This document shows, in pieces, positions 1 through 64,000 of a stretch of 64,000 nt of DNA. How positions within the stretch are numbered: the first letter of the stretch is position 1; each line of letters begins with the position of its first letter. A model generated the notes under the pieces. The model worked only from the letters and a program-made list of their open reading frames with translations, was not told where the DNA came from and made no database searches. The stretch is taken from NCBI GenBank assembly GCA_964016885.1, contig OZ024766.1, positions 11,346,001 to 11,410,000 on the forward strand, written 5' to 3'. The DNA is from Eledone cirrhosa. Its lineage: Eukaryota. The position numbers were made by a program, and so were the translations under genes.

Positions 1-1053
1 AGCAGCAACAACAAGATCAACAACAACAACAACAGCAGCAGCAGCAACAAAACATATCCGCTCCCGTAGAAGAGGTGACGTGTGACCTTTTGAATTTGGG
101 AGATGACGCACCAATGCCCACCCCATCTTCTGGCGGTGGGGTCGCGGGTGGAGCAGGAGCGCCGTCGGATCTTTCCGGCCAGATGAACCTGTTGGATATG
201 GGAAGCGACCCAACCCCGATGCCTCCGATGAGTAACTTTGACCTGTTGAGTGGCGTAGGAGGGGTTGGCTCTGTGGGCCCTGCCTCTTCGAGGACCGACC
301 AGGGTCACTCTCATCAGCAGCCTAACCAGAATCAAACGCAGGGCCAGGGTGGTTTAGGGACTTCCGGTTCTACGGGGTCGTTAGGGGCTACAACGTCCTC
401 GTCTTCTCCCCAAAAGAAGGCCCCTGCTACCACTGCTGGTGAACCAAAGATACAGTTCGACAGCTTTGACCCCTTCCAGCTGTCATCCGGAGGGCCCTCG
501 CCCACGACAAACCCCTCTTCAGGGGGTGTAACTCCTGCGATGACGTCGAAACCAGACGACCTACTGTTCAACCTTCTGGACAGCGACCAGAAAAGCTCCG
601 GAGGTCCAAGCCCCAACCCTCAGGGATTGGGGCTGCTCGGTTCCGGTACGACCAATTCGAGGGCTTCACCGACGGTCAGTTTTGATTTGATGGGCTCCTG
701 GGAGGACGGAGGGCTGGGCTGCGGCGGGGGGAAGACGACCCCAACGCCAACGGCCAACCTCAGCGGTTCGACAAGCAACCTCTTCCCGGGCAACCTCCCA
801 AAAAAGAACCCCAGTTTCCCCTCGGGACTGCACCTCCTCAACGCCGGCAACACCACCTCGACCACCTCCTCCAACAACAACAACACCAGCGCCACCTCCA
901 ACGGGGGGCACGGCATGGCTGGAATGTCTCTCGGTGCCAACCTGTTGCGTACCTCATCTGCTGCTGCTTCTATGAACACCATGGGACAGGCACGACTCTC
1001 GCCGGCCACCAGCTTGCAGAACATTGGGTCCTCAGACCCTTTTGCTGACCTGG
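1..1053 (+). CDS. GAK: GAK/auxilin internal exon (5' end outside window): polyQ plus low-complexity clathrin/adaptor-binding region
   Basis: Frame is open from nt 3 (QQQQDQQQ...VTCDLLNL...FDSFDPF...DDLLFNLLD...FDLMGSW...SDPFADL), with DPF and DLL motifs typical of auxilin/GAK. Donor G|GTAAGC at 1054, phase 1, matches the next exon. Confidence 0.85.
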
Positions 1054-1069
1054 GTAAGCTCAATCTATC

Positions 1070-1482
1070 TTTTGTTATATCTTTTCTTTTCTTCTCTTTC
1101 CCCCCCCTCCCCTCCTCTTTTTTATGTCCCGATGAAGGACAAGTGTCTGAAACATTAACTCTTTTTCAACTTTTGTTCCATCTTTTGTTTTCTTTCCGCC
1201 TCTCTTTTTTGTTTTGATGAAGGACTAGTATCCGAAACGTTAAGACTCTTTTCCATCTTTTGTTTTCCTTTTCCCCCCTCTTTATTTTATGTTCCGGTGA
1301 AGGACTAGTATCCAAAACGTTAAGACTCTTTTCCATCTTTTGTTTTCCTTTTTCCTCCTCTTTATTTTATGTTCCGGTGAAGGACTAGTATCCAAAACGT
1401 TAAGACTCTTTTCCATCTTTTGTTTTCCTTTTCCCCCTCTTTATTTTATGTTCCGATGAAGGACTAGTATCTGAAACGATTC
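1070..1482 (+). repeat. Tandem ~80-bp repeat (5 copies), each with a degenerate minimal hammerhead core (PLE-like)
   Basis: Cores at 1129, 1214, 1294, 1374 and 1453 follow (C/T)(C/T)G(A/G)TGA-A-GGAC-TAGT-(G/A)TCC-GAAACGTT. Confidence 0.7.
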
Positions 1483-1548
1483 AATATATTTTCCCTTCCC
1501 CAAAATTGCCAGCCTTGTGTCTAAATCAGAAACCATTATTATTATTAT

Positions 1549-2163
1549 GGTGGTGGATTGACAGTATCGGGAGAAGGTCAGACGCCGTGCCTTGCAGCAC
1601 AGAGTTAAGGCCCTTTACGTTCTGAGTTTAAATCCTGCCGAGGTTAACTTTGCCTTTCATCCTTACGGGTTCGATAAAATAAAGTACCAGTAATACACTG
1701 GGTTAGATTTAATCAACTTTCTTCACTCCCCCCCAAATTGCTGGCCTCATGCCTAAATCAGAAGCCATTATTTATTTATGCAGCATAGAGTTATGGCCCT
1801 TTGCCTTCTGAGTTCAAATCCCACCAAGGTTAGCTTTGCTTTTCATCCTTACGGGGGTTGATAAAATAAAGTACCAGTAATACACTGGGGTAATTGCTGG
1901 CCTTGTGCCGAAAGTAGAAACAATTATTACAGGGTCGATAAAATAAAGTACCAGTAATACACTGGGGTAATTGCTGGCCTTGTGCCTAAAGTAGAAACAA
2001 TTATTACAGGGTTGATAAAATAAAGTACCAGTAATACACTGAGATAATTGCTGGCCTTGTACCAAAAGTAGAAACAGTTATTACGGGGTTGATAAAATAA
2101 AGTACCAGTAATACACTGAGGTAATTGCTGGCCTTGTGCCAAAAGTAGAAACAATTATTATTA
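1549..2163 (+). mobile_element. Two tandem tRNA-derived SINEs with a Nin/Deu-like central domain; the second has four 77-bp tandem copies of its 3' part
   Basis: B-box-like GAGTTCAAATCC; domain GCCTTTCATCCTTACGGGGTTGATAAAATAAAGTACCAG; (ATT)n tails; 77-bp period over 1856-2163. Confidence 0.75.
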
Positions 2164-2199
2164 TGTCTAATATCAAAATAATGTTCTGTTTTTCACCAG

Positions 2200-2325
2200 G
2201 TAACTTAACGTCAATGAAATCACCTGGCAGTACCAGTAATTTATCAGCCACCTCCCCTGCTACAGCATCATGGCAACAAGCCAGCCCTCAACAACCCAAG
2301 ACAGCGTTTAGTGGGTTGTATTCAG
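2200..2325 (+). CDS. GAK: GAK/auxilin exon (126 nt)
   Basis: Acceptor TTCTGTTTTTCACCAG at 2198-2199, donor AG|GTAAGA at 2326; phase 1/1; encodes GNLTSMKSPGSTSNLSATSPATASWQQASPQQPKTAFSGLYS. Confidence 0.8.
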
Positions 2326-2385
2326 GTAAGAGTCAATCTCATATTTTCTCCAGCTGTTCCTAAAAACTTGGCATTTTCCAATATA

Positions 2386-5300
2386 TCATCATCATCATCG
2401 TTTAACGTCCATCTTCCACGCCAGCATGGGTTAGACGGGAATTGTCCCACTTGAGGCAAGATTGGTCGGCTGACCGTGTCTCGCTTGTATAGGACTGTCT
2501 GGCAGGTTTTTTTTACGGCTGGATGTCCTTCCTAACACCAACCACATTTACAGTGTGGACTGGGAGCCTTTTTACTGTGTCTCCTACACGACCACTTTAC
2601 AGTGTGGCCTGGGAGCCTTTTTACTGTGTCTCCTACATGACCACTTTACAGTGTGGACTGGGAGGTTTTTACCGTGTCTCCTACATGACCACTTTACAGT
2701 GTGGACTGGGAGCCTTTTTACCGTGTCTTCTACACGACCACTTTACAGTGTGGACTGGGAGCCTTTTTACTGTGTCTCCTACACGACCACTTTACAGTGT
2801 GGACTGGGAGCCTTTTTACCATGTCTCCTACATGACTACTTTACAGTGTGGACTGGGAGCCTTTTTACTGTGTCTACTACATGACCACTTTACAGTGTGG
2901 ACTGGGAGCCTTTTTACTGTGTCTCCTACACGGCCACTTTACAGTGTGGACTGGGAGCCTTTTTACTGTGTCTCCTACATGACCACTTTACAGTGTGGAC
3001 TGGGAGCCTTTTTACTGTGTCTCCTACATGACCACTTTACAGTGTGGACTGGGAGCCTTTTTACTGTGTCTCCTACATGACCACTTTACAGTGTGGACTG
3101 GGAGGTTTTTACCGTGTCTCCTACACGACCACTTTACAGTGTGGACTGGGAGTCTTTTTACTGTGTCCCCTACATGACCACTTTACAGTGTGGACTGGGA
3201 GGTTTTTACTGTGTCTCCTACGTAACTACTTTACAGTGTGGACTGGGAGGTTTTTAATGTCTCTCCTACACGACCACTTTACAGTGTGGACTGGGAGCCT
3301 TTTTACTGTGTCTCCTACATGACCACTTTACAGTGTGGACTGGGAGCCTTTTTACTGTGTCTCCTACACGACCACTTTACAGTGTGGACTGGGAGCCTTT
3401 TTACTGTGTCTCCTACACGACCACTTTACAGTGTGGACTGGGAGCCTTTTTACTGTGTCTCCTACATGACCACTTTACAGTGTGGACTGGGAGCCTTTTT
3501 ACTGTGTCTCCTACACGACCACTTTACAGTGTGGACTGGGAGCCTTTTTACTGTGTCTCCTACACTACCACTTTACAGTGTGGACTGGGAGCCTTTATAC
3601 CGTGTCTCCTACATGACCACTTTACAGTCTGGACTGGGAGCCTTTTTACTGTGTCTCCTACACTACCACTTTACAGTGTGGACTGGGAGCCTTTTTACTG
3701 TGTCTCCTACACTACCACTTTACAGTGTGGACTGGGAACTTTTTACTGTGTTACCTACATGACCACATTACAATGTGGACTGGGAGCCTTTTTACTGTGT
3801 CTCCTACATGACCACTTTACAGTGTGGACTGGGAGCCTTTTTACTGTGTCTCCTACACTACCACTTTACAGTGTGGACTGGGAACTTTTTACTGTGTTAC
3901 CTACATGACCACATTACAATGTGGACTGGGAGCCTTTTTACAGTGTCTCCTATACGACCACTTTACAGTGTGGACTGGGAGGTTTTTACTGTGTCTCCTA
4001 CACGACCACTTTACAGTGTGGACTGGGAGGTTTTTACTGTGTCTCCTACACGACCACTTTACAGTGTGGACTGGGAGGTTTTTACTGTGTCTCGTACATG
4101 ACCACTTTACAGTGTGGACTGGGAGCCTTTTTACTGTGTCTCCTACACAACCACTTTACAGTGTGGACTGGGAGGTTTTTACTGTGTCTCCTACATGACC
4201 ACATTACAGTGTGGACTGGGAGCTTTTTACTGTGTCTCCTACATGACCACATTACAGTGTGGACTGGGAGCTTTTTACTGTGTCTCCTACATAACTACTT
4301 TACAGTGTGGACTGGGAGCCTTTTTACTGTGTCTCCTACATGACCACTTTACAGTGTGGACTGGGAGCCTTTTTACTTTTTCTCCTACATGACCACCTTA
4401 CAGTGTGGACTGGGAGCCTTTTTACTGTGTCTCCTACATGACCACTTTACAGTGTGGACTGGGAGCCTTTTTACTTTTTCTCCTACACGACCACCTTACA
4501 GTGTGGACTGGGAGCCTTTTTACTTTTTCTCCTACACGACCACCTTACAGTGTGGACTGGGAGCCTTTTTACTGTGTCTCCTACATGACCACTTTACAGT
4601 GTGGACTGGGAGCCTTTTTACTGTGTCTCCTACACGACCACTTTACAGTGTGGACTGGGAGCCTTTTTACTGTGTCTCCTACATGACCACTTTACATTGT
4701 GGACTGGGAGCCTTTTTACCGTGTCTCCTACACAACCACTTTACAGTGTGAACTGGGAGCCTTTTTACTGTGTCTCCTACATGACCACTTTACAGTGTGG
4801 ACTGGGAGGTTTTTACTGTGTCTCCTACATGACCACTTTACAGTGTGGACTGGGAGCCTTTTTACTGTGTCTCCTACATGACCACTTTACAGTGTGGACT
4901 GGGAGCCTTTTTACCATGTCTCCTACACAACCACTTTACAGTGTGAACTGGGAGCCTTTTTACTGTGTCTCCTACACTACCACTTTACAGTGTGGACTGG
5001 GAGGTTTTTACTGTGTCTCCTACAGGACCACTTTACAGTGTGGACTGGGAGGTTTTTACCGTGTCTCCTAGATGACCACTTTACAGTGTGGACTGGGAGT
5101 CTTTTTACTGTGTCCCCTACATGACCACTTTACAGTGTGGACTGGGAGGTTTTTACTGTGTCTCCTACACTACCACTTTACAGTGTGGACTGGGAGGTTT
5201 TTACTGTGTCTCCTACCCGGCCACTTTACAGTGTGGACTGGGAGCCTTTTTACTGTGTCTCCTACCCGGCCACTTTACAGTGTGGACTGGGAGCCTTTTT

Positions 5301-5731
5301 ACTGTGTCTCCTACACTACCACTTTACAGTGTGGCCTGGGAGCCTTTTTACCATGTCTCCTACATGACCACTTTACAGTGTGAACTGGGAGCCTTTTTAC
5401 TGTGTCTCCTACATGACCACTTTACAGTGTGGACTGGGAACTTTTTACTGTGTTACCTACATGACCACATTACAATGTGGACTGGGAGCCTTTTTACCAT
5501 GTCTCCTACATGACCACTTTACAGTGTGAACTGTGTGTTTTTTTTTTGTTGTGACTCCTACACAACCTCATTAGTTTAGACTGGATGTTATGGTACCAAC
5601 ATAGCTTTATAGAGAAAGGGGTGCTGTTGGTGGGAGTAGGGTAGTAGGTTGGGGTGTGTTTGGTATGGAGGGGCCTACTGACTGTAGGTTAACTTTGCAT
5701 GTAGGGAAGGCGGGACTTCTGTAATACTGCA
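2386..5731 (-). mobile_element. Non-autonomous RTE-derived element with a (GAT)n tail and an internally expanded minisatellite
   Basis: (CAT)n-CGTTTAACGTCC tail at 2386, GGATGTCCTTCCTAACACCAACC motif, and 5530-5731 is the reverse complement of the linker seen at 6130-6340 and 8398-8595. Confidence 0.8.
2549..5532. repeat. 48-49 bp minisatellite, about 60 copies
   Basis: Unit CAGTGTGGACTGGGAGCCTTTTTACTGTGTCTCCTACATGACCACTTTA. Confidence 0.97.
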
Positions 5732-5752
5732 TATTATATATATATATATATA

Positions 5753-6555
5753 CGAACAGCAATGCTGCATGGCAGTGAGACCTGGGCATTGTGTGCAGAG
5801 GATATACGCAGACTAGAGAGGAACGAAGCTTGCATGCTCCGCTGGATGTGTAACAGTAATATACGTGAACGGCAAAGCATAAACGAACTAAGGAATAAAT
5901 TAGAGATAAGAGGGATCAGATGTTGTTTACTCGAGAGAAGGCTACGTTGGTATGGACACGTGATGCGCATGAAAGTCGATAGCTGTATAACAAAGTGCAG
6001 GGCAATAAAGATAGACGGTAGTCACGGAATAGGCAGACCTAGAAAAACCTGGGACGAGCTGATAAACTCCGACATCACACACTTACACCTCTCCAAGACA
6101 ATGTCACTGGACCGAGACCTTTGGCGGTACTCAGTAACAGAGAAGACCCGCCTTACCTAAATATATAGTAAAACCTACTCCAGCCAGTAGGCATCTCTAA
6201 CAAAATACACCCCGTCCCACCACCCCCACCCCCACCCGATCCACACCACCCCGTTCTATGTAAAGTTATGTTGGTGCCGCGCCATCGAGGCCGAAACAAA
6301 TGAGATCGTGTAGGTGTCACGACAAAAAAACACACAGTCCACGCTGTAATGTGGCCGTGTAGGCAACACGGTAAAAACCTCCCAGACCCACACTGTAAAT
6401 GTGGTTGGTGTTAGGAAGGGCATCCAACTGTAGAAAACCTGCCAGACAGTCCTATGCGAGCAAGACAATCACTCTTGCCTCAAGTGGGACTACCCCCGTC
6501 CAAACCCATGCAAGCGTGGAACACGGACGTTAAACGTTGATGATGATGATGATGA
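5753..6555 (+). mobile_element. 5'-truncated RTE-clade LINE fragment fused to a SINE-like 3' module
   Basis: Encodes MLHGSETW...RRLRWYGHVMRM...GRPRKTW...DRDLWR (RTE C-terminus), followed by GGTTGGTGTTAGGAAGGGCATCCA and a GGACGTTAAACG(TGA)n tail. Confidence 0.88.
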
Positions 6556-6640
6556 TATATATATATTAACAATTTATATTAGCGAGCTTATACTATTAAG
6601 ACTATGCTAAGATATGTCAATATCTTAGCACCAAATATTA

Positions 6641-6698
6641 TATTTTATCTGATGAAAGCACACAAGATCTTTGTCCTTGAAATACGTATAATGAAATA
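6641..6698 (+). ncRNA. Type I hammerhead ribozyme motif (family B), within a PLE-like AT-rich element spanning about 6570-7186
   Basis: Helix I TATTTTAT(6641-48)/ATGAAATA(6691-98); CTGATGA at 6649-55; helix II AAG.ACA/TGT.CTT; GAAA at 6679-82; palindromic helix III ATACGTAT; predicted cleavage after AUA (6690). Confidence 0.72.
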
Positions 6699-6788
6699 AA
6701 TATGGTATTATAAATGATATTTTCCATTTATTAATATTGTTAATATTAATAATACTCCAGATAACTCTGTAGAGTGCTTCTAATCAAC

Positions 6789-7126
6789 ATTATCATCATC
6801 ATCATCATCATCATTTTACGCCTGCTTTTCCCTGCTTGCAAGGGTGGGACGGGTCTTATTCAGCACAGCATCTCTCCACTTGTCACGGTCCTTCGTCATC
6901 TCCACCGTCAGCTTCAGCTTGCCTCATTTCTCTCCAGCCGTTGCATATCCTCTGCAGTTGCTGCCCATGTCTCACTACCATGCAGCATCGCGCTCCTCAC
7001 ACTGGCATCATATAACCGGCCTTTCGTACCCAGAGAGAAACCCTTCTTCATCAGCAGAGGGAGCAGCTCCCTAAACTTCTTCCTTATTCTAGATACTATG
7101 GCCTCGGAACACCCCTTACCATGCTA
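6789..7126 (-). mobile_element. Internally deleted RTE LINE 3' fragment nested in the PLE-like element
   Basis: Minus strand reads GCSEAIVSRIRKKFRELLPLL...KGRLYDASVRSAMLHGSETW...// ...KDRDKWRDAVLNKTRPTLASREKQA*, then a (GAT)n tail. The host sequence resumes colinearly with the 15089-15290 copy. Confidence 0.85.
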
Positions 7127-7321
7127 ATCTGATCTGTTATAAAAATAACTTCGTTGAATAATCAACAATCCATATAACTCATTGTTTATATATATATATG
7201 TATATATATATATATGTATATATATATATGTCAACATGAATGGACCTATTGTTTTTATCTAAAGACATTTTTTTCCAATTCCACCCCGCCCGTCCCCTCA
7301 ATCTATTTTATTTCTCATTTT

Positions 7322-7435
7322 TTCTTCTGATAAAGGACTAGCGTCCGAAACGTTAACACCCTTTTCCTGCTATATCAAGCGTTAACCTAATATATTCCTT
7401 CCATATACTGTACCGATTGTGTTGTTATTTTTATA
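7322..7435 (+). mobile_element. PLE-like fragment with a hammerhead motif (family A, G8>A)
   Basis: CTGATAA-A-GGAC-TAGC-GTCC-GAAACGTT-AAC. The downstream CTAATATATTCCTTCCATATACTGTACCGATTGTGTTGTTATTT recurs at 10654-10697. Confidence 0.6.
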
Positions 7436-7599
7436 ACCCGTCTAACCCATGCTAGCGTGGAAGAACGGACGTAAAACGGTGATGATGATGATGAATATCT
7501 AATATATATATATAAATATATAATATAATATCTAATATATATATATAAATATATAATATAATATCTAATATATATATATATATATATATATTAAAAAAA

Positions 7600-7825
7600 A
7601 AAACTCACAGTCCACGCTGTAATGTGGTCGTGTAGGTAACATGGTAAAAAGTTCCCAGTCCACACTGTAATGTGGTTTATGTTAGGAAGGGCGTCCAGCC
7701 GTAGAAAGCCTGCCAGACAGTCCTATATGAGCGAGACACGGTCACCCAACCAACCTTGCTTCAAGTGGCACAACTCCAGTCTAACCCATGCTAGCATGGA
7801 AGATGGACGTTAAACAATGATGATA
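7600..7825 (+). mobile_element. 3' module of the RTE-derived SINE-like element
   Basis: CCCAGTCCACACTGTAA...GTTAGGAAGGGCGTCCAGCCGTAGAAA...CTAACCCATGCTAGCATGGAAGATGGACGTTAAAC(AAT)GATGAT. Confidence 0.8.
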
Positions 7826-7837
7826 TATATATTATAT

Positions 7838-8803
7838 GTGGCCGGTGCTCTGGTGCAATAAGTAGCAGCAAGTACCCACAGAACACTAGCTCATTCCATT
7901 GCACAGATGGTTCTATAGAAATAGTGGACAGCTTCTGTTACCTGGGTGACAAAATCAGCAGTGGGGGAGGGTGCTCTGAAAGTACAGTAGTTGAAAGTAC
8001 AGTGTATGATGCCTGCATACGAACAGCAATGTTGCATGGCAGTGAGACCTGGGCATTGTGTGTAGAGGATATACGCAGACTGGAGAGGAACGAAGCTTGC
8101 ATGCTCCGTTGGATGTGTAATAGTAATATACGTGAACGGCAAAGCATAAACGAACTAAGGGAGAAATTAGGAATAAGGGGGTCAGATGTTGTTTACTCGA
8201 GAAAAGACTACGTTGGTATGGTCACGTGATGCGCATGAAAGACGACAGCTGTATAACAAAGTGCAGGGCGATAAAAATAGACGGTAGCCACGGAGTAGGC
8301 AGACCCAGAAAAACATGGGACGACTTGATAAATTCCGACCTCACACACTTACACCTCTCCAAGACAATGTCACTGGACCGAGACCTTTGGCGCTACACAG
8401 TAATACAGAAGACCCGCCTTGCCTAAGTACAAAGCGAAACCTACAGTCGGTAGGCACCTCTAACAAAATACACCCCGTCCCACTACCCCCACCCTATCCA
8501 CACCACCCCTTAAATGTGAAGTTATGTTGGTACCACAACATCCAGTCCGAAACAAATGAGGTCGTGTAGGTGTCACGACAAAAAAACACACAGTCCACGC
8601 TGTAATGTGGCCGTGTAGATAACACGGTAAAAACCTCCCAGCCCCACACTGTAAACGTGGTTGGTGTTAGGGAGGGCATCCAGCCGTAGAAAACCCGCCA
8701 GACAGTCCTGAGCAAGACAACCACTCTTGCCTCAAGTAGGACAATTCCCATCTAGACCCATGCTAGCGTGGAAAATGGACGTTAAACAATGATGATGAAG
8801 ATG
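7838..8803 (+). mobile_element. Second copy of the RTE fragment plus SINE-like 3' module (internal deletion and frameshift)
   Basis: EIVDSFCYLGDKISSGGGCSES//VYDACIRTAMLHGSETW...GRPRKTW; clearly similar to 5753-6555 along its length. Confidence 0.88.
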
Positions 8804-8820
8804 ATATATATATATATATA

Positions 8821-8949
8821 TCACTGAAGCTCACGGAGGAGATGATGAAGGACAGTGACAAGTGGAGAGATGCTGAGCTGAATAGGACCCGTCCCACCCT
8901 TGCAAGCAGGGAAAAGTGGACATAAAATGATAATGATGATGATGATGAT
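8821..8949 (+). mobile_element. Short RTE LINE 3' end (same family as 6789-7126)
   Basis: GACAAGTGGAGAGATGCTG...GACCCGTCCCACCCTTGCAAGCAGGGAAAAG followed by (GAT)n. Confidence 0.8.
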
Positions 8950-8974
8950 ATGAGATATATGTTTGTATTTTCAG

Positions 8975-9175
8975 GTGGTGCTACAACAGGTGGGGCTCCT
9001 GGCTGGCAACAAACACCAAATAGCCAGGTGCCTTCGTCACCCAAGAAACAACAACAACAACAACCCCAGTCAGGTGCCACACAGACGACACATAAAGCAG
9101 CTTTTGGCCCCGGTTCTGGGCCTGGCCCGAGTGTTATTGGGAGCAGAGATGATAGAGGGACTCGTAAGCCTTTTG
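8975..9175 (+). CDS. GAK: GAK/auxilin exon (201 nt)
   Basis: Acceptor TTTGTATTTTCAG, donor G|GTAAGG at 9176; phase 1/1; ends SVIGSRDDRGTRKPF, resembling the vertebrate GAK/auxilin SVIG.REERG...P.F segment. Confidence 0.88.
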
Positions 9176-9277
9176 GTAAGGGTTGTTTCTTTTTTTTTGG
9201 GGGGGGGGGGGGGTATTTTGTTTTTTTTTATTTTGCAGGGGTTGGGTTTTGACGGAAAAATTTTGTATCTGTGACTC

Positions 9278-9990
9278 CTCTCTCTCTCTGTCTCTCTCAC
9301 CCTCTCTCTCTCTCTTGCTTTCTCTCTCTCTCTCTTTCTCTCTTGCTTTCTCTCTCTCTCTCTCTCTTTCTCTGTCTGTCTCACTCTCTCTCTCTCTCTG
9401 TCTCTCTGACCCCCTCTCTCTCTGTCTCTCTCACTCTCTCACCCTCTCTCTCACTCTTTCTCTCTTGCTTTCTCTCTCTCTCTCTCTCTCTTGCTTTCTC
9501 TCTCTCTCTCTCTCTCCTTTCTCTGTCTGTCTCACTCCCTCTCTTTTTCTCTCACACTCTCTCTCTCTTTTTCTGTCTCATTTTCTTTCATCCACCCCCT
9601 CTTTCTCTCACCCTCCCTCTCTCTCTTTCTCCCTCTCTCTCCCTCTAGCTTTCCTCTCTCTCCCTCTCTTTCTCTGTCTGTCTCACCCCCCACTCTTTCT
9701 CTCTGTCCTATCTTTTTCACTTTCTCTCTCGCTCCCTCCCCCCTTCTCTTTATCTGACGTTGGTGGTGGTGATGATGATGTTAGTGATGGTGAATGTGAC
9801 GACCATGATGTTGGTGTTGGCGGTGATGGCGAAAGATGTGGTGTTGATGAGGATGATGATGATGATCATCATCATCACCATCATCACCATCACCATCACC
9901 ACCATCACCATCACCATCATCACCATCATCATCACCATCATCATCATCACCATCATCACCATCATCATCATCATCATGGTGGTGGTAATG
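9278..9990. repeat. (CT)n-rich tract followed by (GAT/GGT)n and (CAT/CAC)n microsatellites
   Basis: Direct inspection of the sequence. Confidence 0.95.
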
Positions 9991-10116
9991 GCGATATGAC
10001 TGACAATCAAATGTTGAATGCCCCCCACTCCCCCCGTCCGTCCCGTCCCTTTCTCGAGCTAAACTAACAAAGGAACAACCTCTCATCTTCTCCCTCGGAA
10101 CTTCCATTCATTCCAG

Positions 10117-10256
10117 GTCCCAAACCTAAAGTCGGTACAGACACATTTGGAGATCTCCTCGGAGGGTTCACTTCCAGGAAGCCCAATGAACCGCGCACAA
10201 TTGGAGAGATGAGGAAGGACGTGCTAGCCAAAGAGATGGACCCGGACAAACTAAAG
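10117..10256 (+). CDS. GAK: GAK/auxilin exon (140 nt) preceding the J domain
   Basis: Acceptor TTCATTCCAG, donor AAG|GTAACC; phase 1/0; encodes GPKPKVGTDTFGDLLGGFTSRKPNEPRTIGEMRKDVLAKEMDPDKLK, matching the GAK pattern KPKV...F.DLL..GF....P.TI.EMRK..LAK..DP.KLK. Confidence 0.93.
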
Positions 10257-10276
10257 GTAACCATAGATGACCCCTT

Positions 10277-10653
10277 TGTTGTTGGTGTTGGTGGTGGTGT
10301 TGTTACTGTTGTTACTGTTGTTGTTGGTGGTGGTGGTGGTGGTGGTGGTGTTAGTGTTGGTGGTGGTGGTGTTGTTGTTACTGTTGTTGTTGGTGGTGGT
10401 GTTACTGTTGTTACTGTTGTTACTGTTGTTGTTGCTGTTGTTGGTGGTGGTGTTGTTACTGTTGTTGTTGCTGTTGTTGGTGGTGGTGGTGTAACTGTTG
10501 TTGTTACTGTTGTTACTGTTGTTGGTGGTGTTGTTGTTGTTGGTGGTGTTGTTACTGTTGTTGGTGGTGGTGGTGTTGTTGTTACTGTTGTTGTTGCTGT
10601 TGTTGTTGTTGTTGTTGTTACTGTTGTTGTTACTGTTGGTGGTGTTGTTGTTA
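10277..10653. repeat. (GTT/GGT/ACT)n trinucleotide tract
   Basis: Direct inspection; begins about 20 nt after the exon donor. Confidence 0.95.
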
Positions 10654-10732
10654 CTAATATATCCCTTCCATATACTGTACTGATTGTGTTGTTATTTCTA
10701 TTTACCTTTTACATATATATATATATATATAT

Positions 10733-10896
10733 ATAGCAGAGTATAACAGTTTTAATATAGATGAGATTCTACAGGACTAGAACTGTTTCATTCATTAGAA
10801 ATCATCAGGAATATGGATTCCTGATGATTTCTAATGAATGAAACAGTTCTAGTCCTGTAGAATCTCATCTATATTAAAACTGTTATACTCTGCTAT
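10733..10896. repeat. Perfect inverted repeat: 80-bp arms with a 4-nt loop
   Basis: 10733-10812 is the exact reverse complement of 10817-10896; loop ATGG. Confidence 0.97.
10816..10864 (+). ncRNA. Type I hammerhead ribozyme motif (family C)
   Basis: Helix I GATTC(10816-20)/GAATC(10860-64); CTGATGA at 10821-27; helix II TTC/GAA with a U-U base; GAAA at 10840-43; helix III ACAG/CTGT around loop TTCTAGTC; predicted cleavage after GUA (10859). Confidence 0.72.
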
Positions 10897-10947
10897 GTAT
10901 TGAGTACCTTACTTACTGTGGTTACCGCCGATTCAACCCGGAATAAC

Positions 10948-11036
<89 letters not shown>

Positions 11037-11038
<2 letters not shown>

Positions 11039-11913
11039 GGGTGTGGACGACATCTGTTTGCAATTTTCAACTGCTAATTTTATGCAAATTGTTTTTACTT
11101 CCGTTGTCACTCTTGTCTTCATAAAAACAGTGACTATATTTCCATTATTTATTTTCAGAATAATTGATTATGAATAATTTTGAACCTCCAAATTTGTGGA
11201 AGAGACACGGAGTTCTTCTTGGAATCCGTGCCGGGAGGACAAATAAGACCAGAAGATCAACTCCCAGAACAACAGGTGGCTCGCTGTCTCATCCAAAGAC
11301 GTGCCCAGAGTCATGCAAACAAAGTTTCCAGTGACAACATTGGTCTTAGGTGTCGTCAGCAGTCAAGGTGACGTCATGCCATCTCACTTCTTCCCTGAGA
11401 GCCTCAAGCTGAACACCGATGGCTACATCCGCGTTCTGAGCGAGGTAGTAAAGCCCTGGATCGACCAGGTAGCTGCAGGTAGGCCGTACGTGTGGCAGCA
11501 AGACTCAGCGCTCTGCCATACCAGCCGAAAGACCCAAGCCTGGCTGTCAGCCACACTTCATCTGACATCTGGCCTCCCAGCTCGCCTGATTACAACCCCC
11601 TCGACTTCTTTGTGTGGGGCGCAGTGGAACGAGACACCAACAGATCTAGCTGCAATACGAAAGATGATCTGAAGGTCAGGATCACAAGTGCCTTTAGGGG
11701 CCTAAGTCGGGGGGACAGTGACGAAGGCCTGTAGCTGGTTCCGAGGCCGCCTTGATGCCCTCATCAAAGCCAATGGCGGGTTTATCGAGTGAGATCGAAA
11801 GAACAAGTCATGAAGACAAACTGACCCAAGTTTGATAAATATATCTTAAAAAATAAAACTACTGTGTTACTTTTTCCTAGACAGTAATATTGCGAACAGA
11901 TATCGTCCGCACC

Positions 11914-11916
<3 letters not shown>
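11037..11916 (+). mobile_element. Internally deleted Tc1/mariner-superfamily transposon, maT/DD37D-like
   Basis: 28-bp TIRs (T)AGGGTGTGGACGACATCTGTTTGCAAT / ATTGCGAACAGATATCGTCCGCACCCTG (24/28 match), inserted in (TA)n. Frameshifted transposase with VWQQDSA.CH and WPPSSPDYNPLDFFVW motifs. Confidence 0.9.
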
Positions 11917-11960
<44 letters not shown>

Positions 11961-12097
11961 AGAAAGGGACACAGCAGTCAACTTGTTGTTGCTACCTAGA
12001 TGAAACCTACTATGAAATCCCACAATTAATTTTATACTTGAATTTTCAAATCTCAAATTTTAACTCTTCGTATTATTAATTTTTCTTAATATTAATC

Positions 12098-12145
12098 AAC
12101 ATTTGAAAAGATGGCTTTTGCAGACCCATCGAAACCGGTCATTTT
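12098..12145 (+). ncRNA. Hammerhead-like motif (family D; U3-A8 variant, weak helix I)
   Basis: TTGAAAA(12103-09)-GATGG...CCATC-GAA-ACCGGT-C; perfect 5-bp helix II, palindromic helix III and a GUC site at 12140. Confidence 0.45.
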
Positions 12146-12359
12146 TTATACCCTTTATTATTTCCTTACCTTATAAAATTATATGTTTTTTCACAAAAAA
12201 GTATTCTGTCTCTTATATATTCCATGTGCCATTACCAACCTCAATTTTCTCTATAACCTTCGTTTTGTGTAAAAAATTACACTTTTCATATATACATATA
12301 TATACATATATGTATATATACATATATACATATATACATATATATATATACAAACAAAA

Positions 12360-12607
12360 AAAAAAAAAAAGCACCCAGCCCACACTGTAAAGTGGACATG
12401 TAGGCGCCACGAAAAAGCACCCAGCACTCACTGTAAATGAGGTTGGTGTTAGGAAGGGCATCCAGCTGTAGAAATCAAGCCAGAATCAGTTCCTGTATGA
12501 GCAAGGCATGGTCAGCCGACCAGACACTGCCCACAACAGGACAACCCGTCTAACCCATGCTAGCGTGGAAGAACGGACGTAAAACGGTGGTGATGATGAT
12601 GATGATG
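12360..12607 (+). mobile_element. RTE-tailed SINE 3' portion
   Basis: GCACCCAGCACTCACTGTAAATGAGGTTGGTGTTAGGAAGGGCATCCAGCTGTAGAAA...CTAACCCATGCTAGCGTGGAAGAACGGACGTAAAACG followed by (GAT)n. Confidence 0.82.
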
Positions 12608-12643
12608 GTATATATAATGAGTGTATATTTGTTTGTGTTGCAG

Positions 12644-12820
12644 ATCATGGAGTGGATAAAGGGTAAAGAACGCAACATCCGTGCACTTCTGTGTTCGCTG
12701 CACACCGTATTGTGGGAGGAAGAAACCCGCTGGAGGGAATGTGGAATGCATGAACTCGTTACACCTGACCAGGTGAAAAAGGTATACAGGAAAGCTGTCC
12801 TATCCGTGCATCCAGACAAG
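12644..12820 (+). CDS. GAK: GAK/auxilin J-domain exon (177 nt)
   Basis: Acceptor TTTGTGTTGCAG, donor AAG|GTGAGA; phase 0/0; encodes [59 protein letters not shown], the auxilin-type J domain with its HPD motif. Confidence 0.97.
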
Positions 12821-12877
12821 GTGAGAGCAGTTTTTAAAGTGTTTATATTTCTCTAAAGACCTTCCATCATAGTTTTA

Positions 12878-15019
12878 TGTGGTCATGCAGGTGTCCCAAC
12901 AAAAGGCTCCCAGTCCACACTGTAAAGTGTTTGTGTAGATGTCATGACAAAAAGCACCCAGTCCACACTGTAAAGTGGTCATGTAGGTGTCGCGACAAAA
13001 AGCACCCAGTCCACACTGTAAAGTGGTCATGTAGGAGACATGACAAAAAGACACCCAGTCCACACTGTAAAGTGGTCATGTAGGTGTCACAGCAAAAAAC
13101 ACCCAGTCCACACTGTAAAGTGGTCATGTAGGTGTCACAGCAAAAAGCACCCAGTCCACACTGTAAAGTGGTCATTTAGATGTCATGACAAAAAGCACCC
13201 AGTCCACACTGTAAAGTGGTCATGTAGGTGTCACGACAAAAACCACCCAGTCCACACTGTAAAGTGGTCATGTAGGTGTCACAACAAAAAGCACCCAGTC
13301 GACACTGTAAAGTGGTCATGTAGGTGTCGCAACAAAAAGTACCCAGTCCACACTGTAAAGTGGTCATGTAGGTGTCAACAAAAAGACACCCAGTCCACAC
13401 TGTAAAGAGGTCATGTAGGTGTCATAACAAAAAGCACCCAGTCCACACTGTAAAGAGGTCATGTAGGTGTCATAACAAAAAGCACCCAGTCCACACTGTA
13501 AAGTGGTCATGTAGGTGTCACGACAAAAAGCACCCAGTCCACACTGTAAAGTGGTCATGTAGGTGTCACAACAAAAAGCACCCAGTCGACACTGTAAAGT
13601 GGTCATGTAGGTGTCACGACAAAAAGCACCCAGTCCACACTGTAAAGTGGTCATGTAGGTGTCACAACAAAAAGCACCCAGTCGACACTGTAAAGTGGTC
13701 ATGTAGGTGTCGCAACAAAAAGCACCCAGTCCACACTGTAAAGTGGTCATGTAGGTGTCGCAACAAAAAGCACCCAGTCCACACTGTAAAGTGGTCATGT
13801 AGGTGTCACAACAAAAAGACACCAAGTTCACACTGTAAAGTGGTCATGTAGGTGTCACAACAAAAAGACACCCAGTCCACACTGTAAAGTGGTCATGTAG
13901 GTGTCACAGCAAAAAGCACCCAGTCCACACTGTAAAGTGGTCATGTAGGTGTCACAACAAAAGACACCCAGTCCACACTGTAAAGTGGTCATGTAGGTGT
14001 CACAGTAAAAAGCACCCTGTCCACACTGTAAAGTGGTCATGTAGGTGTCACAGCAAAAAGCACCCTGTCCACGCTGTAAAGTGGTCATGTAGGTGTCACA
14101 GCAAAAAGCACCCAGTTGATACTGTAAAGTGGTCATGTAGGTGTCACAGCAAAAAGCACCCTGTCCACACTGTAAAGTGGTCATGTAGGTGTCACAGCAA
14201 AAAGCACCCTGTCCACACTGTAAAGTGGTCATGTAGGTGTCACAGCAAAAAGCACCCAGTCGATACTGTAAAGTGGTCATGTAGGTGTCACAGCAAAAAG
14301 CACCCAGTCGATACTGTAAAGTGGTCATGTAGGTGTCACAACAAAAGACACCCAGTCCACACTGTAAAGTGGTCATGTAGGTGTCACAGCAAAAAGCACC
14401 CTGTCCACACTGTAAAGAGGTCATGTAGGTGTCACAACAAAAGACACCCAGTCCACACTGTAAAGTGGTCATGTAGGTGTCACAGTAAAAAGCACCCTGT
14501 CCACACTGTAAAGTGGTCATGTAGGTGTCACAGCAAAAAGCACCCTGTCCACACTGTAAAGTGGTCATGTAGGTGTCACAGCAAAAAGCACCCAGTCGAT
14601 ACTGTAAAGTGGTCATGTAGGTGTCACAACAAAAGACACCCAGTCCACACTGTAAAGTGGTCATGTAGGTGTCACAGCAAAAAGCACCCTGTCCACACTG
14701 TAAAGTGGTCATGTAGGTGTCACAGCAAAAAGCACCCAGTCCACACTGTAAAGTGGTCATGTAGGTGTCACAGCAAAAAGCACCCAGTCCACACTGTAAA
14801 GTGGTCATGTAGGTGTCACAACAAAAAGCACCCAGTCCACACTGTAAAGTGGTCATGTAGGTGTCACAGCAAAAAGCACCCAGTCTACACTGTAAAGTGG
14901 TCATGTAGGTGTCACAGCAAAAAGTACCCAGTCCACACTGTAAAGTGGTCATGTAGGTGTCACAGCAAAAAGCACCCAGTCCACACTGTAAAGTGGTCAT
15001 GTAGGTGTCTTGACAAAAA
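12878..15019. repeat. 48-bp minisatellite, about 44 copies, inverted relative to 2549-5532
   Basis: Unit CCCAGTCCACACTGTAAAGTGGTCATGTAGGTGTCACAGCAAAAAGCA. Confidence 0.97.
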
Positions 15020-15088
15020 GTATGAATTTCAACCGGCGAGGTTGTCTTTTTTCTGTGTATGTCAATATTTATTTATAAAACAAATCTG

Positions 15089-15154
15089 TATTTTATCTGA
15101 TGAAAGCGCACCATAATTTACCTTGGTCGCCCTTGAAATATATATAATAAAATA
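15089..15154 (+). ncRNA. Type I hammerhead ribozyme motif (family B, second copy; element extends to about 15290)
   Basis: Helix I TATTTTAT/ATAAAATA (8 Watson-Crick pairs); CTGATGA at 15097-103; helix II AAG.GC.ACCA/TGGT.GC.CTT; GAAA at 15135-38; palindrome ATATATAT; predicted cleavage after 15146. Confidence 0.72.
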
Positions 15155-15442
15155 ATTATGGTTTTATAAATATAGTTTCCATTTATTAATATATTGTATA
15201 TTTACTCCACTAATCTGTTGAGTGCTTTATATCAGTTATAAAAAATGTTAAGCTTGTTGAATCCCAACAAATTAAATATAACCTCTGCATATATATATAT
15301 ATATATATATCCATATCCAAAATTAAGATAAATTAAATGAATTTAATCTAAATCAAAATTATGGGTGTCATGCCAGAAAGACATGTGCCATATCACCCGG
15401 AAAATAAGCTCCAAGATTCTAACGAGTAGGTCCGAGTATTTT

Positions 15443-15729
15443 ATAATAACTAGAAATTGATTAACATATATATAAACATGAATAATCACAGGAGATAATT
15501 TATACAAGTGTGTAACCACACATAGCTAGGTAGGTAACTAAATAAAGTTGACCAGAACTTCAAAAATAGATACCTTATAATATGATTAATCATATAAGGT
15601 ATCTATTTTTGAAGTTCTGGTCAACTTTATTTAGTTACCTACCTAGCTATGTGTAGTTACACACCTGTATAAATTATCTCCTGTGATTATTCATGTTTAT
15701 ATATATGTTAATCAATTTCTAGTTATTAT
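15443..15729. repeat. Near-perfect 287-bp palindrome
   Basis: Arms of about 142 bp centred on TATGATT|AATCATA, with two mismatches and a 3-nt bulge. Confidence 0.95.
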
Positions 15730-15893
15730 CGGCTGACCATGCCTTGCTCATACAGGAACTGATCTGTAGAAATCAAGCCAGATCAGTTCCTGTATGAGCA
15801 AGGCATGGTCAGCCGACCAGACACTGCACACAACCCGTCTAACCCATGCTAGCGTGGAAGAACGGACGTAAAACGGTGGTGATGATGATGATG
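15729..15893 (+). mobile_element. Truncated RTE-tailed SINE with a 38-bp fold-back inversion at its 5' end
   Basis: 15729-15766 is the reverse complement of 15779-15816; the remainder matches 12467-12607. Confidence 0.85.
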
Positions 15894-15903
15894 ATATATA
15901 TAT

Positions 15904-16242
15904 GGAGGCACATGGCTTAGTGGTTAGAGCATTGGCCTTGCAATCGAAAGGTTGTGAGTTCAATTGTCAGACGGGGTGATGTGTTGTTTCCTTGAGCAAG
16001 ACACTTTATTTCACATTGCTCCAGTTTACTCAGCTGTAGAAATGAGATGATAGGGACTGGGGTCCCTATCATTCCACTGCAACGTGGACGTGGAGGTGCC
16101 ACGGCAAAAAAGCACCCAGCACTCGCTGTAAATGAGGTTGGTGTTAGGAAGGGCATCCAGCTGTAGAAATCAAGCCAGAATCAATTCCCGTCCCACCCTT
16201 GCAAGCAGGGAAAAGCGGACGTAAAATGATGATGATGATGAT
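15904..16242 (+). mobile_element. Full-length tRNA-derived SINE (CORE-like body, bipartite RTE 3' part)
   Basis: A box TGGCTTAGTGG, B box GAGTTCAATT, CCTTGAGCAAGACACTT, RTE-like GGTTGGTGTTAGGAAGGGCATCCAG, and tail GTCCCACCCTTGCAAGCAGGGAAAAGCGGACGTAAAA(TGA)n. Confidence 0.88.
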
Positions 16243-16304
16243 ATATATATGTGTCTGTGTGGTGTTATCTAAATGTTATATTCGGTCTTCTTTTGTATTT
16301 GCAG

Positions 16305-16406
16305 CTGACAGGGACCCCACATGAAGCTTTAGCGAAGTTAATATTTATGGAACTAAATGATGCTTGGGCAGAGTTTGAAGAGAAAGGGATGCAATCGTTG
16401 TACTAG
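16305..16406 (+). CDS. GAK: GAK/auxilin terminal coding exon
   Basis: Acceptor TTTTGTATTTGCAG; encodes [33 protein letters not shown], with TAG at 16404-16406. This is the conserved auxilin C-terminus ([12 protein letters not shown]) and is absent from the ORF track. Confidence 0.96.
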
Positions 16407-16609
16407 ACTTAGAAGAAAGTTCCGGGTTTATTTTGAGATTAGGGGACACACAAAAAAAAACAAAAACAAATTTGATGAAAAAAAAACTTAACAAGAACAA
16501 CAAAATAACAAAACAGACGAGAGATGAGAGAAGAGAGAGGGGAACAAAATGATGACCAAGTATTTTAATGATGAACACTTTTAACGATGATTAATTAAAC
16601 CAGAATCAA

Positions 16610-16995
16610 ATGAGATTGAGATGAGATAGGGTTGGTGGGGTTGAGATGAAATGAAAGGAAGAGAGATGAGGTGGGTGGGAATGAGATGAGGTGAGATTGA
16701 AATGAGATGAGGTGAGATGAAATGAAATGAAATGAGATGAGATGAGGTGAGGTGAGATGAAATGAGATGAGATGAGATGAGATGAGGTGAGGTGAGATAA
16801 AATGAAATGAGATGAGATGAGATGAAATGAGATGAGGTGAGATAAAATGAAATGAGATGAGGTGAGATGAGGTGAGATGAAATGAGGTGAGGTGAGGTGA
16901 GGTGAGGTGAGGTGAGGTGAGATGAAGAGAAGAGAGATGAGATTAAAATGAGAAGAAACATGAGATGAGGATGAAATGAAATGAGATAAGGTGAG
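16610..16995. repeat. Pentamer (GAGAT/GAGGT/GAAAT)n tract in the probable 3' UTR
   Basis: Direct inspection of the sequence. Confidence 0.93.
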
Positions 16996-17373
16996 TTGAC
17001 TAATGAAATTGCTGAAAGTGAAGATAGACAGAAGAGAGGTGAGAGGACCTAGGGTGGTGGAGTTTGATCTATCGCTCTGTTGATTGGTCAGTGATCGATC
17101 AATCATTGATCGATTGATCGTTATTGATTTTTTTTTTTTATCTATTGATTAATGTGAGTGGTCAGACGGGAGGTTTTGAAAAGATATAAAAAGGTGGGGG
17201 TAAAAATTAACATTCCAAAAATGTGGGGGTTTGTGTGATGGTGCGGTGTGGGCTGGGGCGGTGTGGTGTGAACTGACTGTTAAAGATTGTGTGGGGGTCT
17301 TGTGAATGGACTGGGGATGGTTGGTTGTTGTGAGTGACCACTGGGTCTTTAGTACCAAAGTATTACATTTAAG

Positions 17374-17374
<1 letters not shown>

Positions 17375-17406
<32 letters not shown>

Positions 17407-17611
17407 ATGTACGTGTGTGTATATATATATATATATATATACATACATACATACATACATACATACATACATACATACATACATACATACATACATACAT
17501 ACATACATACATACATACATACATACATACATACATACATACATACATACATACATACATACATACACACATACATACACACATACATATACACACATAC
17601 ACACACACATA

Positions 17612-17696
<85 letters not shown>

Positions 17697-17770
17697 TTGG
17701 TTATGCATATATAGATATATATATATATATACGCACACACATGGACACATACATACTTAATCATATACAG

Positions 17771-17849
<79 letters not shown>

Positions 17850-17923
17850 GGATGTCCCCCCCAAAATATATACATACTTGTATTACTTTGCTGTTGAAGT
17901 GTGTATACATTTACAGGGACACC

Positions 17924-17973
<50 letters not shown>

Positions 17974-17988
17974 TGACACATGTATGTC

Positions 17989-18042
<54 letters not shown>

Positions 18043-18173
18043 CACACATGCATACATGTATGTCAGTGTGATGTATATATATATATACACACACTGACAT
18101 ACATGTATGCATGTGTGTGTGTGTGTATATATATATATATACACACACTGACACATGTATGTCAGTGTGTGTG

Positions 18174-18206
<33 letters not shown>

Positions 18207-18268
18207 ACATACATGTGTCAGTGTGTGTATATATATATATACACATACACACATGCATACATGTATGT

Positions 18269-18301
<33 letters not shown>

Positions 18302-18328
18302 CACACACACACTGACATACATGTATGC

Positions 18329-18424
<96 letters not shown>

Positions 18425-18849
18425 GTGTGTGTGTGTATATATGTATATGTGTGTATATATATATAGCCTGTTTGTGGTTTCAAGCTCTTAATTTCCTTCA
18501 TGTTTTCCATTATATAAAATACCAGTTGTGTTTGTGGGTTGAACAATTGGAGTTGTGTGTTTTGGTCCTGTGTTAGGCTACATCCCTATTGGACTTACAG
18601 GGACATTAGTGGAACCATTATTGCAGTAAATTCAGTTTGTGCATCTGTGTGTATACACTATGTATATAGTGTGTGTATATATACATATATATATATATAT
18701 GCATGTGTGTGTGTATGTAGATATGTTTATATATATATATATATGTGTGAGTGTGTATGTGTTTATATGTATGTATGTATATATATATATATATATATAT
18801 ATGCATACATATGGTTACCATTTACATACATATATACACACATACATCC

Positions 18850-18897
<48 letters not shown>

Positions 18898-19437
18898 TAC
18901 ATATATACATACATACATACATACATACCCCTAGACATAGACACATCTCTACATATACACACACCAACACTCCTACTCACACACACATCTACACACACAC
19001 ACATATATATAAATAAACATCTAAACACATAGACATGTGTGTATATATATATATATATTTACACTCTACACACACACACCATACAAACGCATCTACACAC
19101 ACACACACACACACACCCTACACACACCAACGCCCATAAACACAGACCACTACACACATATCTACACACAATACCGCAACACACCAACACCCCATACACA
19201 CACACCCTACACCCCATCTACACCCCCTACACACACACCCTACACACCCTATCCTACACACACACCCTACACCCCATCTACACACCCTACCCTACACACC
19301 CTACCCTACACACACACCCTACACCATCTACACCTCCTACACCAACATCTACACACCTGACACCATCTACACACCTGACACCAACATCTACACACCTGAC
19401 ACCAACATCTACACACCCGACACCCCATATACACACC

Positions 19438-19486
<49 letters not shown>

Positions 19487-19625
19487 ACACCCCATCTACA
19501 CACCCTACCCTACACACCCTACCCTACACACACACCCTACACCATCTACACCTCCTACACCAACATCTACACACCCGACACCCCATATACACACCCTACA
19601 CACACACCCTACACACACACAGACA
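17375..19625. repeat. Compound (TA)n/(CA)n/(TACA)n microsatellites and C/A-rich minisatellite
   Basis: Direct inspection of the sequence. Confidence 0.9.
17848..17926. mobile_element. Mini-MITE (Tc1/mariner type)
   Basis: CAGGATGTCCC...GGGACACCCTG termini in a TA-rich context; same family as 33608, 35311, 39116 and 56925. Confidence 0.7.
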
Positions 19626-19876
19626 CACACTATGTCTAGACTCTAATCATGTGAATTATCAAAAGCTGTATATATTGTTACAAGAAGACACCAAAATTAA
19701 AATGGACGCTACATAAAATAAAATTTTCATGAAAAAAATTAATTGGTGAGAAAGAAAGAGAAAATATATATAAAATGTGAAATTTTATTAGATTTTAAGA
19801 AAATCTGATATCGAAGCTAAATAAATTCATTGATTAATTTTAAAAAAAATTAAGAAAAACTGTGTAAAATTAATTA

Positions 19877-19935
19877 AATAAAAGAGTTAAATACTGTTGA
19901 GTTGTTTTATGGTTGTTAAATGGTTTGGGTTGGTA
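19877..19935 (+). terminator. Candidate GAK polyadenylation signal
   Basis: AATAAA at 19877-82 followed by a GT-rich tract. Another AATAAA lies at 19717. No transcript evidence. Confidence 0.25.
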
Positions 19936-20086
19936 TTTGGTGGGTGGCTGGGGTTGTTGAAAACACCCTGATTCAATATCTCAAATCAGAAGAGGAGTGT
20001 TTGATGACTGCAGTGATGGACAGGAGGGCCCGGTGAATGGAACGCAATAAATCCAACAGACCAGAGACCATATACAGGTGTGTATT

Positions 20087-23000
20087 TGAGGGATCACAAC
20101 TCTGATACTATGGACATGTGGTTAGAATGTCTGAGGAAAGAATCTCTGAATTGAGAGATCACAGCTCTGATACTATGGACATGTAGTTAGAATGTCTGAG
20201 GAAAGAATATCTGAATTGAGAGATCACAGCTCTGAAACTATGGACATGTGGTTAGAATGTCTCAGGAAAGAATCACTGAATTGAGAGATCACAGCTCTGA
20301 TACTATGGACATGTGGTTAGAATGTCTCAGGAAAGAATCACTGAATTGAGAGATCACAGCTCTGATACTATGGACATGTGGTTAGAATGTCTCAGGAAAG
20401 AATCACTGAATTGAGAGATCACAGCTCTGATACTATGGACATGTGGTTAGAATGTCTCAGGAAAGAATCTCTGAATTGAGAGATCACAGCTCTGAAACTA
20501 TGGACATGTGGTTAGAATGTCTCAGGAAAGAATCTCTGAATTGAGAGACCACAGCTCTGATACTACAGACATGTGGTTAGAATGTCTCAGGAAAGAATCT
20601 CTGGATTGAGAGATCACAGCTCCGATACTATGGACATGTGGTTAGAATGTCTCAGGAAAGAATCTCTGAATTGAGAGATCACAGCTCTGATACTATGGAC
20701 ATGTGGTTAGAATGTCTCAGGAAAGAATCTCTGAATTGAGAGATCACAGCTCTGATACTATGGACATGTGGTTAGAATGTCTCAGGAAAGAATCTCTGAA
20801 TTGAGAGATCACAGCTCTGATACTATGGACATGTGGTTAGAATGTCTCAGGAAAGAATCTCTGAATTGAGAGATCACAGCTCTGATACTATGGACATGTG
20901 GTTAGAATGTCTCAGGAAAGAATCTCTGAATTGAGAGATCACAGCTCTGATACTATGGACATGTGGTTAGAATGTCTCAGGAAAGAATCTCTGAATTGAG
21001 AGATCACAGCTGTGATACTATGGACATGTGGTTAGAATGTCTCAGGAAAGAATCTCTGAATTGAGAGATCACAGCTCTGATACTGTGGACATGTGGTTAG
21101 AATGTCTCAGGAAAGAGTCTCTGAATTGAGAGATCACAGCTCTGATACTATGGACATGTGGTTAGAATGTCTCAGGAAAGAATCTCTGAATTGAGAGATC
21201 ACAGCTGTGATACTATGGACATGTGGTTAGAATGTCTCAGGAAAGATCACTGAATTGAGAGATCACAGCTCTGATACTATGGACATGTGGTTAGAATGTC
21301 TCAGGAAAGAATCTCTGATTTGAGAGATCACAGCTCTGATACTATGGACATGTGGTTAGAATGTCTCAGGAAAGAGTCTCTGAATTGAGAGATCACAGCT
21401 CTGATACTATGGACATGTGGTTAGAATGTCTCAGGAAAGAGTCTCTGAATTGAGAGATCACAGCTCTGATACTATGGACATGTGGTTAGAATGTCTCAGG
21501 AAAGAATCTCTGATTTGAGAGATCACAGCTCTGATACTATGGACATGTGGTTAGAATGTCTCAGGAAAGAGTCTCTGAATTGAGAGATCACAGCTCTGAT
21601 ACTATGGACATGTGGTTAGAATGTCTCAGGAAAGAGTCTCTGAATTGAGAGATCACAGCTCTGATACTATGGACATGTGGTTAGAATGTCTCAGGAAAGA
21701 ATCTCTGATTTGAGAGATCACAGCTCTGATACTATGGACATGTGGTTAGAATGTCTCAGGAAAGAATCTCTGATTTGAGAGATCACAGCTCTGATACTAT
21801 GGACATGTGGTTAGAATGTCTCAGGAAAGAATCTCTGATTTGAGAGATCACAGCTCTGATACTATGGACATGTGGTTAGAATGTCTCAGGAAAGATCACT
21901 GAATTGAGAGATCACAGCTCTGATACTATGGACATGTGGTTAGAATGTCTCAGGAAAGAGTCTCTGAATTGAGAGATCACAGCTCTGATACTACAGACAT
22001 GTGGGTAGAATGTCTCAGGAAAGAGTCTCTGAATTGAGAGATCACAGCTCTGATACTACAGACATGTGGTTAGAATGTCTGAGGAAAGAATCTCTGAGTT
22101 GAGAGATCACAGCTCTGATACTACAGACATGTGGGTAGAATGTCTCAGGAAAGAGTCTCTGAATTGAGAGATCACAGCTCTGATACTATGGACATGTGGT
22201 TAGAATGTCTCAGGAAAGAATCTCTGAATTGAGAGATCACAGCTCTGATACTATGGACATGTGGCTAGAATGTCTCAGGAAAGAATCTCTGAATTGAGAG
22301 ATCACAGCTCTGATACTATGGGCATGTGGTTAGAATGTCTCAGGAAAGAATCTCTGAATTGAGAGATCACAGCTCTGATACTATGGACATGTGGTTAGAA
22401 TGTCTGAGGAAAGAATCTCTGAATTGAGAGATCACAGCTCTGATACTATGGACATGTGGCTAGAATGTCTCAGGAAAGAATCTCTGAATTGAGAGATCAC
22501 AGCTCTGATACTATGGACATGTGGTTAGAATGTCTCAGGAAAGATCACTGAATTGAGAGATCACAGCTCTGATACTATGGACATGTGGTTAGAATGTCTC
22601 AGGAAAGAGTCTCTGAATTGAGAGATCACAGCTCTGATACTATGGACATGTGGTTAGAATGTCTCAGGAAAGAATCTCTGAATTGAGAGATCACAGCTGT
22701 GATACTATGGACATGTGGTTAGAATGTCTCAGGAAAGAGTCTCTGAATTGAGAGATCACAGCTCTGATACTATGGACATGTGGTTAGAATGTCTCAGGAA
22801 AGAATCTCCTAATTGAGAGATCACAGCTCTGATACTATGGACATGTGGTTAGAATGTCTCAGGAAAGATCACTGAATTGAGAGATCACAGCTGTGATACT
22901 ATGGACATGTGGTTAGAATGTCTCAGGAAAGAGTCTCTGAATTGAGAGATCACAGCTCTGATACTATGGACATGTGGTTAGAATGTCTCAGGAAAGAATC

Positions 23001-24017
23001 TCTGAATTGAGAGATCACAGCTCTGATACTATGGACATGTGGTTAGAATGTCTCAGGAAAGAGTCTCTGAATTGAGAGATCACAGCTCTGATATTATGGA
23101 CATGTGGTTAGAATGTCTCAGGAAAGAATCTCCTAATTGAGAGATCACAGCTCTGATACTATGGACATGTGGTTAGAATGTCTCAGGAAAGATCACTGAA
23201 TTGAGAGATCACAGCTGTGATACTATGGACATGTGGTTAGAATATCTCAGGAAAGAGTCTCTGAATTGAGAGATCACAGCTCTGATACTATGGACATGTG
23301 GTTAGAATGTCTCAGGAAAGAATCTCTGAATTGAGAGATCACAGCTCTGATACTATGGACATGTGGTTAGAATGTCTCAGGAAAGAATCTCTGAATTGAG
23401 AGATCACAGCTCTGATACTATGGACATGTGGTTAGAATGTCTCAGGAAAGAATCTCTGGATTGAGAGATCACAGCTCTGATATTATGGACATGTGGTTAG
23501 AATGTCTCAGGAAAGAGTCTCTGAATTGGGAGATCACAGCTGTGATACTATGGATATGTGGTTAGAATGTCTCAGGAAAGAGTCTCTGAATTGAGAGATC
23601 ACAGCTCTGATACTATGGACATGTGGTTAGAATGTCTCAGGAAAGAATCTCCTAATTGAGAGATCACAGCTCTGATACTATGGATATGTGGTTAGAATGT
23701 CTCAGGAAAGATCACTGAATTGAGAGATCACAGCTGTGATACTATGGACATGTGGTTAGAATGTCTCAGGAAAGAGTCTCTGAATTGAGAGATCACAGCT
23801 CTGATACTATGGACATGTGGTTAGAATGTCTCAGGAAAGAATCTCCTAATTGAGAGATCACAGCTCTGATACTATGGACATGTGGTTAGAATGTCTCAGG
23901 AAAGAATCTCTGAATTGAGATACCACAGCTCTGATACTATGGACATGTGGTTAGAATGTCTCAGGAAAGAATCTCTGAATTGAGAGATCACAGCTCTGAT
24001 ACTATGGACATGTGGTT
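20087..24017 (+). repeat. 65-bp satellite, about 60 copies, derived from RTE LINE coding sequence
   Basis: Unit GAGATCACAGCTCTGATACTATGGACATGTGGTTAGAATGTCTCAGGAAAGAATCTCTGAATTGA translates to IERSQL(*/R)YYGHVVRMS(Q/E)ERIS. Confidence 0.95.
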
Positions 24018-24537
24018 GGGGGGGTTTTGGATTTGAGGGTTTGTGGTGCTGGGGTACTGTTGGTGGGGTTATGGTGTTGGCTGGTGTCAATGGCAGGGTG
24101 GAGGTGGTGGTGTGGGGACTGATTGTGGTGGTATTGGTTGTAGTAGTGGGTGGCGGTGGTGGTGTGGTGTGGTGGTGAAGACGGTGGTAGTGATGTAGTG
24201 TAGAAGTGGTGGTTGTCGTGGTGGTGTGGTGGCAGTGTTGTTAATGTTGACCCAGCACACAGCTTTAGTTGTGACCCATATAACAGTGACTGCTTAAGAA
24301 TATCTGGGCCACTACTGCTGTTACTACACACACACACACATATATATATACACACACACACATATATACACACGCATACACGCACACATACCCACACACA
24401 TATATATATATACACACACACACATATATATATATACACACATATATACACACACACATATATATATATACACACATATATACACACACACATGCACACA
24501 CACATATATATATATATACACCCACACATACACAGAC

Positions 24538-24600
<63 letters not shown>

Positions 24601-24886
24601 CACATCTTAGACTACATCCATACACATATGTACAAACATCATACACAGACATATACACACATATATACACCCATATATACACATATATAAATATATATAT
24701 ATATATTCACATATACACATACATATGTAATCACGCACGCGTGCGTACACACACATACACACACAGGTCATAGACCACTTCCACAAAGCACAAAGCTTAC
24801 TTAACCTTCCTCTCAAGTCCCTAAACATTTGATTTGACCCTGTACAAAATTTATGCTGTGACCCAGATTAAACTGAGTCTTAAATC

Positions 24887-25679
24887 CTAACCCCTTTTTT
24901 TATACCAAACCACCTGGACCCCCCCCCCTCCCGTCCAACCCTTGTTCTGTGTGATACAAAACTGTTTTAAAGTGTTTATATTTATCTAAAAAAACTTCCA
25001 TCATAATTTTATGTAAGAACCTTTGTTAAGTTATGTTCCAAACACCCCTGGTTCTATGATACAAAACTGTTTTAAAATGTTTATATTTATCTAGAAACCT
25101 TCCATCATATTTCTATGTAAGAACCTTTGTTAAGTTATGTTCCAAACACCCCTGCTTCTATGATACAAAACTGTTTTAAAGTGTTTATATTTATCTAAAA
25201 AAACTTCCATCATAATTTTATGTAAGAAACCTTTGTTAAGTTATGTTCCAAACACCCCTGGTTCTATGATACAAAACTGTTTGTTTTTAAATGTTTATAT
25301 TTATCTAAAAAAACCTTCCATCATAATTTTATCTAAGAACCTTTGTTAAGTTATGTTCCAAACACCCCTGGTTCTATGATACAAAACTGTTTTAAAGTGT
25401 TTATATTTATCTAAAAAAACTTCCATCATAATTTTATGTAAAAACCTTTGTTAAGTTATATTCCAAACACCCCTGGGTCTATGATACAAAACTGTTTGTT
25501 TTAAAGTGTTTATATTTATCTTAAAACCTCCCATCATAATTTTATGTAAGAAACCTTTGTTAAGGTATGTTCCAAATACCAGCTTAACAATGAGAAAGTT
25601 AAATCCCTTGGTTATTTTTCTAAATTATTTAAAAAACATAGGTATTCTTTCATTAGAAATATGTTAACGAAAGGGTTAA
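24887..25679. mobile_element. piggyBac-like MITE with about 6 tandem copies of an internal 105-110 bp unit
   Basis: Ends CTAA-CCCCTTT ... AAAGGG-TTAA; tandem unit TGATACAAAACTGTTTTAAAGTGTTTATATTTATCT...TTCCATCAT...GTTCCAAACACCCCTGGTTCTA. A fragment also occurs at 12830-12880. Confidence 0.6.
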
Positions 25680-25726
25680 TGTCCTGTACCATAAGAAACC
25701 ACATTAACCAGACTATCCTGAAAAGA

Positions 25727-26387
25727 ACAAAACAACACTATGACTACATCACATTAAATATTAAAGTCTTTACTATAATACTGTAAATTGTCACAACAAT
25801 CTGTCCACTAGTAAAGATACTATAAACATTTAGTACAAAACAACACTATGACTACATCACATTAAATATTAAAGTCTTTACTGTAATACTGTAAATTTTC
25901 ACAACAATCTGTCCACCAGTAAAGATACTATAAACATTTAGTACAAAACAACACTATGACTACATCACATTAAATATTAAAGTCTTTACTGTAATACTGT
26001 AAATTGTCACAACAATCTGTCCACCAGTAAAGATACTATAAACATTTAGTACAAAACAACACTATGACTACATCACATTAAATATTAAAGTCTTTACTGT
26101 AATACTGTAAATATTCACAACAATCTGTCCACCAGTAAAGATACTATAAACATTTAGTACAAAACAACACTATGACTACATCACATTAAATATTAAAGTC
26201 TTTACTGTAATACTGTAAATTTTCACAACAATCTGTCCACTAGTAAAGATACTATAAACATTTAGTACAAAACAACACTATGACTACATCACATTAAATA
26301 TTAAAGTCTTTACTGTAATACTGTAAATTTTCACAACAATCTGTCCACCAGTAAAGATACTATAAACATTTAGTACAAAACAACACT
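25727..26387. repeat. 108-bp AT-rich tandem repeat, about 6 copies
   Basis: Unit ACAAAACAACACTATGACTACATCACATTAAATATTAAAGTCTTTACTG...AAACATTTAGT. Confidence 0.95.
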
Positions 26388-26530
26388 GACTCGCTCATAT
26401 AGGACTGTTTCTGGCCAGTTTTCTACAGCTGGATGCCCTTCTTAACGCCAACCACATTGACAGTGTGGACTGGGTGCTTTTTGCCATGACACCTACATGA
26501 CCACTTTACAGAGTGGACTGGGTGCTTTTT
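26388..26530 (-). mobile_element. Fragment of RTE-derived SINE module
   Basis: TTCTACAGCTGGATGCCCTTCTTAACGCCAACCAC plus two copies of the 48-bp unit. Confidence 0.75.
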
Positions 26531-26637
26531 GGGGATGATTTTCCTCGGATTCAATGGGGGGGGGGGGGGGGGGGGTAACCACAGTAAGTAAGGCACTCAA
26601 TATATTAGAGTGTAAAGAGCAAAATTGCTATATATAT

Positions 26638-26984
26638 CATTTCATCATCATCATTTCATTTTTACGTCCGCTTTTCCCTGCTTGCAAGGGTGGCACGGGA
26701 ACTGATTCTGGCTTGATTTCTACAGCTGGATGCCCTTCCTAACACCAACCTCATTTACAGTGAGTGCTGGGTGCTTTTTTTTGCCGTGCGACCTCCACGA
26801 CCACTTTGCAGTGGAATGATAGGGACCACAGCCCCTATCATCTCATTTCTACAGCTGAGTAAACTGGAGCAATGTGAAATAAAGTGTCTTGCTCAAGGAA
26901 ACAACACATCACCCGGTCTGAGAATTGAACTCACAACTTTTCGATTGCAAGGCCAATGCTCTAACCACTAAGCCATGTGCCTCC
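26638..26984 (-). mobile_element. Full-length tRNA-derived SINE (same family as 15904-16242)
   Basis: Closely similar reverse complement of 15904-16242. Confidence 0.9.
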
Positions 26985-27295
26985 ATTTATATATATATTT
27001 ACACCCTCCAGTATTCCAATGATTTGATCAGAGGTAAACACTGTATTTAAGGTCGAGTGATGCAACTTTGAGTAATTAGCGGCCTTTAGACTCACCTGAT
27101 CAACGAAACAATTGTTACTACTGTAAATGAAACCCCTTTTGTACAGCCGACCATGTTATTCTTCACTCTTTCACTATATATATACTATTTTCCTGACATT
27201 TGTACATTATTCTATGTACTATACATGCACCTTTGATGAGTTGTAGTGCACCTGAGCACTGTACACAATAATTTCATTATTATTATATATGTGTA

Positions 27296-27343
<48 letters not shown>

Positions 27344-27429
27344 TGTGTAGACAGGTAGATGGATTGACAGTAGGTGAAGGGTTGGGGTAGTGAGTGACTG
27401 AAAGAGGTCAGGGTGGGAGAAATGAAACA

Positions 27430-28196
27430 GAATAGAAAGAGTAAAGTATTAGAGAGAGAGGGGGAGATAGCGAAAGAAAGAGACTGGGAGAGAGAGAGAG
27501 AGAGGGTGAAATGAGGGTAGATAGATAGAGAGAGAGAAAGAGATAGTGTGTGTGTGAGAGAGAGAGAGAGACAGAAAAGAGAAATACAGAGAGATAGTGT
27601 GTGAGAGGGAGAGGGAGATATTGTGCGTGAGAGAGAGAGAGAGAGATATGTGAGAGAAAGAAAGAGAGAGATAGTGTGTGAGAGGGAGAGGGAGATATTG
27701 TGCGTGAGAGAGAGAGAGAGAGATAGTGTGTGAGAGAGAAAGAGTTAGTATGTGAGATATATATATATATAGTGTGTGAGAGAGAGAAAGAAAGAGTGTG
27801 TGTGTGTGAGAGAGAAAGAGTGTGTGTGTGACAGAAAGAGAGAGAGATACTGTGTGTGAGAGAGAGAGAGAGAGTGTGTGTGTGTGACAGAAAGAGAGAG
27901 AGATAGTGTGTGTGAGAGAGAGAGAGAGAAAGAGAGAGTGTGTGTGACAGAAAGAGAGAGAGAGATAGTGTGTGTGAGAGAGAGAGATAGTGTGTGTGAG
28001 AGAGAGAGAAAGAAAGAGAGTGTGTGTGAGAGAGAGATAGTGTGTGTGACAGAAAGAGAGAGAGATAGTGTGTGAGAGAGAAAGAGAGAGAAAGAAAGAG
28101 AGTGTGTGTGTGTGACAGAAAGAGAGAGAGATAGTGTGTGTGAGAGAGAGAGAGAGAAAGAGAGTGTGTGTGTGTGACAGAAAGAGAGAGAGATAG

Positions 28197-28240
<44 letters not shown>

Positions 28241-31200
28241 TGTGTGTGTGTGACAGAAAGAGAGAGAGATAGTGTGTGAGAGAGAGAGAAAGAGAGAGAG
28301 TGTGTGTCTGACAGAAAGAAAGAGAGAGTGTGTGTCTGACAGAAAGAGAGAGAGAGAGATAGTGTGTGAGAGAGAGAGATAGTGTGTGAGAGAGAGAGAA
28401 AGAGAGAGAGTGTGTGTCTGACAGAAAGAAAGAGAGAGAGTGTGTGTCTGACAGAAAGAGAGAGAGAGAGTGTGTGTGTGTGTGACAGAAAGAGAGAGAG
28501 AGATAGTGTGTGTGAGAGAGAAAGAAAGAGAGTGTGTGTGTGTGACAGAGAGAGAGAGAGAGATAGTGTGTGAGAGAGAGAGAGAGAGAGAGAGATAGTG
28601 TGAGAGAGAGAGAGAGAGGGAGAGAGAGAGAGAGTGTGTGTGTAAGGATGTGGTGGTGGTGGGGTGGGGCGGGGGGTAATTGAGGCCAATGTTTGTGAAA
28701 GAAAGAAAGTGAAAGTCGAACAATTAAGAGTTAGAAAAAGGTAGAGGATGGTTTGGGGTAGAGAGAGTGAGGGGGTGGTGGTGGAGGGGTGTGTGTGTGT
28801 GTGAGTGAGAGAGATAAAGGGAGAGCTAAAGAAGAGAGAGGGAGAAAGAGAAAGAAAAAGAAATAGAGAATTCAGGACAAAGAGAGAGAGTGAGAGAGTT
28901 AAGGGTAAAGAGAGGGGGAAGGCGAGAAAGAGAGAGTGTGAGTGAGAGAGTTAAGGGTAAAGAGAGAGGGAAGGGGAGAAAAAGAGAGAGAGAGAGAGAG
29001 AGAAGTAAGAATCTGCGTTAGAGATAGAAAGAGTGAAAGAAATGAGAGAGTATGAGGGAAAGTAAGAGTAGAAGAGAGAGACGAAAGAGAAAGGGGGAGG
29101 GAAAGAGGAACAGAATAGAAAGAAGGGGAGGTGGAAAGGGAAAGAGTAATGGAACTAAGAGAGGAAGAGGGGGAGAGAGAGGGCGAAGGGAGAGAGAGAA
29201 ATATATATAAGAAAATAAGAACGATGGAGAAAGAGTAAAAGTGTATATGCGTGTGTAAGAGGGAGGAAGGGGAGGAAGGGAAAGAATAACGGTATTGAAG
29301 GAGGAGGAAATAGATATATAGATAGATAGATAGAGAGAGTAATAAATAGATAGATAGATAGAGAGGGAATAAACGTGATAGATAGATAGAGAGAAAGAGT
29401 GATAGATAGATAGACAGATAGAGAGAAAGTAAAAAAAAAGGAGGTAAAAAGAAAGACTAAACATAGAAGAGAGGGGGGGGAAATAGATAGAGAGAAAGGT
29501 GAAGGAGAAAGAAAGAGTAATAAAATAGAAAGAGGAGGTGGAGAGAAAGATAGAGAGTTATAACGGCAGGTCAGAATAGATAGAGTAATGCTATAATGGG
29601 AGGAGGAGGTGGAGAGAAAGATAGAGAGTTATAACGGCAGGTCAGAATAGATAGAGTAATGCTATAATGGGAGGAGGAGGTGGAGAGAAAGATAGAGAGT
29701 TATAAGGGCAGGTCAGAATAGAAAGCGTAAAGATATAATGAGAGGGGGGAGTAAAAGAGAAAGAGCGGCAGAGACGAATGTGTGAAAGGGGAGGTCAAAA
29801 TAGGGAGAGTAATGAAATAATGAGAGGAGGGGAGTAAAAGAAAGAGAGGGAGAAGCGTATGTAAGTGAGGTCAGATTAGAAAGAGTAAAAGAATGATTGG
29901 AGGGGGAGGAAGAGAGAAAGAAAAGCAAACGAATTGGTTAGAGAGAGGTCAAAAGTGAAAGGGGGATGAAATAATAGGAGGGAGAGAGAGAAGAGTAGAT
30001 AGACATATGTTAAAGGGAGGTCAAAGTGAGAGAGTAAAAACTTATAGGAAGGGATAGCTAGAGGTCAGAAGTGAAAGTGTGATAGACTATAAGGAGGGAG
30101 AGAGAGGGGAGTCACAAGTGAAAGTATGATAGTATATAAGGAGGGATAGAGAGAGAGAGGTCAGAAGTGAAAGAGTAAAAGACTATAAGGAAAGGGAGAG
30201 AGAGAGAGATAGAGTAATATACTATAAGGAGGGATAGAGAGAGAGGGGGGGTGGGCAGAAGTGAAAGAGTGATAGACTATAAGGAGAGAGAGAGGTCAGA
30301 AGTGAAAGAGTGATAGATTATAAGGAAGGATAAAGAGAGAAAAAAAGACAATATGTTAGAGAGAGGGTGAGAAGTGAAAGAGTAATAGATAGAAATAGAG
30401 ACAGACGTAATATATTAGAGAGAGAGGGGAGTCAGAAGTGAAAGAGTGATGGACTATAAGGAGGGATAGTAAGAGGGAGACAGACGTAATATATTAAAAA
30501 GAGAGAAAAAGTGAAAGGGTAATGAAATATAACGAAGGGTAGAGAAAGAGAGCCTACCGATGAGAAAGACTAATAAATTATAAGGAGGGGTGGTGAGAGA
30601 GAAAGACATAATGTTAAGGAGAGGGGTAAAAGTGAAAGAGTAAAGAAACAATAGGAGGGTTAAAGAGACAGCAAGATATATAGATATAGATATTAGAGAG
30701 GAGGTCAGAAGCGAAAAACTAATGAACTATAGCGAGGGATGTGAGAGAGACAGACATATAGATATATATTAGAGAGGAGGTCAAAAGTGAAAGAGTAATG
30801 ATATATAAGCAAGGGCAGTGAAAGACTAATAAAAGAGAAGGAGGGATGGGGTGAGAGAAAGACATAATGTTAGAGAGAGGGGTAAAAGTGAAGGAGTAAA
30901 AGGATCGACGGAGAGACAGAAAGACATACTGTTAGAGAGAGGGGTAAAAGTGAAAGAGTATGAAAGAGTAAAAGGAGCGACGGAGAGACAGAAAGATATA
31001 ATGTAAGCGAGAGGGGTAAAAGTGAAAGAGTAAAAGGAATGATGGAGAGATAGAAAGACATAATGTTAGAGAGAGGGATAAAAGTGAAAGAGTAAAAGGA
31101 GTGATGGAGAGATAGAAAGACATAATGTTAGAGAGAGGGATAAAAGTGAAAGAGTAAAAGGAGTGATGGAGAGATAGAAAGACATAATGTTAGAGAGAGG

Positions 31201-31250
31201 GGTAAAAGGTGATAGGGTAATGAAATAATAAGAGGGGTAAAGCGAGAAGG
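27430..31250. repeat. Purine-rich (GA)n/(GT)n compound microsatellite and degenerate GA-rich minisatellites
   Basis: Direct inspection; recurring AGGTCAGAAGTGAAAGAGT and GAAAGACATAATGTTAGAGAGAGGG units. Confidence 0.88.
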
Positions 31251-31369
31251 GGAGGAAGGTTGTCTAGTTCTTACGAGACATACAAACGGTGTGTTTTGAG
31301 ACAAAACCGGCAGTAGAGCGACTGGTCGCTCTAGAGAGAAGACGTGTTTCTATGTTGCTCTTGTATGTA

Positions 31370-31406
<37 letters not shown>

Positions 31407-32036
31407 GTAGCATATAGATGTATGTATATATAGTGTACACATGTAGATGTATGTATATATATTTATAGTGTATACATATAGATGTATGTATGTATATATA
31501 TATATATATATAATGTATGTATATATAATATATAGCGTATTACATGTATAGAAAAGATTTAACCTTTCTGTTGCTATTGTGTATATATATATATATATCT
31601 AAATATGTTATATACATACATAGAATTGACGATTTTATACATATATATATATAAACATACATACAGTTGAAGATTTTATACACACACACACACATACATA
31701 TATATACATATATATATATATATAAACATACATACACTTGACGGTTTTATATATACATATCTACGAGTGTGTGTGTGTATGTATATATAAATACATACGT
31801 ATATATATACATACAGATGTTTCTTCTTCCCATGGCCACTACATCGAACCAATCTATTACCTCATACCATATACCCACTCGGATACGGATACACTATTTA
31901 CACTGCAGGACGGACGGTCGTGGATGGAGTACCTTTGATCACACACACACACACGTATATAGGATCTTAATTACTCCATCAGGAGTGACCTAGGGTTAAA
32001 CAGCATCAATATGGATTTATATTTGAAAACAAGGAA

Positions 32037-32741
32037 GGACACATTAGATAATGTAGTCCTAGATACACTGTGTCTGTATATAAGACAGGACACACTAGAT
32101 ATTGTAGTCCTAGGTACACTGTGTCTGTATATAAGACAGGACACATAAGATACTGTAGTCCTAGGTAGACTGTGTCTGTATATAAGACAGGACACATTAG
32201 ATAATGTAGTCCTAGATATACTGTGTCTGTATATAAGACATGACACATTAGATAATGTAGTCCTAGATACACTGTGTCTGTATATAAGACAGGAAACATT
32301 AGATAATGTAGTCCTAGGTACACTGTGTCTATATAAGACAGGACACATTAGATAGTGTAGTCCTAGGTAGACTGTGTCTGTATATAAGACAGGACACATT
32401 AGATAATGTAGTCCTAGATACACTGTGTCTGTATATAAGACAGGACACATTAGATATTGTAGTCCTAGGTAGACTGTGTCTGTATATAAGACAGGACACA
32501 TTAGATAATATAGTCCTAGATACACTGTGTCTGTATATAAGACAGGACACATTAGATAATGTAGTCCTAGGTACACTGTGTCTGTATATAAGACAGGACA
32601 CATTAGATAATGTAGTCCTAGATACACTGTGTCTGTATATAAGACAGGACACATTAGATAATGTAGTCCTAGGTACACTGTGTCTGTATATAAGACAGGA
32701 CACATTAGATAATGTAGTCCTAGATACACTGTGTCTGTACA
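32037..32741. repeat. 51-bp minisatellite, about 14 copies, inside a cluster of SINE-like 3' ends
   Basis: Unit GGACACATTAGATAATGTAGTCCTAGATACACTGTGTCTGTATATAAGACA; flanked by three copies of ...CTTTGATC...TGACCTAGGG(T/C)TAAA (about 31930-32000, 32770-32825, 32880-32930). Confidence 0.93.
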
Positions 32742-33037
32742 TAAAACGGGATGGTCACAGTTGGAAGAGCTTTGATCAGAGGTCTACTCTGCATCTTAAC
32801 CCTGACTGACCTAGGGCTAAAAAACAACTAGGAATGGTACATTAGATAATGTAGTCCTAGATACACCGTGTCTGGAACACCTTTGATCATTGGTCTCTCT
32901 ACAGGACCAAGTCTGACCTAGGGTTAAACTAAGGCAACACCTGGATCTTTACAAATTTGGATATATTTACCTGTGGAACCTCCAAGGATTTAATTAGGCA
33001 CCTGCTTATGTGTAAGTATATTTACCTGTCTACACAC

Positions 33038-33080
<43 letters not shown>

Positions 33081-33154
33081 GGTGTGTGTGTGTGTATGTA
33101 TGTATATATATATGTGTGTGTATATATGTGTATATATATATGTATGTGTATATC

Positions 33155-33193
<39 letters not shown>

Positions 33194-33501
33194 ATGTATG
33201 TATGTATATGTATGTGTATATATATATATGTATGTGTATATCTATATGTGTATATATATGTATATATGTGTGTATGTGTGTATGTATGTATGTATATTTA
33301 TGTGTATATACATACACACGTGCTAAATGTTATATAGTTTTCATTCATTCATTATCAGTCACATAACAAATATATATGTGATCATATATATACATACATG
33401 TATATATATGATCACACATATATATATATATATATATCATCATCATCGTTTAACGTCCATCTTCCACGCTTGCATGGGTATATATATATATATACAGCTA
33501 T

Positions 33502-33543
<42 letters not shown>

Positions 33544-33607
33544 GTAAACAATCACGCACACACCCTGTATATATATGTATATATATAATATATATAATAC
33601 ATATATA

Positions 33608-33679
33608 CAGGGTGTCCCCCCAAAAATGTATACACACATCAACAGCAAGTGTGTGTATACATTGTTGGGGGACACCCTG
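33608..33679. mobile_element. Mini-MITE (72 bp, almost entirely palindromic)
   Basis: TA-CAGGGTGTCCCCCCAAAAATGTATACACAC...GTGTGTATACATTGTTGGGGGACACCCTG-TA. Confidence 0.8.
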
Positions 33680-34092
33680 TATACACACTTACACACACAC
33701 ACACACACACACACTCACACATCCACATACAATCACACACACACACATTCACACTCTCACACATACAGTCACACACACACATCCACAAACACATTCACAC
33801 TCACATACATACATACGCACAGACACTCTCACACACATACACACACACACACTCTCACACATACACACACACACATTCACTCTCACATACATACACACAC
33901 ACTCTCACACTCATATATGTAAAAGGTAAACAGAAATTGTGAGAGAGAGAGTGTGTGTGAGAGAGAGAGAGTGTGTGTGTGTGAGAGAGAGAGTGTGTGT
34001 GAGAGAGAGAGAGTGTGTGTGTATGTGTGAGAGAGAGTGTGTGTGTGAGAGAGTGTGTGAGAGAGAGAGAGAGTGTGTGTGTGTGAGAGAGA

Positions 34093-34123
<31 letters not shown>

Positions 34124-34376
34124 TGTGTGTGAGAGAGAGAGTGTGTGTGTGAGAGAGAGAGTGTGTGTGTGTGAGAGAGAGTGTGTGTGTGTGAGAGAGT
34201 GTGTGTGTGAGAGAGAGAGTGTGTGTGTGAGAGAGAGAGTGTGTGTGTGTGAGAGAGAGTGTGTGTGTGTGTGAGAGAGAGTGTGTGTGTGTGAGAGAGG
34301 GAGAGTGTGTGAGAGAGAGTGTGTGTGAGAGAGAGAGAGTGTGTGTGTGTGTGAGAGTGTGTGTGTGTGTGAGAGA

Positions 34377-34409
<33 letters not shown>

Positions 34410-34811
34410 TGTGTGTGTGAGAGAGAGAGTGTGTGTGTGAGAGAGAGAGTGTGTGTGTGTGAGAGAGAGTGTGTGTGTGTGAGAGAGGGAGAGTGTGTGA
34501 GAGAGAGTGTGTGTGAGAGAGAGAGAGTGTGTGTGTGTGAGAGAGAGAGTGTGTGTGTGAGAGAGAGTGTGTGTGTGTGTGAGAGAGAGAGTATGTGTGT
34601 ATGTGTAATAATGATGATGGTGATGGTGATGAAAATGAATGAATGAGAAAGAAGGAAAGAAACAAGAAATACGTTCGTGTTTTACTTTGTATTTATTTTT
34701 GTTTGTTATGGTTTTTAGCTAATCAATCAGTCTTATATCGATATCGATCTCGCCTCCACCCCCCACCCCTCGCTACTTATTTCTGTCTGGTACTTATATC
34801 GATCTCACCAT

Positions 34812-34878
<67 letters not shown>

Positions 34879-34928
34879 GTGTGTGTACGACAACGGTCTT
34901 CTGCATAGTTTCTGACTACCAAAGTCTT

Positions 34929-35028
<100 letters not shown>

Positions 35029-35177
35029 TATATATGGATGGTCTGGGTTGCGTAAGCCAAGTCTGGGTGTACAGGTTAGGGTGTATATATATATATATAT
35101 GTATATACACACACACACATACATATATATGTGTGTGTATATGTATATATATATATATATACACACACATACATATA

Positions 35178-35233
<56 letters not shown>

Positions 35234-35310
35234 TGTGTGTATGTATAGCACTATGTATGGGATGGCATTATGTATGAGTGTATACATATATATATATATG
35301 TATTCACATA

Positions 35311-35401
35311 CAGGGCGTCCCCCCTAAAAAAATGTATATATAATATAAATATTGCCTGTACAGGTAATCAAAGTGTATATATATTAATTTGGGACACCCT
35401 G
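35311..35401. mobile_element. Mini-MITE
   Basis: CAGGGCGTCCC...GGGACACCCTG; internal ATTGCCTGTACAGGTAATCAA is shared, inverted, with the 56925 copy. Confidence 0.7.
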
Positions 35402-35437
35402 TGTGTATATACACACACATATATATATACATATTTA

Positions 35438-35480
<43 letters not shown>

Positions 35481-35595
35481 CAACAGTCAACAGTCTGACC
35501 TGAAGATTCTAGTCTGAGAATTTACCATTTTATACATAGTTATGTATGTATGTATGTATGTATGTATATATACATACAGACATTCATATACACAC

Positions 35596-35628
<33 letters not shown>

Positions 35629-35666
35629 CACATACAGATATATATATATACATATACACATATATT

Positions 35667-35736
<70 letters not shown>

Positions 35737-36099
35737 GTAATGTTGAATAGTAGAGTCTGCTGCATCCGATGCAACAATATACACACCTATGTGTATATAT
35801 ATATATATATACACACATACATACATATATATATATATATACATACATATATATATATAAACTTATTTAATAACCTTAAATATAATAAGTTCAATATTTA
35901 ATTTAGGGCAAAAGAAACCTCCTCACATTTTCTGTCTGGAGTTTGTCAGACAGACGTGTATATATGTATATATATACATATATATACACATATATACACT
36001 TTGTTGTATTTTGGGAACGAAGAAAAAGATTTTCAAGGAGAAATTTGGATGAAAGTTGTAAAAAAGTGTATAATTATAAAAGTTCAGTGAAATTTCTAT

Positions 36100-36590
36100 C
36101 TATATACACCCATGATTAAATATCGTCTGCCAATTATGTATATATATATATGTATATATTAAACTATATACGTTACATATATACAGATGGAGCCGATGGT
36201 TGCTTAAGGCTGCTAGAAATAGCAGCCAGGGTCAACTCGCTCTCTATATATATATATGTATATATATACTATATATATATATACACCCTTGATTAAATAT
36301 CGTCTGCCAACTATGTATATATATATATATATGTATATATTAAACTATATACATTACATATATACAGATGGAACCGATGGTTGCTTAAGGCTGTTAGAAA
36401 TAGCAGCCAGTGTCAACTCTCTCTCTATATATGTATATATACTATATATATACACCCATGATTAAATATCGTCTGCCAACTATGTATATATATGTACAGA
36501 TTAAACTATATACACTACATATATATACAGATGGAACCGCTGGCTGCTTAAGGCTGCTAGAAATAGCAGCCAGGGTTCACTATATATGTA
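36100..36590. repeat. About 175-bp tandem repeat, 3 copies, each with a GGCTGCTA-GAAA-TAGCAGCC hairpin
   Basis: Hairpins at 36208-27, 36389-408 and 36552-71. Confidence 0.85.
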
Positions 36591-36966
36591 TATATATATA
36601 TTTTATAATTAGTTATAAAAGACTTAAAAGATGTTTTAATAGGAATCGTACTTGACTGTGTCGTTTAGGATGGCGACCACTGGAATCGTTTTGGGTCATA
36701 AATAAGATTTGGCCTCAATTACAGGCTGACCCGGAGCTAAACAATAATATATACACTTGTGTGTATATATATATGTATGTATATATATATGTGTGTATAT
36801 ATAGCACACACTTTGTGCGAAGTGTGTAAAACTAGGTGATGTGTGTATATACGTTTGTATGTGTAAGTATGTGTATATATATATATATATATATATACAT
36901 ATATATATACAAACATTTTAAATTCCTGCGAAGATTGTTGTTCATTTTTATCGTCTGCGTGCCAAA

Positions 36967-36999
<33 letters not shown>

Positions 37000-37270
37000 G
37001 AATGTACATTCATATATATATATATATGTGTATATATATATATGTGTATATATATATATGTGTATATATATATATATGTGTATATATATATATAAGTGTA
37101 TATATATATATATATATATGTGTATATATATAAGTGTATATATATATATATATATATATATGTGTATATATATATGTGTATATATATATATATGTGTATA
37201 TATATATATATATATAAGTGTATATATATATATATATGTGTATATATATATGTGTGTGTATATATATATA

Positions 37271-37343
<73 letters not shown>

Positions 37344-37352
37344 ATGTATATA

Positions 37353-37385
<33 letters not shown>

Positions 37386-37434
37386 GTGTGTATATATATG
37401 TGTATATATATATATATATGTGTATATATATATA

Positions 37435-37498
<64 letters not shown>

Positions 37499-37583
37499 GA
37501 AGGAACTTGTAGAAAGGTGAAATATGTTGAAATTTTCCGTGATTTGCTTCTAAAAAATGTTTTGACCGAAAACAAATATTTAC

Positions 37584-37747
<164 letters not shown>

Positions 37748-37750
37748 GTG

Positions 37751-37804
<54 letters not shown>

Positions 37805-38231
37805 TGTATATATATGTATATATATATGTATGTATGTATATATATATATATAATGTATGTGTGTATATGAAGTGGGTGGGGGGGATATATATATATATAT
37901 ATATATACACCTTATGTATATATATATTATAGAAAATATTTCAATGAAACATATAAAGAAATATACGCAGAAGATATATATATATTCATGTGTGTATATA
38001 TATATATTTGCGTGTGTTTATTAACCTTAAAAAGTAATTTTGAATTTAAATTTAGGGCAAGACCTTCTTATGTTTTTCAGTCTGGGTCGAAGTGTAGTAA
38101 TTATTGATGTATGTATGTATGTGTATATGTGTATATATATGTGTGTGTATATATGTATGTGTATATATATGTGTGTGTGTGTGTGTATATATATATATAC
38201 GTGTGTGTGTGCGCGCGTATATATATATATA

Positions 38232-38381
38232 TCATTAGAGCTTTCCAGATGATTTCTTTCCTCTGAATGAAACAGTTCTAGTCCTGTGGAAGCCATCTCT
38301 ATATTAAATGTTGTTATATATACTCTACTAATGTATTGAGTACTTTTCTTACTGAGGTTACTCCTGATTGAACCTGGGACT
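38232..38381 (+). mobile_element. Family C PLE-like fragment with a mutated hammerhead
   Basis: Colinear with 10817-10945; core CAGATGA (U4>A) and site GUG are both predicted to inactivate. Confidence 0.7.
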
Positions 38382-38761
38382 CTATCTCTCTCTCACACAC
38401 ATATATATATATATATAGAGAGAGAGAGAGGTAGATATATATATACACACGTTTGTGTGTTTTTTCAATGAAGATAATTATCTTGAAGAAAGAAATTTGG
38501 ATGAAAGTTGTAGAAAAGTCAAATATCTGAAAAGTTCAGTGAATATTCTGGCCATAAACACACCGGAGAGATGTATATATGTATACATACATACATATCT
38601 ATATACATATCTATATCTATGTTTCGTCTGACCATTTACATTATATGATATAGATGTAAATATATATACAGAAAACAGCATCCGATCGGAGTGTATAAAC
38701 TAGTAATGTGTGTATATAGATCTATATACACATATATATACACATGTTGGTGTATATATGT

Positions 38762-38799
<38 letters not shown>

Positions 38800-38897
38800 A
38801 TATGTGTGGTATATATTAACCCTAAAATTTAACCCACATTTAAAATTCCTTGTAAAGCATGTTTGCTGATCGTCTGGTTTAACCAAACACATGTATG

Positions 38898-38928
<31 letters not shown>

Positions 38929-39115
38929 ATATACAGTAGATATATATACATATATATACACACATCGAGATGAATGAAAGAGAATCTTATGAAGGAAAAC
39001 TTAGGAAGAAGTTAAATCTTTGGAAGTTTCAGTTTCGTCTTTGAATTTCAGTATGTGTATATATATATATATATGTATATGTATGTATGTATGTATATGT
39101 ATATATATGTATATA

Positions 39116-39193
39116 CAGACTGTCCCCCCAAAATGTATACACACTTCAACAGCATTCTAATACAAGTGTGTATACATTTTTGGGGACGCCTTG
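39116..39193. mobile_element. Mini-MITE
   Basis: CAGACTGTCCCCCCAAAATGTATACACACTT...AAGTGTGTATACATTTTTGGGGACGCCTTG. Confidence 0.7.
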
Positions 39194-39204
39194 TGTGTAT
39201 ATGT

Positions 39205-39264
<60 letters not shown>

Positions 39265-39386
39265 ACTTGATCTGTATCCATCCCTACAATATACACATAT
39301 ATACACTGTATATATGTGTATATATTTATATATATGTTTATGTATAAATATATGTATATATAAATATATATATATATATATGTATG

Positions 39387-39486
<100 letters not shown>

Positions 39487-39537
39487 CATACATATATATA
39501 TATATATATTTATATATACATATATTTATACATAAAC

Positions 39538-39585
<48 letters not shown>

Positions 39586-39658
39586 CATCGGAGGTGACGT
39601 CTGCTCTCTCTACTTGTCTCTCCATTTATAGACGGACGAATACGATGCTAGACACATG

Positions 39659-39700
<42 letters not shown>

Positions 39701-39787
39701 AACATATATTAGTGTACATATATAGACATGCACACACACATATATATATATACTTGGGGAGGGTCATATTGTTGTAATGTTGCCAGA

Positions 39788-39863
<76 letters not shown>

Positions 39864-39933
39864 TCATCGTCTTCAATGTCCACTCTGACCTGGTTTGACA
39901 CTGTTTGTTGCTACAGGGACACACATATAGACA

Positions 39934-39990
<57 letters not shown>

Positions 39991-40669
39991 TCATATATAC
40001 ATACATATATAGACACATATACACATACACATATATATATACACAGACGCATATACACATAGACACATATACACAAATTCATATATAGACACACACATAT
40101 ATACATACATATATAGACACATATACACATACACATATATATACACAGGCGCATATACACACAGACACATATACACAAATTCATATATACACACATATAT
40201 AGACACACACATATATACATACATATATAGACACATATACACATACACATATACACAGACGCATATACACATAGACACATATACACAAATTCATATATAC
40301 ACACATATATAGACACACACATATATACATACATATATAGACACATATACACATACACATATACACAGACGCATATACACATAGACACATATACACAAAT
40401 TCATATATACACACATATATAGACACACACATATATACATACATATATAGACACATATACACATACACACACATATATATATATACATACATATACACAC
40501 GCTCATATATATATATATATACATATACACTCATATCTATATATGTATTACATACGTACATACATATACACACACATGTGTATATGTATATGTATATGTA
40601 TATGTACACACACACGTATATATATATATATATATATATATGGAAAGTATATATATATATATATACACA

Positions 40670-41236
40670 CTCTTTCTCCTTCCTTTCTTTCGTTCTTTCT
40701 CTGACCTCCTTTGACACACTTGTCTTTTTCCCTCTCTCTCTCTTTCTTTCTCTCTGTCTTTTTCCCCCTCTCTCTCTGTTTCTTTCTCTCTGTCTTTTTC
40801 CTGTTTCTTTCTCTCTGTCTTTTTCCCTCTCTCTCTCTCTGTTTCTTTCTCTCTGTCTGTCTCTCCCTCTCGCTCTATTTATCTCTGTCTCCCTCTCTCT
40901 TTCTTCCTTTCCCCTTCTTTGTCCCTTTCTTCTCTCTCTCTCTCTCTCTCTCCTTCTCTCTCTCTCTCTCTTCCTCATTCTTTCCTTTCTTTCCACTGTC
41001 TCCCTACCTCTACCCCCTCCTCTCTATCCCTCCCTCTCCCCCTCTCTCTCTATGTCCACTCTTTGTACTATTATTAATGGTAAGGTCCTAACACAAATAT
41101 ACATACATACATGTATATATATATACATACATACATGTATATATATATACATGTATATTTATATATATATATATATATACTTTCTCATTCATTCTCATTT
41201 CTCTCTCTACCTGTCTATCTATCCAATGTCCATCCA

Positions 41237-41311
<75 letters not shown>

Positions 41312-41341
41312 ATAGATATGTCTGTCTGTCTGTCTCTCTAT

Positions 41342-41418
<77 letters not shown>

Positions 41419-41448
41419 ATAGATATGTCTGTCTGTCTGTCTCTCTAT

Positions 41449-41529
<81 letters not shown>

Positions 41530-41628
41530 CTGTCTACCCATCTGTCTGTCTGTCTGTCTCTCTATCTATATATATATCTATATCTCTGTATATATCTATA
41601 TATATATATATATCTATCTATCTATATA

Positions 41629-41702
<74 letters not shown>

Positions 41703-41740
41703 CTATATATCTATCTATCTCTCTCTATATATATCTATCT

Positions 41741-41778
<38 letters not shown>

Positions 41779-42722
41779 CTATCAATCTATGTATTTGTCC
41801 CCTTCTTTTGTGCCCCTGTGGCTAATAAAGAAACATATCTATCTACCTCTCTATATATCTATCTATCTATCTCTCTCTATATATCTATCTATCTACCTCT
41901 CTACATATCTATCTATCTACCTCTCTATCTATCTCTCTCTATATCTCTCTATCTCTCTATATATCTATCTCTCTCTCTCTATCTATATCTATCTACCTCT
42001 CTACATATCTATCTATCTACCTCTCTATATCTCTCTATCTCTCTATATATCTATCTATCTACCTCTCTACATATCTATCTATCTACCTCTCTATCTATCT
42101 CTCTCTATATCTCTCTATCTCTCTATATATCTATCTCTCTCTCTATCTATATCTATCTACCTCTCTACCTCTCTATCTATCTACCTCTCTATATCTCTCT
42201 ATCTCTCTATATATCTATCTATCTCTCTCTATATATATCTATCTCTCTCTCTATATATCTATCTACCTCTCTATATCTATCTACCTCTCTATATATCTAT
42301 TTAGCTACCTCTCTCTATATATATCTCTATCTACCTCTCTCTATATCTATCTACCTCTCTATATATCTATTTATCTACCTCTCTCTATATATATCTACCT
42401 CTCTATATATCTATTTATCTACCTCTCTCTCTATATATCTATCTACCTCTCTATATCTATCTACCTCTCTATATATCTATTTAGCTACCTCTCTCTCTAT
42501 ATATATCTCTATCTACCTCTCTCTATATCTATCTACCTCTCTATCTATATATCTACCTCTCTTTGTGCATTTGACCTGTTTTGACACAATTGTTGGAGGG
42601 ACATATCTCCCTCCCTCCATTCTCTGTCTCTCTCTCTCTCTCTCTCTTCCCCCCTCTCCTTCTCTCTTCCTCCACCTCATTCATTCTCTGTTCCACTTTC
42701 TCTAAACCCTACATTACTCATT

Positions 42723-42788
<66 letters not shown>

Positions 42789-43070
42789 GTCCTTTCTTCC
42801 ACCCTCTCTCCCCATCTCTCCCTCTATCTCTCTTAGTCCTTTCTTTTTCTCTCTCTCTCTTGACTCTTGTTCTTAGTCCTTTCTTTCTCCCCTCCCCCCC
42901 GTCTCCCTCTTGCTCTTAGTCTTTTCTTTCTCTCTCTCTTCTTCTCCCCCAGAATCTCTATCTATCTGTCTATCTATCTATCTACCTACCTACTGTCTAT
43001 CTATCTATCTGTCTATCTACCAGTGTATTACTGGTATCTATCTGTCTATATATCTACCTGTCTGTCTGTC
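40670..43070. repeat. (CT)n/(TCTA)n/(TA)n compound microsatellite field
   Basis: Direct inspection of the sequence. Confidence 0.92.
41791..41848 (+). mobile_element. Extreme 3' end of the Tx1-like LINE
   Basis: GTATTTGTCCCCTTCT...GGCTAATAAAGAAACATATCTATCTACCT matches the reverse complement of 51284-51328. Confidence 0.7.
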
Positions 43071-43209
43071 CATTCATCCATATGTACACACACATGCACA
43101 CACACACACACACACATATATATATAAAACACACACACACACATATATATATATATAAAAAACACACACATACACATATATATAAAACACACACACACAT
43201 ATATATAAA

Positions 43210-43242
<33 letters not shown>

Positions 43243-43273
43243 AAACACACACATACACATACATCTATATATA

Positions 43274-44064
43274 TCATCATCATCATCGTTTAACGTCCAC
43301 TTTCCACGCTAGCATGGGTTTAGACGGGAGTTGTCCCACGGGAAGCAAGGTTGGTCGGGTGACCGTGTCTCGCTTGTATAGGACTATCTGGCGGGTTTTC
43401 TACGGCTGGATGCCCTTCCTAACACCAACCACATTTACAGTGTGGACTGGGAGGTTTTTACCGTGTTACCTATACGGCCACATTACAGCGTGGACTGGGA
43501 GGTTTTTACCGTGTCACCTACACGGCCACATTACAGCGTGGACTGGGAGGTTTTTACCATGTTACCTACACGGCCACATTACAGCGTGGACTGGGAGGTT
43601 TTTACCGTGTCACCTACATGGCCGCATTACAGCGTGGACTGGGAGGTTTTTACCATGTCACCTACACGGCCACATTACAGCGTGGACTGGGAGGTTTTTA
43701 CCATGTCACCTACACGGCCACATTACAGCGTGGACTGGGAGGTTTTTACCATGTTACCTACACGGCCACATTTACAGTGTGGACTGGGAGGTTTTTACCA
43801 TGTTACCTATACGGCCACATTACAGCGTGGACTGGGAGGTTTTTAGCGTGTCACCTACACGGCCACATTACAGCGTGGATTGGGAGGTTTTTACCATGTT
43901 ACCTATACGGCCACATTACAGCGTGGACTGGGAGGTTTTTACCGTGTCACCTACACGGCCACATTACAGCGTGGACTGGGAGGTTTTTACCGTGTCTCCT
44001 ACACGGCCACATTACAGCGTGGACTGGGAGCTTTTTACCGTGTCTCCTACACGGCCACATTACA
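43274..44064 (-). mobile_element. RTE-derived SINE module with about 13 tandem 48-bp units (43438-44064)
   Basis: Same architecture as 2386-5532; unit variant CAGCGTGGACTGGGAGGTTTTTACCGTGTCACCTACACGGCCACATTA. Confidence 0.9.
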
Positions 44065-44384
44065 ATAAATGTATATTATAAGGCCTATCTGCCATGCGGT
44101 TAAGCTTCTGCTCTTTCAGAACTAGTATCATCTCGTTCTCTCCCTCTCCTCCTATCCTCCACCACCACTACTACTACTACTTGGTGCCCCCTTAGCCACC
44201 AACTTGGTCATCTCCCCCCCCCCCCATCTATCCCTCTCTCTCTCTCTCTTTCTCATTGTCCTGTTAACAAGGGTTGGACATGTCAATACTGAAACGAGGG
44301 GGGGGGGCACTGACGTCCCAGATAGATCAGGGGTGCCACATCTCAGTTTCATGAAGGTCCCATGTTCTACAGAGTGCATTTTAT

Positions 44385-47300
44385 CATAGCAGCAACACTA
44401 CAGATCTTGTCATGTCCTCAACACAGCTGAAGGGTCCTCTATCATGGCACCAACACTAGGGAGGTTGCCAAGCCCTCAACACAGCTGAAGGGTCCTCTAT
44501 CACGGCACCAACAGTAGGGAGGTTGCCAAGCCCTCAACACAGCTGAAGGGCCCTCTATCATGGCACCAACTCTAGGGAGGTTGCCAAGCCCTCAACACAG
44601 CTGAAGGGTCCTCTATCATGGCACCAACACTAGGGAGGTTGCCAAGCCCTCAACACAGCTGAAGGGTCCTCTATCACGGCACCAACAGTAGGGAGTTTGC
44701 CAAGCCCTCAACACAGCTGAAGGGTCCTCTATCACGGCACCAACAGTAGGGAGGTTGCCAAGCCCTCAACACAGCTGAAGGGTCCTCTATCACGGCACCA
44801 ACAGTAGGGAGGTTGCCAAGCCCTCAACACAGCTGAAGGGTCCTCTATCACGGCACCAACAGTAGGGAGTTTGCCAAGCCCTCAACACAGCTGAAGGGTC
44901 CTCTATCATGGCACCAACTCTAGGGAGGTTGCCAAGCCCTCAACACAGCTGAAGGGTCCTCTATCACGGCACCAACAGTAGGGAGGTTGCCAAGCCCTCA
45001 ACACAGCTGAAGGGTCCTCTATCACGGCACCAACAGTAGGGAGGTTGCCAAGCCCTCAACACAGCTGAAGGGTCCTCTATCACGGCACCAACAGTAGGGA
45101 GTTTGCCAAGCCCTCAACACAGCTGAAGGGTCCTCTATCATGGCACCAACAGTAGGGAGTTTGCCAAGCCCTCAACACAGCTGAAGGGTCCTCTATCACG
45201 GCACCAACAGTAGGGAGTTTGCCAAGCCCTCAACACAGCTGAAGGGTCCTCTATCATGGCACCAACAGTAGGGAGTTTGCCAAGCCCTCAACACAGCTGA
45301 AGGGTCCTCTATCACGGCACCAACAGTAGGGAGTTTGCCAAGCCCTCAACACAGCTGAAGGGTCCTCTATCATGGCACCAACAGTAGGGAGTTTGCCAAG
45401 CCCTCAACACAGCTGAAGGGTCCTCTATCACGGCACCAACAGTAGGGAGTTTGCCAAGCCCTCAACACAGCTGAAGGGTCCTCTATCACGGCACCAACAG
45501 TAGGGAGTTTGCCAAGCCCTCAACACAGCTGAAGGGTCCTCTATCACGGCACCAACAGTAGGGAGGTTGCCAAGCCCTCAACACAGCTGAAGGGTCCTCT
45601 ATCACGGCACCAACAGTAGGGAGTTTGCCAAGCCCTCAACACAGCTGAAGGGTCCTCTATCATGGCACCAACAGTAGGGAGTTTGCCAAGCCCTCAACAC
45701 AGCTGAAGGGTCCTCTATCATGGCACCAACAGTAGGGAGTTTGCCAAGCCCTCAACACAGCTGAAGGGTCCTCTATCACGGCACCAACAGTAGGGAGTTT
45801 GCCAAGCCCTCAACACAGCTGAAGGGTCCTCTATCACGGCACCAACAGTAGGGAGGTTGCCAAGCCCTCAACACAGCTGAAGGGTCCTCTATCACGGCAC
45901 CAACAGTAGGGAGTTTGCCAAGCCCTCAACACAGCTGAAGGGTCCTCTATCACGGCACCAACAGTAGGGAGTTTGCCAAGCCCTCAACACAGCTGAAGGG
46001 TCCTCTATCATGGCACCAACAGTAGGGAGTTTGCCAAGCCCTCAACACAGCTGAAGGGTCCTCTATCACGGCACCAACAGTAGGGAGGTTGCCAAGCCCT
46101 CAACACAACTGAAGGGCCCTCTATCACGGCACCAACAGTAGGGAGGTTGCCAAGCCCTCAACACAGCTGAAGGGTCCTCTATCACGGCACCAACAGTAGG
46201 GAGGTTGCCAAGCCCTCAACACAGCTGAAGGGTCCTCTATCACGGCACCAACAGTAGGGAGGTTGCCAAGCCCTCAACACAACTGAAGGGCCCTCTATCA
46301 CGGCACCAACAGTAGGGAGGTTGCCAAGCCCTCAACACAACTGAAGGGCCCTCTATCACGGCACCAACAGTAGGGAGTTTGCCAAGCCCTCAACACAGCT
46401 GAAGGGTCCTCTATCACGGCACCAACTCTAGGGAGGTTGCCAAGCCCTCAACACAACTGAAGGGCCCTCTATCATGGCACCAACGCTAGGGAGCTAGGGA
46501 AGTTGCCAAGCCCTCAACACAGCTGAAGGGTCCTCTATCATGGCACCAACTCTAGGGAGGTTGCCAAGCCCTCAACACAGCTGAAGGGTCTTCTATCATG
46601 GCACCAACTCTAGGGAGGTTGCCAAGCCCTCAACACAACTGAAGGGCCCTCTATCATGGCACCAACTCTAGGGAGGTTGCCAAGCCCTCAACACAACTGA
46701 AGGGCCCTTTATCATGGCACCAACGCTAGGGAGCTAGGGAAGTTGCCAAGCCCTCAACACAGCTGAAGGGTCCTCTATCATGGCACCAATTCTAGGGAGG
46801 TTGCCAAGCCCTCAACACAACTGAAGGGCCCTCTATCATGGCACCAACGCTAGGGAGCTAGGGAAGTTGCCAAGCCCTCAACACAGCTGAAGGGTCCTCT
46901 ATCATGGCACCAACTCTAGGGAGGTTGCCAAGCCCTCAACACAACTGAAGGGTCCTCTATCATGGCACCAACACTCGAGATCTTGTCATGTCCTCAACAT
47001 AACTGAAGGGTCTTCTATCATGGCACCAACACTAGGGAGGTTGCCAAGCCCTCAACACAGCTGAAGGGTCCTCTATCATGGCACCAACTCTAGGGAGGTT
47101 GCCAAGCCCTCAACACAACTGAAGGGCCCTTTATCATGGCACCAACACTCGAGATCTTGTCATGTCCTCAACACAACTGAAGGGTCTTCTATCATGGCAC
47201 CAACACTAGGGAGGTTGCCAAGCCCTCAACACAACTGAAGGGCCCTCTATCATGGCACCAACTCTAGGGAGGTTGCCAAGCCCTCAATACAGCTGAAGGG

Positions 47301-47428
47301 CGCTCTATCATGGCACCAACTCTAGGGAGGTTGCCAAGCCTTCAACACAGCTGAAGGGTCCTCTATCATGGCACCAACTCTAGGGAGGTTTCCAAGCCCT
47401 CAACACAGCTGAAGGGTCTTCTCAACAC
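44385..47428. repeat. 58-bp satellite, about 51 copies
   Basis: Unit CCCTCAACACAGCTGAAGGGTCCTCTATCACGGCACCAACAGTAGGGAG(G/T)TTGCCAAG. Confidence 0.97.
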
Positions 47429-47521
47429 ATTGTTTGGCAAACCTTCTACAGCTGGAGTCCCTTCCTATTATCAACCACTTTACAGTGTGTACTGGGTATA
47501 TTTATCATGTCCACCAGCACT

Positions 47522-47940
47522 CGTCGACTACTGTCGAGATGATGTTTCTCACTCTCATGCCCCAGAATCCCCTGTCCTCCATCACTGCCCCCAGGTCCTG
47601 TCTGCTGATTCCCGTATCCCTAGAGATAACGTCAGGGAATGACAGCTTCCTACTCCTAGTCAGGCTGGAGTCAGGGTTCGAGAGGAAGAGAGCGGATATG
47701 ATTTCATTGCTGGCACGGTGACAGTGGCCAGCAAATTGAGCTCTCCGGGATTTTAGAAGGGCAGAGGCTCGAGGGAGTTTGCCATAGATTTTAGACAAGG
47801 TGGGATGTCATTTCCAGGATAGATTTTTCACTCTCATTAAGAGGCGGGTATATGTGCCATCCAATCTCCTCTCAAGTTGTGATGTTAGTGTCCAAGTTTC
47901 GGATCCATAAAGTAATATGGGCTTAATGGTTGCTTGGAAT
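47522..47940 (-). mobile_element. RTE-type LINE 3' coding fragment (a different family from the intronic RTE copies)
   Basis: Minus strand reads FQATIKPILLYGSETWTLTSQLERRLDGTYTRLLMRVKNLSWK*HPTLSKIYGKLP...RRAQFAGHCHR...DTG...MEDRGFW. Confidence 0.85.
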
Positions 47941-49630
47941 ATTTATCATGTAGATCACCAACTCTAGGGAGGTTGTCATGTCCTTGACACAACTGAAGGG
48001 TCCTCTATCATAGAAGCAGCACTAGAGATTTTGTCAAGTCCTCAACACTATTGAAGGGTCCTCCCCCACCCTTTCATTATACTGGGTGTTACCATAGCAC
48101 CAACACTGTAGATCGTGTCATGTCCTCAACACAATTGAAGGGTTTTCAACCCTTTCTTTATACTGGGTGCATCCTTGACATGGCTACAGGGCCCTCTAAA
48201 ACTTTTGTTTGGTAAGCTTTCTATGGCTGGAGACCCTTGAGTGTATTGGGTGTGTTTATCATGTAGATCACCAGCCCAGGGAGGTTGTCATGTCCTTGAC
48301 ATGACTACAGGGCCCTCTCAACCCTTTGTTTGGGTAGATGTCCTTCCTATTACCAACCACTTTACAGAGTGTACTTGGTGTGTTTATCATATAGATCACC
48401 AGCCCCCGGGAGGTTATCAAGCCCTTGACACAACTGAAGAATCCTCCAAAACCTTTGTTTGCAAACTTTCTATGGCTTGATGCCCTCCATTTCACCAACA
48501 CTAGGGAGGTTGCCAAGCCCTTGATACAAATGAAGGGTCCTCTCAACCCTTGTTTGGAAAGCTTTCTACACCTTGTTGCCCTTCCTATTACCAACCACTT
48601 TACAGAGTGTACTGGGTGCATTCATTGTGTTGATCACAAAAACTAGGGAAGCTGCTGTGTCTTTGACACAACTGAAGGGGCTTCCCAAACCTCTGTTTGG
48701 CTTGATACCCTTTATATTACCAACATTAAGGAGTTCATGTCTTTGACACAACTGAAGGGTTCTCATAACCCTTTGTTTGGAAACCTTCCTACGGTTGGGG
48801 CCCCTTCCGATCATCAACCACTTTACAGAGTGTACTCCGTGTGTTTATCATGTAGATCACCAGCCCCAGGGAGGTTGCCAAGCCCTTGACACAACTGAAG
48901 AGTCCTCCTAACCCTTTCTTTCACCAGCTTTCTATAACTTGATGCCCTCCATATCACCAACACTAGGGAGGTTGCCAAGCCCTTGATACAACTGAAGGGT
49001 CCTCTCAACCCTTTGTTTGGCCAGCTTTTTATAACTTGATACCCTCCATATCACCAACACTAGGGAGGTTGCCAAGCCCCTGATACAACTGAAGGGTCCT
49101 CTCAACCCTTTGTTTGGCCAGCTTTCTATAGCTTGATGCCCTCCATATCACCAACACTAGGGAGGTTGCCAAGCCCCTGATACAACTGAAGGGTCCTCTC
49201 AACCCTTTGTTTGGCCAGCTTTCTATAACTTGATGCCCTCCATATCACCAACACTAGGGAGATTGCCAAGCCCCTGATACAACTGAGGGGTCCTCTCAAC
49301 CCTTTGTTTGGCCAGCTTTCTATAGCTTGATGCCCTTCATATCACCAACACTAGGGAGGTTGCCAAGCCCTTGATACAACTGAAGGGTCCTCTCAACCCT
49401 TTGTTTGGCCAGCTTTCTATAGCTTGATGCCCTTCATATCACCAACACTAGGGAGGTTGCCAAGCCCTTGATACAACTGAAGGGTCCTCTCAACCCTTTG
49501 TTTGGCCAGCTTTCTATAGCTTGATGCCCTTCATATCACCAACACTAGGGAGGCTGTCATGTCTTTAACACCACTGTAGGTGCTCCTCATCATTTGTTTA
49601 GCAAGCTTTCTATGGCTGGATGCCCTTCAT
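47941..49630. repeat. Degenerate SINE-like copies and a 97-bp tandem repeat (about 7 copies, 48866-49555) related to the 58-bp unit
   Basis: Unit CACTAGGGAGGTTGCCAAGCCCTTGATACAACTGAAGGGTCCTCTCAACCCTTTGTTTGGCCAGCTTTCTATAGCTTGATGCCCTCCATATCACCAA. Confidence 0.9.
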
Positions 49631-49683
49631 GCAGTTACATAATTATGGAGAACAAGTGCATGTTGTTTTATTGGTTTCTTGTT

Positions 49684-50028
49684 TCATCACCATCATCATC
49701 ATCATTTTACGTCCGCTTTTTCCCTGCTTGCAAGGGTGGGACGGGAACTGATTCTGGCTTGATTTCTACAGCTGGATGCCCTTCCTAACACCAACCTCAT
49801 TTACAGTGAGTGCTGGGTGCTTTTTTGCCGTGGCACCTCCACGACCACTTTGCAGTGGAATGATAGGGACCCCAGTCCCTATCATCTCATTTCTACAGCT
49901 GAGTAAACTGGAGCAATGTGAAATAAAGTGTCTTGCTCAAGGAAACAACACATCACCCGGTCTGAGAATTGAACTCACAACCTTTCGATTGCAAGGCCAA
50001 TGCTCTAACCACTAAGCCATGTGCTTCC
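49684..50028 (-). mobile_element. Full-length tRNA-derived SINE (same family as 15904-16242)
   Basis: Closely similar to 26638-26984. Confidence 0.9.
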
Positions 50029-50198
50029 ATGTTTGTGAGAAAAGGAAAAAGAATGCCTCAACCTATTGGACATTAGTCCTTCATCGGGAAGAGTAGGAGG
50101 AGAAAAGAGAGGAACTTGGAAGGTTGTTGTTGTTGTTGGGGGGGGGCTTCATTTGCCTATCTATCTGTCTATATATCCATTTACTCTTGTGCCTACAG

Positions 50199-50280
50199 GA
50201 AGGAGTACCACTGTCAGACAGTTTAAACATGACCACCGCATCAGAACATCAGACAAGACCTGACCACACTATGTATATTG
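50199..50280 (+). CDS. Candidate isolated exon of an unidentified gene
   Basis: Acceptor TTTACTCTTGTGCCTACAG, consensus donor G|GTAAGT, apparently unique sequence, open frame EGVPLSDSLNMTTASEHQTRPDHTMYI(G). No recognisable homology. Confidence 0.4.
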
Positions 50281-50344
50281 GTAAGTAACTTATCACATTT
50301 AAAAAAAAATATATTCCTTTAAAAGCTTCCAGGAAATATTTAAT

Positions 50345-51256
50345 ACTTGTTTCTACTTTAGACACAAAGACAGCAATTCCCGGGGGGGAGTCAATTAAAT
50401 CGAATCAGTGTATTACTGGTACTTTATTTTATTGATCTTGTAAGGATGAAGGGAAAAGCTGACCTCGGCTGGATTTGAACTCCGAACATAATAATAATTG
50501 TTTCTACTTTAGGCACAAGGCCAGCAATTACCCCAGTGTATTACTGGTACTTTATTTTATCGACCCTGTAACAATTGTTTCTACTTTAGGCACAAGGCCA
50601 GCAATTACCCCAGTGTATTACTGGTACTTTATTTTATCGACCCTGTAACAATAGTTTCTACTTTAGGCACAAGGCCAGCAATTACCCAGTGCATTACTGG
50701 TACTTTATTTTATCAACCCTGTAATAACTGTTTCTACTTTAGGCGCAAGGCCAGCAATTACCCCAGTGTATTACTGGTACTTTATTTTATCGACCCTGTA
50801 ATAACTGTTTCTACTTTAGGCACAAGGCCAGCAATTACCCCAGTGTATTACTGGTACTTTATTTTATCGACCCTGTAACAATAGTTTCTACTTTAGGCAC
50901 AAGGCCAGCAATTACCCCAGTGTATTACTGGTACTTTATTTTATCGACCCTGTAATAACTGTTTCTACTTTAGGCACAAGGCCAGCAATTACCCCAGTGT
51001 ATTACTGGTACTTTATTTTATCGACCCCCTAACAATTGTTTCTACTTTAGGCACAAGGCCAGCAAATTTAGGGAAGAAGGGAAAATTGATTAAATCAGCC
51101 TCAATGCATTACTGGTACTTTATTTTATTATTTTATCAACCTCGTAAGGATGAAAGGCAAAGCTAACCTCGGCGGGATTTGAACTCAGAACATAAAGGGC
51201 CATAACTCTATGCTGCAAACCATGTTGTCTGATGCTCTACCAGTATTGTCAATCCA
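50345..51256 (-). mobile_element. Two Nin/Deu-like SINEs with about 7 tandem 77-bp units
   Basis: Reverse complement of the 1549-2163 family, with the same 77-bp unit. Confidence 0.85.
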
Positions 51257-51296
51257 TATATACATATATACATACACGCACACAGGTAGATAGATA

Positions 51297-52000
51297 TGTT
51301 TCTTTATGAGCCAGAAGGGGACAAATACAAAGGGGGAAGTTTACATACAATAAAACGTGTAAAATGTTATCACAAATGCAATTTAAAAATTAATCTATTT
51401 TCCCCAATAGAGGGAGACATTACATATGGGTAACACATACCCCCGAAAAAATGTGCAACCCTCATCTCCAGGAGTACGAAGAGTTTGTACCCCTTTCCTC
51501 TCTTCCTCCTTTTTCCTCAACCTACAGGTTGATATAGAGAGAAGGCCCATTCACTCGGGACATTCTCGCCACTTTCACCCACCTTTCATAAAACTTGCTG
51601 GGGTACAGCACCTCTCTCTCCATCCTGACTCTTCTTCCAAAGTGGTATTTGAAAAAAAGAATCAGTTGTTGGCCGGAGAGAAAGGTGTCTGACCTCAGCC
51701 CTTTTACCTTGTCCACCATACAACCTCTTTCGCCATAGCTATCACACAAAGGAAAACCGCCTCTCCTTCGTTTTTGAAGGAGGGTGGCGGTTTGATCATG
51801 ACAATGGACTCGGTGGTCAACCGGATTGGTCCCACCCGCGACAATAGTCATTCTACATAGCCCCACAGGTCAGTCATGCCCGGGCAGTGTATGAATGCGT
51901 GCGCGACGGTTTCTTCGTCTCGCACGCATCTTGGACAGCTCTTTTTCGAAGGGTCCCTGCCCGGGCGCCCGTGTCTGTAGAGCTTGTCTCGAACTGGTAG
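51297..52000 (-). mobile_element. 5'-truncated L1/Tx1-clade LINE (ORF2 C-terminus plus 3' UTR)
   Basis: Minus strand reads LPVRDKLYRHG...CPRCVRDEETVAHAFIHC (CCHC knuckle)...AMAKEVVWWTR...FYERW, with stops and frameshifts. Flanked by GGTAGATAGATA at 51285-96 and 51996-52007. Confidence 0.85.
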
Positions 52001-52052
52001 ATAGATAGACAGATAGAGATATTACAGGTAAAAAGGAGAATGAAGGTTTCAC

Positions 52053-52492
52053 CATCATCATAGTTTAATATCCATCTTCCACGCTAGCTTGGGTTAGACG
52101 GGTTTGTCCCATTTAGAGGTAAGTTGGGTTGAGTGACCGTGTCTCGCTCGTTTAGGACTGTTTCTGGCAGGTTTTCTACAGGGGGATACCCTTCCTAGTG
52201 CCAACCACATTTACAGTGAATACTGGGAACTTTTTTACCGTGTCTCCTACACCGACCACTTTACGGTGTTGGCTACATTAGTATCACAAAGCACCCAGTC
52301 CACACCGTAAAGTGGTCATGTAGGAGACACGGTAAAAAGTATCCAGTACACACTGCAAATGTGGTTGGTGTTAGGAAGGGCATCCAGCTGTAGAAATCAA
52401 GCCAGAATCTTATCTCTAAATGGGACAAACCCGTTTAACCAATGCTAGAGTGGAAGATAGACATTAAAAGATGATGATGATGATGATGATGA
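52053..52492. mobile_element. Head-to-head pair of RTE-derived SINE modules
   Basis: 52053-52270 (minus) and 52288-52492 (plus), with tails pointing outward. Confidence 0.85.
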
Positions 52493-52575
52493 TTTAAAGG
52501 AAGGGAGTTAAGCACCGGTTGGAGAATCAAACTGAAAACCTACGTTTCACACAAAAACATCAACATATTATGCAA

Positions 52576-55256
52576 TCACCACCATCACCACCACCACCAC
52601 CACCACCACCACCACCACCACCACCACCACCACCATCATCATCACCATCACCGTTATCAACATCAATCATCACCTTCACCACCACCACCATTACCACCAC
52701 CACCACCATCATCACCACCACCACTACTACCACCACCACCATCACCACCACCACCACCACCACAACCACCACCACAACCACCACCACAACCACCACCACC
52801 ACCACCACCACCACCACAACCACCACTACCACCACCACCACTACTACCACCACCACCACCACCACCACCACCACCACCACCACCACCACCACCACCACCA
52901 CCACCACCACCACCACCACTACTACCACCACCACCACCACCACCACAACCACCACCACCACCACCACCACCACCACTACTACCACCACCATCACCACCAT
53001 CACCACCACCACCACCACCACCACCACCACCACCACCACCACCACCACCACCACCACTACTACCACCACCACCACCACCACCACCACCACCACAACCACC
53101 ACCATCATCATAACCACAACCACCACCACCACCACCACCACCACCACCATCACCACCACTATCACCACCACCACCATCATCATCCTAGTGTTTTTCTACT
53201 TATTGATTTTGTGATGCAAATCACGTTGATATTGGTGATGGTGATGGTGGTGGTGATAGTTGTGGTGGTGGTGGTGGTAGTAGTGGTGGTTGTGGTGGTG
53301 GTGGTGGTAGTAGTGGTGGTGGTGGTGGTAGTAGTGGTGGTTGTGGTGGTGGTGATGGTGGTGGTGATGGTGGTGGTGGTGATAGTTGTGGTGGTGGTGG
53401 TGGTGGTGGTTGTGGTGGTGGTGGTGGTGGTGGTGGTAGTAGTGGTGGTGGTGGTGGTAGTAGTGGTGGTTGTGGTGGTGGTGATGGTGGTGGTGATGGT
53501 GGTGGTGGTGATAGTTGTGGTGGTGGTGGTGGTGGTGGTGATAGTTGTGGTGGTGATGGTGGTGGTGGTGGTGATGATGGTGGTGATAGTGGTGGTGGTG
53601 ATGGTGGTGGTGGTGGTGGTGTGGTGGTGGTGATGGTGGTGGTGATAGTTGTGGTGGCGGTGGTGATGATGGTGGTGATAGTGGTGGTGGTGATGGTGGT
53701 GGTGGTGTGGTGGTGGTGATGGTGGTGGTGATAGTTGTGGTGGTGGTGGTGATGATGGTGGTGATAGTGGTGGTGGTGATGGTTGTGGTGGTGGTGGTGA
53801 TGATGGTGGTGATAGTGGTGGTGGTGGTGGTGGTGGTGATGGTGATAGTTGTGGTGGTGGTGGTGGTGGTGATAGTTGTGGTGGTGGTGGTGATAGTTGT
53901 GGTGATGGTGGTGGTGGTGATGGTGATGGTGATAGTTGTGGTGGTGGTGGTGATGATGGTGGTGATAGTGGTGGTGGTGGTGGTGGTGGTGATGGTGATG
54001 GTGATAGTTGTGGTGGTGGTGGTGGTGATAGTTGTGGTGGTGGTGGTGATAGTTGTGGTGATGGTGGTGGTGGTGATAGTTGTGGTGGTGGTGGTGGTGA
54101 TAGTTGTGGTGGTGGTGGTGGTGATAGTTGTTGTGGTGGTGGTGGTGATAGTTGTGGTGGTGGTGGTGGTGATGGTGGTGATAGTGGTGGTGGTGGTGGT
54201 GGTGGTGGTGATAGTTGTGGTGGTGGTGGTGGTGATAGTTGTGGTGGTGGTGGTGGTGATGGTGGTGATAGTGGTGGTGATAGTGGTGGTGGTGATAGTT
54301 GTGGTGGTGGTGATAGTTGTGGTGGTGGTGGTGGTGATGGTGGTGATAGTGGTGGTGGTGGTGATAGTTGTGGTGGTGGTGGTGGTGATAGTTGTGGTGG
54401 TGGTGGTGATAGTTGTGGTGGTGATGGTGGTGATGGTGGTGATAGTGGTGGTGGTGGTGGTGATAGTTGTGGTGGTGGTGGTGATAGTTGTGGTGGTGGT
54501 GGTGATGATGGTGGTGATAGTGGTGGTGGTGGTGGTGGTGATAGTTGTGGTGGTGGTGGTGGTGATAATTGTGGTGGTGGTGGTGGTGATAGTTGTGGTG
54601 GTGGTGGTGGTGGTGATGGTTGTGGTGGTGGTGATAGTGGTGGTGGTGGTGGTGGTGGTGATGGTTGTGGTGGTGGTGGTGGTGGTGGTGGTGATATAAC
54701 GATGGTGGAGATATGGTAGGGATGGTGATGTAAAGTAGATGGTGTTGATGGTTGTGGTGATAATGATGATGACGAAGGTGATGTTGATGGTGGTGATGAA
54801 GGTGATGTAGATGCTGGCAATGGTGGTGGTGATGGTGATGATGATGGTGGTGGTGGTGGTGACGAAGGTGATGTAGATGCTGGCAATGGTGGTGGTGATG
54901 GTGATGGTGGTGGTGGTGACGAAGGTGATGTAGATGCTGGCAATGGTGGTGGTGGTGATGGTGGTGGTGGTGACGAAGGTGATGTAGATGCTGGCAATGA
55001 TGGTGGTGGTGGTGGTGATGGTGATGGTGATGGTGATAATGATGGAGATGATGTTGTTGATGATGATGGTGGTGGTGGTGATGAAGGTGATGTAAATGCT
55101 GGCAATGATGGTGGTGATGGTGATGGTGGTGGTGATGATGATAATGATGATGATGGTGGTGGTGACGAAGGTGATGTAGATGCTGGCAATGATGGTGATG
55201 TAGATGATGGTGATGATGGTGGTGGTGGTGGTGGGGACGAAGGTGATGGTGATGCT
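52576..55256. repeat. (ACC)n tract (52576-53183) followed by a (GGT)n-based tract (53234-55256)
   Basis: Direct inspection; the second tract has GATAGTTGT and GACGAAGGTGATGTAGATGCTGGCAAT higher-order units. Confidence 0.95.
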
Positions 55257-55505
55257 GGCAGTCGTGACGGAGTTGTTGCCTCCTAGACAAACAGACGGTG
55301 TGACCCAAATATATATATTATGTATACACAGCCTTCCACTGCAGTTGTGTGTGTGTGTATATATATATAGTATATATATATATATATATTGTGTGTGTAT
55401 ACTATATATATATATACTATGTGTGTGTATATATATATATAATATAATAATATATATATATTTATATATATGTGTGTGTATCGTGTGTGTATATATATAT
55501 ATATA

Positions 55506-55552
<47 letters not shown>

Positions 55553-55624
55553 ATGTGTGTATATATATATATATATATATGTGTGTATGTGTGTATATAT
55601 ATATATATATATGTGTGTGCTGTC

Positions 55625-55681
<57 letters not shown>

Positions 55682-55710
55682 GTGTATATATATTTATATA
55701 TGTGTGTGTC

Positions 55711-55757
<47 letters not shown>

Positions 55758-56033
55758 GTGTATATATATTTATATATGTGTGTGTATATATTATATATAT
55801 ATTTATATATGTGTGTGTGTGTGTATATATGTGTGTGTGTGTATGTGTGTATATATATATGTGTATGTGTGTGTGTATATGTGTATGTGTGTATATATAT
55901 ATGTGTGTATGTAAATATATATATGATGTAGTATATATACATATATATATATGTGTATATATATATGTATATATAATTGTATATATATATATATATGTAT
56001 ATATATATGTATATATATGTATATATATATATG

Positions 56034-56080
<47 letters not shown>

Positions 56081-56111
56081 GTATATATATATATGTATAT
56101 ATGTATATATG

Positions 56112-56160
<49 letters not shown>

Positions 56161-56293
56161 GTATATATATATGTGTATATATATATGTGTATATATATAT
56201 ATGTATATATGTATATGTATATATATATATGTGTATATATATATATGGATATATATATGTGTGTATATATATATATATATATGTGTGTATATA

Positions 56294-56444
56294 TCATCGT
56301 TTAACGTCCGTGTTCCACGCTTGCATGGGTTTAGACGGGAGTTTTCCCACTTGAGGCAAGAATGGTTGTCTTGCTCGCATAGGACTGTCTGGCGGGTTTT
56401 CTACAGCTGGATGCCCTTCCTAACACCAACCACGTTTACAGTGT
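56294..56444 (-). mobile_element. RTE-derived SINE 3' module within a (TA/TG)n field
   Basis: Reverse complement of about 6390-6545. Confidence 0.82.
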
Positions 56445-56743
56445 GTATATATATGTGTATATATATATGTGATTATATATATGTGTGTATATATATATAT
56501 ATGTGTGTGTATATATATATGTGTGTATATATATATATGTGTATATATATGTATATATATATATGTATATATATGTGTATATATATGTGTGTATATATAT
56601 ATATGTATATATGTGTGTGTATATATATATGTGTATATATATATATATATGTATATATATGTTTATATATATATGTATATATATATGTATATATGTATAT
56701 ATATATATCATCTGAAGAACAATTCTACACACTCATAAACAAC

Positions 56744-56807
<64 letters not shown>

Positions 56808-56874
56808 GTATATATATAATAAATATATGCATATTTATATATATATCTATATAATATATATATATATACAATAT

Positions 56875-56923
<49 letters not shown>

Positions 56924-56924
56924 A

Positions 56925-57024
56925 CAGGGTGACCCCGAAAAATGTAAACACACCTTGATTACCTGTACAGGCAATATTTATTAGAATGCTGTTGAAGTGT
57001 GTATACATTTTTTGGGAAACCATG
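56925..57024. mobile_element. Mini-MITE (longest variant)
   Basis: CAGGGTGACCCCGAAAAATGTAAACACAC...GTGTGTATACATTTTTTGGGAAACCATG-TA. Confidence 0.7.
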
Positions 57025-57055
<31 letters not shown>

Positions 57056-57089
57056 ATATATATGTATCTATATACATATATATATATAT

Positions 57090-57157
57090 TTTTAATATAG
57101 AAATGGCTTCTACAGGACTAGAACTGTTTCATTTGAAGGAAATCATCAGAGCAAGAG
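57090..57157 (-). mobile_element. Family C PLE-like fragment with hammerhead core, between (TA)n tracts
   Basis: Minus strand CTGATGA-TTTCCTTCAAAT-GAA-ACAG-TTCTAGTC-CTGT-A-GAAGC; helix I is degenerate. Confidence 0.65.
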
Positions 57158-57221
<64 letters not shown>

Positions 57222-57519
57222 GTATACAAACAGACTGATAACATACACACACAAACAGATTATGGTGATGTATGTGTATGTATATATGTGATGTATATAT
57301 ATATATATATGTATATATATGTAGATATATATATGTATGTATGTATGTATGTATTTGTGTATGGATATGTATGCATGTATATATGTACGAGTGTTTTATA
57401 TGTATGTATGTGTGTGTATATATGTGTATGTATATGTGTATATGTGTATGTGTGATGTATGTATGTATGTATAATTGTGATTACGCAAAGAAGCTGAATT
57501 CCTGGTGGCTAGTCACACA

Positions 57520-60500
57520 ACCACCCGACCATCCACCCAGCCAGCCAACCATCCACCCGACCATCCACCCAGCCAGCCACCCATCCACCCGACCATCCAC
57601 CCACCCAGCCAACCATCCACCAAGCCACCCGACCATCCACCCAGCCAGCCAACCATCCACCCAGCCAGCCAACCATCCACCCAGCCAGCCAACCATCCAC
57701 CAAGCCACCCGACCATCAACCAAGCCAGCCAACCATCCACCCGACCATCCACCCAGCCAGCCAACCATCCACCCAGCCAGCCAACCATCTACCAAGCCAC
57801 CCGACCATCCACCAAGCCAGCCAACCATCCACCAAGCCACCCGAACATCCACCCGGCCAGCCAGCCAACCATCCACCCAGCCAGCCAACCATCCACCCTG
57901 CCAGCCAACCATCCGCCCAGCCAGCCAACCATCCGCCCAGCCAGCCAACCATCCGCCCAGCCAGCCAACCATCCGCCCAGCCAGCCAACCATCCACCCAG
58001 CCAGCCAACCATCCACCAAGCCAACCACCCAGTCAGCATTCCAGCCATTTAGCAAGATAACCATCCAACCAGCCATTTAGCAAGCTAACCATCCAACCAG
58101 CCATTTAGCAAGATAACTATCCAACCAGCCATTTCACAAGCTAACCATCCAACCATCCACCCAGCCATTTAGCAAGCTAACCATCCAACCAGCCATTTAG
58201 CAAGATAACCATCCACCCAGCCATTTCACAAGCTAACCATCCAACCATCCACCCAGCCATTTAGCAAGCTAACCATCCAACCATCCACCCAGCCATTTAG
58301 CAAGCTAACCATCCACCCAGCCATTTAGCAAGCTAACCATCCAACCAGCCATTTAGCAAGCTAACCATCCAACCAGCCATTTAGCAAGATAACTATCCAA
58401 CCAGCCATTTCACAAGCTAACCATCCAACCATCCACCCAGCCATTTAGCAAGCTAACCATCCAACCAGCCATTTAGCAAGATAACCATCCACCCAGCCAT
58501 TTCACAAGCTAACCATCCAACCATCCACCCAGCCATTTAGCAAGCTAACCATCCAACCATCCACCCAGCCATTTAGCAAGCTAACCATCCACCCAGCCAT
58601 TTAGCAAGCTAACCATCCAACCAGCCATTTAGCAAGATAACTATCCAACCAGCCATTTCACAAGCTAACCATCCAACCATCCACCCAGCCATTTAGCAAG
58701 CTAACCATCCAACCAGCCATTTAGCAAGATAACCATCCACCCAGCCATTTCACAAGCTAACCATCCAACCATCCACCCAGCCATTTAGCAAGCTAACCAT
58801 CCACCCAGCCATTTAGCAAGCTAACCATCCACCCAGCCATTTAGCAAGCTAACCATCCACCCAGCCATTTAGCAAGCTAACCATCCCCCCAGCCATTTAG
58901 CAAGCTAACCATCCCCCCAGCCATTTCACAAGCTAACCATCCAACCATCCACCCAGCCATTTAGCAAGCTAACCATCCACCCAGCCATTTCACAAGCTAA
59001 CCATCCAACCAGCCATTTAGCAAGCTAACCATCCACCCAGCCATTTCACAAGCTAACCATCCAACCATCCACCCAGCCATTTAGCAAGCTAACCATCCAA
59101 CCATCCATTTAGCAAGCTAACTATCCAACCATCCATTTAGCAAGCTAACCATCCACCCAGCCATTTCACAAGCTAACCATCCACCCAGCCATTTAGCAAG
59201 CTAACCATCCACTCACCAATTCATCTACCCAGCCATCCACCCAACCAACCATCCACCCAACCAACCATCCACCCAGCCAGCTAACCATCCACCCAGCCAT
59301 TTAGCAAGCTAACCATCCACCCAGCCATTTAACAAACTAACCACCCACCCAGCCATTTAGCAAGCTAACCATCCACCCAGCCATTTAACAAACTAACCAT
59401 CCACCTATCCATTTAGCAAGCTAACCATCCACCCACCAATTCATCTACCAGCCATCTACCCAACCAACCATCCACCCAGCCAGCTAACCATCCACCCAGC
59501 CATTTAGCAAGCTGACTAGCCACCTTTCCAGCCACCCGTCCATCCACCCAGTCATCTAGTCATCCAGCCACCCGTCCATCCAACCATCCACCCAGCCATT
59601 TCACAAGCTAACCATCCAACCATCCACCCAGCCATTTCACAAGCTAACCATCCAACCATCCACCCAGCCAATTCACAAGCTAACCATCCACCCAGCCATT
59701 TCACAAGCTAACCATCCAACCATCCACCCAGCCAATTCACAAGCTAACCATCCAACCATCCACCCAGCCATTTCACAAGCTAACCATCCAACCAGCCAAT
59801 TCACAAGCTAACCATCCAACCAGCCAATTCACAAGCTAACCATCCAACCATCCACCCAGCCATTTCACAAGCTAACCATCCAACCATCCACCCAGCCAAT
59901 TCACAAGCTAACCATCCAACCATCCACCCAGCCATTTCACAAGCTAACCATCCAACCAGCCAATTCACAAGCTAACCATCCAACCATCCACCCAGCCATT
60001 TCACAAGCTAACCATCCAACCAGCCAATTCACAAGCTAACCATCCAACCATCCACCCAGCCATTTCACAAGCTAACCATCCAACCATCCACCCAGCCATT
60101 TCACAAGCTAACCAGCCACCCGTCCACTTCACAAGCTAACCATCCAACCGTCCACCCAGCCATTTCACAAGCTAACCATCCAACCGTCCACCCAGCCATT
60201 TCACAAGCTAACCATCCAACCGTCCACCCAGCCATTTCACAAGCTAACCATCCAACCATCCACCCAGCCAATTCACAAGCTAACCAGCCAACCATCCACC
60301 CAGCCATTTCACAAGCTAACCATCCAACCATCCACCCAGCCATTTCACAAGCTAACCATCCAACCATCCACCCAGCCATTTCACAAGCTAACCATCCACC
60401 CAGCCATTTCACAAGCTAACCATCCAACCATCCACCCAGCCATTTCACAAGCTAACCATCCAACCGTCCACCCAGCCATTTCACAAGCTAACCATCCAAC

Positions 60501-62675
60501 CATCCATTTCACAAGCTAACCATCCAACCATCCACCCAGCCATTTCACAAGCTAACCATCCACCCAGCCATTTCACAAGCTAACCATCCACCCGTCCACC
60601 CAGCCATTTCACAAGCTAACCAGCCACCCGTCCACCCAGCCATTTCACAAGCTAACCAGCCACCCGTCCACCCAGCCATTTCACAAGCTAACCATCCAAC
60701 CATCCACCCAGCCAATTCACAAGCTAACCATCCAACCGTCCACCCAGCCATTTCACAAGCTAACCATCCAACCATCCACCCAGCCATTTCACAAGCTAAC
60801 CATCCAACCATCCACCCAGCCATTTCACAAGCTAACCATCCAACCATCCACCCAGCCATTTCACAAGCTAACCATCCAACCATCCACCCAGCCATTTCAC
60901 AAGCTAACCATCCACCCGTCCACCCAGCCATTTCACAAGCTAACCATCCAACCGTCCACCCAGCCATTTCACAAGCTAACCATCCAACCATCCACCCAGC
61001 CATTTCACAAGCTAACCATCCAACCATCCACCCAGCCATTTCACAAGCTAACCAGCCACCCGTCCACCCAGCCATTTCACAAGCTAACCATCCACCCGTC
61101 CGTCCACCCAGCCATTTCACAAGCTAACCATCCAACCATCCACCCAGCCATTTCACAAGCTAACCATCCAACCATCCACCCAGCCATTTCACAAGCTAAC
61201 CATCCACCCAGCCATTTCACAAGCTAACCAGCCACCCGTCCACCCAGCCATTTCACAAGCTAACCATCCACCCGTCCGTCCACCCAGCCATTTCACAAGC
61301 TAACCATCCAACCATCCACCCAGCCATTTCACAAGCTAACCATCCACCCGTCCACCCAGCCATTTCACAAGCTAACCATCCAACCATCCACCCAGCCATT
61401 TCACAAGCTAACCATCCAACCATCCACCCAGCCACCCGTCCACCCAGCCATTTCACAAGCTAACCATCCACCCGTCCGTCCACCCAGCCATTTCACAAGC
61501 TAACCATCCAACCATCCACCCAGCCATTTCACAAGCTAACCATCCACCCAGCCATTTCACAAGCTAACCAGCCACCCGTCCACCCAGCCATTTCACAAGC
61601 TAACCATCCAACCATCCAACCATCCACCCAGCCATTTCACAAGCTAACCAGCCACCCGTCCACCCAGCCATTTCACAAGCTAACCATCCACCCGTCCGTC
61701 CAGCCAGCCATTTCACAAGCTAACCATCCAACCATCCACCCAGCCATATCAAAAGTTAACCATCCACCCAGCCATTTCACAAGCTAACCATCCAACCATC
61801 CACCCAGCCATTTCACAAGCTAACCAGCCACCCGTCCACCCAGCCATTTCACAAGCTAACCATCCACCCGTCCGTCCACCCAGCCATTTCACAAGCTAAC
61901 CATCCAACCATCCACCCAGCCATTTCACAAGCTAACCATCCACCCAGCCATTTCACAAGCTAACCATCCAACCAGCCATTTCACAAGCTAACCATCCACC
62001 CAGCCATTTCACAAGCTAACCAGCCACCCGTCCACCCAGCCATTTCACAAGCTAACCATCCACCCGTCCGTCCACCCAGCCATTTCACAAGCTAACCATC
62101 CAACCATCCACCCAGCCATTTCACAAGCTAACCATCCACCCGTCCACCCAGCCATTTCACAAGCTAACCATCCAACCATCCACCCAGCCATTTCACAAGC
62201 TAACCATCCAACCATCCACCCAGCCACCCGTCCACCCAGCCATTTCACAAGCTAACCATCCACCCGTCCGTCCACCCAGCCATTTCACAAGCTAACCATC
62301 CAACCATCCACCCAGCCATTTCACAAGCTAACCATCCACCCAGCCATTTCACAAGCTAACCAGCCACCCGTCCACCCAGCCATTTCACAAGCTAACCATC
62401 CAACCATCCAACCATCCACCCAGCCATTTCACAAGCTAACCAGCCACCCGTCCACCCAGCCATTTCACAAGCTAACCATCCACCCGTCCGTCCACCCAGC
62501 CATTTCACAAGCTAACCATCCAACCATCCACCCAGCCATTTCACAAGCTAACCATCCACCCAGCCATTTCACAAGCTAACCATCCAACCATCCACCCAGC
62601 CATTTCACAAGCTAACCAGCCACCCGTCCACCCAGCCATTTCACAAGCTAACCAGCCACCCGTCCACCCACCAAC
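57520..62675. repeat. (CCAN)n-derived satellite with 20/28/36/40-bp units and higher-order repeats
   Basis: Main unit CCATTTCACAAGCTAACCATCCAACCATCCACCCAG. Identical ORF-track entries at 61253 and 62045 indicate a 792-bp higher-order period. Confidence 0.95.
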
Positions 62676-62739
62676 CCAGCAGGGCGACCGGAAAGGGGAT
62701 TGTGGTTTTGTTGCTTGTACAGCGATGTTTGTTGTTCTC

Positions 62740-63608
62740 GTGTGTATGTGTATGTGTGTGTGTATATGTGTATGTATATATGTGTGGGTGTATGTATATG
62801 TGTGGGTGTATGTATATATGTGGGTGTATGTATGAGGGTGTGTGTGTGTGTGTGAGTGGGTATATGTGTCTGTGTGTGTGTGTATATGTGTATGTATATG
62901 TGTGGGTATATATGTGTGGGTCTATGTATATGTGTGTGTCTGTATGTGTGTGTATGTGTATGTATATATGTGTGGGTGTATGTATATGTGTGTGTATGTA
63001 TGAGGGTGGGTGTGTGTGTGTGGGAGGGGGTATATGTGTCTGTACATGAGTGTATGTGTGTATATGTGTGGGTGTATATATATGTGTGTGTATGTATGAG
63101 GGTGTGTGTGTGTGTGTATGTGTCTGTACATGAGTCTGTGTATGTGTGTATATGTGTATGCATATGTGTGTATGTATGAGGGTGTGTGTGTATATGTGTC
63201 TGTACATGAGTCTGTGTGTATATGTGTATGTATATATGTGTGGGTGTATGTATATGTGTGTGTATGTATGAGGGTGTGTGTGTGGGTGAGTGGGGATATG
63301 AGTCTGTGTGTGTGTCTGTGTAAGAGTAAGTGTTCGCGTGTGTGTGTATATATATGTATGTATGTATGTATGCGTGTGTGTGTGTATATATATATATATA
63401 TGTGTGTACGTATGTGTATATGTATGTATGTGTGTATATATATATGTGTACGTATGTGTGTATGTATGTGATCTCATAACTGTGTGTGTGTGTATATATA
63501 TATATATGTGTGTGTGTACGTATGTGTATATGTATGTGATCTCATAACTGTGTGTGTGTGTGTGTATATATATGTGTACGTATGTGTATATGTATGTGAC
63601 CTCATAAC

Positions 63609-63655
<47 letters not shown>

Positions 63656-63767
63656 ACGTATGTGTATATGCATGTATATGTATGTGACCTCATAACTATG
63701 TGTTCGCGCGTGTATATATATATATTATATGTGTGTGTGTATATGTGTATATGTATATGTGTGTGTG
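62740..63767. repeat. (TG/TA)n compound microsatellite with short interspersed units
   Basis: Direct inspection of the sequence. Confidence 0.9.
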
Positions 63768-64000
63768 ACTTCACGGCTGTACGTAAGTGTGTGTGTGCGT
63801 GTGTGTGTGACCGTGTGCCAGACATGTGCTCGGTCGGGAGGGGGGGGGGCGCATGCGCAGGCACGCGTGTGTCTGGGTGAGTGTGGAGGGTAGGAGCGTG
63901 TCGTTGTGTATGTGTGTGTGTGTGTAGGGACGTGTGTGTGTGTGTGTGTAGGTGCGTGTGGTTGCTGCTTTGTGGCGGCGGTGGTGGTGGTGGTGGTGGT

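Follow-up and report, generated by a model that had tools for sequence, protein, structure and literature searches.

The GAK introns and their hammerhead cores

The window analysed here is a stretch of 64,000 nucleotides from Eledone cirrhosa, and the gene across its left part is GAK, which was identified on the + strand by tblastn with cephalopod-type GAK proteins and modelled from the tblastn matches together with splice dinucleotides. The model comprises the 3′ part of a long low-complexity exon (1..1053, with a GT donor at 1054), exons at 2200..2325, 8975..9175 and 10117..10256, the J-domain exon at 12644..12820, with 92% identity to the GAK of Octopus bimaculoides and Argonauta, and a last coding exon at 16305..16406 that includes the stop codon. 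A 2195-nt contig from the public sequencing run X4 matches only exon (12642-12824), which is the pattern expected of a spliced transcript; none of the sequencing runs listed is recorded as RNA, and contigs carry no information on cleavage ends or editing, nor do summed depths give copy numbers.

Ten hammerhead cores lie on the + strand (1129, 1214, 1294, 1374, 1453, 6649, 7327, 10821, 12103 and 15097), with a mirror copy on the − strand at 10808, opposite the core at 10821, and, as the preliminary description had reported, they occupy four of the five introns in the window, namely introns 1, 2, 4 and 5. Only six independent insertions are represented, because the five copies of intron 1 form one 80-bp tandem array. 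Cleavage is predicted after 6690, 10859, 12140 and 15146 for the cores at 6649, 10821, 12103 and 15097, respectively. Outside the gene, the copies described at 38246 (+) and 57149 (−) were recovered as older members of family C (see below), but the one placed near 50087 (−) was not borne out; that site lacks GAAA and was missed by both the structure descriptor and the HMM. The window itself contains no Penelope ORF. Six insertions in 15 kb exceed the 1.2 expected (Poisson p = 0.0015, or about 0.007 allowing for clumping), in a window that was chosen for its hammerheads and that also seeded the profile library.

The structure descriptor returned 219 matches in 1.26 Mb, whereas size-matched controls, reversed and complemented, gave 2, and hammerheads of the GAK type are therefore not a product of chance. 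The catalytic core CUGANGA...GAAA...UH, or its U3-A8 variant, is present at 6649, 10821, 12103 and 15097 and is altered in the other six of the ten copies, i.e. the five of intron 1 and 7327. The claim that these are minimal type I hammerheads of the Penelope type is upheld by covariation of helices I-III across families, and the palindromic helix III was likewise found in the GAK copies (ATACGTAT at 6649, ATATATAT at 15097, ACCGGT at 12103 and ACGT at 7327) and in sister families (ACGCGT, ACTAGT and ATGCGCAT). With 8 sequences both sides change in 7 of 9 pairs, and with 12 sequences in 14 of 20, where 95.8% of cells are paired and slid controls all stay at or below 55%; the rows here are related families, so that shuffle counts are not probabilities, and each stands for a descriptor-derived family, a choice that favours pairing. 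The Rfam scan returned no hammerhead family among the best 150 of 403 matches listed, the top ones being microsatellite artefacts, and the Rfam hammerhead models did not match 15097, 10821 or 12103 when these were scanned singly. Single-strand folding of five hammerheads was uninformative, with z-scores from -1.3 to +0.8. The association with TA repeats holds for five of the six insertions, each of which has a (TA)4+ tract no more than 150 nt away; the exception is the intron-1 array, more than 4 kb from the nearest such tract.

Penelope-like families in the introns

Penelope-like partner ORFs, which the preliminary description had expected in extended flanks, were found elsewhere in the genome for three of the four families (D, A and B); Pfam searches gave RVT_1 and GIY-YIG matches. 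Family D, a young family of Neptune-like Penelope elements, is represented by a 3′ pseudo-LTR end (11957..12290, +), whose core at 12103 is the U3-A8 variant. A search of the animal's own genome gave 11 candidate copies of D, and 20,923 candidates for its endonuclease domain, 150 of which were scored at 99-100%. In 29 of 30 loci the D hammerhead follows the endonuclease domain and shares its strand, and elsewhere in the genome it sits about 0.9-1.35 kb downstream of an ORF for RT plus GIY-YIG, again on the same strand. This ORF carries the Neptune features DKG, a CX2-5CxxC linker and a C-terminal endonuclease with an internal cysteine pair.

Family B, with at least 2815 candidate copies in the same genome, contributes two insertions. 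The pseudo-LTR fragment at 15024..15290 (+) has a Hydra-like partner, and the related fragment at 6613..6786 (+) is 77-83% identical to young B copies. Both cores, 15097 and 6649, are intact. Their helices III do not pair with one another (+0.3 kcal/mol), and a cross-dimer of the two was rejected as energetically unfavourable. Family B also carries AATAAA in sense orientation, at 6695 and 15146. It occurs 1.2-1.5 kb downstream of the ends of Hydra-like ORFs at L015, L057 (twice) and L061; the L061 ORF has DKT and the CxCX5C linker and lacks CCHH, as is characteristic of the Hydra clade, and the linker is also found in L057. Pfam gave no match for the family B partner ORF.

Family A (1956 candidate copies in the same search) is present as a pseudo-LTR fragment with a Neptune-like partner at 7228..7430 (+), in which the core, CTGATAA, combines C3 with A8. 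Neptune-like matches precede the family by 620-770 nt in two places in the genome; the partner ORF is broken and shows, of the Neptune diagnostics, the linker only. The intron-1 array (1114..1499, +) consists of five decayed family-A-like hammerheads within a single insertion, with the cores CCGATGA, TTGATGA, CCGGTGA twice (both also with G12 to A) and CCGATGA, and in none of the five do a canonical core and an intact helix III occur together.

Family C is a hammerhead-headed short element of about 130 nt, present in GAK at 10811..10948 (+) as the core at 10821, a tail of about 85 nt and then (TA)n. Helix III of this core has 4 bp and is closed by an 8-nt loop. The adjoining mirror arm (10729..10812, −) is 84 nt long and 99% complementary to 10817-10900; in the folding model the active fold costs 77 kcal/mol with the arm and 3.8 kcal/mol without it, and the arm is thus predicted to hold the GAK family C hammerhead in an 84-bp hairpin. 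The older copies outside GAK lie at 38237..38375 (+), with the core altered to CAGATGA, and at 57068..57159 (−). Among 269 candidate copies in the genome 40 were scored, at 92-100%; a mirror arm was seen in 25 of 40 C copies. Four Penelope ORF queries against 40 loci of about 3 kb found no ORF partner for C; the one weak ORF adjacency, at L062, is to a mirror arm. The earlier attribution to non-autonomous Penelope-like or retrozyme families stands as to Penelope-like origin and TA target sites and fails as to autonomy, in that D, A and B derive from autonomous elements, of which they are truncated ends, and only C looks non-autonomous.

Orientation of the insertions and alternative readings

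The window holds five sense-only insertions, no antisense-only one and one two-armed insertion (p = 0.06), a pattern that the preliminary description had noted as a strand bias that could be chance; it was the tolerance of self-cleaving motifs in the pre-mRNA that it took to imply silencing or a role in processing. The bias is lost in the other 51 kb of GAK, upstream, where there are no sense-only, two antisense-only and four two-armed insertions (whole gene 5:2 sense:antisense plus 5 two-armed, p = 0.45), and in the introns of other genes, where 26 sense copies stand against 25 antisense in a pooled 1.12 Mb (20:21 in the 744 kb of set 1 and 6:4 in the 376 kb of set 2), counts that include duplicated sequence (L174/L175 and L294/L297) and treat two opposite-strand pairs, separated by over 900 nt (L097, L101), as singles. 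Set 2 excludes 5 of 128 loci, in which a single open frame holds the whole domain, so that introns do not flank it, together with the 3′ flanks of 10 HECT last exons, the remaining flanks being assumed intragenic. The preliminary description had named the lack of a wider sense bias as a refuting condition, and the counts go against the bias both within GAK and in other genes; a role in GAK pre-mRNA processing is likewise not supported. In the sampled introns, hammerhead insertions number about 8 per 100 kb. It is unusual for 15 kb to hold three strictly intact sense-only copies, given that in other introns (744 kb) 1 of 12 strict solo copies is in sense orientation.

On the sequence evidence, the hammerhead motifs in the GAK introns are real, yet ordinary fragments of abundant Penelope-like retrotransposons, and the elements bearing them are predicted to be mostly inactive there. 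Very probably, the six insertions are hammerhead-bearing Penelope-like ends that settled in intronic TA microsatellites in random orientation and are predicted to do no pre-mRNA cutting that matters. At their microsatellite targets the copies all stop at the same 3′ position, after which (TA)n follows, and their 5′ ends vary and are often inverted. The element endonuclease would nick at (TA)n, insertion would proceed by target-primed reverse transcription, and 5′ truncation or inversion would leave the hammerhead-containing pseudo-LTR end by itself. The hammerhead would serve, or have served, the element RNA as a dimer formed through the palindromic helix III. Solo intronic copies may then be harmless: six of the ten have altered cores, the intact 6649, 12103 and 15097 would need a dimer partner, a matching one being absent nearby, and 10821 would be sequestered by its mirror arm. 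No special silencing need be invoked, because altered cores, dimer dependence and a masking hairpin suffice on paper.

An alternative that we consider unlikely is that intact Penelope hammerheads, or their elements, cut or disturb host pre-mRNA in vivo and that selection removes intact sense solo copies, so that the survivors are broken or masked by an arm and the three intact sense copies of GAK are recent exceptions. Strictly intact solo copies in set 1 comprise 1 sense and 11 antisense, beside 7 two-armed (post hoc, p = 0.006), sense single copies score lower against the family profiles (Mann-Whitney p = 0.02), insertions are sparser in the mostly exon-centred set 2 (13 in 376 kb as against 58 in 744 kb), and a preprint (10.64898/2026.07.22.740005) reports that retrozymes are under-represented in Xenopus introns. 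However, the set 1 ratio falls to 5:12 (p = 0.14) when intactness is defined by the core only, and the antisense excess was not reproduced in the pre-specified replication in set 2, which was too small (1:0 strict, 1:1 core-only), the pooled strict ratio of 2:11 giving p = 0.02 where p < 0.01 plus direction had been preset. The sense AATAAA of family B could, moreover, create such a bias without ribozyme activity, and minimal hammerheads did not cleave as monomers in vitro (PMC4209133). We keep the deficit of intact sense-strand copies only as an unreplicated lead.

It is very improbable that non-LTR retrozymes, i.e. tandem hammerheads making circular RNAs, account for any of the insertions, the intron-1 array and family C being the candidates. 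The tandem arrangement of the intron-1 copies, the lack of an ORF in the 40 loci of C and the existence elsewhere of intact tandem arrays of other families (L101, with seven units of about 310 nt) would fit, but the 80-bp period of the intron-1 array cuts through the element, its cores are decayed and its family follows an ORF elsewhere, while C copies are solo or inverted and never head-to-tail in the 40 loci. Nowhere among the GAK copies do two or more tandem units with intact hammerheads follow one another. That GAK has co-opted sense-strand hammerheads for cutting or processing its own pre-mRNA is scarcely credible: the 5 sense-only against 0 antisense-only insertions in its last five introns, among them three whose cores are intact, and a local density above background would fit, but the bias is gone in the remaining 51 kb of the gene, the four families are unrelated and have no common position relative to splice sites, and across the stretches searched the D, B, C and A copies match dispersed ones at 92-100% identity, which marks them as young repeats, not conserved host elements.

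Relation to known hammerhead systems

Read as ordinary Penelope-like ends, the GAK insertions have close counterparts. The metazoan minimal type I hammerheads of Penelope elements (Cervera and de la Pena 2014, PMC4209133) share with those of GAK a short helix I and a palindromic helix III that implies dimers, with families A and B an extra nucleotide before helix II and with family D the U3-A8 core variant; they too occur mostly as solo truncated copies and as close opposite-strand pairs. Family C differs from those types in its closed helix III, which might permit folding as a monomer, and in a U-U opposition at 10.1-11.1 in place of G-C. In Craig et al. 2021 (PMC8557442) the Neptune clade has the linker common to D and to the partner of A, a placement made by motifs alone. 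The Hydra clade there resembles the B partner at L061 in DKT, CxCX5C and the lack of a cysteine pair inside GIY-YIG, again a motif-based placement, and shares (TA)n insertion and a hammerhead with family B; that paper describes few Hydra families, as against at least 2815 candidate B copies here.

The literature searched yielded no paper describing cephalopod Penelope hammerheads. With these findings an octopod joins the animals in which Penelope hammerheads are scattered widely through the genome. Three kinds of repeat are documented: a Neptune-like family that is young and high in copy number, a Hydra-like family also of high copy number, and a short element headed by a hammerhead. If selection against intact sense copies were true, the octopod genome would allow these ribozymes to be tested in vivo at population scale for the first time, and a real deficit would matter more because PMC4209133 left action in vivo open.

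Animal non-LTR retrozymes (10.64898/2026.07.22.740005; see also PMC7229834) are likewise short and non-coding, carry a hammerhead and descend from Penelope pseudo-LTRs, but they form head-to-tail arrays of intact units, whereas in GAK the copies stand alone, are inverted or have decayed. The amniote intronic hammerheads of RECK and C10orf118 (PMC10761166) also lie on the sense strand in introns of housekeeping genes; they are described as ultraconserved, whereas those of GAK are young high-copy repeats.

Hammerhead folds in the last introns of GAK

The GAK hammerheads are real ribozyme folds in ordinary Penelope debris. At its J-domain exon, the gene matches GAK from Octopus bimaculoides and Argonauta at 92% identity and GAK from Octopus sinensis at 90%, which makes the host an octopod. 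By tblastn the gene lies on the + strand and, in window coordinates, runs from about −51,600 to 16,406. It is 68 kb long, and the window covers no more than its last five introns. A structure descriptor recovered the cores at 6649, 10821 and 15097 (+ strand) and the mirror copy at 10808 (− strand), and a relaxed form, which also accepted the U3-A8 core variant and a helix III of 4 nt, added 12103 and 7327. In 1.26 Mb of copy-enriched fetched sequence the relaxed descriptor gave 219 matches versus 2 in reversed and complemented controls. The preliminary description was right that real cores lie on the transcribed strand, but the five intron-1 copies it listed (1129-1480) are one 80-bp tandem array. 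There, A6 and G12 are altered in two of the five copies, a C at position 4 accompanies a broken helix III in two, and U3 occurs with G8 in one; because the C4 core recurs in a sister family, C4 taken alone may be a natural variant. C3 is combined with A8 in the 7327 core and in 7 of its 14 closest genomic copies. With the array counted once and the cores checked, the hammerheads therefore amount to six insertions, four of them with a strictly intact core.

Comparison of genomic copies shows that the hammerhead fold is real, and the helix covariation anticipated earlier was found. In alignments with rows chosen from descriptor-derived families, which favours pairing, 88.9% of cells were paired among eight sequences representing five families whose helix III is 6 nt long (both sides changed in seven of nine pairs, with all four Watson-Crick forms at the inner helix III pair), and 95.8% among twelve B-type representatives (both sides changed in 14 of 20 pairs; slid controls ≤55%). 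No Rfam hammerhead model matched among the window matches listed or in single scans of 15097, 10821 and 12103. Helix II of all 12 B-type hammerheads is interrupted by an invariant C facing a pyrimidine (alignment A3, columns 21/51), a mismatch that persists amid heavy surrounding covariation and is possibly a tertiary contact.

Parent elements and neighbouring repeats

All four families (A, 7327; B, 6649 and 15097; C, 10821; D, 12103) are dispersed repeats in the 3.0-Gb genome, with copy counts that are lower bounds; the 3′ end is fixed and followed by (TA)n, and 5′ ends are variable or inverted. The proposed Penelope origin was supported for A, B and D by ORF partners at other loci in the genome. 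Family D loci L055, L056 and L059 consist of an inverted pseudo-LTR, an ORF with RVT_1 and GIY-YIG domains and Neptune-type motifs, and a direct pseudo-LTR, and at 29 of 30 loci the hammerhead lies 3′ of the endonuclease in the same orientation. The D endonuclease has 20,923 candidates, and the 150 scored were 99-100% identical, many within 777-residue open frames. This Neptune-like element (L055, L056, L059, L113-L142) is young and high-copy, and was likely active recently. Family B hammerheads lie 3′ of ORF ends carrying DKT and CxCX5C motifs, which PMC8557442 assigns to the Hydra clade of Penelope-like elements, and family A lies 3′ of a broken Neptune-like ORF at two places. Family B also has a sense AATAAA (6695 and 15146) at or beside its predicted cut site; this may serve as an intronic polyadenylation signal.

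Family C (10811-10948, + strand; further loci L002-L012 and L310-L338), about 130 nt long, looks like a SINE-sized hammerhead element. Among 40 loci inspected, the shared sequence begins at the core or within about 10 nt of it, the 5′ boundary is the start of helix I, and the upstream neighbour is a mirror arm in 25, a simple repeat in 9 and other flank in 6; no Penelope ORF match was found in these loci, and the expected RT/GIY-YIG partner did not emerge for this family.

Myosin introns carry head-to-tail intact hammerheads at two loci, one with seven units of about 310 nt (L101:4934-7049) and one with units about 467 nt apart on the sense strand (L111:5238-6241); both arrays are candidate retrozymes able to form dimers. 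A decayed high-copy repeat at about 11050-11915, with high contig depth, looks by eye like a mariner or maT-type transposase fragment; an 85-residue piece of it had no match in Pfam. Mutually related 48-49-nt tandem arrays on both strands of GAK introns (2541-5533, 12879-15020 and 43429-44064, with 61, 45 and 13 copies) seem to have arisen by amplification of the internal segment of a common short repeat.

Strand distribution in introns

Insertions were counted with family profiles, merging same-family matches ≤900 nt apart; reversed controls gave no matches. The window holds five sense insertions and one two-armed (with an inverted copy), and the upstream GAK introns hold no sense, two antisense and four two-armed, giving 5:2 sense:antisense for the whole gene (p = 0.45). 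In myosin and kinesin genes (744 kb between exons), 20 insertions were sense, 21 were antisense and 17 were two-armed; a second sample (376 kb) gave 6, 4 and 3, respectively, and the pooled ratio was 26:25 sense:antisense (95% interval 37-65% sense). The sense-strand bias noted at the outset is therefore local and compatible with chance. Insertion density in the window, which was selected for its hammerheads and seeded the profile library, exceeds background (six insertions where 1.2 were expected, with p values of 0.0015 to 0.007), and one 10-kb piece elsewhere holds four insertions. The literature searches turned up no publication dealing with Penelope hammerheads in cephalopods or with their intronic strand bias; the supplements of PMC8557442 may list cephalopod families.

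An antisense skew of intact solo (single) copies is a lead. In the first sample, sense:antisense was 1:11 for strictly intact copies (p = 0.006) and 5:12 by core letters only (p = 0.14). In the second sample, for which the replication rule was fixed before fetching, intact copies were too scarce (1:0 by the strict definition, 1:1 by core), and the pooled strict count of 2:11 (p = 0.02) did not amount to replication under that rule. The sense AATAAA of family B may be an alternative cause of this skew.

Tolerance of the insertions

Among public sequencing runs, a 2195-nt contig of X4 (not on record as RNA) is confined to the exon at 12642-12824, whereas X1 and X2 contigs extend from it into introns, which fits a GAK transcript spliced normally. 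Tolerance would likely come from altered cores, dimer dependence and a masking hairpin. Altered cores, found in 6 of 10 hammerhead copies, would account for part of it. The active fold of 10821 alone is predicted to lie 3.8 kcal/mol above the ensemble, and without its arm this copy could fold as a monomer; with the mirror arm, a predicted 84-bp hairpin (−145.5 kcal/mol, z = −25.5) raises the cost of the active fold to 77 kcal/mol, and 10821 would be masked. Cuts within introns reportedly need not prevent splicing, according to exon-tethering work. Intron 5 contains a 137-nt inverted repeat (15443-15729; 99% complementary, 13-nt spacer) in which no hammerhead was found; it and 10729-10900 are candidate double-stranded RNA-editing targets.

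The palindromic helix III foreseen in the preliminary description is present, without a loop, in families A, B and D, in contrast to the closed helix III of family C. The copies at 6649, 12103 and 15097 would each require a second copy bearing the same palindrome, and their helix III sequences pair poorly with one another. In PMC4209133, a single minimal motif showed no cleavage and dimers showed only low cleavage, and the loopless palindromes of A, B and D have the dimer-type architecture described there.

Follow-up and report, generated by a model that had tools for sequence, protein, structure and literature searches.

Two minisatellite arrays lie in opposite orientation in the introns around three exons of GAK, a clathrin-uncoating gene, in the 64-kb stretch of octopod DNA analysed here (the window). 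We consider it very probable that they are retroposon-tail minisatellites that were placed around these exons by accident. A two-unit repeat in the tail of the retroposon would have been the seed of both arrays, which likely grew separately, presumably through local tandem duplication. In the unspliced RNA, the arrays are predicted to pair into at most a transient intronic duplex that would likely be edited by ADAR. The gene itself likely makes mainly linear, full-length mRNA.

The GAK exons and their predicted products

The window begins inside the gene, and all of the GAK exons are on the plus strand. A GAK/auxilin exon with a low-complexity region (1..1053) runs off the window start. It has an open frame and a GT donor, and is 49% identical to the Octopus sinensis cyclin-G-associated kinase (P0002). 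The next exon, 2200..2325, is in frame, with AG/GT ends and a phase-1 donor. Three exons follow between the arrays: 8975..9175, the proposed back-splice acceptor, with AG/GT ends and equivalent residues in all five homologues; 10117..10256, also with AG/GT ends and kept in the homologues; and 12644..12820, which encodes the N-terminal 59 residues of an auxilin-type J module, HPD included. The last coding exon (16305..16406) holds the C-terminal part of the J domain and the stop. Using phmmer, exon 12644..12820 matched residues 10-68 of 1NZ6 (E 3e-26) and exon 16305..16406 matched residues 70-101 (E 5.4e-10); the former was 90% identical to O. sinensis GAK over 59 residues. A sequence-only reading of this DNA had placed most of the J domain between the arrays. 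This is true of the extended auxilin J module, but not of the Pfam DnaJ profile, of which exon 12644..12820 covers only positions 9-32 of 63.

The three exons and the HPD motif were kept in all of the homologues found (5/5) in a search that scored 8,000 candidates, where a rare isoform could be missed. The kinase and PTEN/C2 domains, which lie outside the window here, are among the Pfam domains listed for the closest homologues. The J module with its HPD and the order of the C-terminal segments are the same as in known GAK/auxilin (1NZ6, P0002), and no protein difference was found within the window, which holds the C-terminal part.

Together, the three bracketed exons comprise 518 nt. They share one open frame with the exon ending at 1053 and with exons 2200..2325 and 16305..16406, and the phase changes from 1 at 2325 to 0 at 12820. 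The three exons, their total length and the change of phase were thus as the sequence-only reading had given them, and the same is true of the products that it predicted. A circle would be 518 nt long and would carry a 173-codon frame, opened by an ATG and containing the HPD; a 2325-to-16305 skip would break the frame and meet a stop at 16322-16324.

The arrays and their parent element

TRF placed array 1 at 2541..5533 on the minus strand (period 49, 61.4 copies of a 49/48-bp unit, 92% matches) and array 2 at 12879..15020 on the plus strand (period 48, 44.6 copies, 93% matches). Aligned as an inverted pair, they were 83.5% identical over 2,156 nt, which bears out the earlier description of opposite-orientation versions of one unit. 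Array 2 had been said to begin 57 nt past the donor, and we measured 57-58 nt. A third array of the same family (43429-44064, minus strand, 13 x 48 bp) lies outside the GAK coding span; within 43277..44064 it is joined to the minus-strand 3′ tail of a dispersed element. The sequence match of arrays 1 and 2 is far beyond chance, but their inverted placement is not, because with random orientation two arrays in different introns would be inverted half the time.

The commonest units of arrays 1 and 2 are 5 positions apart, so the earlier figure of about 5 in 49 holds for this best case. It does not hold across all 2,580 unit pairs, among which the mean difference was 8.2 (range 5-14). Within these two arrays, units differed on average by 3.5-3.7 positions, compared with the 8.2 between them; in the comparison of all three arrays, the values were 2.8-3.7 within and 8.2-11.5 between. 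An origin of array 2 by inverted duplication of array 1 was rejected, because the two have no identical unit in common. All of the 115 units had their nearest neighbours in their own array, which argues that the arrays grew separately. An array 1/array 2 unit pair had 6.7 non-pairing mismatches against 0.8 G.U, and 2.5 A.C plus C.A against 0.8 G.U plus U.G, the pairs not being independent. As most of the mismatches are unable to pair, there is no sign of selection on the duplex. An exact 31-nt unit pattern had no match in metagenome contigs.

A high-copy dispersed element carries two internal repeats in its 3′ tail, and the array unit is one of them. In the window, the family has 23 merged loci (10 plus, 13 minus), three of which are arrays. 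Tandem repeat makes up 65% of the 64 kb, and at periods of 40 or more we counted 11 distinct minisatellite arrays (the filter gave 12 rows, with one array listed twice). Array 1 expanded within one of the minus-strand copies of the element. This copy of the ~360-nt repeat tail (2389..5729) has its head at 5470-5729 and its 3′ end, with a GAT-type microsatellite, at 2389-2550. By BLAST, both flanks of the array matched the copy at 8440-8800 at 78-81%. The commonest unit of array 1 has 41-42 of 49 matches to the second internal repeat versus 37 to the first, that of array 2 has 41 of 48 to the first versus 39, and that of the third array has 44 of 48 to the dispersed two-unit copies. Array 1 has both the head and the tail of the element alongside, the third array has the tail only and array 2 has neither; two of the three arrays therefore lie within or next to the parent element.

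Two un-expanded two-unit copies, 6178-6546 and 8440-8800, each lie directly 3′ of the same ORF end. The first belongs to a 5′-truncated LINE-like copy on the plus strand (5750..6546, ORF end 5750-6160), which is 92% identical to 8017-8430. The second is the full tail of another truncated LINE-like copy on the plus strand (7850..8800, ORF end to 8426), which ends 177 nt upstream of the 8975 acceptor. Smaller pieces include a short antisense tail piece (6791..6917, minus strand) with 91% complementarity to 8824-8950, a stretch that lies shortly before the same acceptor, and a partial sense tail copy (7597..7824, plus strand) with an 85.6% inverted match to 2380-2622. A sense copy of a related tail subfamily (12365..12596, plus strand) lies inside the would-be loop and had a very high contig pile-up in three of four runs. 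In runs X21 and X22, approximately 27,000 contigs each fell on one 577-bp stretch, and the summed depth at the first array unit was 4-5 orders above that of unique exon, which is not a copy number.

The copies have GAT-type ends and staggered 5′ starts, with varying 5′ truncation. The element is likely an RTE-type LINE/SINE tail, the RTE clade being the label that we presume for it. Atlas neighbours of the ORF end at 0.95-0.96 had no common Pfam family; one neighbour cluster (0.95) was named as a reverse-transcriptase fragment, with weak recognition (1962, below 2300). A tail of this kind also seems to be shared with a tRNA-headed SINE-like element, whose tRNA-like head at ~15905 was read from A/B-box-like motifs only; ARAGORN detected no tRNA gene. 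No account of this octopod repeat turned up in the open-access literature searched.

Origins of this kind are known. In the available parts of the two papers, 23% of human minisatellites/satellites are TE-derived (PMC3389668) and squamates have SINE-derived satellites (PMC10702118). The GAK arrays are similar in that a fragment of a dispersed retroposon serves as their unit, with repeated separate origin, and in that array 1 still lies within its parent copy. They differ in that a LINE-like 3′ tail supplied the seed, as a two-unit duplication that was already present, and in that they are intronic and 2-3 kb long.

Predicted pairing and RNA-like contigs

A pre-mRNA duplex of about 2 kb had been proposed, and it is possible on paper: the predicted cross-intron duplex extends over 2.1 kb, with 1,818 pairs and helices of up to 31 bp. 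At -2,965 kcal/mol, it is by far the largest predicted pairing in the gene, which counts against the accidental reading. A 10-unit duplex gave -640 kcal/mol, versus -241 kcal/mol for a same-orientation control. The reverse-complementary match starts 59 nt from the 12820 donor. Array 2, less than 60 nt past the donor and with no antisense unit within its own intron, is placed favourably for back-splicing there. At the other end, array 1 stops 3,442 nt from the 8975 acceptor, and intra-intron partners lie closer, at 18-177 nt. The predicted 6791-6917/8824-8950 duplex (-220.9 kcal/mol) has an arm that ends 18 nt from the acceptor. The sense copies within intron 2326-8974 hold only 5 unit cores, compared with 61 units in array 1, and are thus unable to tie up array 1. 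A reading of the arrays as a special bracket was not supported: they are separate expansions of a common repeat tail, with nearer partners inside the intron.

Inverted Alu/B1/ID pairs (PMC8516420, PMC5731806), as described in the available text, are also complementary repeats that flank an exon block (with ~83% identity here), and competition between repeat pairs within one intron has been described for them as well (PMC5731806). The GAK arms differ from them in being 2-3 kb many-register arrays rather than single ~300-nt elements, and the circRNA here is a candidate only. We found no paper in the searched literature on a back-splicing element built of tandem arrays. In squid, according to the accessible part of PMC9068888, most of the ubiquitous edits fall on repeats in 3′ UTRs and introns, usually at low frequency. 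Similarly, the intronic repeat duplex predicted at GAK is probably an ADAR substrate, with a role as a switch being only a candidate. The sequence-only reading had combined back-splicing by inverted repeats with heavy ADAR editing. These premises pull against each other, as ADAR was expected to antagonise back-splicing in an octopus study (PMC9699675, available part). For O. vulgaris total RNA, that part gives no more than 296 high-quality circRNAs, at low levels, with a single tissue accounting for 200. It also describes no departure of octopus splicing from that of other invertebrates. Neither GAK nor auxilin had a match in the tables searched, to which the list of the 296 circRNAs did not belong.

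A sequencing-run search with 8940-12870 matched 24 runs. Twenty of these (RNA or guessed-RNA) shared only 0.06-0.09 of words, which is no evidence, and X2, which was examined, had no record on the stretch. Four runs of one study (X21-X24) contain it, and contigs of X21, X22 and X24 were examined. X24 is an RNA-like run of unrecorded library type, represented by contigs only. Its contig 24 (2,195 nt) aligned at record positions 1499-1681 to 12642-12824, with one other letter. This mismatch fits the next linear exon, which starts CTGA, and not the 8975 exon, which starts GTGG. The 1,500 upstream letters comprise all upstream exons back to position 21 of the window, and the contig end maps to 16822; both ends are in simple repeats. 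The contig thus fits a linear, all-exon GAK mRNA. We rejected the 518 letters 3′ of the donor in this contig as a circle: the length is a coincidence, the alignment end and the mismatch fit the next linear exon, the contig ends in the 3′ simple repeat, and a circle would repeat contig words. In this weak test, no back-splice or skip junction was among the matches listed, which come from contigs of one RNA-like run with the 8975 exon outside the examined stretch. The listings comprised 24 contig pieces, with another 56,975 pieces, 69 joints and 457 loose ends beyond them.

Two contigs, X21:8 and X22:16, join the exon to the start of array 2, reaching 32 and 48 letters into it without a mismatch. 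One A>G site was listed, at 12398; it falls outside the arrays and is present in X21, X22 and X24 alike (50 nt of array 2 were covered). As it occurs in DNA-like runs too, it reflects variation among repeat copies and not editing.

Alternative readings and their meaning

An accidental pair might nevertheless be strong enough to give a readily detectable 518-nt circRNA and some skipping, as a functionless by-product. The arrays are the largest reverse-complementary match of the gene and are very close to the donor, and in mammals the loci that yield circRNAs are associated with young, species-specific repeats and taken as sources of splicing by-products (PMC8516420, available text). However, the depth in X24 was flat at 34.6 over 12652-12811 and no second contig added to it, although short junction pieces could be missed. 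The distance of array 1 from the acceptor, the nearer competing pairs (PMC5731806) and the scarcity of circRNAs in O. vulgaris (PMC9699675) also make this outcome unlikely. It is decidedly unlikely that the pair is a regulatory switch, in which ADAR editing would tune the duplex and hence the share of circRNA or of a J-less GAK that keeps its N-terminal domains and loses Hsc70 stimulation. The skip stop lies in the apparent last exon, where exon-junction-dependent decay would likely miss it, and the circle would have its HPD-containing frame. Moreover, A.C or C.A mismatches, about 2.5 in each unit pair, lie next to the 31-bp helices, which is a favoured context for ADAR. Yet neither array is a copy of the other, most of the differences between them disrupt pairing, and the five homologues retrieved are all exon-included, within the limits of that search. 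The linear fit of the X24 contig and the ordinary octopus splicing in the available part of PMC9699675 point the same way.

That one array was assembled in the wrong orientation or at the wrong size is very improbable. Kilobase near-identical arrays are hard to assemble, and no contig among those listed spans either of them, but matching halves of one minus-strand element flank array 1 and the coding exons on both sides stay in frame. The two contigs that enter array 2 do so cleanly, although they come from one sample, possibly the assembly's own source, and are not independent.

We regard as quite improbable the wider claim that retroposon-tail minisatellites act as kilobase many-register arms in octopod pre-mRNAs and, at GAK, drive ADAR-tuned circRNA or a J-less kinase. 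Under that claim, the arms would be a kind of back-splicing element made of tandem arrays. The discovery of a regulated circle, or of a J-less GAK, would tie tandem-repeat length variation to a clathrin-uncoating gene and would allow the suppression of circRNA by ADAR to be tested directly in cephalopods. Read as separately grown minisatellites in accidental inversion, the pair is presumably neutral and of little importance: pairs like it will be frequent in octopod introns, which are rich in repeats, and the GAK product looks normal. It is a clear example of a two-unit retroposon-tail repeat that repeatedly seeds kilobase minisatellites, and such seeding should give rise to long stretches of double-stranded RNA within introns, in an animal whose ADARs are very active.

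Origin of the inverted arrays in GAK introns

Six GAK exon segments with canonical ends and a single open frame, ending at 16406, were found in the window. The nearest named homologues were Octopus sinensis GAK and Argonauta hians GAK; identity to the O. sinensis protein was 90% over the J exon (12644-12820) and fell to 49% across the long low-complexity exon, so the DNA probably comes from another octopod. By sequence match, the J exon corresponds to residues 10-68 of auxilin (1NZ6), and residues 70-101 are matched by the last exon (16305-16406). The three exons bracketed by the arrays (8975-9175, 10117-10256 and 12644-12820), with the HPD motif, were kept in all five homologues retrieved.

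Tandem Repeats Finder counted 61.4 copies of a 49-bp unit in array 1 (2541-5533, minus strand) and 44.6 copies of a 48-bp unit in array 2 (12879-15020, plus strand). Their opposite orientation, proposed in the sequence-only reading, was borne out by an inverted match of 2,156 nt at 83.5%. The difference of about 5 in 49 positions proposed with it held for the commonest units but not generally: the average for the full set of 2,580 unit pairs was 8.2 (range 5-14). All 115 units had their nearest neighbours within their own array and no identical unit was common to arrays 1 and 2; therefore, the arrays probably expanded separately. Differences between them mostly break pairing. Per pair of units, one from each array, there were 6.7 non-pairing mismatches versus 0.8 G.U, and A.C-type mismatches exceeded G.U about three to one, the unit pairs not being independent.

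Two un-expanded copies of a ~360-nt element, both on the plus strand (6178-6546 and 8440-8800), contain two tandem 48-bp units and a GAT-type microsatellite end. The same ORF end directly precedes both (5750-6160 and up to 8426; mutual identity 92%). We read the ~360-nt element as the probable 3′ end of a LINE, which we take to be RTE-like. Support from Atlas was weak: the neighbours included an RT-fragment cluster at 0.95, but had no common Pfam family, and recognition was below threshold. A related tail terminates a SINE-like element at ~15900-16240, and this element recurs elsewhere in the window. This element (~350 nt, tRNA-like head and shared tail) lies at 15894-16249 (plus strand), 26629-26994 and 49691-50030, with copies at 94-98%; the plus copy stops ~60 nt before the last-exon acceptor. 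SINE tails common to a partner LINE have been described (PMC4758252, excerpt), and octopus repeats are predominantly SINEs (PMC9068888, excerpt).

The host of array 1 is a minus-strand copy of the ~360-nt element (head 5470-5729, 3′ end 2389-2550), in which the array stands in place of the second unit. A third array (43429-44064, minus strand) adjoins another minus-strand tail. No element flanks array 2, whose unit resembles the first of the two tandem units a little more than the second (41 vs 39 of 48 positions). The arrays qualify as transposon-derived minisatellites, a class of repeat common in human (PMC3389668, excerpt) and reptiles (PMC10702118, excerpt). No octopus SINE-derived minisatellite like this one was found in a literature search that had most subscription journals outside its reach.

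Repeat background of the window

The tail family formed 23 merged loci (10 plus, 13 minus; 8,882 bases). Eleven distinct minisatellite arrays with a period of at least 40 passed the filter, and tandem repeats made up 65% of the window. In the DNA-like runs X21 and X22, ~27,000 contigs per run fell on the 577-bp test stretch, and summed contig depth on the first array unit exceeded that on the unique exon by four to five orders of magnitude, a figure that is not a copy number but marks a very common repeat. Inverted orientation within the window is a coin-toss outcome, expected half the time.

Post hoc, a strand skew was seen in the tail family: 9 of 12 loci were plus in the GAK span (2389-16238) and 10 of 11 minus downstream (26387-56446). 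Possible causes are local duplication and a minus-strand gene that has escaped notice. A repeat-derived minisatellite family with a 77-bp unit had expanded twice in opposite orientations (1855-2160 and 50492-51065), each array lying beside a longer copy of the dispersed repeat (1554-2166 and 50342-51256, 79% to each other). The arrays at 44416-47422 (58-bp, 51 copies) and 48856-49630 (97-bp, 8 copies) resemble each other and, weakly, the tail family on the minus strand. A 3.9-kb array at 20086-24017 (65-bp unit, 96% matches) was not matched in the tail-family searches. The 47 nt directly before array 2, downstream of the 12820 donor (12832-12878), resemble a piece of a 105-bp minisatellite unit (24952-25580) at 87-90%; the sequencing runs hold this piece in high copy as well. 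Part of the 12365-12596 element (12466-12606) is repeated almost identically in the next intron at 15729-15885. Ahead of this second copy stands a 35-nt stretch of its own sequence in exact inversion, so that duplication and inversion have occurred together here on a small, local scale. The intron 10257-12643 holds at 11200-11800 what we take, by eye, to be a degenerate Tc1/mariner-like transposase fragment.

Predicted pairing and splicing of GAK pre-mRNA

The long pre-mRNA duplex that had been proposed is possible on paper, with 1,818 predicted pairs in 261 helices, 28 of them at least 20 bp and none above 31 bp. Ten units paired with ten had a predicted energy of -640 kcal/mol, whereas a control in the same orientation reached -241. 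Two near-perfect intronic palindromes, at 10729-10900 (84-bp arms, 99%, TA-rich runs at both ends) and 15443-15729 (~290 nt, 96.6%), each give a local hairpin stronger than any helix of the arrays.

The arrays would work like an inverted-Alu pair and are candidate circRNA-driving elements. The bracketed exons sum to 518 nt, as had been stated, and the exon model agrees with a skip from phase 1 (donor 2325) to phase 0 (donor 12820); joining 2325 to 16305 gives a stop at 16322-16324, inside the last exon. Two features of array 2 would favour back-splicing from 12820 to 8975: its start lies ~59 nt from the donor, and its own intron contains no antisense unit. However, 3,442 nt separate the end of array 1 from the 8975 acceptor, and the array 1 host can pair with sense copies in its own intron (-327 to -361 kcal/mol each). 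With no more than five unit cores in these copies and 61 units in array 1, most of the array would stay free, a point in favour of back-splicing. Pairing of the host tail with 8540-8805 leaves the 2325 donor 64 nt and the 8975 acceptor 177 nt away; it brings them side by side and would favour the normal splice. A separate 127-nt pair stops 18 nt from this acceptor. The intra-intron partners would also be transcribed before array 2. Competition between pairs inside and across introns is described in a review (PMC5731806, excerpt).

Circles are low overall in O. vulgaris, with 296 high-quality ones kept, 200 in one tissue, and the authors of that study expected ADAR to antagonise back-splicing (PMC9699675, excerpt). 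In mammals, circRNAs are associated with young repeats and have mostly been interpreted as by-products (PMC8516420, excerpt). Most ubiquitous edits in squid are located in repeats within 3′ UTRs and introns, and most are of low frequency (PMC9068888, excerpt). Minisatellites and back-splicing were not found together in our search, which left most subscription journals outside its reach.

Sequencing runs and alternative explanations

Only four of 24 runs found, from one study, contained the region; X24, X21 and X22 from among these, and X2 from the remaining runs, were aligned to 12352-12928, and X2 gave no records. X21 and X22 behaved as DNA: single contigs ran without a differing letter from intron through exon into array 2, reaching 32 and 48 letters into it. 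This confirms the local orientation of array 2 in one sample, possibly the assembly's own. We consider a mis-assembly very improbable. X24 behaved as RNA. Its 2,195-nt contig matched only 12642-12824 (record positions 1499-1681, one other letter). Judged by coordinates, this fits a linear junction to 16305: the 1,500 letters upstream add up to all upstream exons back to window position 21, and the contig ends at 16822, each of these two points lying within a simple repeat. Depth over the J exon was flat at 34.6, with no second contig and no back-splice or skip junction among the matches listed. The comparison is weak for minor RNA forms: contigs drop rare variants, the library type is unrecorded and the aligned stretch leaves out the 8975 exon. 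The sole A>G among the rows listed (12398) occurred in DNA-like and RNA-like runs alike. X24 also showed extra contig depth of ~30 at 12612-12651, over the end of the intron that precedes the J exon and no further than 12651; this is possibly a repeat-tail piece from another locus.

We consider a detectable circle without function unlikely, and a regulated circle or J-less isoform somewhat less likely still. Most probably, these are retroposon-tail arrays inverted by chance in GAK introns. Retrotransposition would have dispersed a tail that already contained a two-unit repeat, and single copies would have grown into arrays by unequal exchange or slippage, two of them coming to lie in GAK introns in opposite orientation. 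In GAK pre-mRNA the arrays may pair, as predicted, and be edited, while the transcript would be spliced linearly, consistent with one run.

Follow-up and report, generated by a model that had tools for sequence, protein, structure and literature searches.

Hammerhead ribozymes in the pLTRs of Penelope-like elements (PLEs), those of Hydra elements included, have already been published. In the passages of Craig et al. (2021; PMC8557442) used here, the Hydra clade is described by DKT, a CxCX5C linker, CxxC/CxH, RWK, a GxKF/Y that is not conserved, the lack of CCHH and insertion into (TA)n, and its elements are generally under 3 kb, as a tendency rather than a strict criterion. The supplement gives hammerheads for Hydra families, including Hydra-1_Obim from octopus, and in most of these helix II is plain and helix III has a centre of 1-3 bases. 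The family described below has in common with the clade, as far as those passages go, a C-terminal GIY-YIG, DKT, CxCX5C, CxxC/CxH and no CCHH, together with a (TA)n target, inverted 5' copies and a sense type I hammerhead near the 3' end. In contrast, helix III here is an even 8-base palindrome, helix II is made of 3 bp, a mismatch and a long stem, the unit is about 4.1 kb long and the motif is RWR rather than RWK; the Hydra-1_Obim hammerhead differs in sequence from the present family when compared by eye.

Other metazoan PLE hammerheads (Cervera and de la Pena, 2014, PMC4209133; PMC6765202; relevant sections) likewise have a pLTR location and a short palindromic helix III. The sections of PMC4209133 also describe mostly solo copies, some close opposite-strand pairs, many covarying subfamilies and a predicted action as dimers, all of which are found or proposed here; a schistosome monomer was inactive and dimer activity was low, and the dimer model has been reviewed (PMC6765202, in part). 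Unlike these hammerheads, the present ones lack a G10.1-C11.1 closing pair (A-U in 24 of 33 representatives) and an extra base before helix II, and their helix I is 8 bp long. The count reported below greatly exceeds the ~9,000 reported for Xenopus in the same sections, the two figures coming from different search methods. In the green anole PLE PAc Poseidon (Frangieh et al., 2024, PMC11167929; passages on the ribozyme and insertion), two reverse-transcription start sites, giving two 3' end points, account for the tail, the target is AT-rich and the hammerhead lies in the pLTR, as here. Its cleavage requires the element protein, and insertion in vitro was independent of cleavage. Poseidon belongs to another clade and its ribozyme overlaps the ORF start, whereas the ribozyme lies ~240 bases upstream of the ATG in the near-complete locus L129 described below. 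Non-LTR retrozymes (PMC7229834; bioRxiv 10.64898/2026.07.22.740005; passages of both) share the type I hammerhead and are short non-coding repeats related to PLE pLTRs. This label was rejected for the present family, whose members are continuous with a coding element and occur as solo or inverted fragments, not in head-to-tail arrays.

The window, a 64 kb stretch of the microsatellite-rich 3.0 Gb genome of Eledone cirrhosa, was scanned on both strands with a type I hammerhead descriptor, and only two matches were obtained (copies 1 and 2; Table 1). Both are three-helix junctions with helix I as the open end, and both carry the core CUGANGA, GAAA and NUH. Helix I of copy 1 contains one U-G pair, and the helix III palindromes are AUACGUAU in copy 1 and AUAUAUAU in copy 2. 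The hammerheads reported at these positions by a sequence-only reading, on the sense strand of one gene, were thus recovered. Rfam hammerhead models matched neither copy (gathering score over 64 kb; E up to 10 over 6400-15400), an Rfam match being a library test and no defining feature of the class. A model built from the 33 representatives matched the two window copies, as it must by construction; the next best hit had E = 0.096. The motif occurs beyond chance: in the genome the 3' half-motif is matched at 40,627 places, its reversed control at 2. Minimum free-energy (MFE) folding recovered the active fold for neither copy.

A second, unrelated family of minimal-hammerhead type was noted on the + strand at 1101-1490 and 7317-7365, with an A-GGAC/TCC helix II and an AACGTT palindrome. 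Its members, an 80-base tandem array and one isolated copy, belong to the same pre-mRNA and are each broken in the core or in helix I; the family is probably the other one of the sequence-only reading. Further hammerhead families were seen in flanks of kin (L072:617, - strand; L075:3342, - strand; others), with CTAG, CGCG, CCACTGG, CCCTAGGG and CCGATCGG palindromes.

Table 1. Features of the window; exon and intron limits belong to a predicted gene model.
Feature	Position	Strand	Remark
Host exon directly upstream of copy 1 intron	2200..2325	+	AG/GT ends, phase fits; predicted
Intron with copy 1	2326-8974	+	predicted
5' part of solo 3' pLTR fragment, PLE subfamily F1	6579..6785	+	homology to kin
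11-bp hairpin	6605..6630	+	holds RTATGTC motif common to other subfamilies
RTATGTC motif, copy 1	6612-6618
Type I hammerhead copy 1, subfamily F1	6641..6698	+	ACGT palindrome; predicted cut after A6690
Copy 1 helix I	6641-6648/6691-6698
Copy 1 core CUGAUGA	6649-6655
Copy 1 helix II	6656-6678
Copy 1 GAA	6679-6681
Copy 1 helix III palindrome	6682-6689
Copy 1 A17	6690
Later insertion splitting F1 fragment	6786..7131	-	LINE-like peptide at 6917-7123
3' tail of F1 fragment	7132..7186	+	(TA)n at 7187-7229 follows
Host exon between copies	8975..9175	+	AG/GT ends, phase; predicted
Host exon between copies	10117..10256	+	AG/GT ends, phase; predicted
Host exon, auxilin J-domain	12644..12820	+	E 9e-26 to auxilin 1nz6
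Last intron, with copy 2	12821-16304	+	predicted
Solo 3' pLTR fragment with tail, young PLE subfamily F2	15024..15288	+	(TA)n at 15289-15310 follows
RTATGTC motif, copy 2	15058-15064
Type I hammerhead copy 2, subfamily F2	15089..15154	+	ATAT palindrome; predicted cut after A15146
Copy 2 helix I	15089-15096/15147-15154
Copy 2 core	15097-15103
Copy 2 helix II	15104-15134
Copy 2 helix III palindrome	15138-15145
Copy 2 A17	15146
Last coding exon, auxilin/GAK-like	16305..16406	+	E 5e-10 to auxilin
Helix II position 4 mismatch	6659/6675 and 15107/15131

The host gene model was built from auxilin matches, AG/GT exon ends and fitting phases, and one further putative exon, with AG/GT and fitting phase, ends at 1053. 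The model places both copies on the sense strand in two introns of one auxilin/GAK-like gene, separated by 8.4 kb and three exons, and so supports their presence in one pre-mRNA, as had been claimed. Window positions 3-16406 make up the 3' end of this gene, whose exons are rich in glutamine and of low complexity; tandem repeats occupy about 66% of the window. The host introns also hold long near-perfect inverted repeats at 10771-10859 and about 15470-15730. Coding fragments lie at 5705-6157, 7795-8423, 11247-11731 and 51525-52083; we take them to be LINE-like and Tc1/mariner-like, and the three of them tested gave no Pfam match.

Homology to kin assigns each copy to a solo 3' pLTR fragment of a PLE, and copies 1 and 2 to separate insertions of two subfamilies, F1 and F2. 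The sequence-only reading had treated copy 1 as the original and copy 2 as its diverged duplicate; the kin replace this with independent insertions. Candidate kin of copy 1 with its flanks numbered 2,385 at first look, and among the 40 of them that were scored the main matches were 88-95% identical; for copy 2 the 40 scored out of 2,463 candidates were 97-99% identical. 30 loci per subfamily were kept for context analysis. Inverted partners, at distances of up to about 700 bases, accompany 8 of 30 F1 loci and 17 of 30 F2 loci, and the inverted copies stop about 90 bases before the end of the long copies, matching the 'tail' pattern of PLEs. (TA)n follows the long F2 ends in 32 of 32 cases and both window copies likewise. 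The insertion that splits the F1 fragment, presumably an RTE element, encodes a LINE-like peptide with no Pfam match. The commonest subfamily by half-motif matches, GCGC (23,403), is absent from the window (examples are L137 and L061:3403-3473); its helix II is longer and its flanks are different.

The parent element was traced through kin loci. Two F1 loci have an endonuclease-like ORF, one of which served as the seed protein. At the 30 best loci of the F1-type endonuclease the hammerhead repeat lay downstream on the same strand in 19 (the seed among them), downstream on the opposite strand in one, upstream on the same strand in none and upstream on the opposite strand in ten. The corresponding counts for 30 loci of the F2 endonuclease were 10, 0, 2 and 8, obtained with 1.5 kb flanks that, against a UTR of 1.45 kb, are too short for most 3' ends. 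In the near-complete locus L129, two pLTRs flank a broken RT-EN ORF and the 1.45 kb UTR that follows it, and a further pLTR is inverted. A single ORF with RT and GIY-YIG endonuclease was found in L129, L127 and L128, in all three broken by stops or frameshifts; it belongs to these kin loci, the window itself being without it. The L129 ORF contains RWR, DKT, YRDD, CxCX5C, and CxxC and CxH around E/N; GIY and YIG have one cysteine between them, CCHH is absent and the endonuclease lies at the C-terminus. RWR is also present in L131, against RWK in the Hydra description, and the N-terminus is frameshifted. The pLTRs are direct tandem and inverted with a tail at one end, a PLE feature, and the unit of about 4.1 kb, its length due to the 1.45 kb 3' UTR, exceeds the size general in the Hydra clade. 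Pfam matches on the ORF stayed below cut-off (RVT_1, E = 0.017; GIY-YIG, 21.8 bits against 22.6), and the element protein fragments P0001 and P0002 gave no Pfam match. On its motifs the element is provisionally assigned to the Hydra clade of PLEs, an identity absent from the sequence-only reading. The labels Neptune and Naiad, also considered, were dropped in view of the C-terminal endonuclease and the CxCX5C linker. Contig depth summed over runs X1-X3 (L129:5400-6350) was hundreds of times or more higher over the pLTR than over the ORF, which fits the dominance of solo pLTR fragments, depth being no copy number.

Some PLEs have an intron in the pLTR or 5' UTR, and one containing the ribozyme is possible in the 5' region of L129, to judge from short motifs. 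In 21 of 33 representatives RTATGTC precedes helix I by 17-36 bases; it takes the splice-donor-like form GTATGT in 15, has A or T at +1 in six and is missing in 12. Four AUGs occur between this motif and the ORF start in L129 (6212-5929, - strand), and the ATG is preceded, at 41 bases, by TTTAG. Contigs of three runs (one sample, run kind unstated) contained no joint that fits the candidate intron, a result uninformative either way.

The two copies differ in condition. Copy 1, called intact in the sequence-only reading, has a private G at 6693, which forms the G-U pair, and another at 6628, which perfects the 11-bp hairpin (each in 0 of 33 kin). It has also lost two bases after 6671, present in 32 of 33 kin, and with them part of helix II; because of this loss its ACA/TGT interior is read as the remnant of a 7-bp stem, and on comparison with kin copy 1 is decayed. 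The G-U against A-U difference in helix I, listed earlier with the changes that keep pairing, is therefore a private mutation of copy 1 and no selected covariation. Its active monomer fold had an energy of +2.5 kcal/mol, against -3.8 and -4.2 kcal/mol for two kin. Copy 2 equals the family majority over the whole ribozyme and differs at four bases upstream of it only. As 43 of 45 kin of copy 2 have ATAT, its palindrome did not arise by CpG decay in place, as had been considered. In copies picked by similarity alone, the core was intact in 28 of 34 F1 and 43 of 45 F2. The hairpin itself is present as described, but its perfect pairing is no family trait, being found in three of 34 copies (copy 1 and two rearranged ones), while 25 of 34 have 8-9 Watson-Crick pairs. 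It was rejected as a conserved element; the apex motif alone is common and covariation was not seen.

Selection on structure was assessed on 152 copies in 33 clusters, drawn from 164 loci by a pattern in which the core, helix I and the outer palindrome were fixed; owing to overlapping loci, some copies are counted twice. In the 33 representatives 97.1% of cells were paired, against 92.7 +/- 0.5% after shuffling and 33-58% after sliding. Two-sided changes were found at six pairs (a number reached in 3 of 500 shuffles), one in helix III and five in helix II, the latter at five of six helix II pairs; these are raw change counts with relatedness uncontrolled, and helix I, fixed by the pattern, is uninformative. 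The number of further pair types showed no excess over shuffles (222/500). All core positions were kept across the representatives except for one C3U, the core being required by the pattern. Helix II position 4 was unpaired in 152 of 152 copies, always as a pyrimidine-pyrimidine mismatch flanked by covarying pairs.

Helix III was examined genome-wide with the 3' half-motif (22 letters, four left open, 3' half only), which misses copy 1 because of G6693. Its interior was GCGC in 23,403 matches, ATAT in 8,206, ATGT in 5,684, ACGT in 672 and ACAT in 75, the residual 2,587 forming one undivided class of other interiors. Self-complementary interiors (GCGC, ATAT, ATGT and ACGT, with G-U allowed) thus account for 37,965 of 40,627 matches, or 93%, a figure that counts copies and not independent events. 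Neutral CpG decay of ACGT would give ATGT and ACAT equally; the 76-fold excess of ATGT therefore implies that source elements amplified ATGT but not ACAT. ATGT still pairs through G-U and is seen with several helix II types. In this imbalance the double-hammerhead model has direct support from the genome. Together with the helix II changes, the self-complementary interiors bear out, at the level of sequence comparison, the earlier view that structure is selected in the source elements.

Nearest-neighbour energies were calculated with core and tertiary contacts left out. Helix III can form about 2 bp in the monomer, and active monomer folds lay 3.7-6.0 kcal/mol above the MFE, whereas homodimers gained 3.9-11.5 kcal/mol over two folded monomers. 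Our main reading, held at a probability of about three in four, is that these hammerheads derive from the pLTRs of Hydra-type PLEs and cleave only as matched doubles, lone intronic copies being silent. The source element would be transcribed as pLTR-ORF-pLTR, and two identical hammerheads in the tandem element RNA would pair through the 8-base palindrome, possibly helped by the element protein, and cut after AUA, releasing unit-length RNA. The element endonuclease would nick (TA)n. Reverse transcription would have two alternative start sites 3' of the ribozyme, with ends near 15198-15204 and 15288, and would usually halt early, leaving solo or inverted pLTRs. As genomic copies retain the cut site, the copied RNA would be uncut or religated. 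Copies 1 and 2 are probably silent passengers of the auxilin-like gene.

The monomer may instead be active in vivo, through a tertiary contact or a protein chaperone, with copy 2 cutting the last intron of the host pre-mRNA. The contact would join a distal extension of helix I to the fixed helix II mismatch, and such a reading draws on the majority sequence of copy 2, on a 12-bp distal stem (about 15069-15080 with 15161-15172; z -2.8) that closes copy 2 and extends its helix I past an internal loop, and on the pyrimidine mismatch that all 152 copies keep amid covarying pairs; protein-assisted cleavage of a PLE hammerhead is also on record (PMC11167929, passages on cleavage). Yet a monomer loop has no need of the inner self-complementarity found in 37,965 of 40,627 matches, and the distal stem is weak in GCGC, the commonest subfamily (-2.9 to -6.1 kcal/mol), so that we consider monomer activity unlikely. 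That the structure is kept as a non-catalytic handle for the RT-EN protein or for RNA dimerisation, cleavage being incidental, would agree with the retained cut site, with the near-invariant sequence of helix I among pattern-selected copies and with the undiminished insertion in vitro of anole catalytic mutants (PMC11167929, passages on insertion). The near-complete conservation of the core speaks against it, both across the 33 representatives, where the pattern required it, and in the F1 and F2 copies picked by similarity, and we rate this handle as distinctly improbable.

Regulation of the host gene by a heterodimer of copies 1 and 2, which the sequence-only reading found conceivable with a mismatch, has in its favour that both copies are sense in one gene, that their helix I strands are cross-compatible and that seven of eight palindrome positions pair. 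The predicted mismatch is there, a single C-A, but folding is predicted to be unfavourable, at +1.1 kcal/mol relative to two folded monomers; 8.4 kb and three exons intervene, copy 1 bears private damage, and at a genome-wide density of one match per ~74 kb a long gene is expected to hold two copies by chance. We give this arrangement very little credence. Hardly tenable at all is the view of a single old duplicated repeat whose pairing survived CpG decay by chance: formally, two CpG transitions turn ACGT into ATAT, and AT-rich stems pair readily, but the counts of ATGT and ACAT contradict it, GCGC cannot be derived from ACGT by CpG loss, and helix II has two-sided changes.

Literature searches combining hammerhead or Penelope with octopus or cephalopod, which took in passages of PMC13282606 and PMC6962438 and few subscription papers, returned no text that describes the family, gives its copy number or mentions the helix II mismatch. 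The new details are a copy number of ~40,000 and the invariant helix II pyrimidine mismatch (152/152), although they may already be in print. More speculatively, and with the odds well against it, the helix III palindrome could be a subfamily pairing code that limits cleavage to like with like, with the helix II mismatch an undescribed tertiary or protein contact. If so, the GCGC, ATAT, ATGT and ACGT subfamilies would cleave with their own kind only, many long host pre-mRNAs with two sense copies of the same code would be cut or circularised intramolecularly, and mismatched sense pairs, such as copies 1 and 2 of the window, would be tolerated.

The window copies are ordinary transposon debris of a known class, in a family that Rfam misses entirely. 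With 40,627 half-motif matches in the genome, one hammerhead is available in a very large series of natural mutants, and the family makes the role of PLE hammerheads testable, including the purging of matched intronic pairs from host genes.

Follow-up and report, generated by a model that had tools for sequence, protein, structure and literature searches.

The window analyzed here is a 64,000-nt stretch of Eledone cirrhosa DNA (assembly GCA_964016885.1, contig OZ024766.1, positions 11,346,001 to 11,410,000 of the forward strand). A tblastn search with octopod GAK proteins placed exons of this gene on the plus strand at about 69-1061, 2199-2327, 9094-9171, 10104-10259, 12638-12832 and 16302-16403. 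Two of them enclose the structure under study: an upstream exon at 10104-10259 (83-85 % identity) and a downstream exon, at about 12638-12832 by tblastn and delimited as 12644-12820 in the map of the unit, which is 90-92 % identical to Octopus and Argonauta GAK and contains the start of the J-domain, with a Pfam DnaJ score below the curated cut-off. Because GAK exons lie on the plus strand on both sides, the unit between them sits in a sense intron.

This unit is a palindrome between two (TA)n tracts. Its two arms (10733-10812 and 10817-10896) match as reverse complements at all 80 positions and enclose a loop of 4 nt. The first mismatch is at 10732/10897, and 10733-10896 was the top result of an inverted-repeat search of the window. 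The preliminary description had reported exactly this perfect 80-bp fold-back and its position between (TA)n tracts, and both points hold. In an element numbering with q1 at 10817, the unit starts in the left (TA)n tract (10713-10735), a target microsatellite of the kind that family ends abut at most loci, followed on the minus strand by a short, tail-less inverted arm (10733-10812, q1-q80), which ends in TAT and thereby merges into the tract. The junction ATGG (10813-10816), delimited by comparison with full-length copies, leads into the long arm on the plus strand (10816-10948), which aligns with q0-q132 of the pLTR of a young Penelope-like element (PLE). Base 10816 is the element's own G (q0), whereas the G at 10815, where the element has an A, is a candidate for a cap-derived or untemplated base. 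The last part of the long arm (10882-10948, q66-q132) lies between two 3' end points that are common in the family and is referred to here as the tail. Compared with the pLTR upstream of the full-length open frame at locus L054, the long arm differs at 1 of 132 positions. On the nature of the unit, the preliminary description was right: the hammerhead is of the PLE type, has an inverted 5' pLTR beside it and lies in an intron of GAK in sense orientation.

To the right, a (TA)n-rich tract (10949-11038) is followed by an unrelated element. This TIR-bounded fragment (11039-11916), found in the inverted-repeat search directly after the unit in the TA tract, has a transposase-like frame without a Pfam match, which we take to be Tc1/mariner-like from its motifs. 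On the minus strand at 26571-26615, the PLE family of the unit has left a further trace of 85 % identity, which consists of the tail alone.

A descriptor scan recognized a type I hammerhead motif on the plus strand at 10815-10865, while the same scan gave a mean of 0 matches in 20 doublet shuffles of the window. Helix I pairs 10815-10820 with 10860-10865 (6 bp including a terminal G-U), the core CUGAUGA occupies 10821-10827, helix II consists of a U-U and 3 bp and is followed by GAAA, and helix III has 4 bp with an 8-nt loop. The GUA at 10857-10859 completes the conserved type I core (CUGANGA, GAAA, NUH), and the cut is predicted after A10859. The three helices, the core and the GUA site thus agree with what had been called a complete hammerhead, but three observations qualify this term: the 10.1-11.1 pair is U-U instead of G-C, invariantly so in 32 of 32 aligned rows; no Rfam hammerhead family matched 10800-10950 at E<=10; and the isolated arm reaches about -4.7 to -4.9 kcal/mol in the hammerhead fold, slightly worse than its minimum of -5.6, which is a different fold. 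A Rfam search of the whole window gave 403 matches, and nearly all of the 150 listed were to miRNA models and driven by microsatellites. The idea that either strand encodes a hammerhead stood in part, as the minus strand contains the same core from 10808, but there helix I has just 4 bp.

Comparison of subfamilies points to constraint on this structure. In an alignment of 32 rows, from which L019 (2-nt insertion) was left out and to which the window arm was added, three of the six helix I pairs change on both sides, one of these from a single sequence. Paired cells make up 95.9 % of helix I, compared with 90.2 % after shuffling and 34-48 % in slid controls. Given the relatedness of the rows, the covariation amounts to few events, and six old rows are shifted by one base relative to the others. 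No double changes occur in helices II and III, which are conserved, and among 63 variants of the helix II segment the stem is kept while the four loop bases vary. Judged from these patterns, the motif is constrained within the family. A hammerhead-like function is plausible despite the U-U, with the departure from canonical membership located at G10.1-C11.1. The metazoan PLE hammerheads with published tests were weak or protein-assisted (PMC4209133, PMC11167929). Inspection by eye for signs of cleavage in vivo pointed to one locus, L171, where an arm starts at the predicted cut site and is joined to its partner through helix I microhomology; a cleavage product and the 7-nt microhomology explain this junction equally well.

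A genome search with the long arm returned 40 scored copies of 89-100 % identity, and at least 19 of them, among the matches listed, have an inverted arm next to them. From an ORF fragment adjoining one of the copies, many long open frames were reached. In all ten loci fetched, the hammerhead arm is directly upstream of a 758-aa open frame (920 aa in one), and in most of them the arm recurs about 5 kb downstream. Inverted arm copies are also found upstream in these loci (L051-L060), with ends at q65 or q132. The distance between the 5' and 3' ribozyme arms is 4.9-5.4 kb in L051, L053 and L054, and the ATG follows the ribozyme after ~180 nt. In the full-length elements at L051-L060, ~2.5 kb of TA/TG microsatellite-rich sequence separates the ORF from the 3' pLTR.

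The protein model of the open frame has a pLDDT of 86, and its five best fold matches are TERT structures (E about 1e-8). A Pfam search of the 758-aa protein gave no RT or GIY-YIG match. PF01541 was matched in 2 of 40 aligned proteins, a degenerate GIY-YIG motif is visible after the linker, and similar Atlas clusters carry GIY-YIG (PF01541) and RT labels. Among 8,000 candidates scored, 1,398 were relatives of the protein; PDB sequence searches with the protein and with a 40-sequence profile found nothing significant. Within the window, Pfam searches of 89 frames detected no PLE ORF, and the pLTR stretch was the sole tblastn match of the PLE protein. Inspection of the translation by eye revealed RWR, DKT, CxCx5C, CxxC and CxH motifs, as in the Hydra clade, and no CCHH. 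This clade comprises (TA)n-targeting C-terminal EN+ PLEs that carry a hammerhead and are described as 'generally' short, <3 kb (Craig et al., 2021, PMC8557442). The parent is a young (TA)n-targeting Penelope-like element with motifs of the Hydra clade. The likeness extends to RWR (RWK-like), DKT, the CxCx5C linker, CxxC and CxH around the conserved E and N, the (TA)n targets and the presence of a hammerhead, whereas the element here has ~5 kb instead of <3 kb, owing to its long microsatellite-rich 3' region, and a very high copy number. The U-U variant may already stand in published drawings of Hydra-clade ribozymes in supplements.

Three other assignments were considered and dropped. The Neptune clade, our first guess, did not agree with the published clade descriptions in Craig et al. 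(2021, PMC8557442). A non-LTR retrozyme is built of head-to-tail tandem units with a hammerhead in each (bioRxiv 10.64898/2026.07.22.740005), whereas the locus holds a single head-to-head unit and no such tandem. A MITE was ruled out by the variable centre and by the parent ORF.

The arrangement seen in the window is widespread. An exact 23-mer of the core occurs 31,535 times genome-wide, and among head-to-head pairs, the spacer has 30-60 nt in 5,809 and 61-90 nt in 356. The first 100 core matches on contig C1 include 51 arms that belong to the young subfamily, of which 20 continue past the TATA box, 26 are paired with an inverted arm and 5 are alone. An inverted partner thus accompanies 26 of the 31 sampled young arms that end near the ribozyme start; most of the junctions sampled were taken from the first part of contig C1 and from loci selected by pattern. 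Two family patterns show a genome-wide excess of ~2,300-2,900 matches on the forward strand, which may reflect a large tandem array or an amplified segment. An old ribozyme-core fragment with near-identical flanks recurs at L061, L065, L066, L067, L073, L082, L095, L098 and L140, and its shared flanks mark it as captured inside another mobile repeat at these nine loci.

These data also bear on the possibility that the palindrome at the locus is a library or assembly chimera, which we consider scarcely credible. It is true that no read or contig spans the locus with unique flank in the sequencing runs examined, four of the 23 listed. A chimera would, however, have to produce arms of unequal length (80 versus 132 nt) and flanks that are not mirror images past the TA tracts, all within an unbroken order of GAK exons. 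Moreover, head-to-head joints of the family with varied spacers are found in X1 short-read contigs and in raw reads of X21 and X22, two other samples, in which one such joint is covered by 17 and 10 reads, respectively; the X1 and X4 read sets may share their source with the assembly. Finally, the same form obeys family-specific rules at thousands of loci.

The first of these rules concerns the 3' ends, which fall mostly at q132 or q55-65 and in most cases abut (TA)n. In 87 pairs, one tail was counted in 79, none in 8 and two in 0, compared with 17.9 two-tail pairs expected if the arms were independent. Alignment identified no long+long combination among 63 pairs, and the window copy is the sole long+intermediate case.

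The second rule concerns the 5' ends, which stop sharply at q-1/q0, where helix I begins; this wall was recognized by comparison with full-length copies in subfamily A rows. The distance from the TATA box to helix I is exactly 30 nt in 31 of 37 young-subfamily arms, and a spacing of 29-31 nt is kept in three subfamilies. The base in front of the wall is G in 1,999 cases, A in 204 and T in 250, next to 8,388 cases with the templated C; the latter are arms that cross the TATA box, so longer read-through templates are common as well. All 28 sampled G arms depart from the element's upstream sequence at the wall, although in our judgement the G could come from the partner arm or the flank in 12 of them. 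The GG junction of the window type, with the G one base further in, occurs 1,194 times genome-wide, and the source of the G is ambiguous at 17 of 30 sampled loci. The G test in older subfamilies involves few arms and has no uniform outcome (G in 9 of 19 GG-type arms). An untemplated G is an accepted mark of a capped template in L1 and SVA (PMC4859970). In the main texts of open-licence papers, we found no report of a cap-derived G in PLE junctions and none of this octopod family; a TATA+30 wall with G excess and a quantified one-tail rule were likewise not found in open-licence papers, supplements aside.

Taken together, the TATA+30 wall, the G excess and the single tail per pair point to an uncleaved, likely capped sense RNA that is copied from two start sites. 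The wall could alternatively mark another kind of end, either a 3' splice site or a point at which the reverse transcriptase stops at helix I and adds a terminal C, but this is unlikely. The young subfamily does read pyrimidine tract-CAG at the wall, runs of 2-4 G occur at junctions, and an intron of Penelope in D. virilis ends at helix I (PMC4209133). A splice acceptor should, on the other hand, be preceded by a common exon, and the 28 G arms share none; in older subfamilies the AG changes to GG together with its helix I partner; and the TATA box keeps its spacing of 29-31 nt in three subfamilies. On these three grounds, we rejected the splice-acceptor reading. A reverse transcriptase that adds C at any template end would yield the same junction G as a cap.

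We are nearly certain that the unit is a short, recent 5'-end insertion of a Penelope-like element and that its mirror arm is a by-product of integration. The best explanation as a whole, a likely one given the regularities of the junctions, is that the two cut strands prime reverse transcription on uncleaved, probably capped element RNA. In detail, the pLTR promoter would start transcription at the first base of helix I, so that the hammerhead would form the first ~51 nt of the mRNA. The endonuclease of the element would cut (TA)n, and the two strands would start copying internally, at q132 and usually at q58-65; in the window copy, the second start would lie at q80, aided by TAT microhomology. 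Both copies would cross the uncut ribozyme to the 5' end of the RNA and gain the cap G, and repair would join the two cDNAs end to end. Start site, cap and cleavage are read here from DNA. We put the chances at about even for the strictest version, namely that a capped, TATA-driven mRNA begins with the hammerhead as its first ~51 nt, that the template is this uncut capped sense RNA, and that two starts yield arms joined at the cap.

Priming by two strands is also the route that we lean towards as the main source of head-to-head arms. Its chief competitor, which we regard as possible but the weaker candidate, involves a single cDNA that reaches the RNA 5' end and copies itself, with the second arm ending where it rejoins (TA)n; it is related to the self-priming proposal of Arkhipova et al. 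(2013, PMC3846280), which invoked an antisense template. The one-tail rule is predicted by this route as well. In its favour, subfamily variants are common to both arms of a pair, TATAT at q55-58, where many short arms end, agrees with the target sequence, and a junction equal to a hairpin with a 3-nt loop recurs (17 of 30 loci) and fits such a fold-back equally well. The two routes part at the tail-only inverted partners, present in 3 of 132 arms: such a partner could not have templated the other arm, so self-copying is excluded in these cases, or ~2 % of junctions. Some centres are, in addition, palindromic with a 0-1 nt loop and carry a G on both arms (L198, L017), q65 also ends the direct 3' pLTRs of full-length copies, and the tail can be on either end (L051, L053, L057). 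An antisense template is further opposed by the position of the G at the sense start site.

The preferred reading, with two priming strands on a capped sense RNA, agrees with biochemical data on a PLE protein, which in vitro cuts and extends both strands, starts at two sites that delimit the tail and works preferentially on uncut RNA (PMC11167929). In this study, the element PAc (Poseidon, Anolis; Frangieh et al., 2024) resembles the family here in its two internal start sites bounding the tail, in the extension of both target strands, in the AT-rich target and in the uncut RNA template. Differently from the situation here, with the ATG ~180 nt downstream, the ORF of PAc starts inside the ribozyme, and formation of inverted junctions and a cap signature are not described in the main-text parts compared (PMC11167929).

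Canonical EN+ PLEs, as described in the main texts of two studies (PMC8557442, PMC3846280), likewise have an inverted, 5'-truncated pLTR copy adjoining the 5' end, a head-to-head junction palindrome, a tail at one end and a hammerhead and TATA box in the pLTR. Against this background, the insertions here often consist of just the first 60-130 nt of the transcript, twice; the tail has 67 nt instead of 30-40; and the 5' ends pile up at the base that opens helix I and bear an additional G. The minimal hammerheads of PLEs (Cervera and De la Pena, 2014, PMC4209133) are also of type I, located in pLTRs and dispersed in thousands of copies, whereas helix III has 4 bp here, helix II is short and an invariant U-U replaces G10.1-C11.1. 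Opposite-strand pairs are about 20-60 nt apart here, compared with 100-700 bp in Schistosoma (PMC4209133). At the family's head-to-head junctions, both arms usually copy the same 5' segment. This differs from L1 twin priming, reported by Ostertag and Kazazian in 2001, in which inversions mostly lack an overlap; there, too, priming on the RNA of the element reportedly takes place on both target strands, with a head-to-head joint between the two cDNAs.

Earlier publications already contain PLEs with an inverted 5' pLTR, a palindrome at the junction and a tail on one side (PMC8557442, PMC3846280), and pairs of hammerheads on opposite strands have been on record since 2014 (PMC4209133). The contribution of this genome is mechanistic, with the TATA+30 wall, the G excess and the one-tail rule; the single locus, as one young transposon stump, has little weight alone. 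According to Craig et al. (2021, PMC8557442), tandem and inverted PLE structures result from features of the transposition cycle that have yet to be defined, and the choice between a sense and an antisense template was left open by Arkhipova et al. (2013, PMC3846280). The thousands of junctions in this family represent a test of this open template question: the G excess at the TATA+30 wall and the one-tail rule favour a capped, uncut sense RNA with two start sites and match the in vitro work of 2024 (PMC11167929). If this is true, cutting by the hammerhead would decap the element mRNA, antisense self-priming would be replaced as the explanation of head-to-head pLTRs, and a single retroelement would supply octopus RNA editing with thousands of hairpins that are nearly perfect.

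Within the pre-mRNA of GAK, the two arms would pair with each other over 80 bp, and the resulting hairpin would mask the ribozyme and be removed together with the intron, without a selected role. The predicted energies, -140.9 kcal/mol for the hairpin of the whole unit versus -4.7 for the hammerhead, are in line with the earlier expectation that the antisense arm blocks folding. The preliminary description went further and saw in this arm a selected mask protecting the GAK pre-mRNA, from which A-to-I editing could release the ribozyme as a switch. We consider this highly improbable. The unit does lie in a sense intron, where the hairpin would dominate folding; hyper-editing is high in octopus, and palindromic repeats are edited in frog (PMC5625713). 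Masking is, however, physically expected, so that selection is not needed. The palindrome is the standard product of the family (5,809 pairs; 26 of 31 young arms), the window copy is very young, and tested metazoan PLE ribozymes are weak or require protein (PMC4209133, PMC11167929). Intronic copies that lack a mask may still be subject to a weak purifying bias.

The GAK introns themselves speak against a protective role. The preliminary description named equally common intact, unprotected sense copies in introns as evidence against its idea, and two intact-looking, dimer-type candidate hammerheads of another repeat family occur in the GAK introns unmasked on the plus strand, at 6649 (within 6641-6779) and 15097 (15089-15227). 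Both are minimal, with a long helix II, a palindromic loop III and an 8-bp helix I, and they are 78 % alike. The next and last GAK intron contains a further fold-back (15443-15729) with 137-bp arms and 2 mismatches, in which the descriptor scan found no hammerhead motif; this repeat is young and abundant (1,239 candidates), has (TA)n ends and extends on one side towards about 15310. The relatives that had been contrasted with the unit are indeed damaged and non-palindromic (38243-38377, 79 % identity, with CAGAUGA; 57090-57149, 85 %, with a broken helix I), but they belong to older subfamilies and lie past the stop codon of GAK, and so cannot serve as intronic controls.

As an ADAR substrate, the hairpin is plausible, and so is its editing in an octopod (PMC5625713); about 5,800 short hairpins could feed ADAR hyper-editing if transcribed. 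Two minor observations concern the other repeats. The second hammerhead repeat family also forms a long+short head-to-head pair, seen in L090. In the last GAK intron, a tandem array of ~48 bp units (12870-15020) is related to a dispersed repeat elsewhere in the window.
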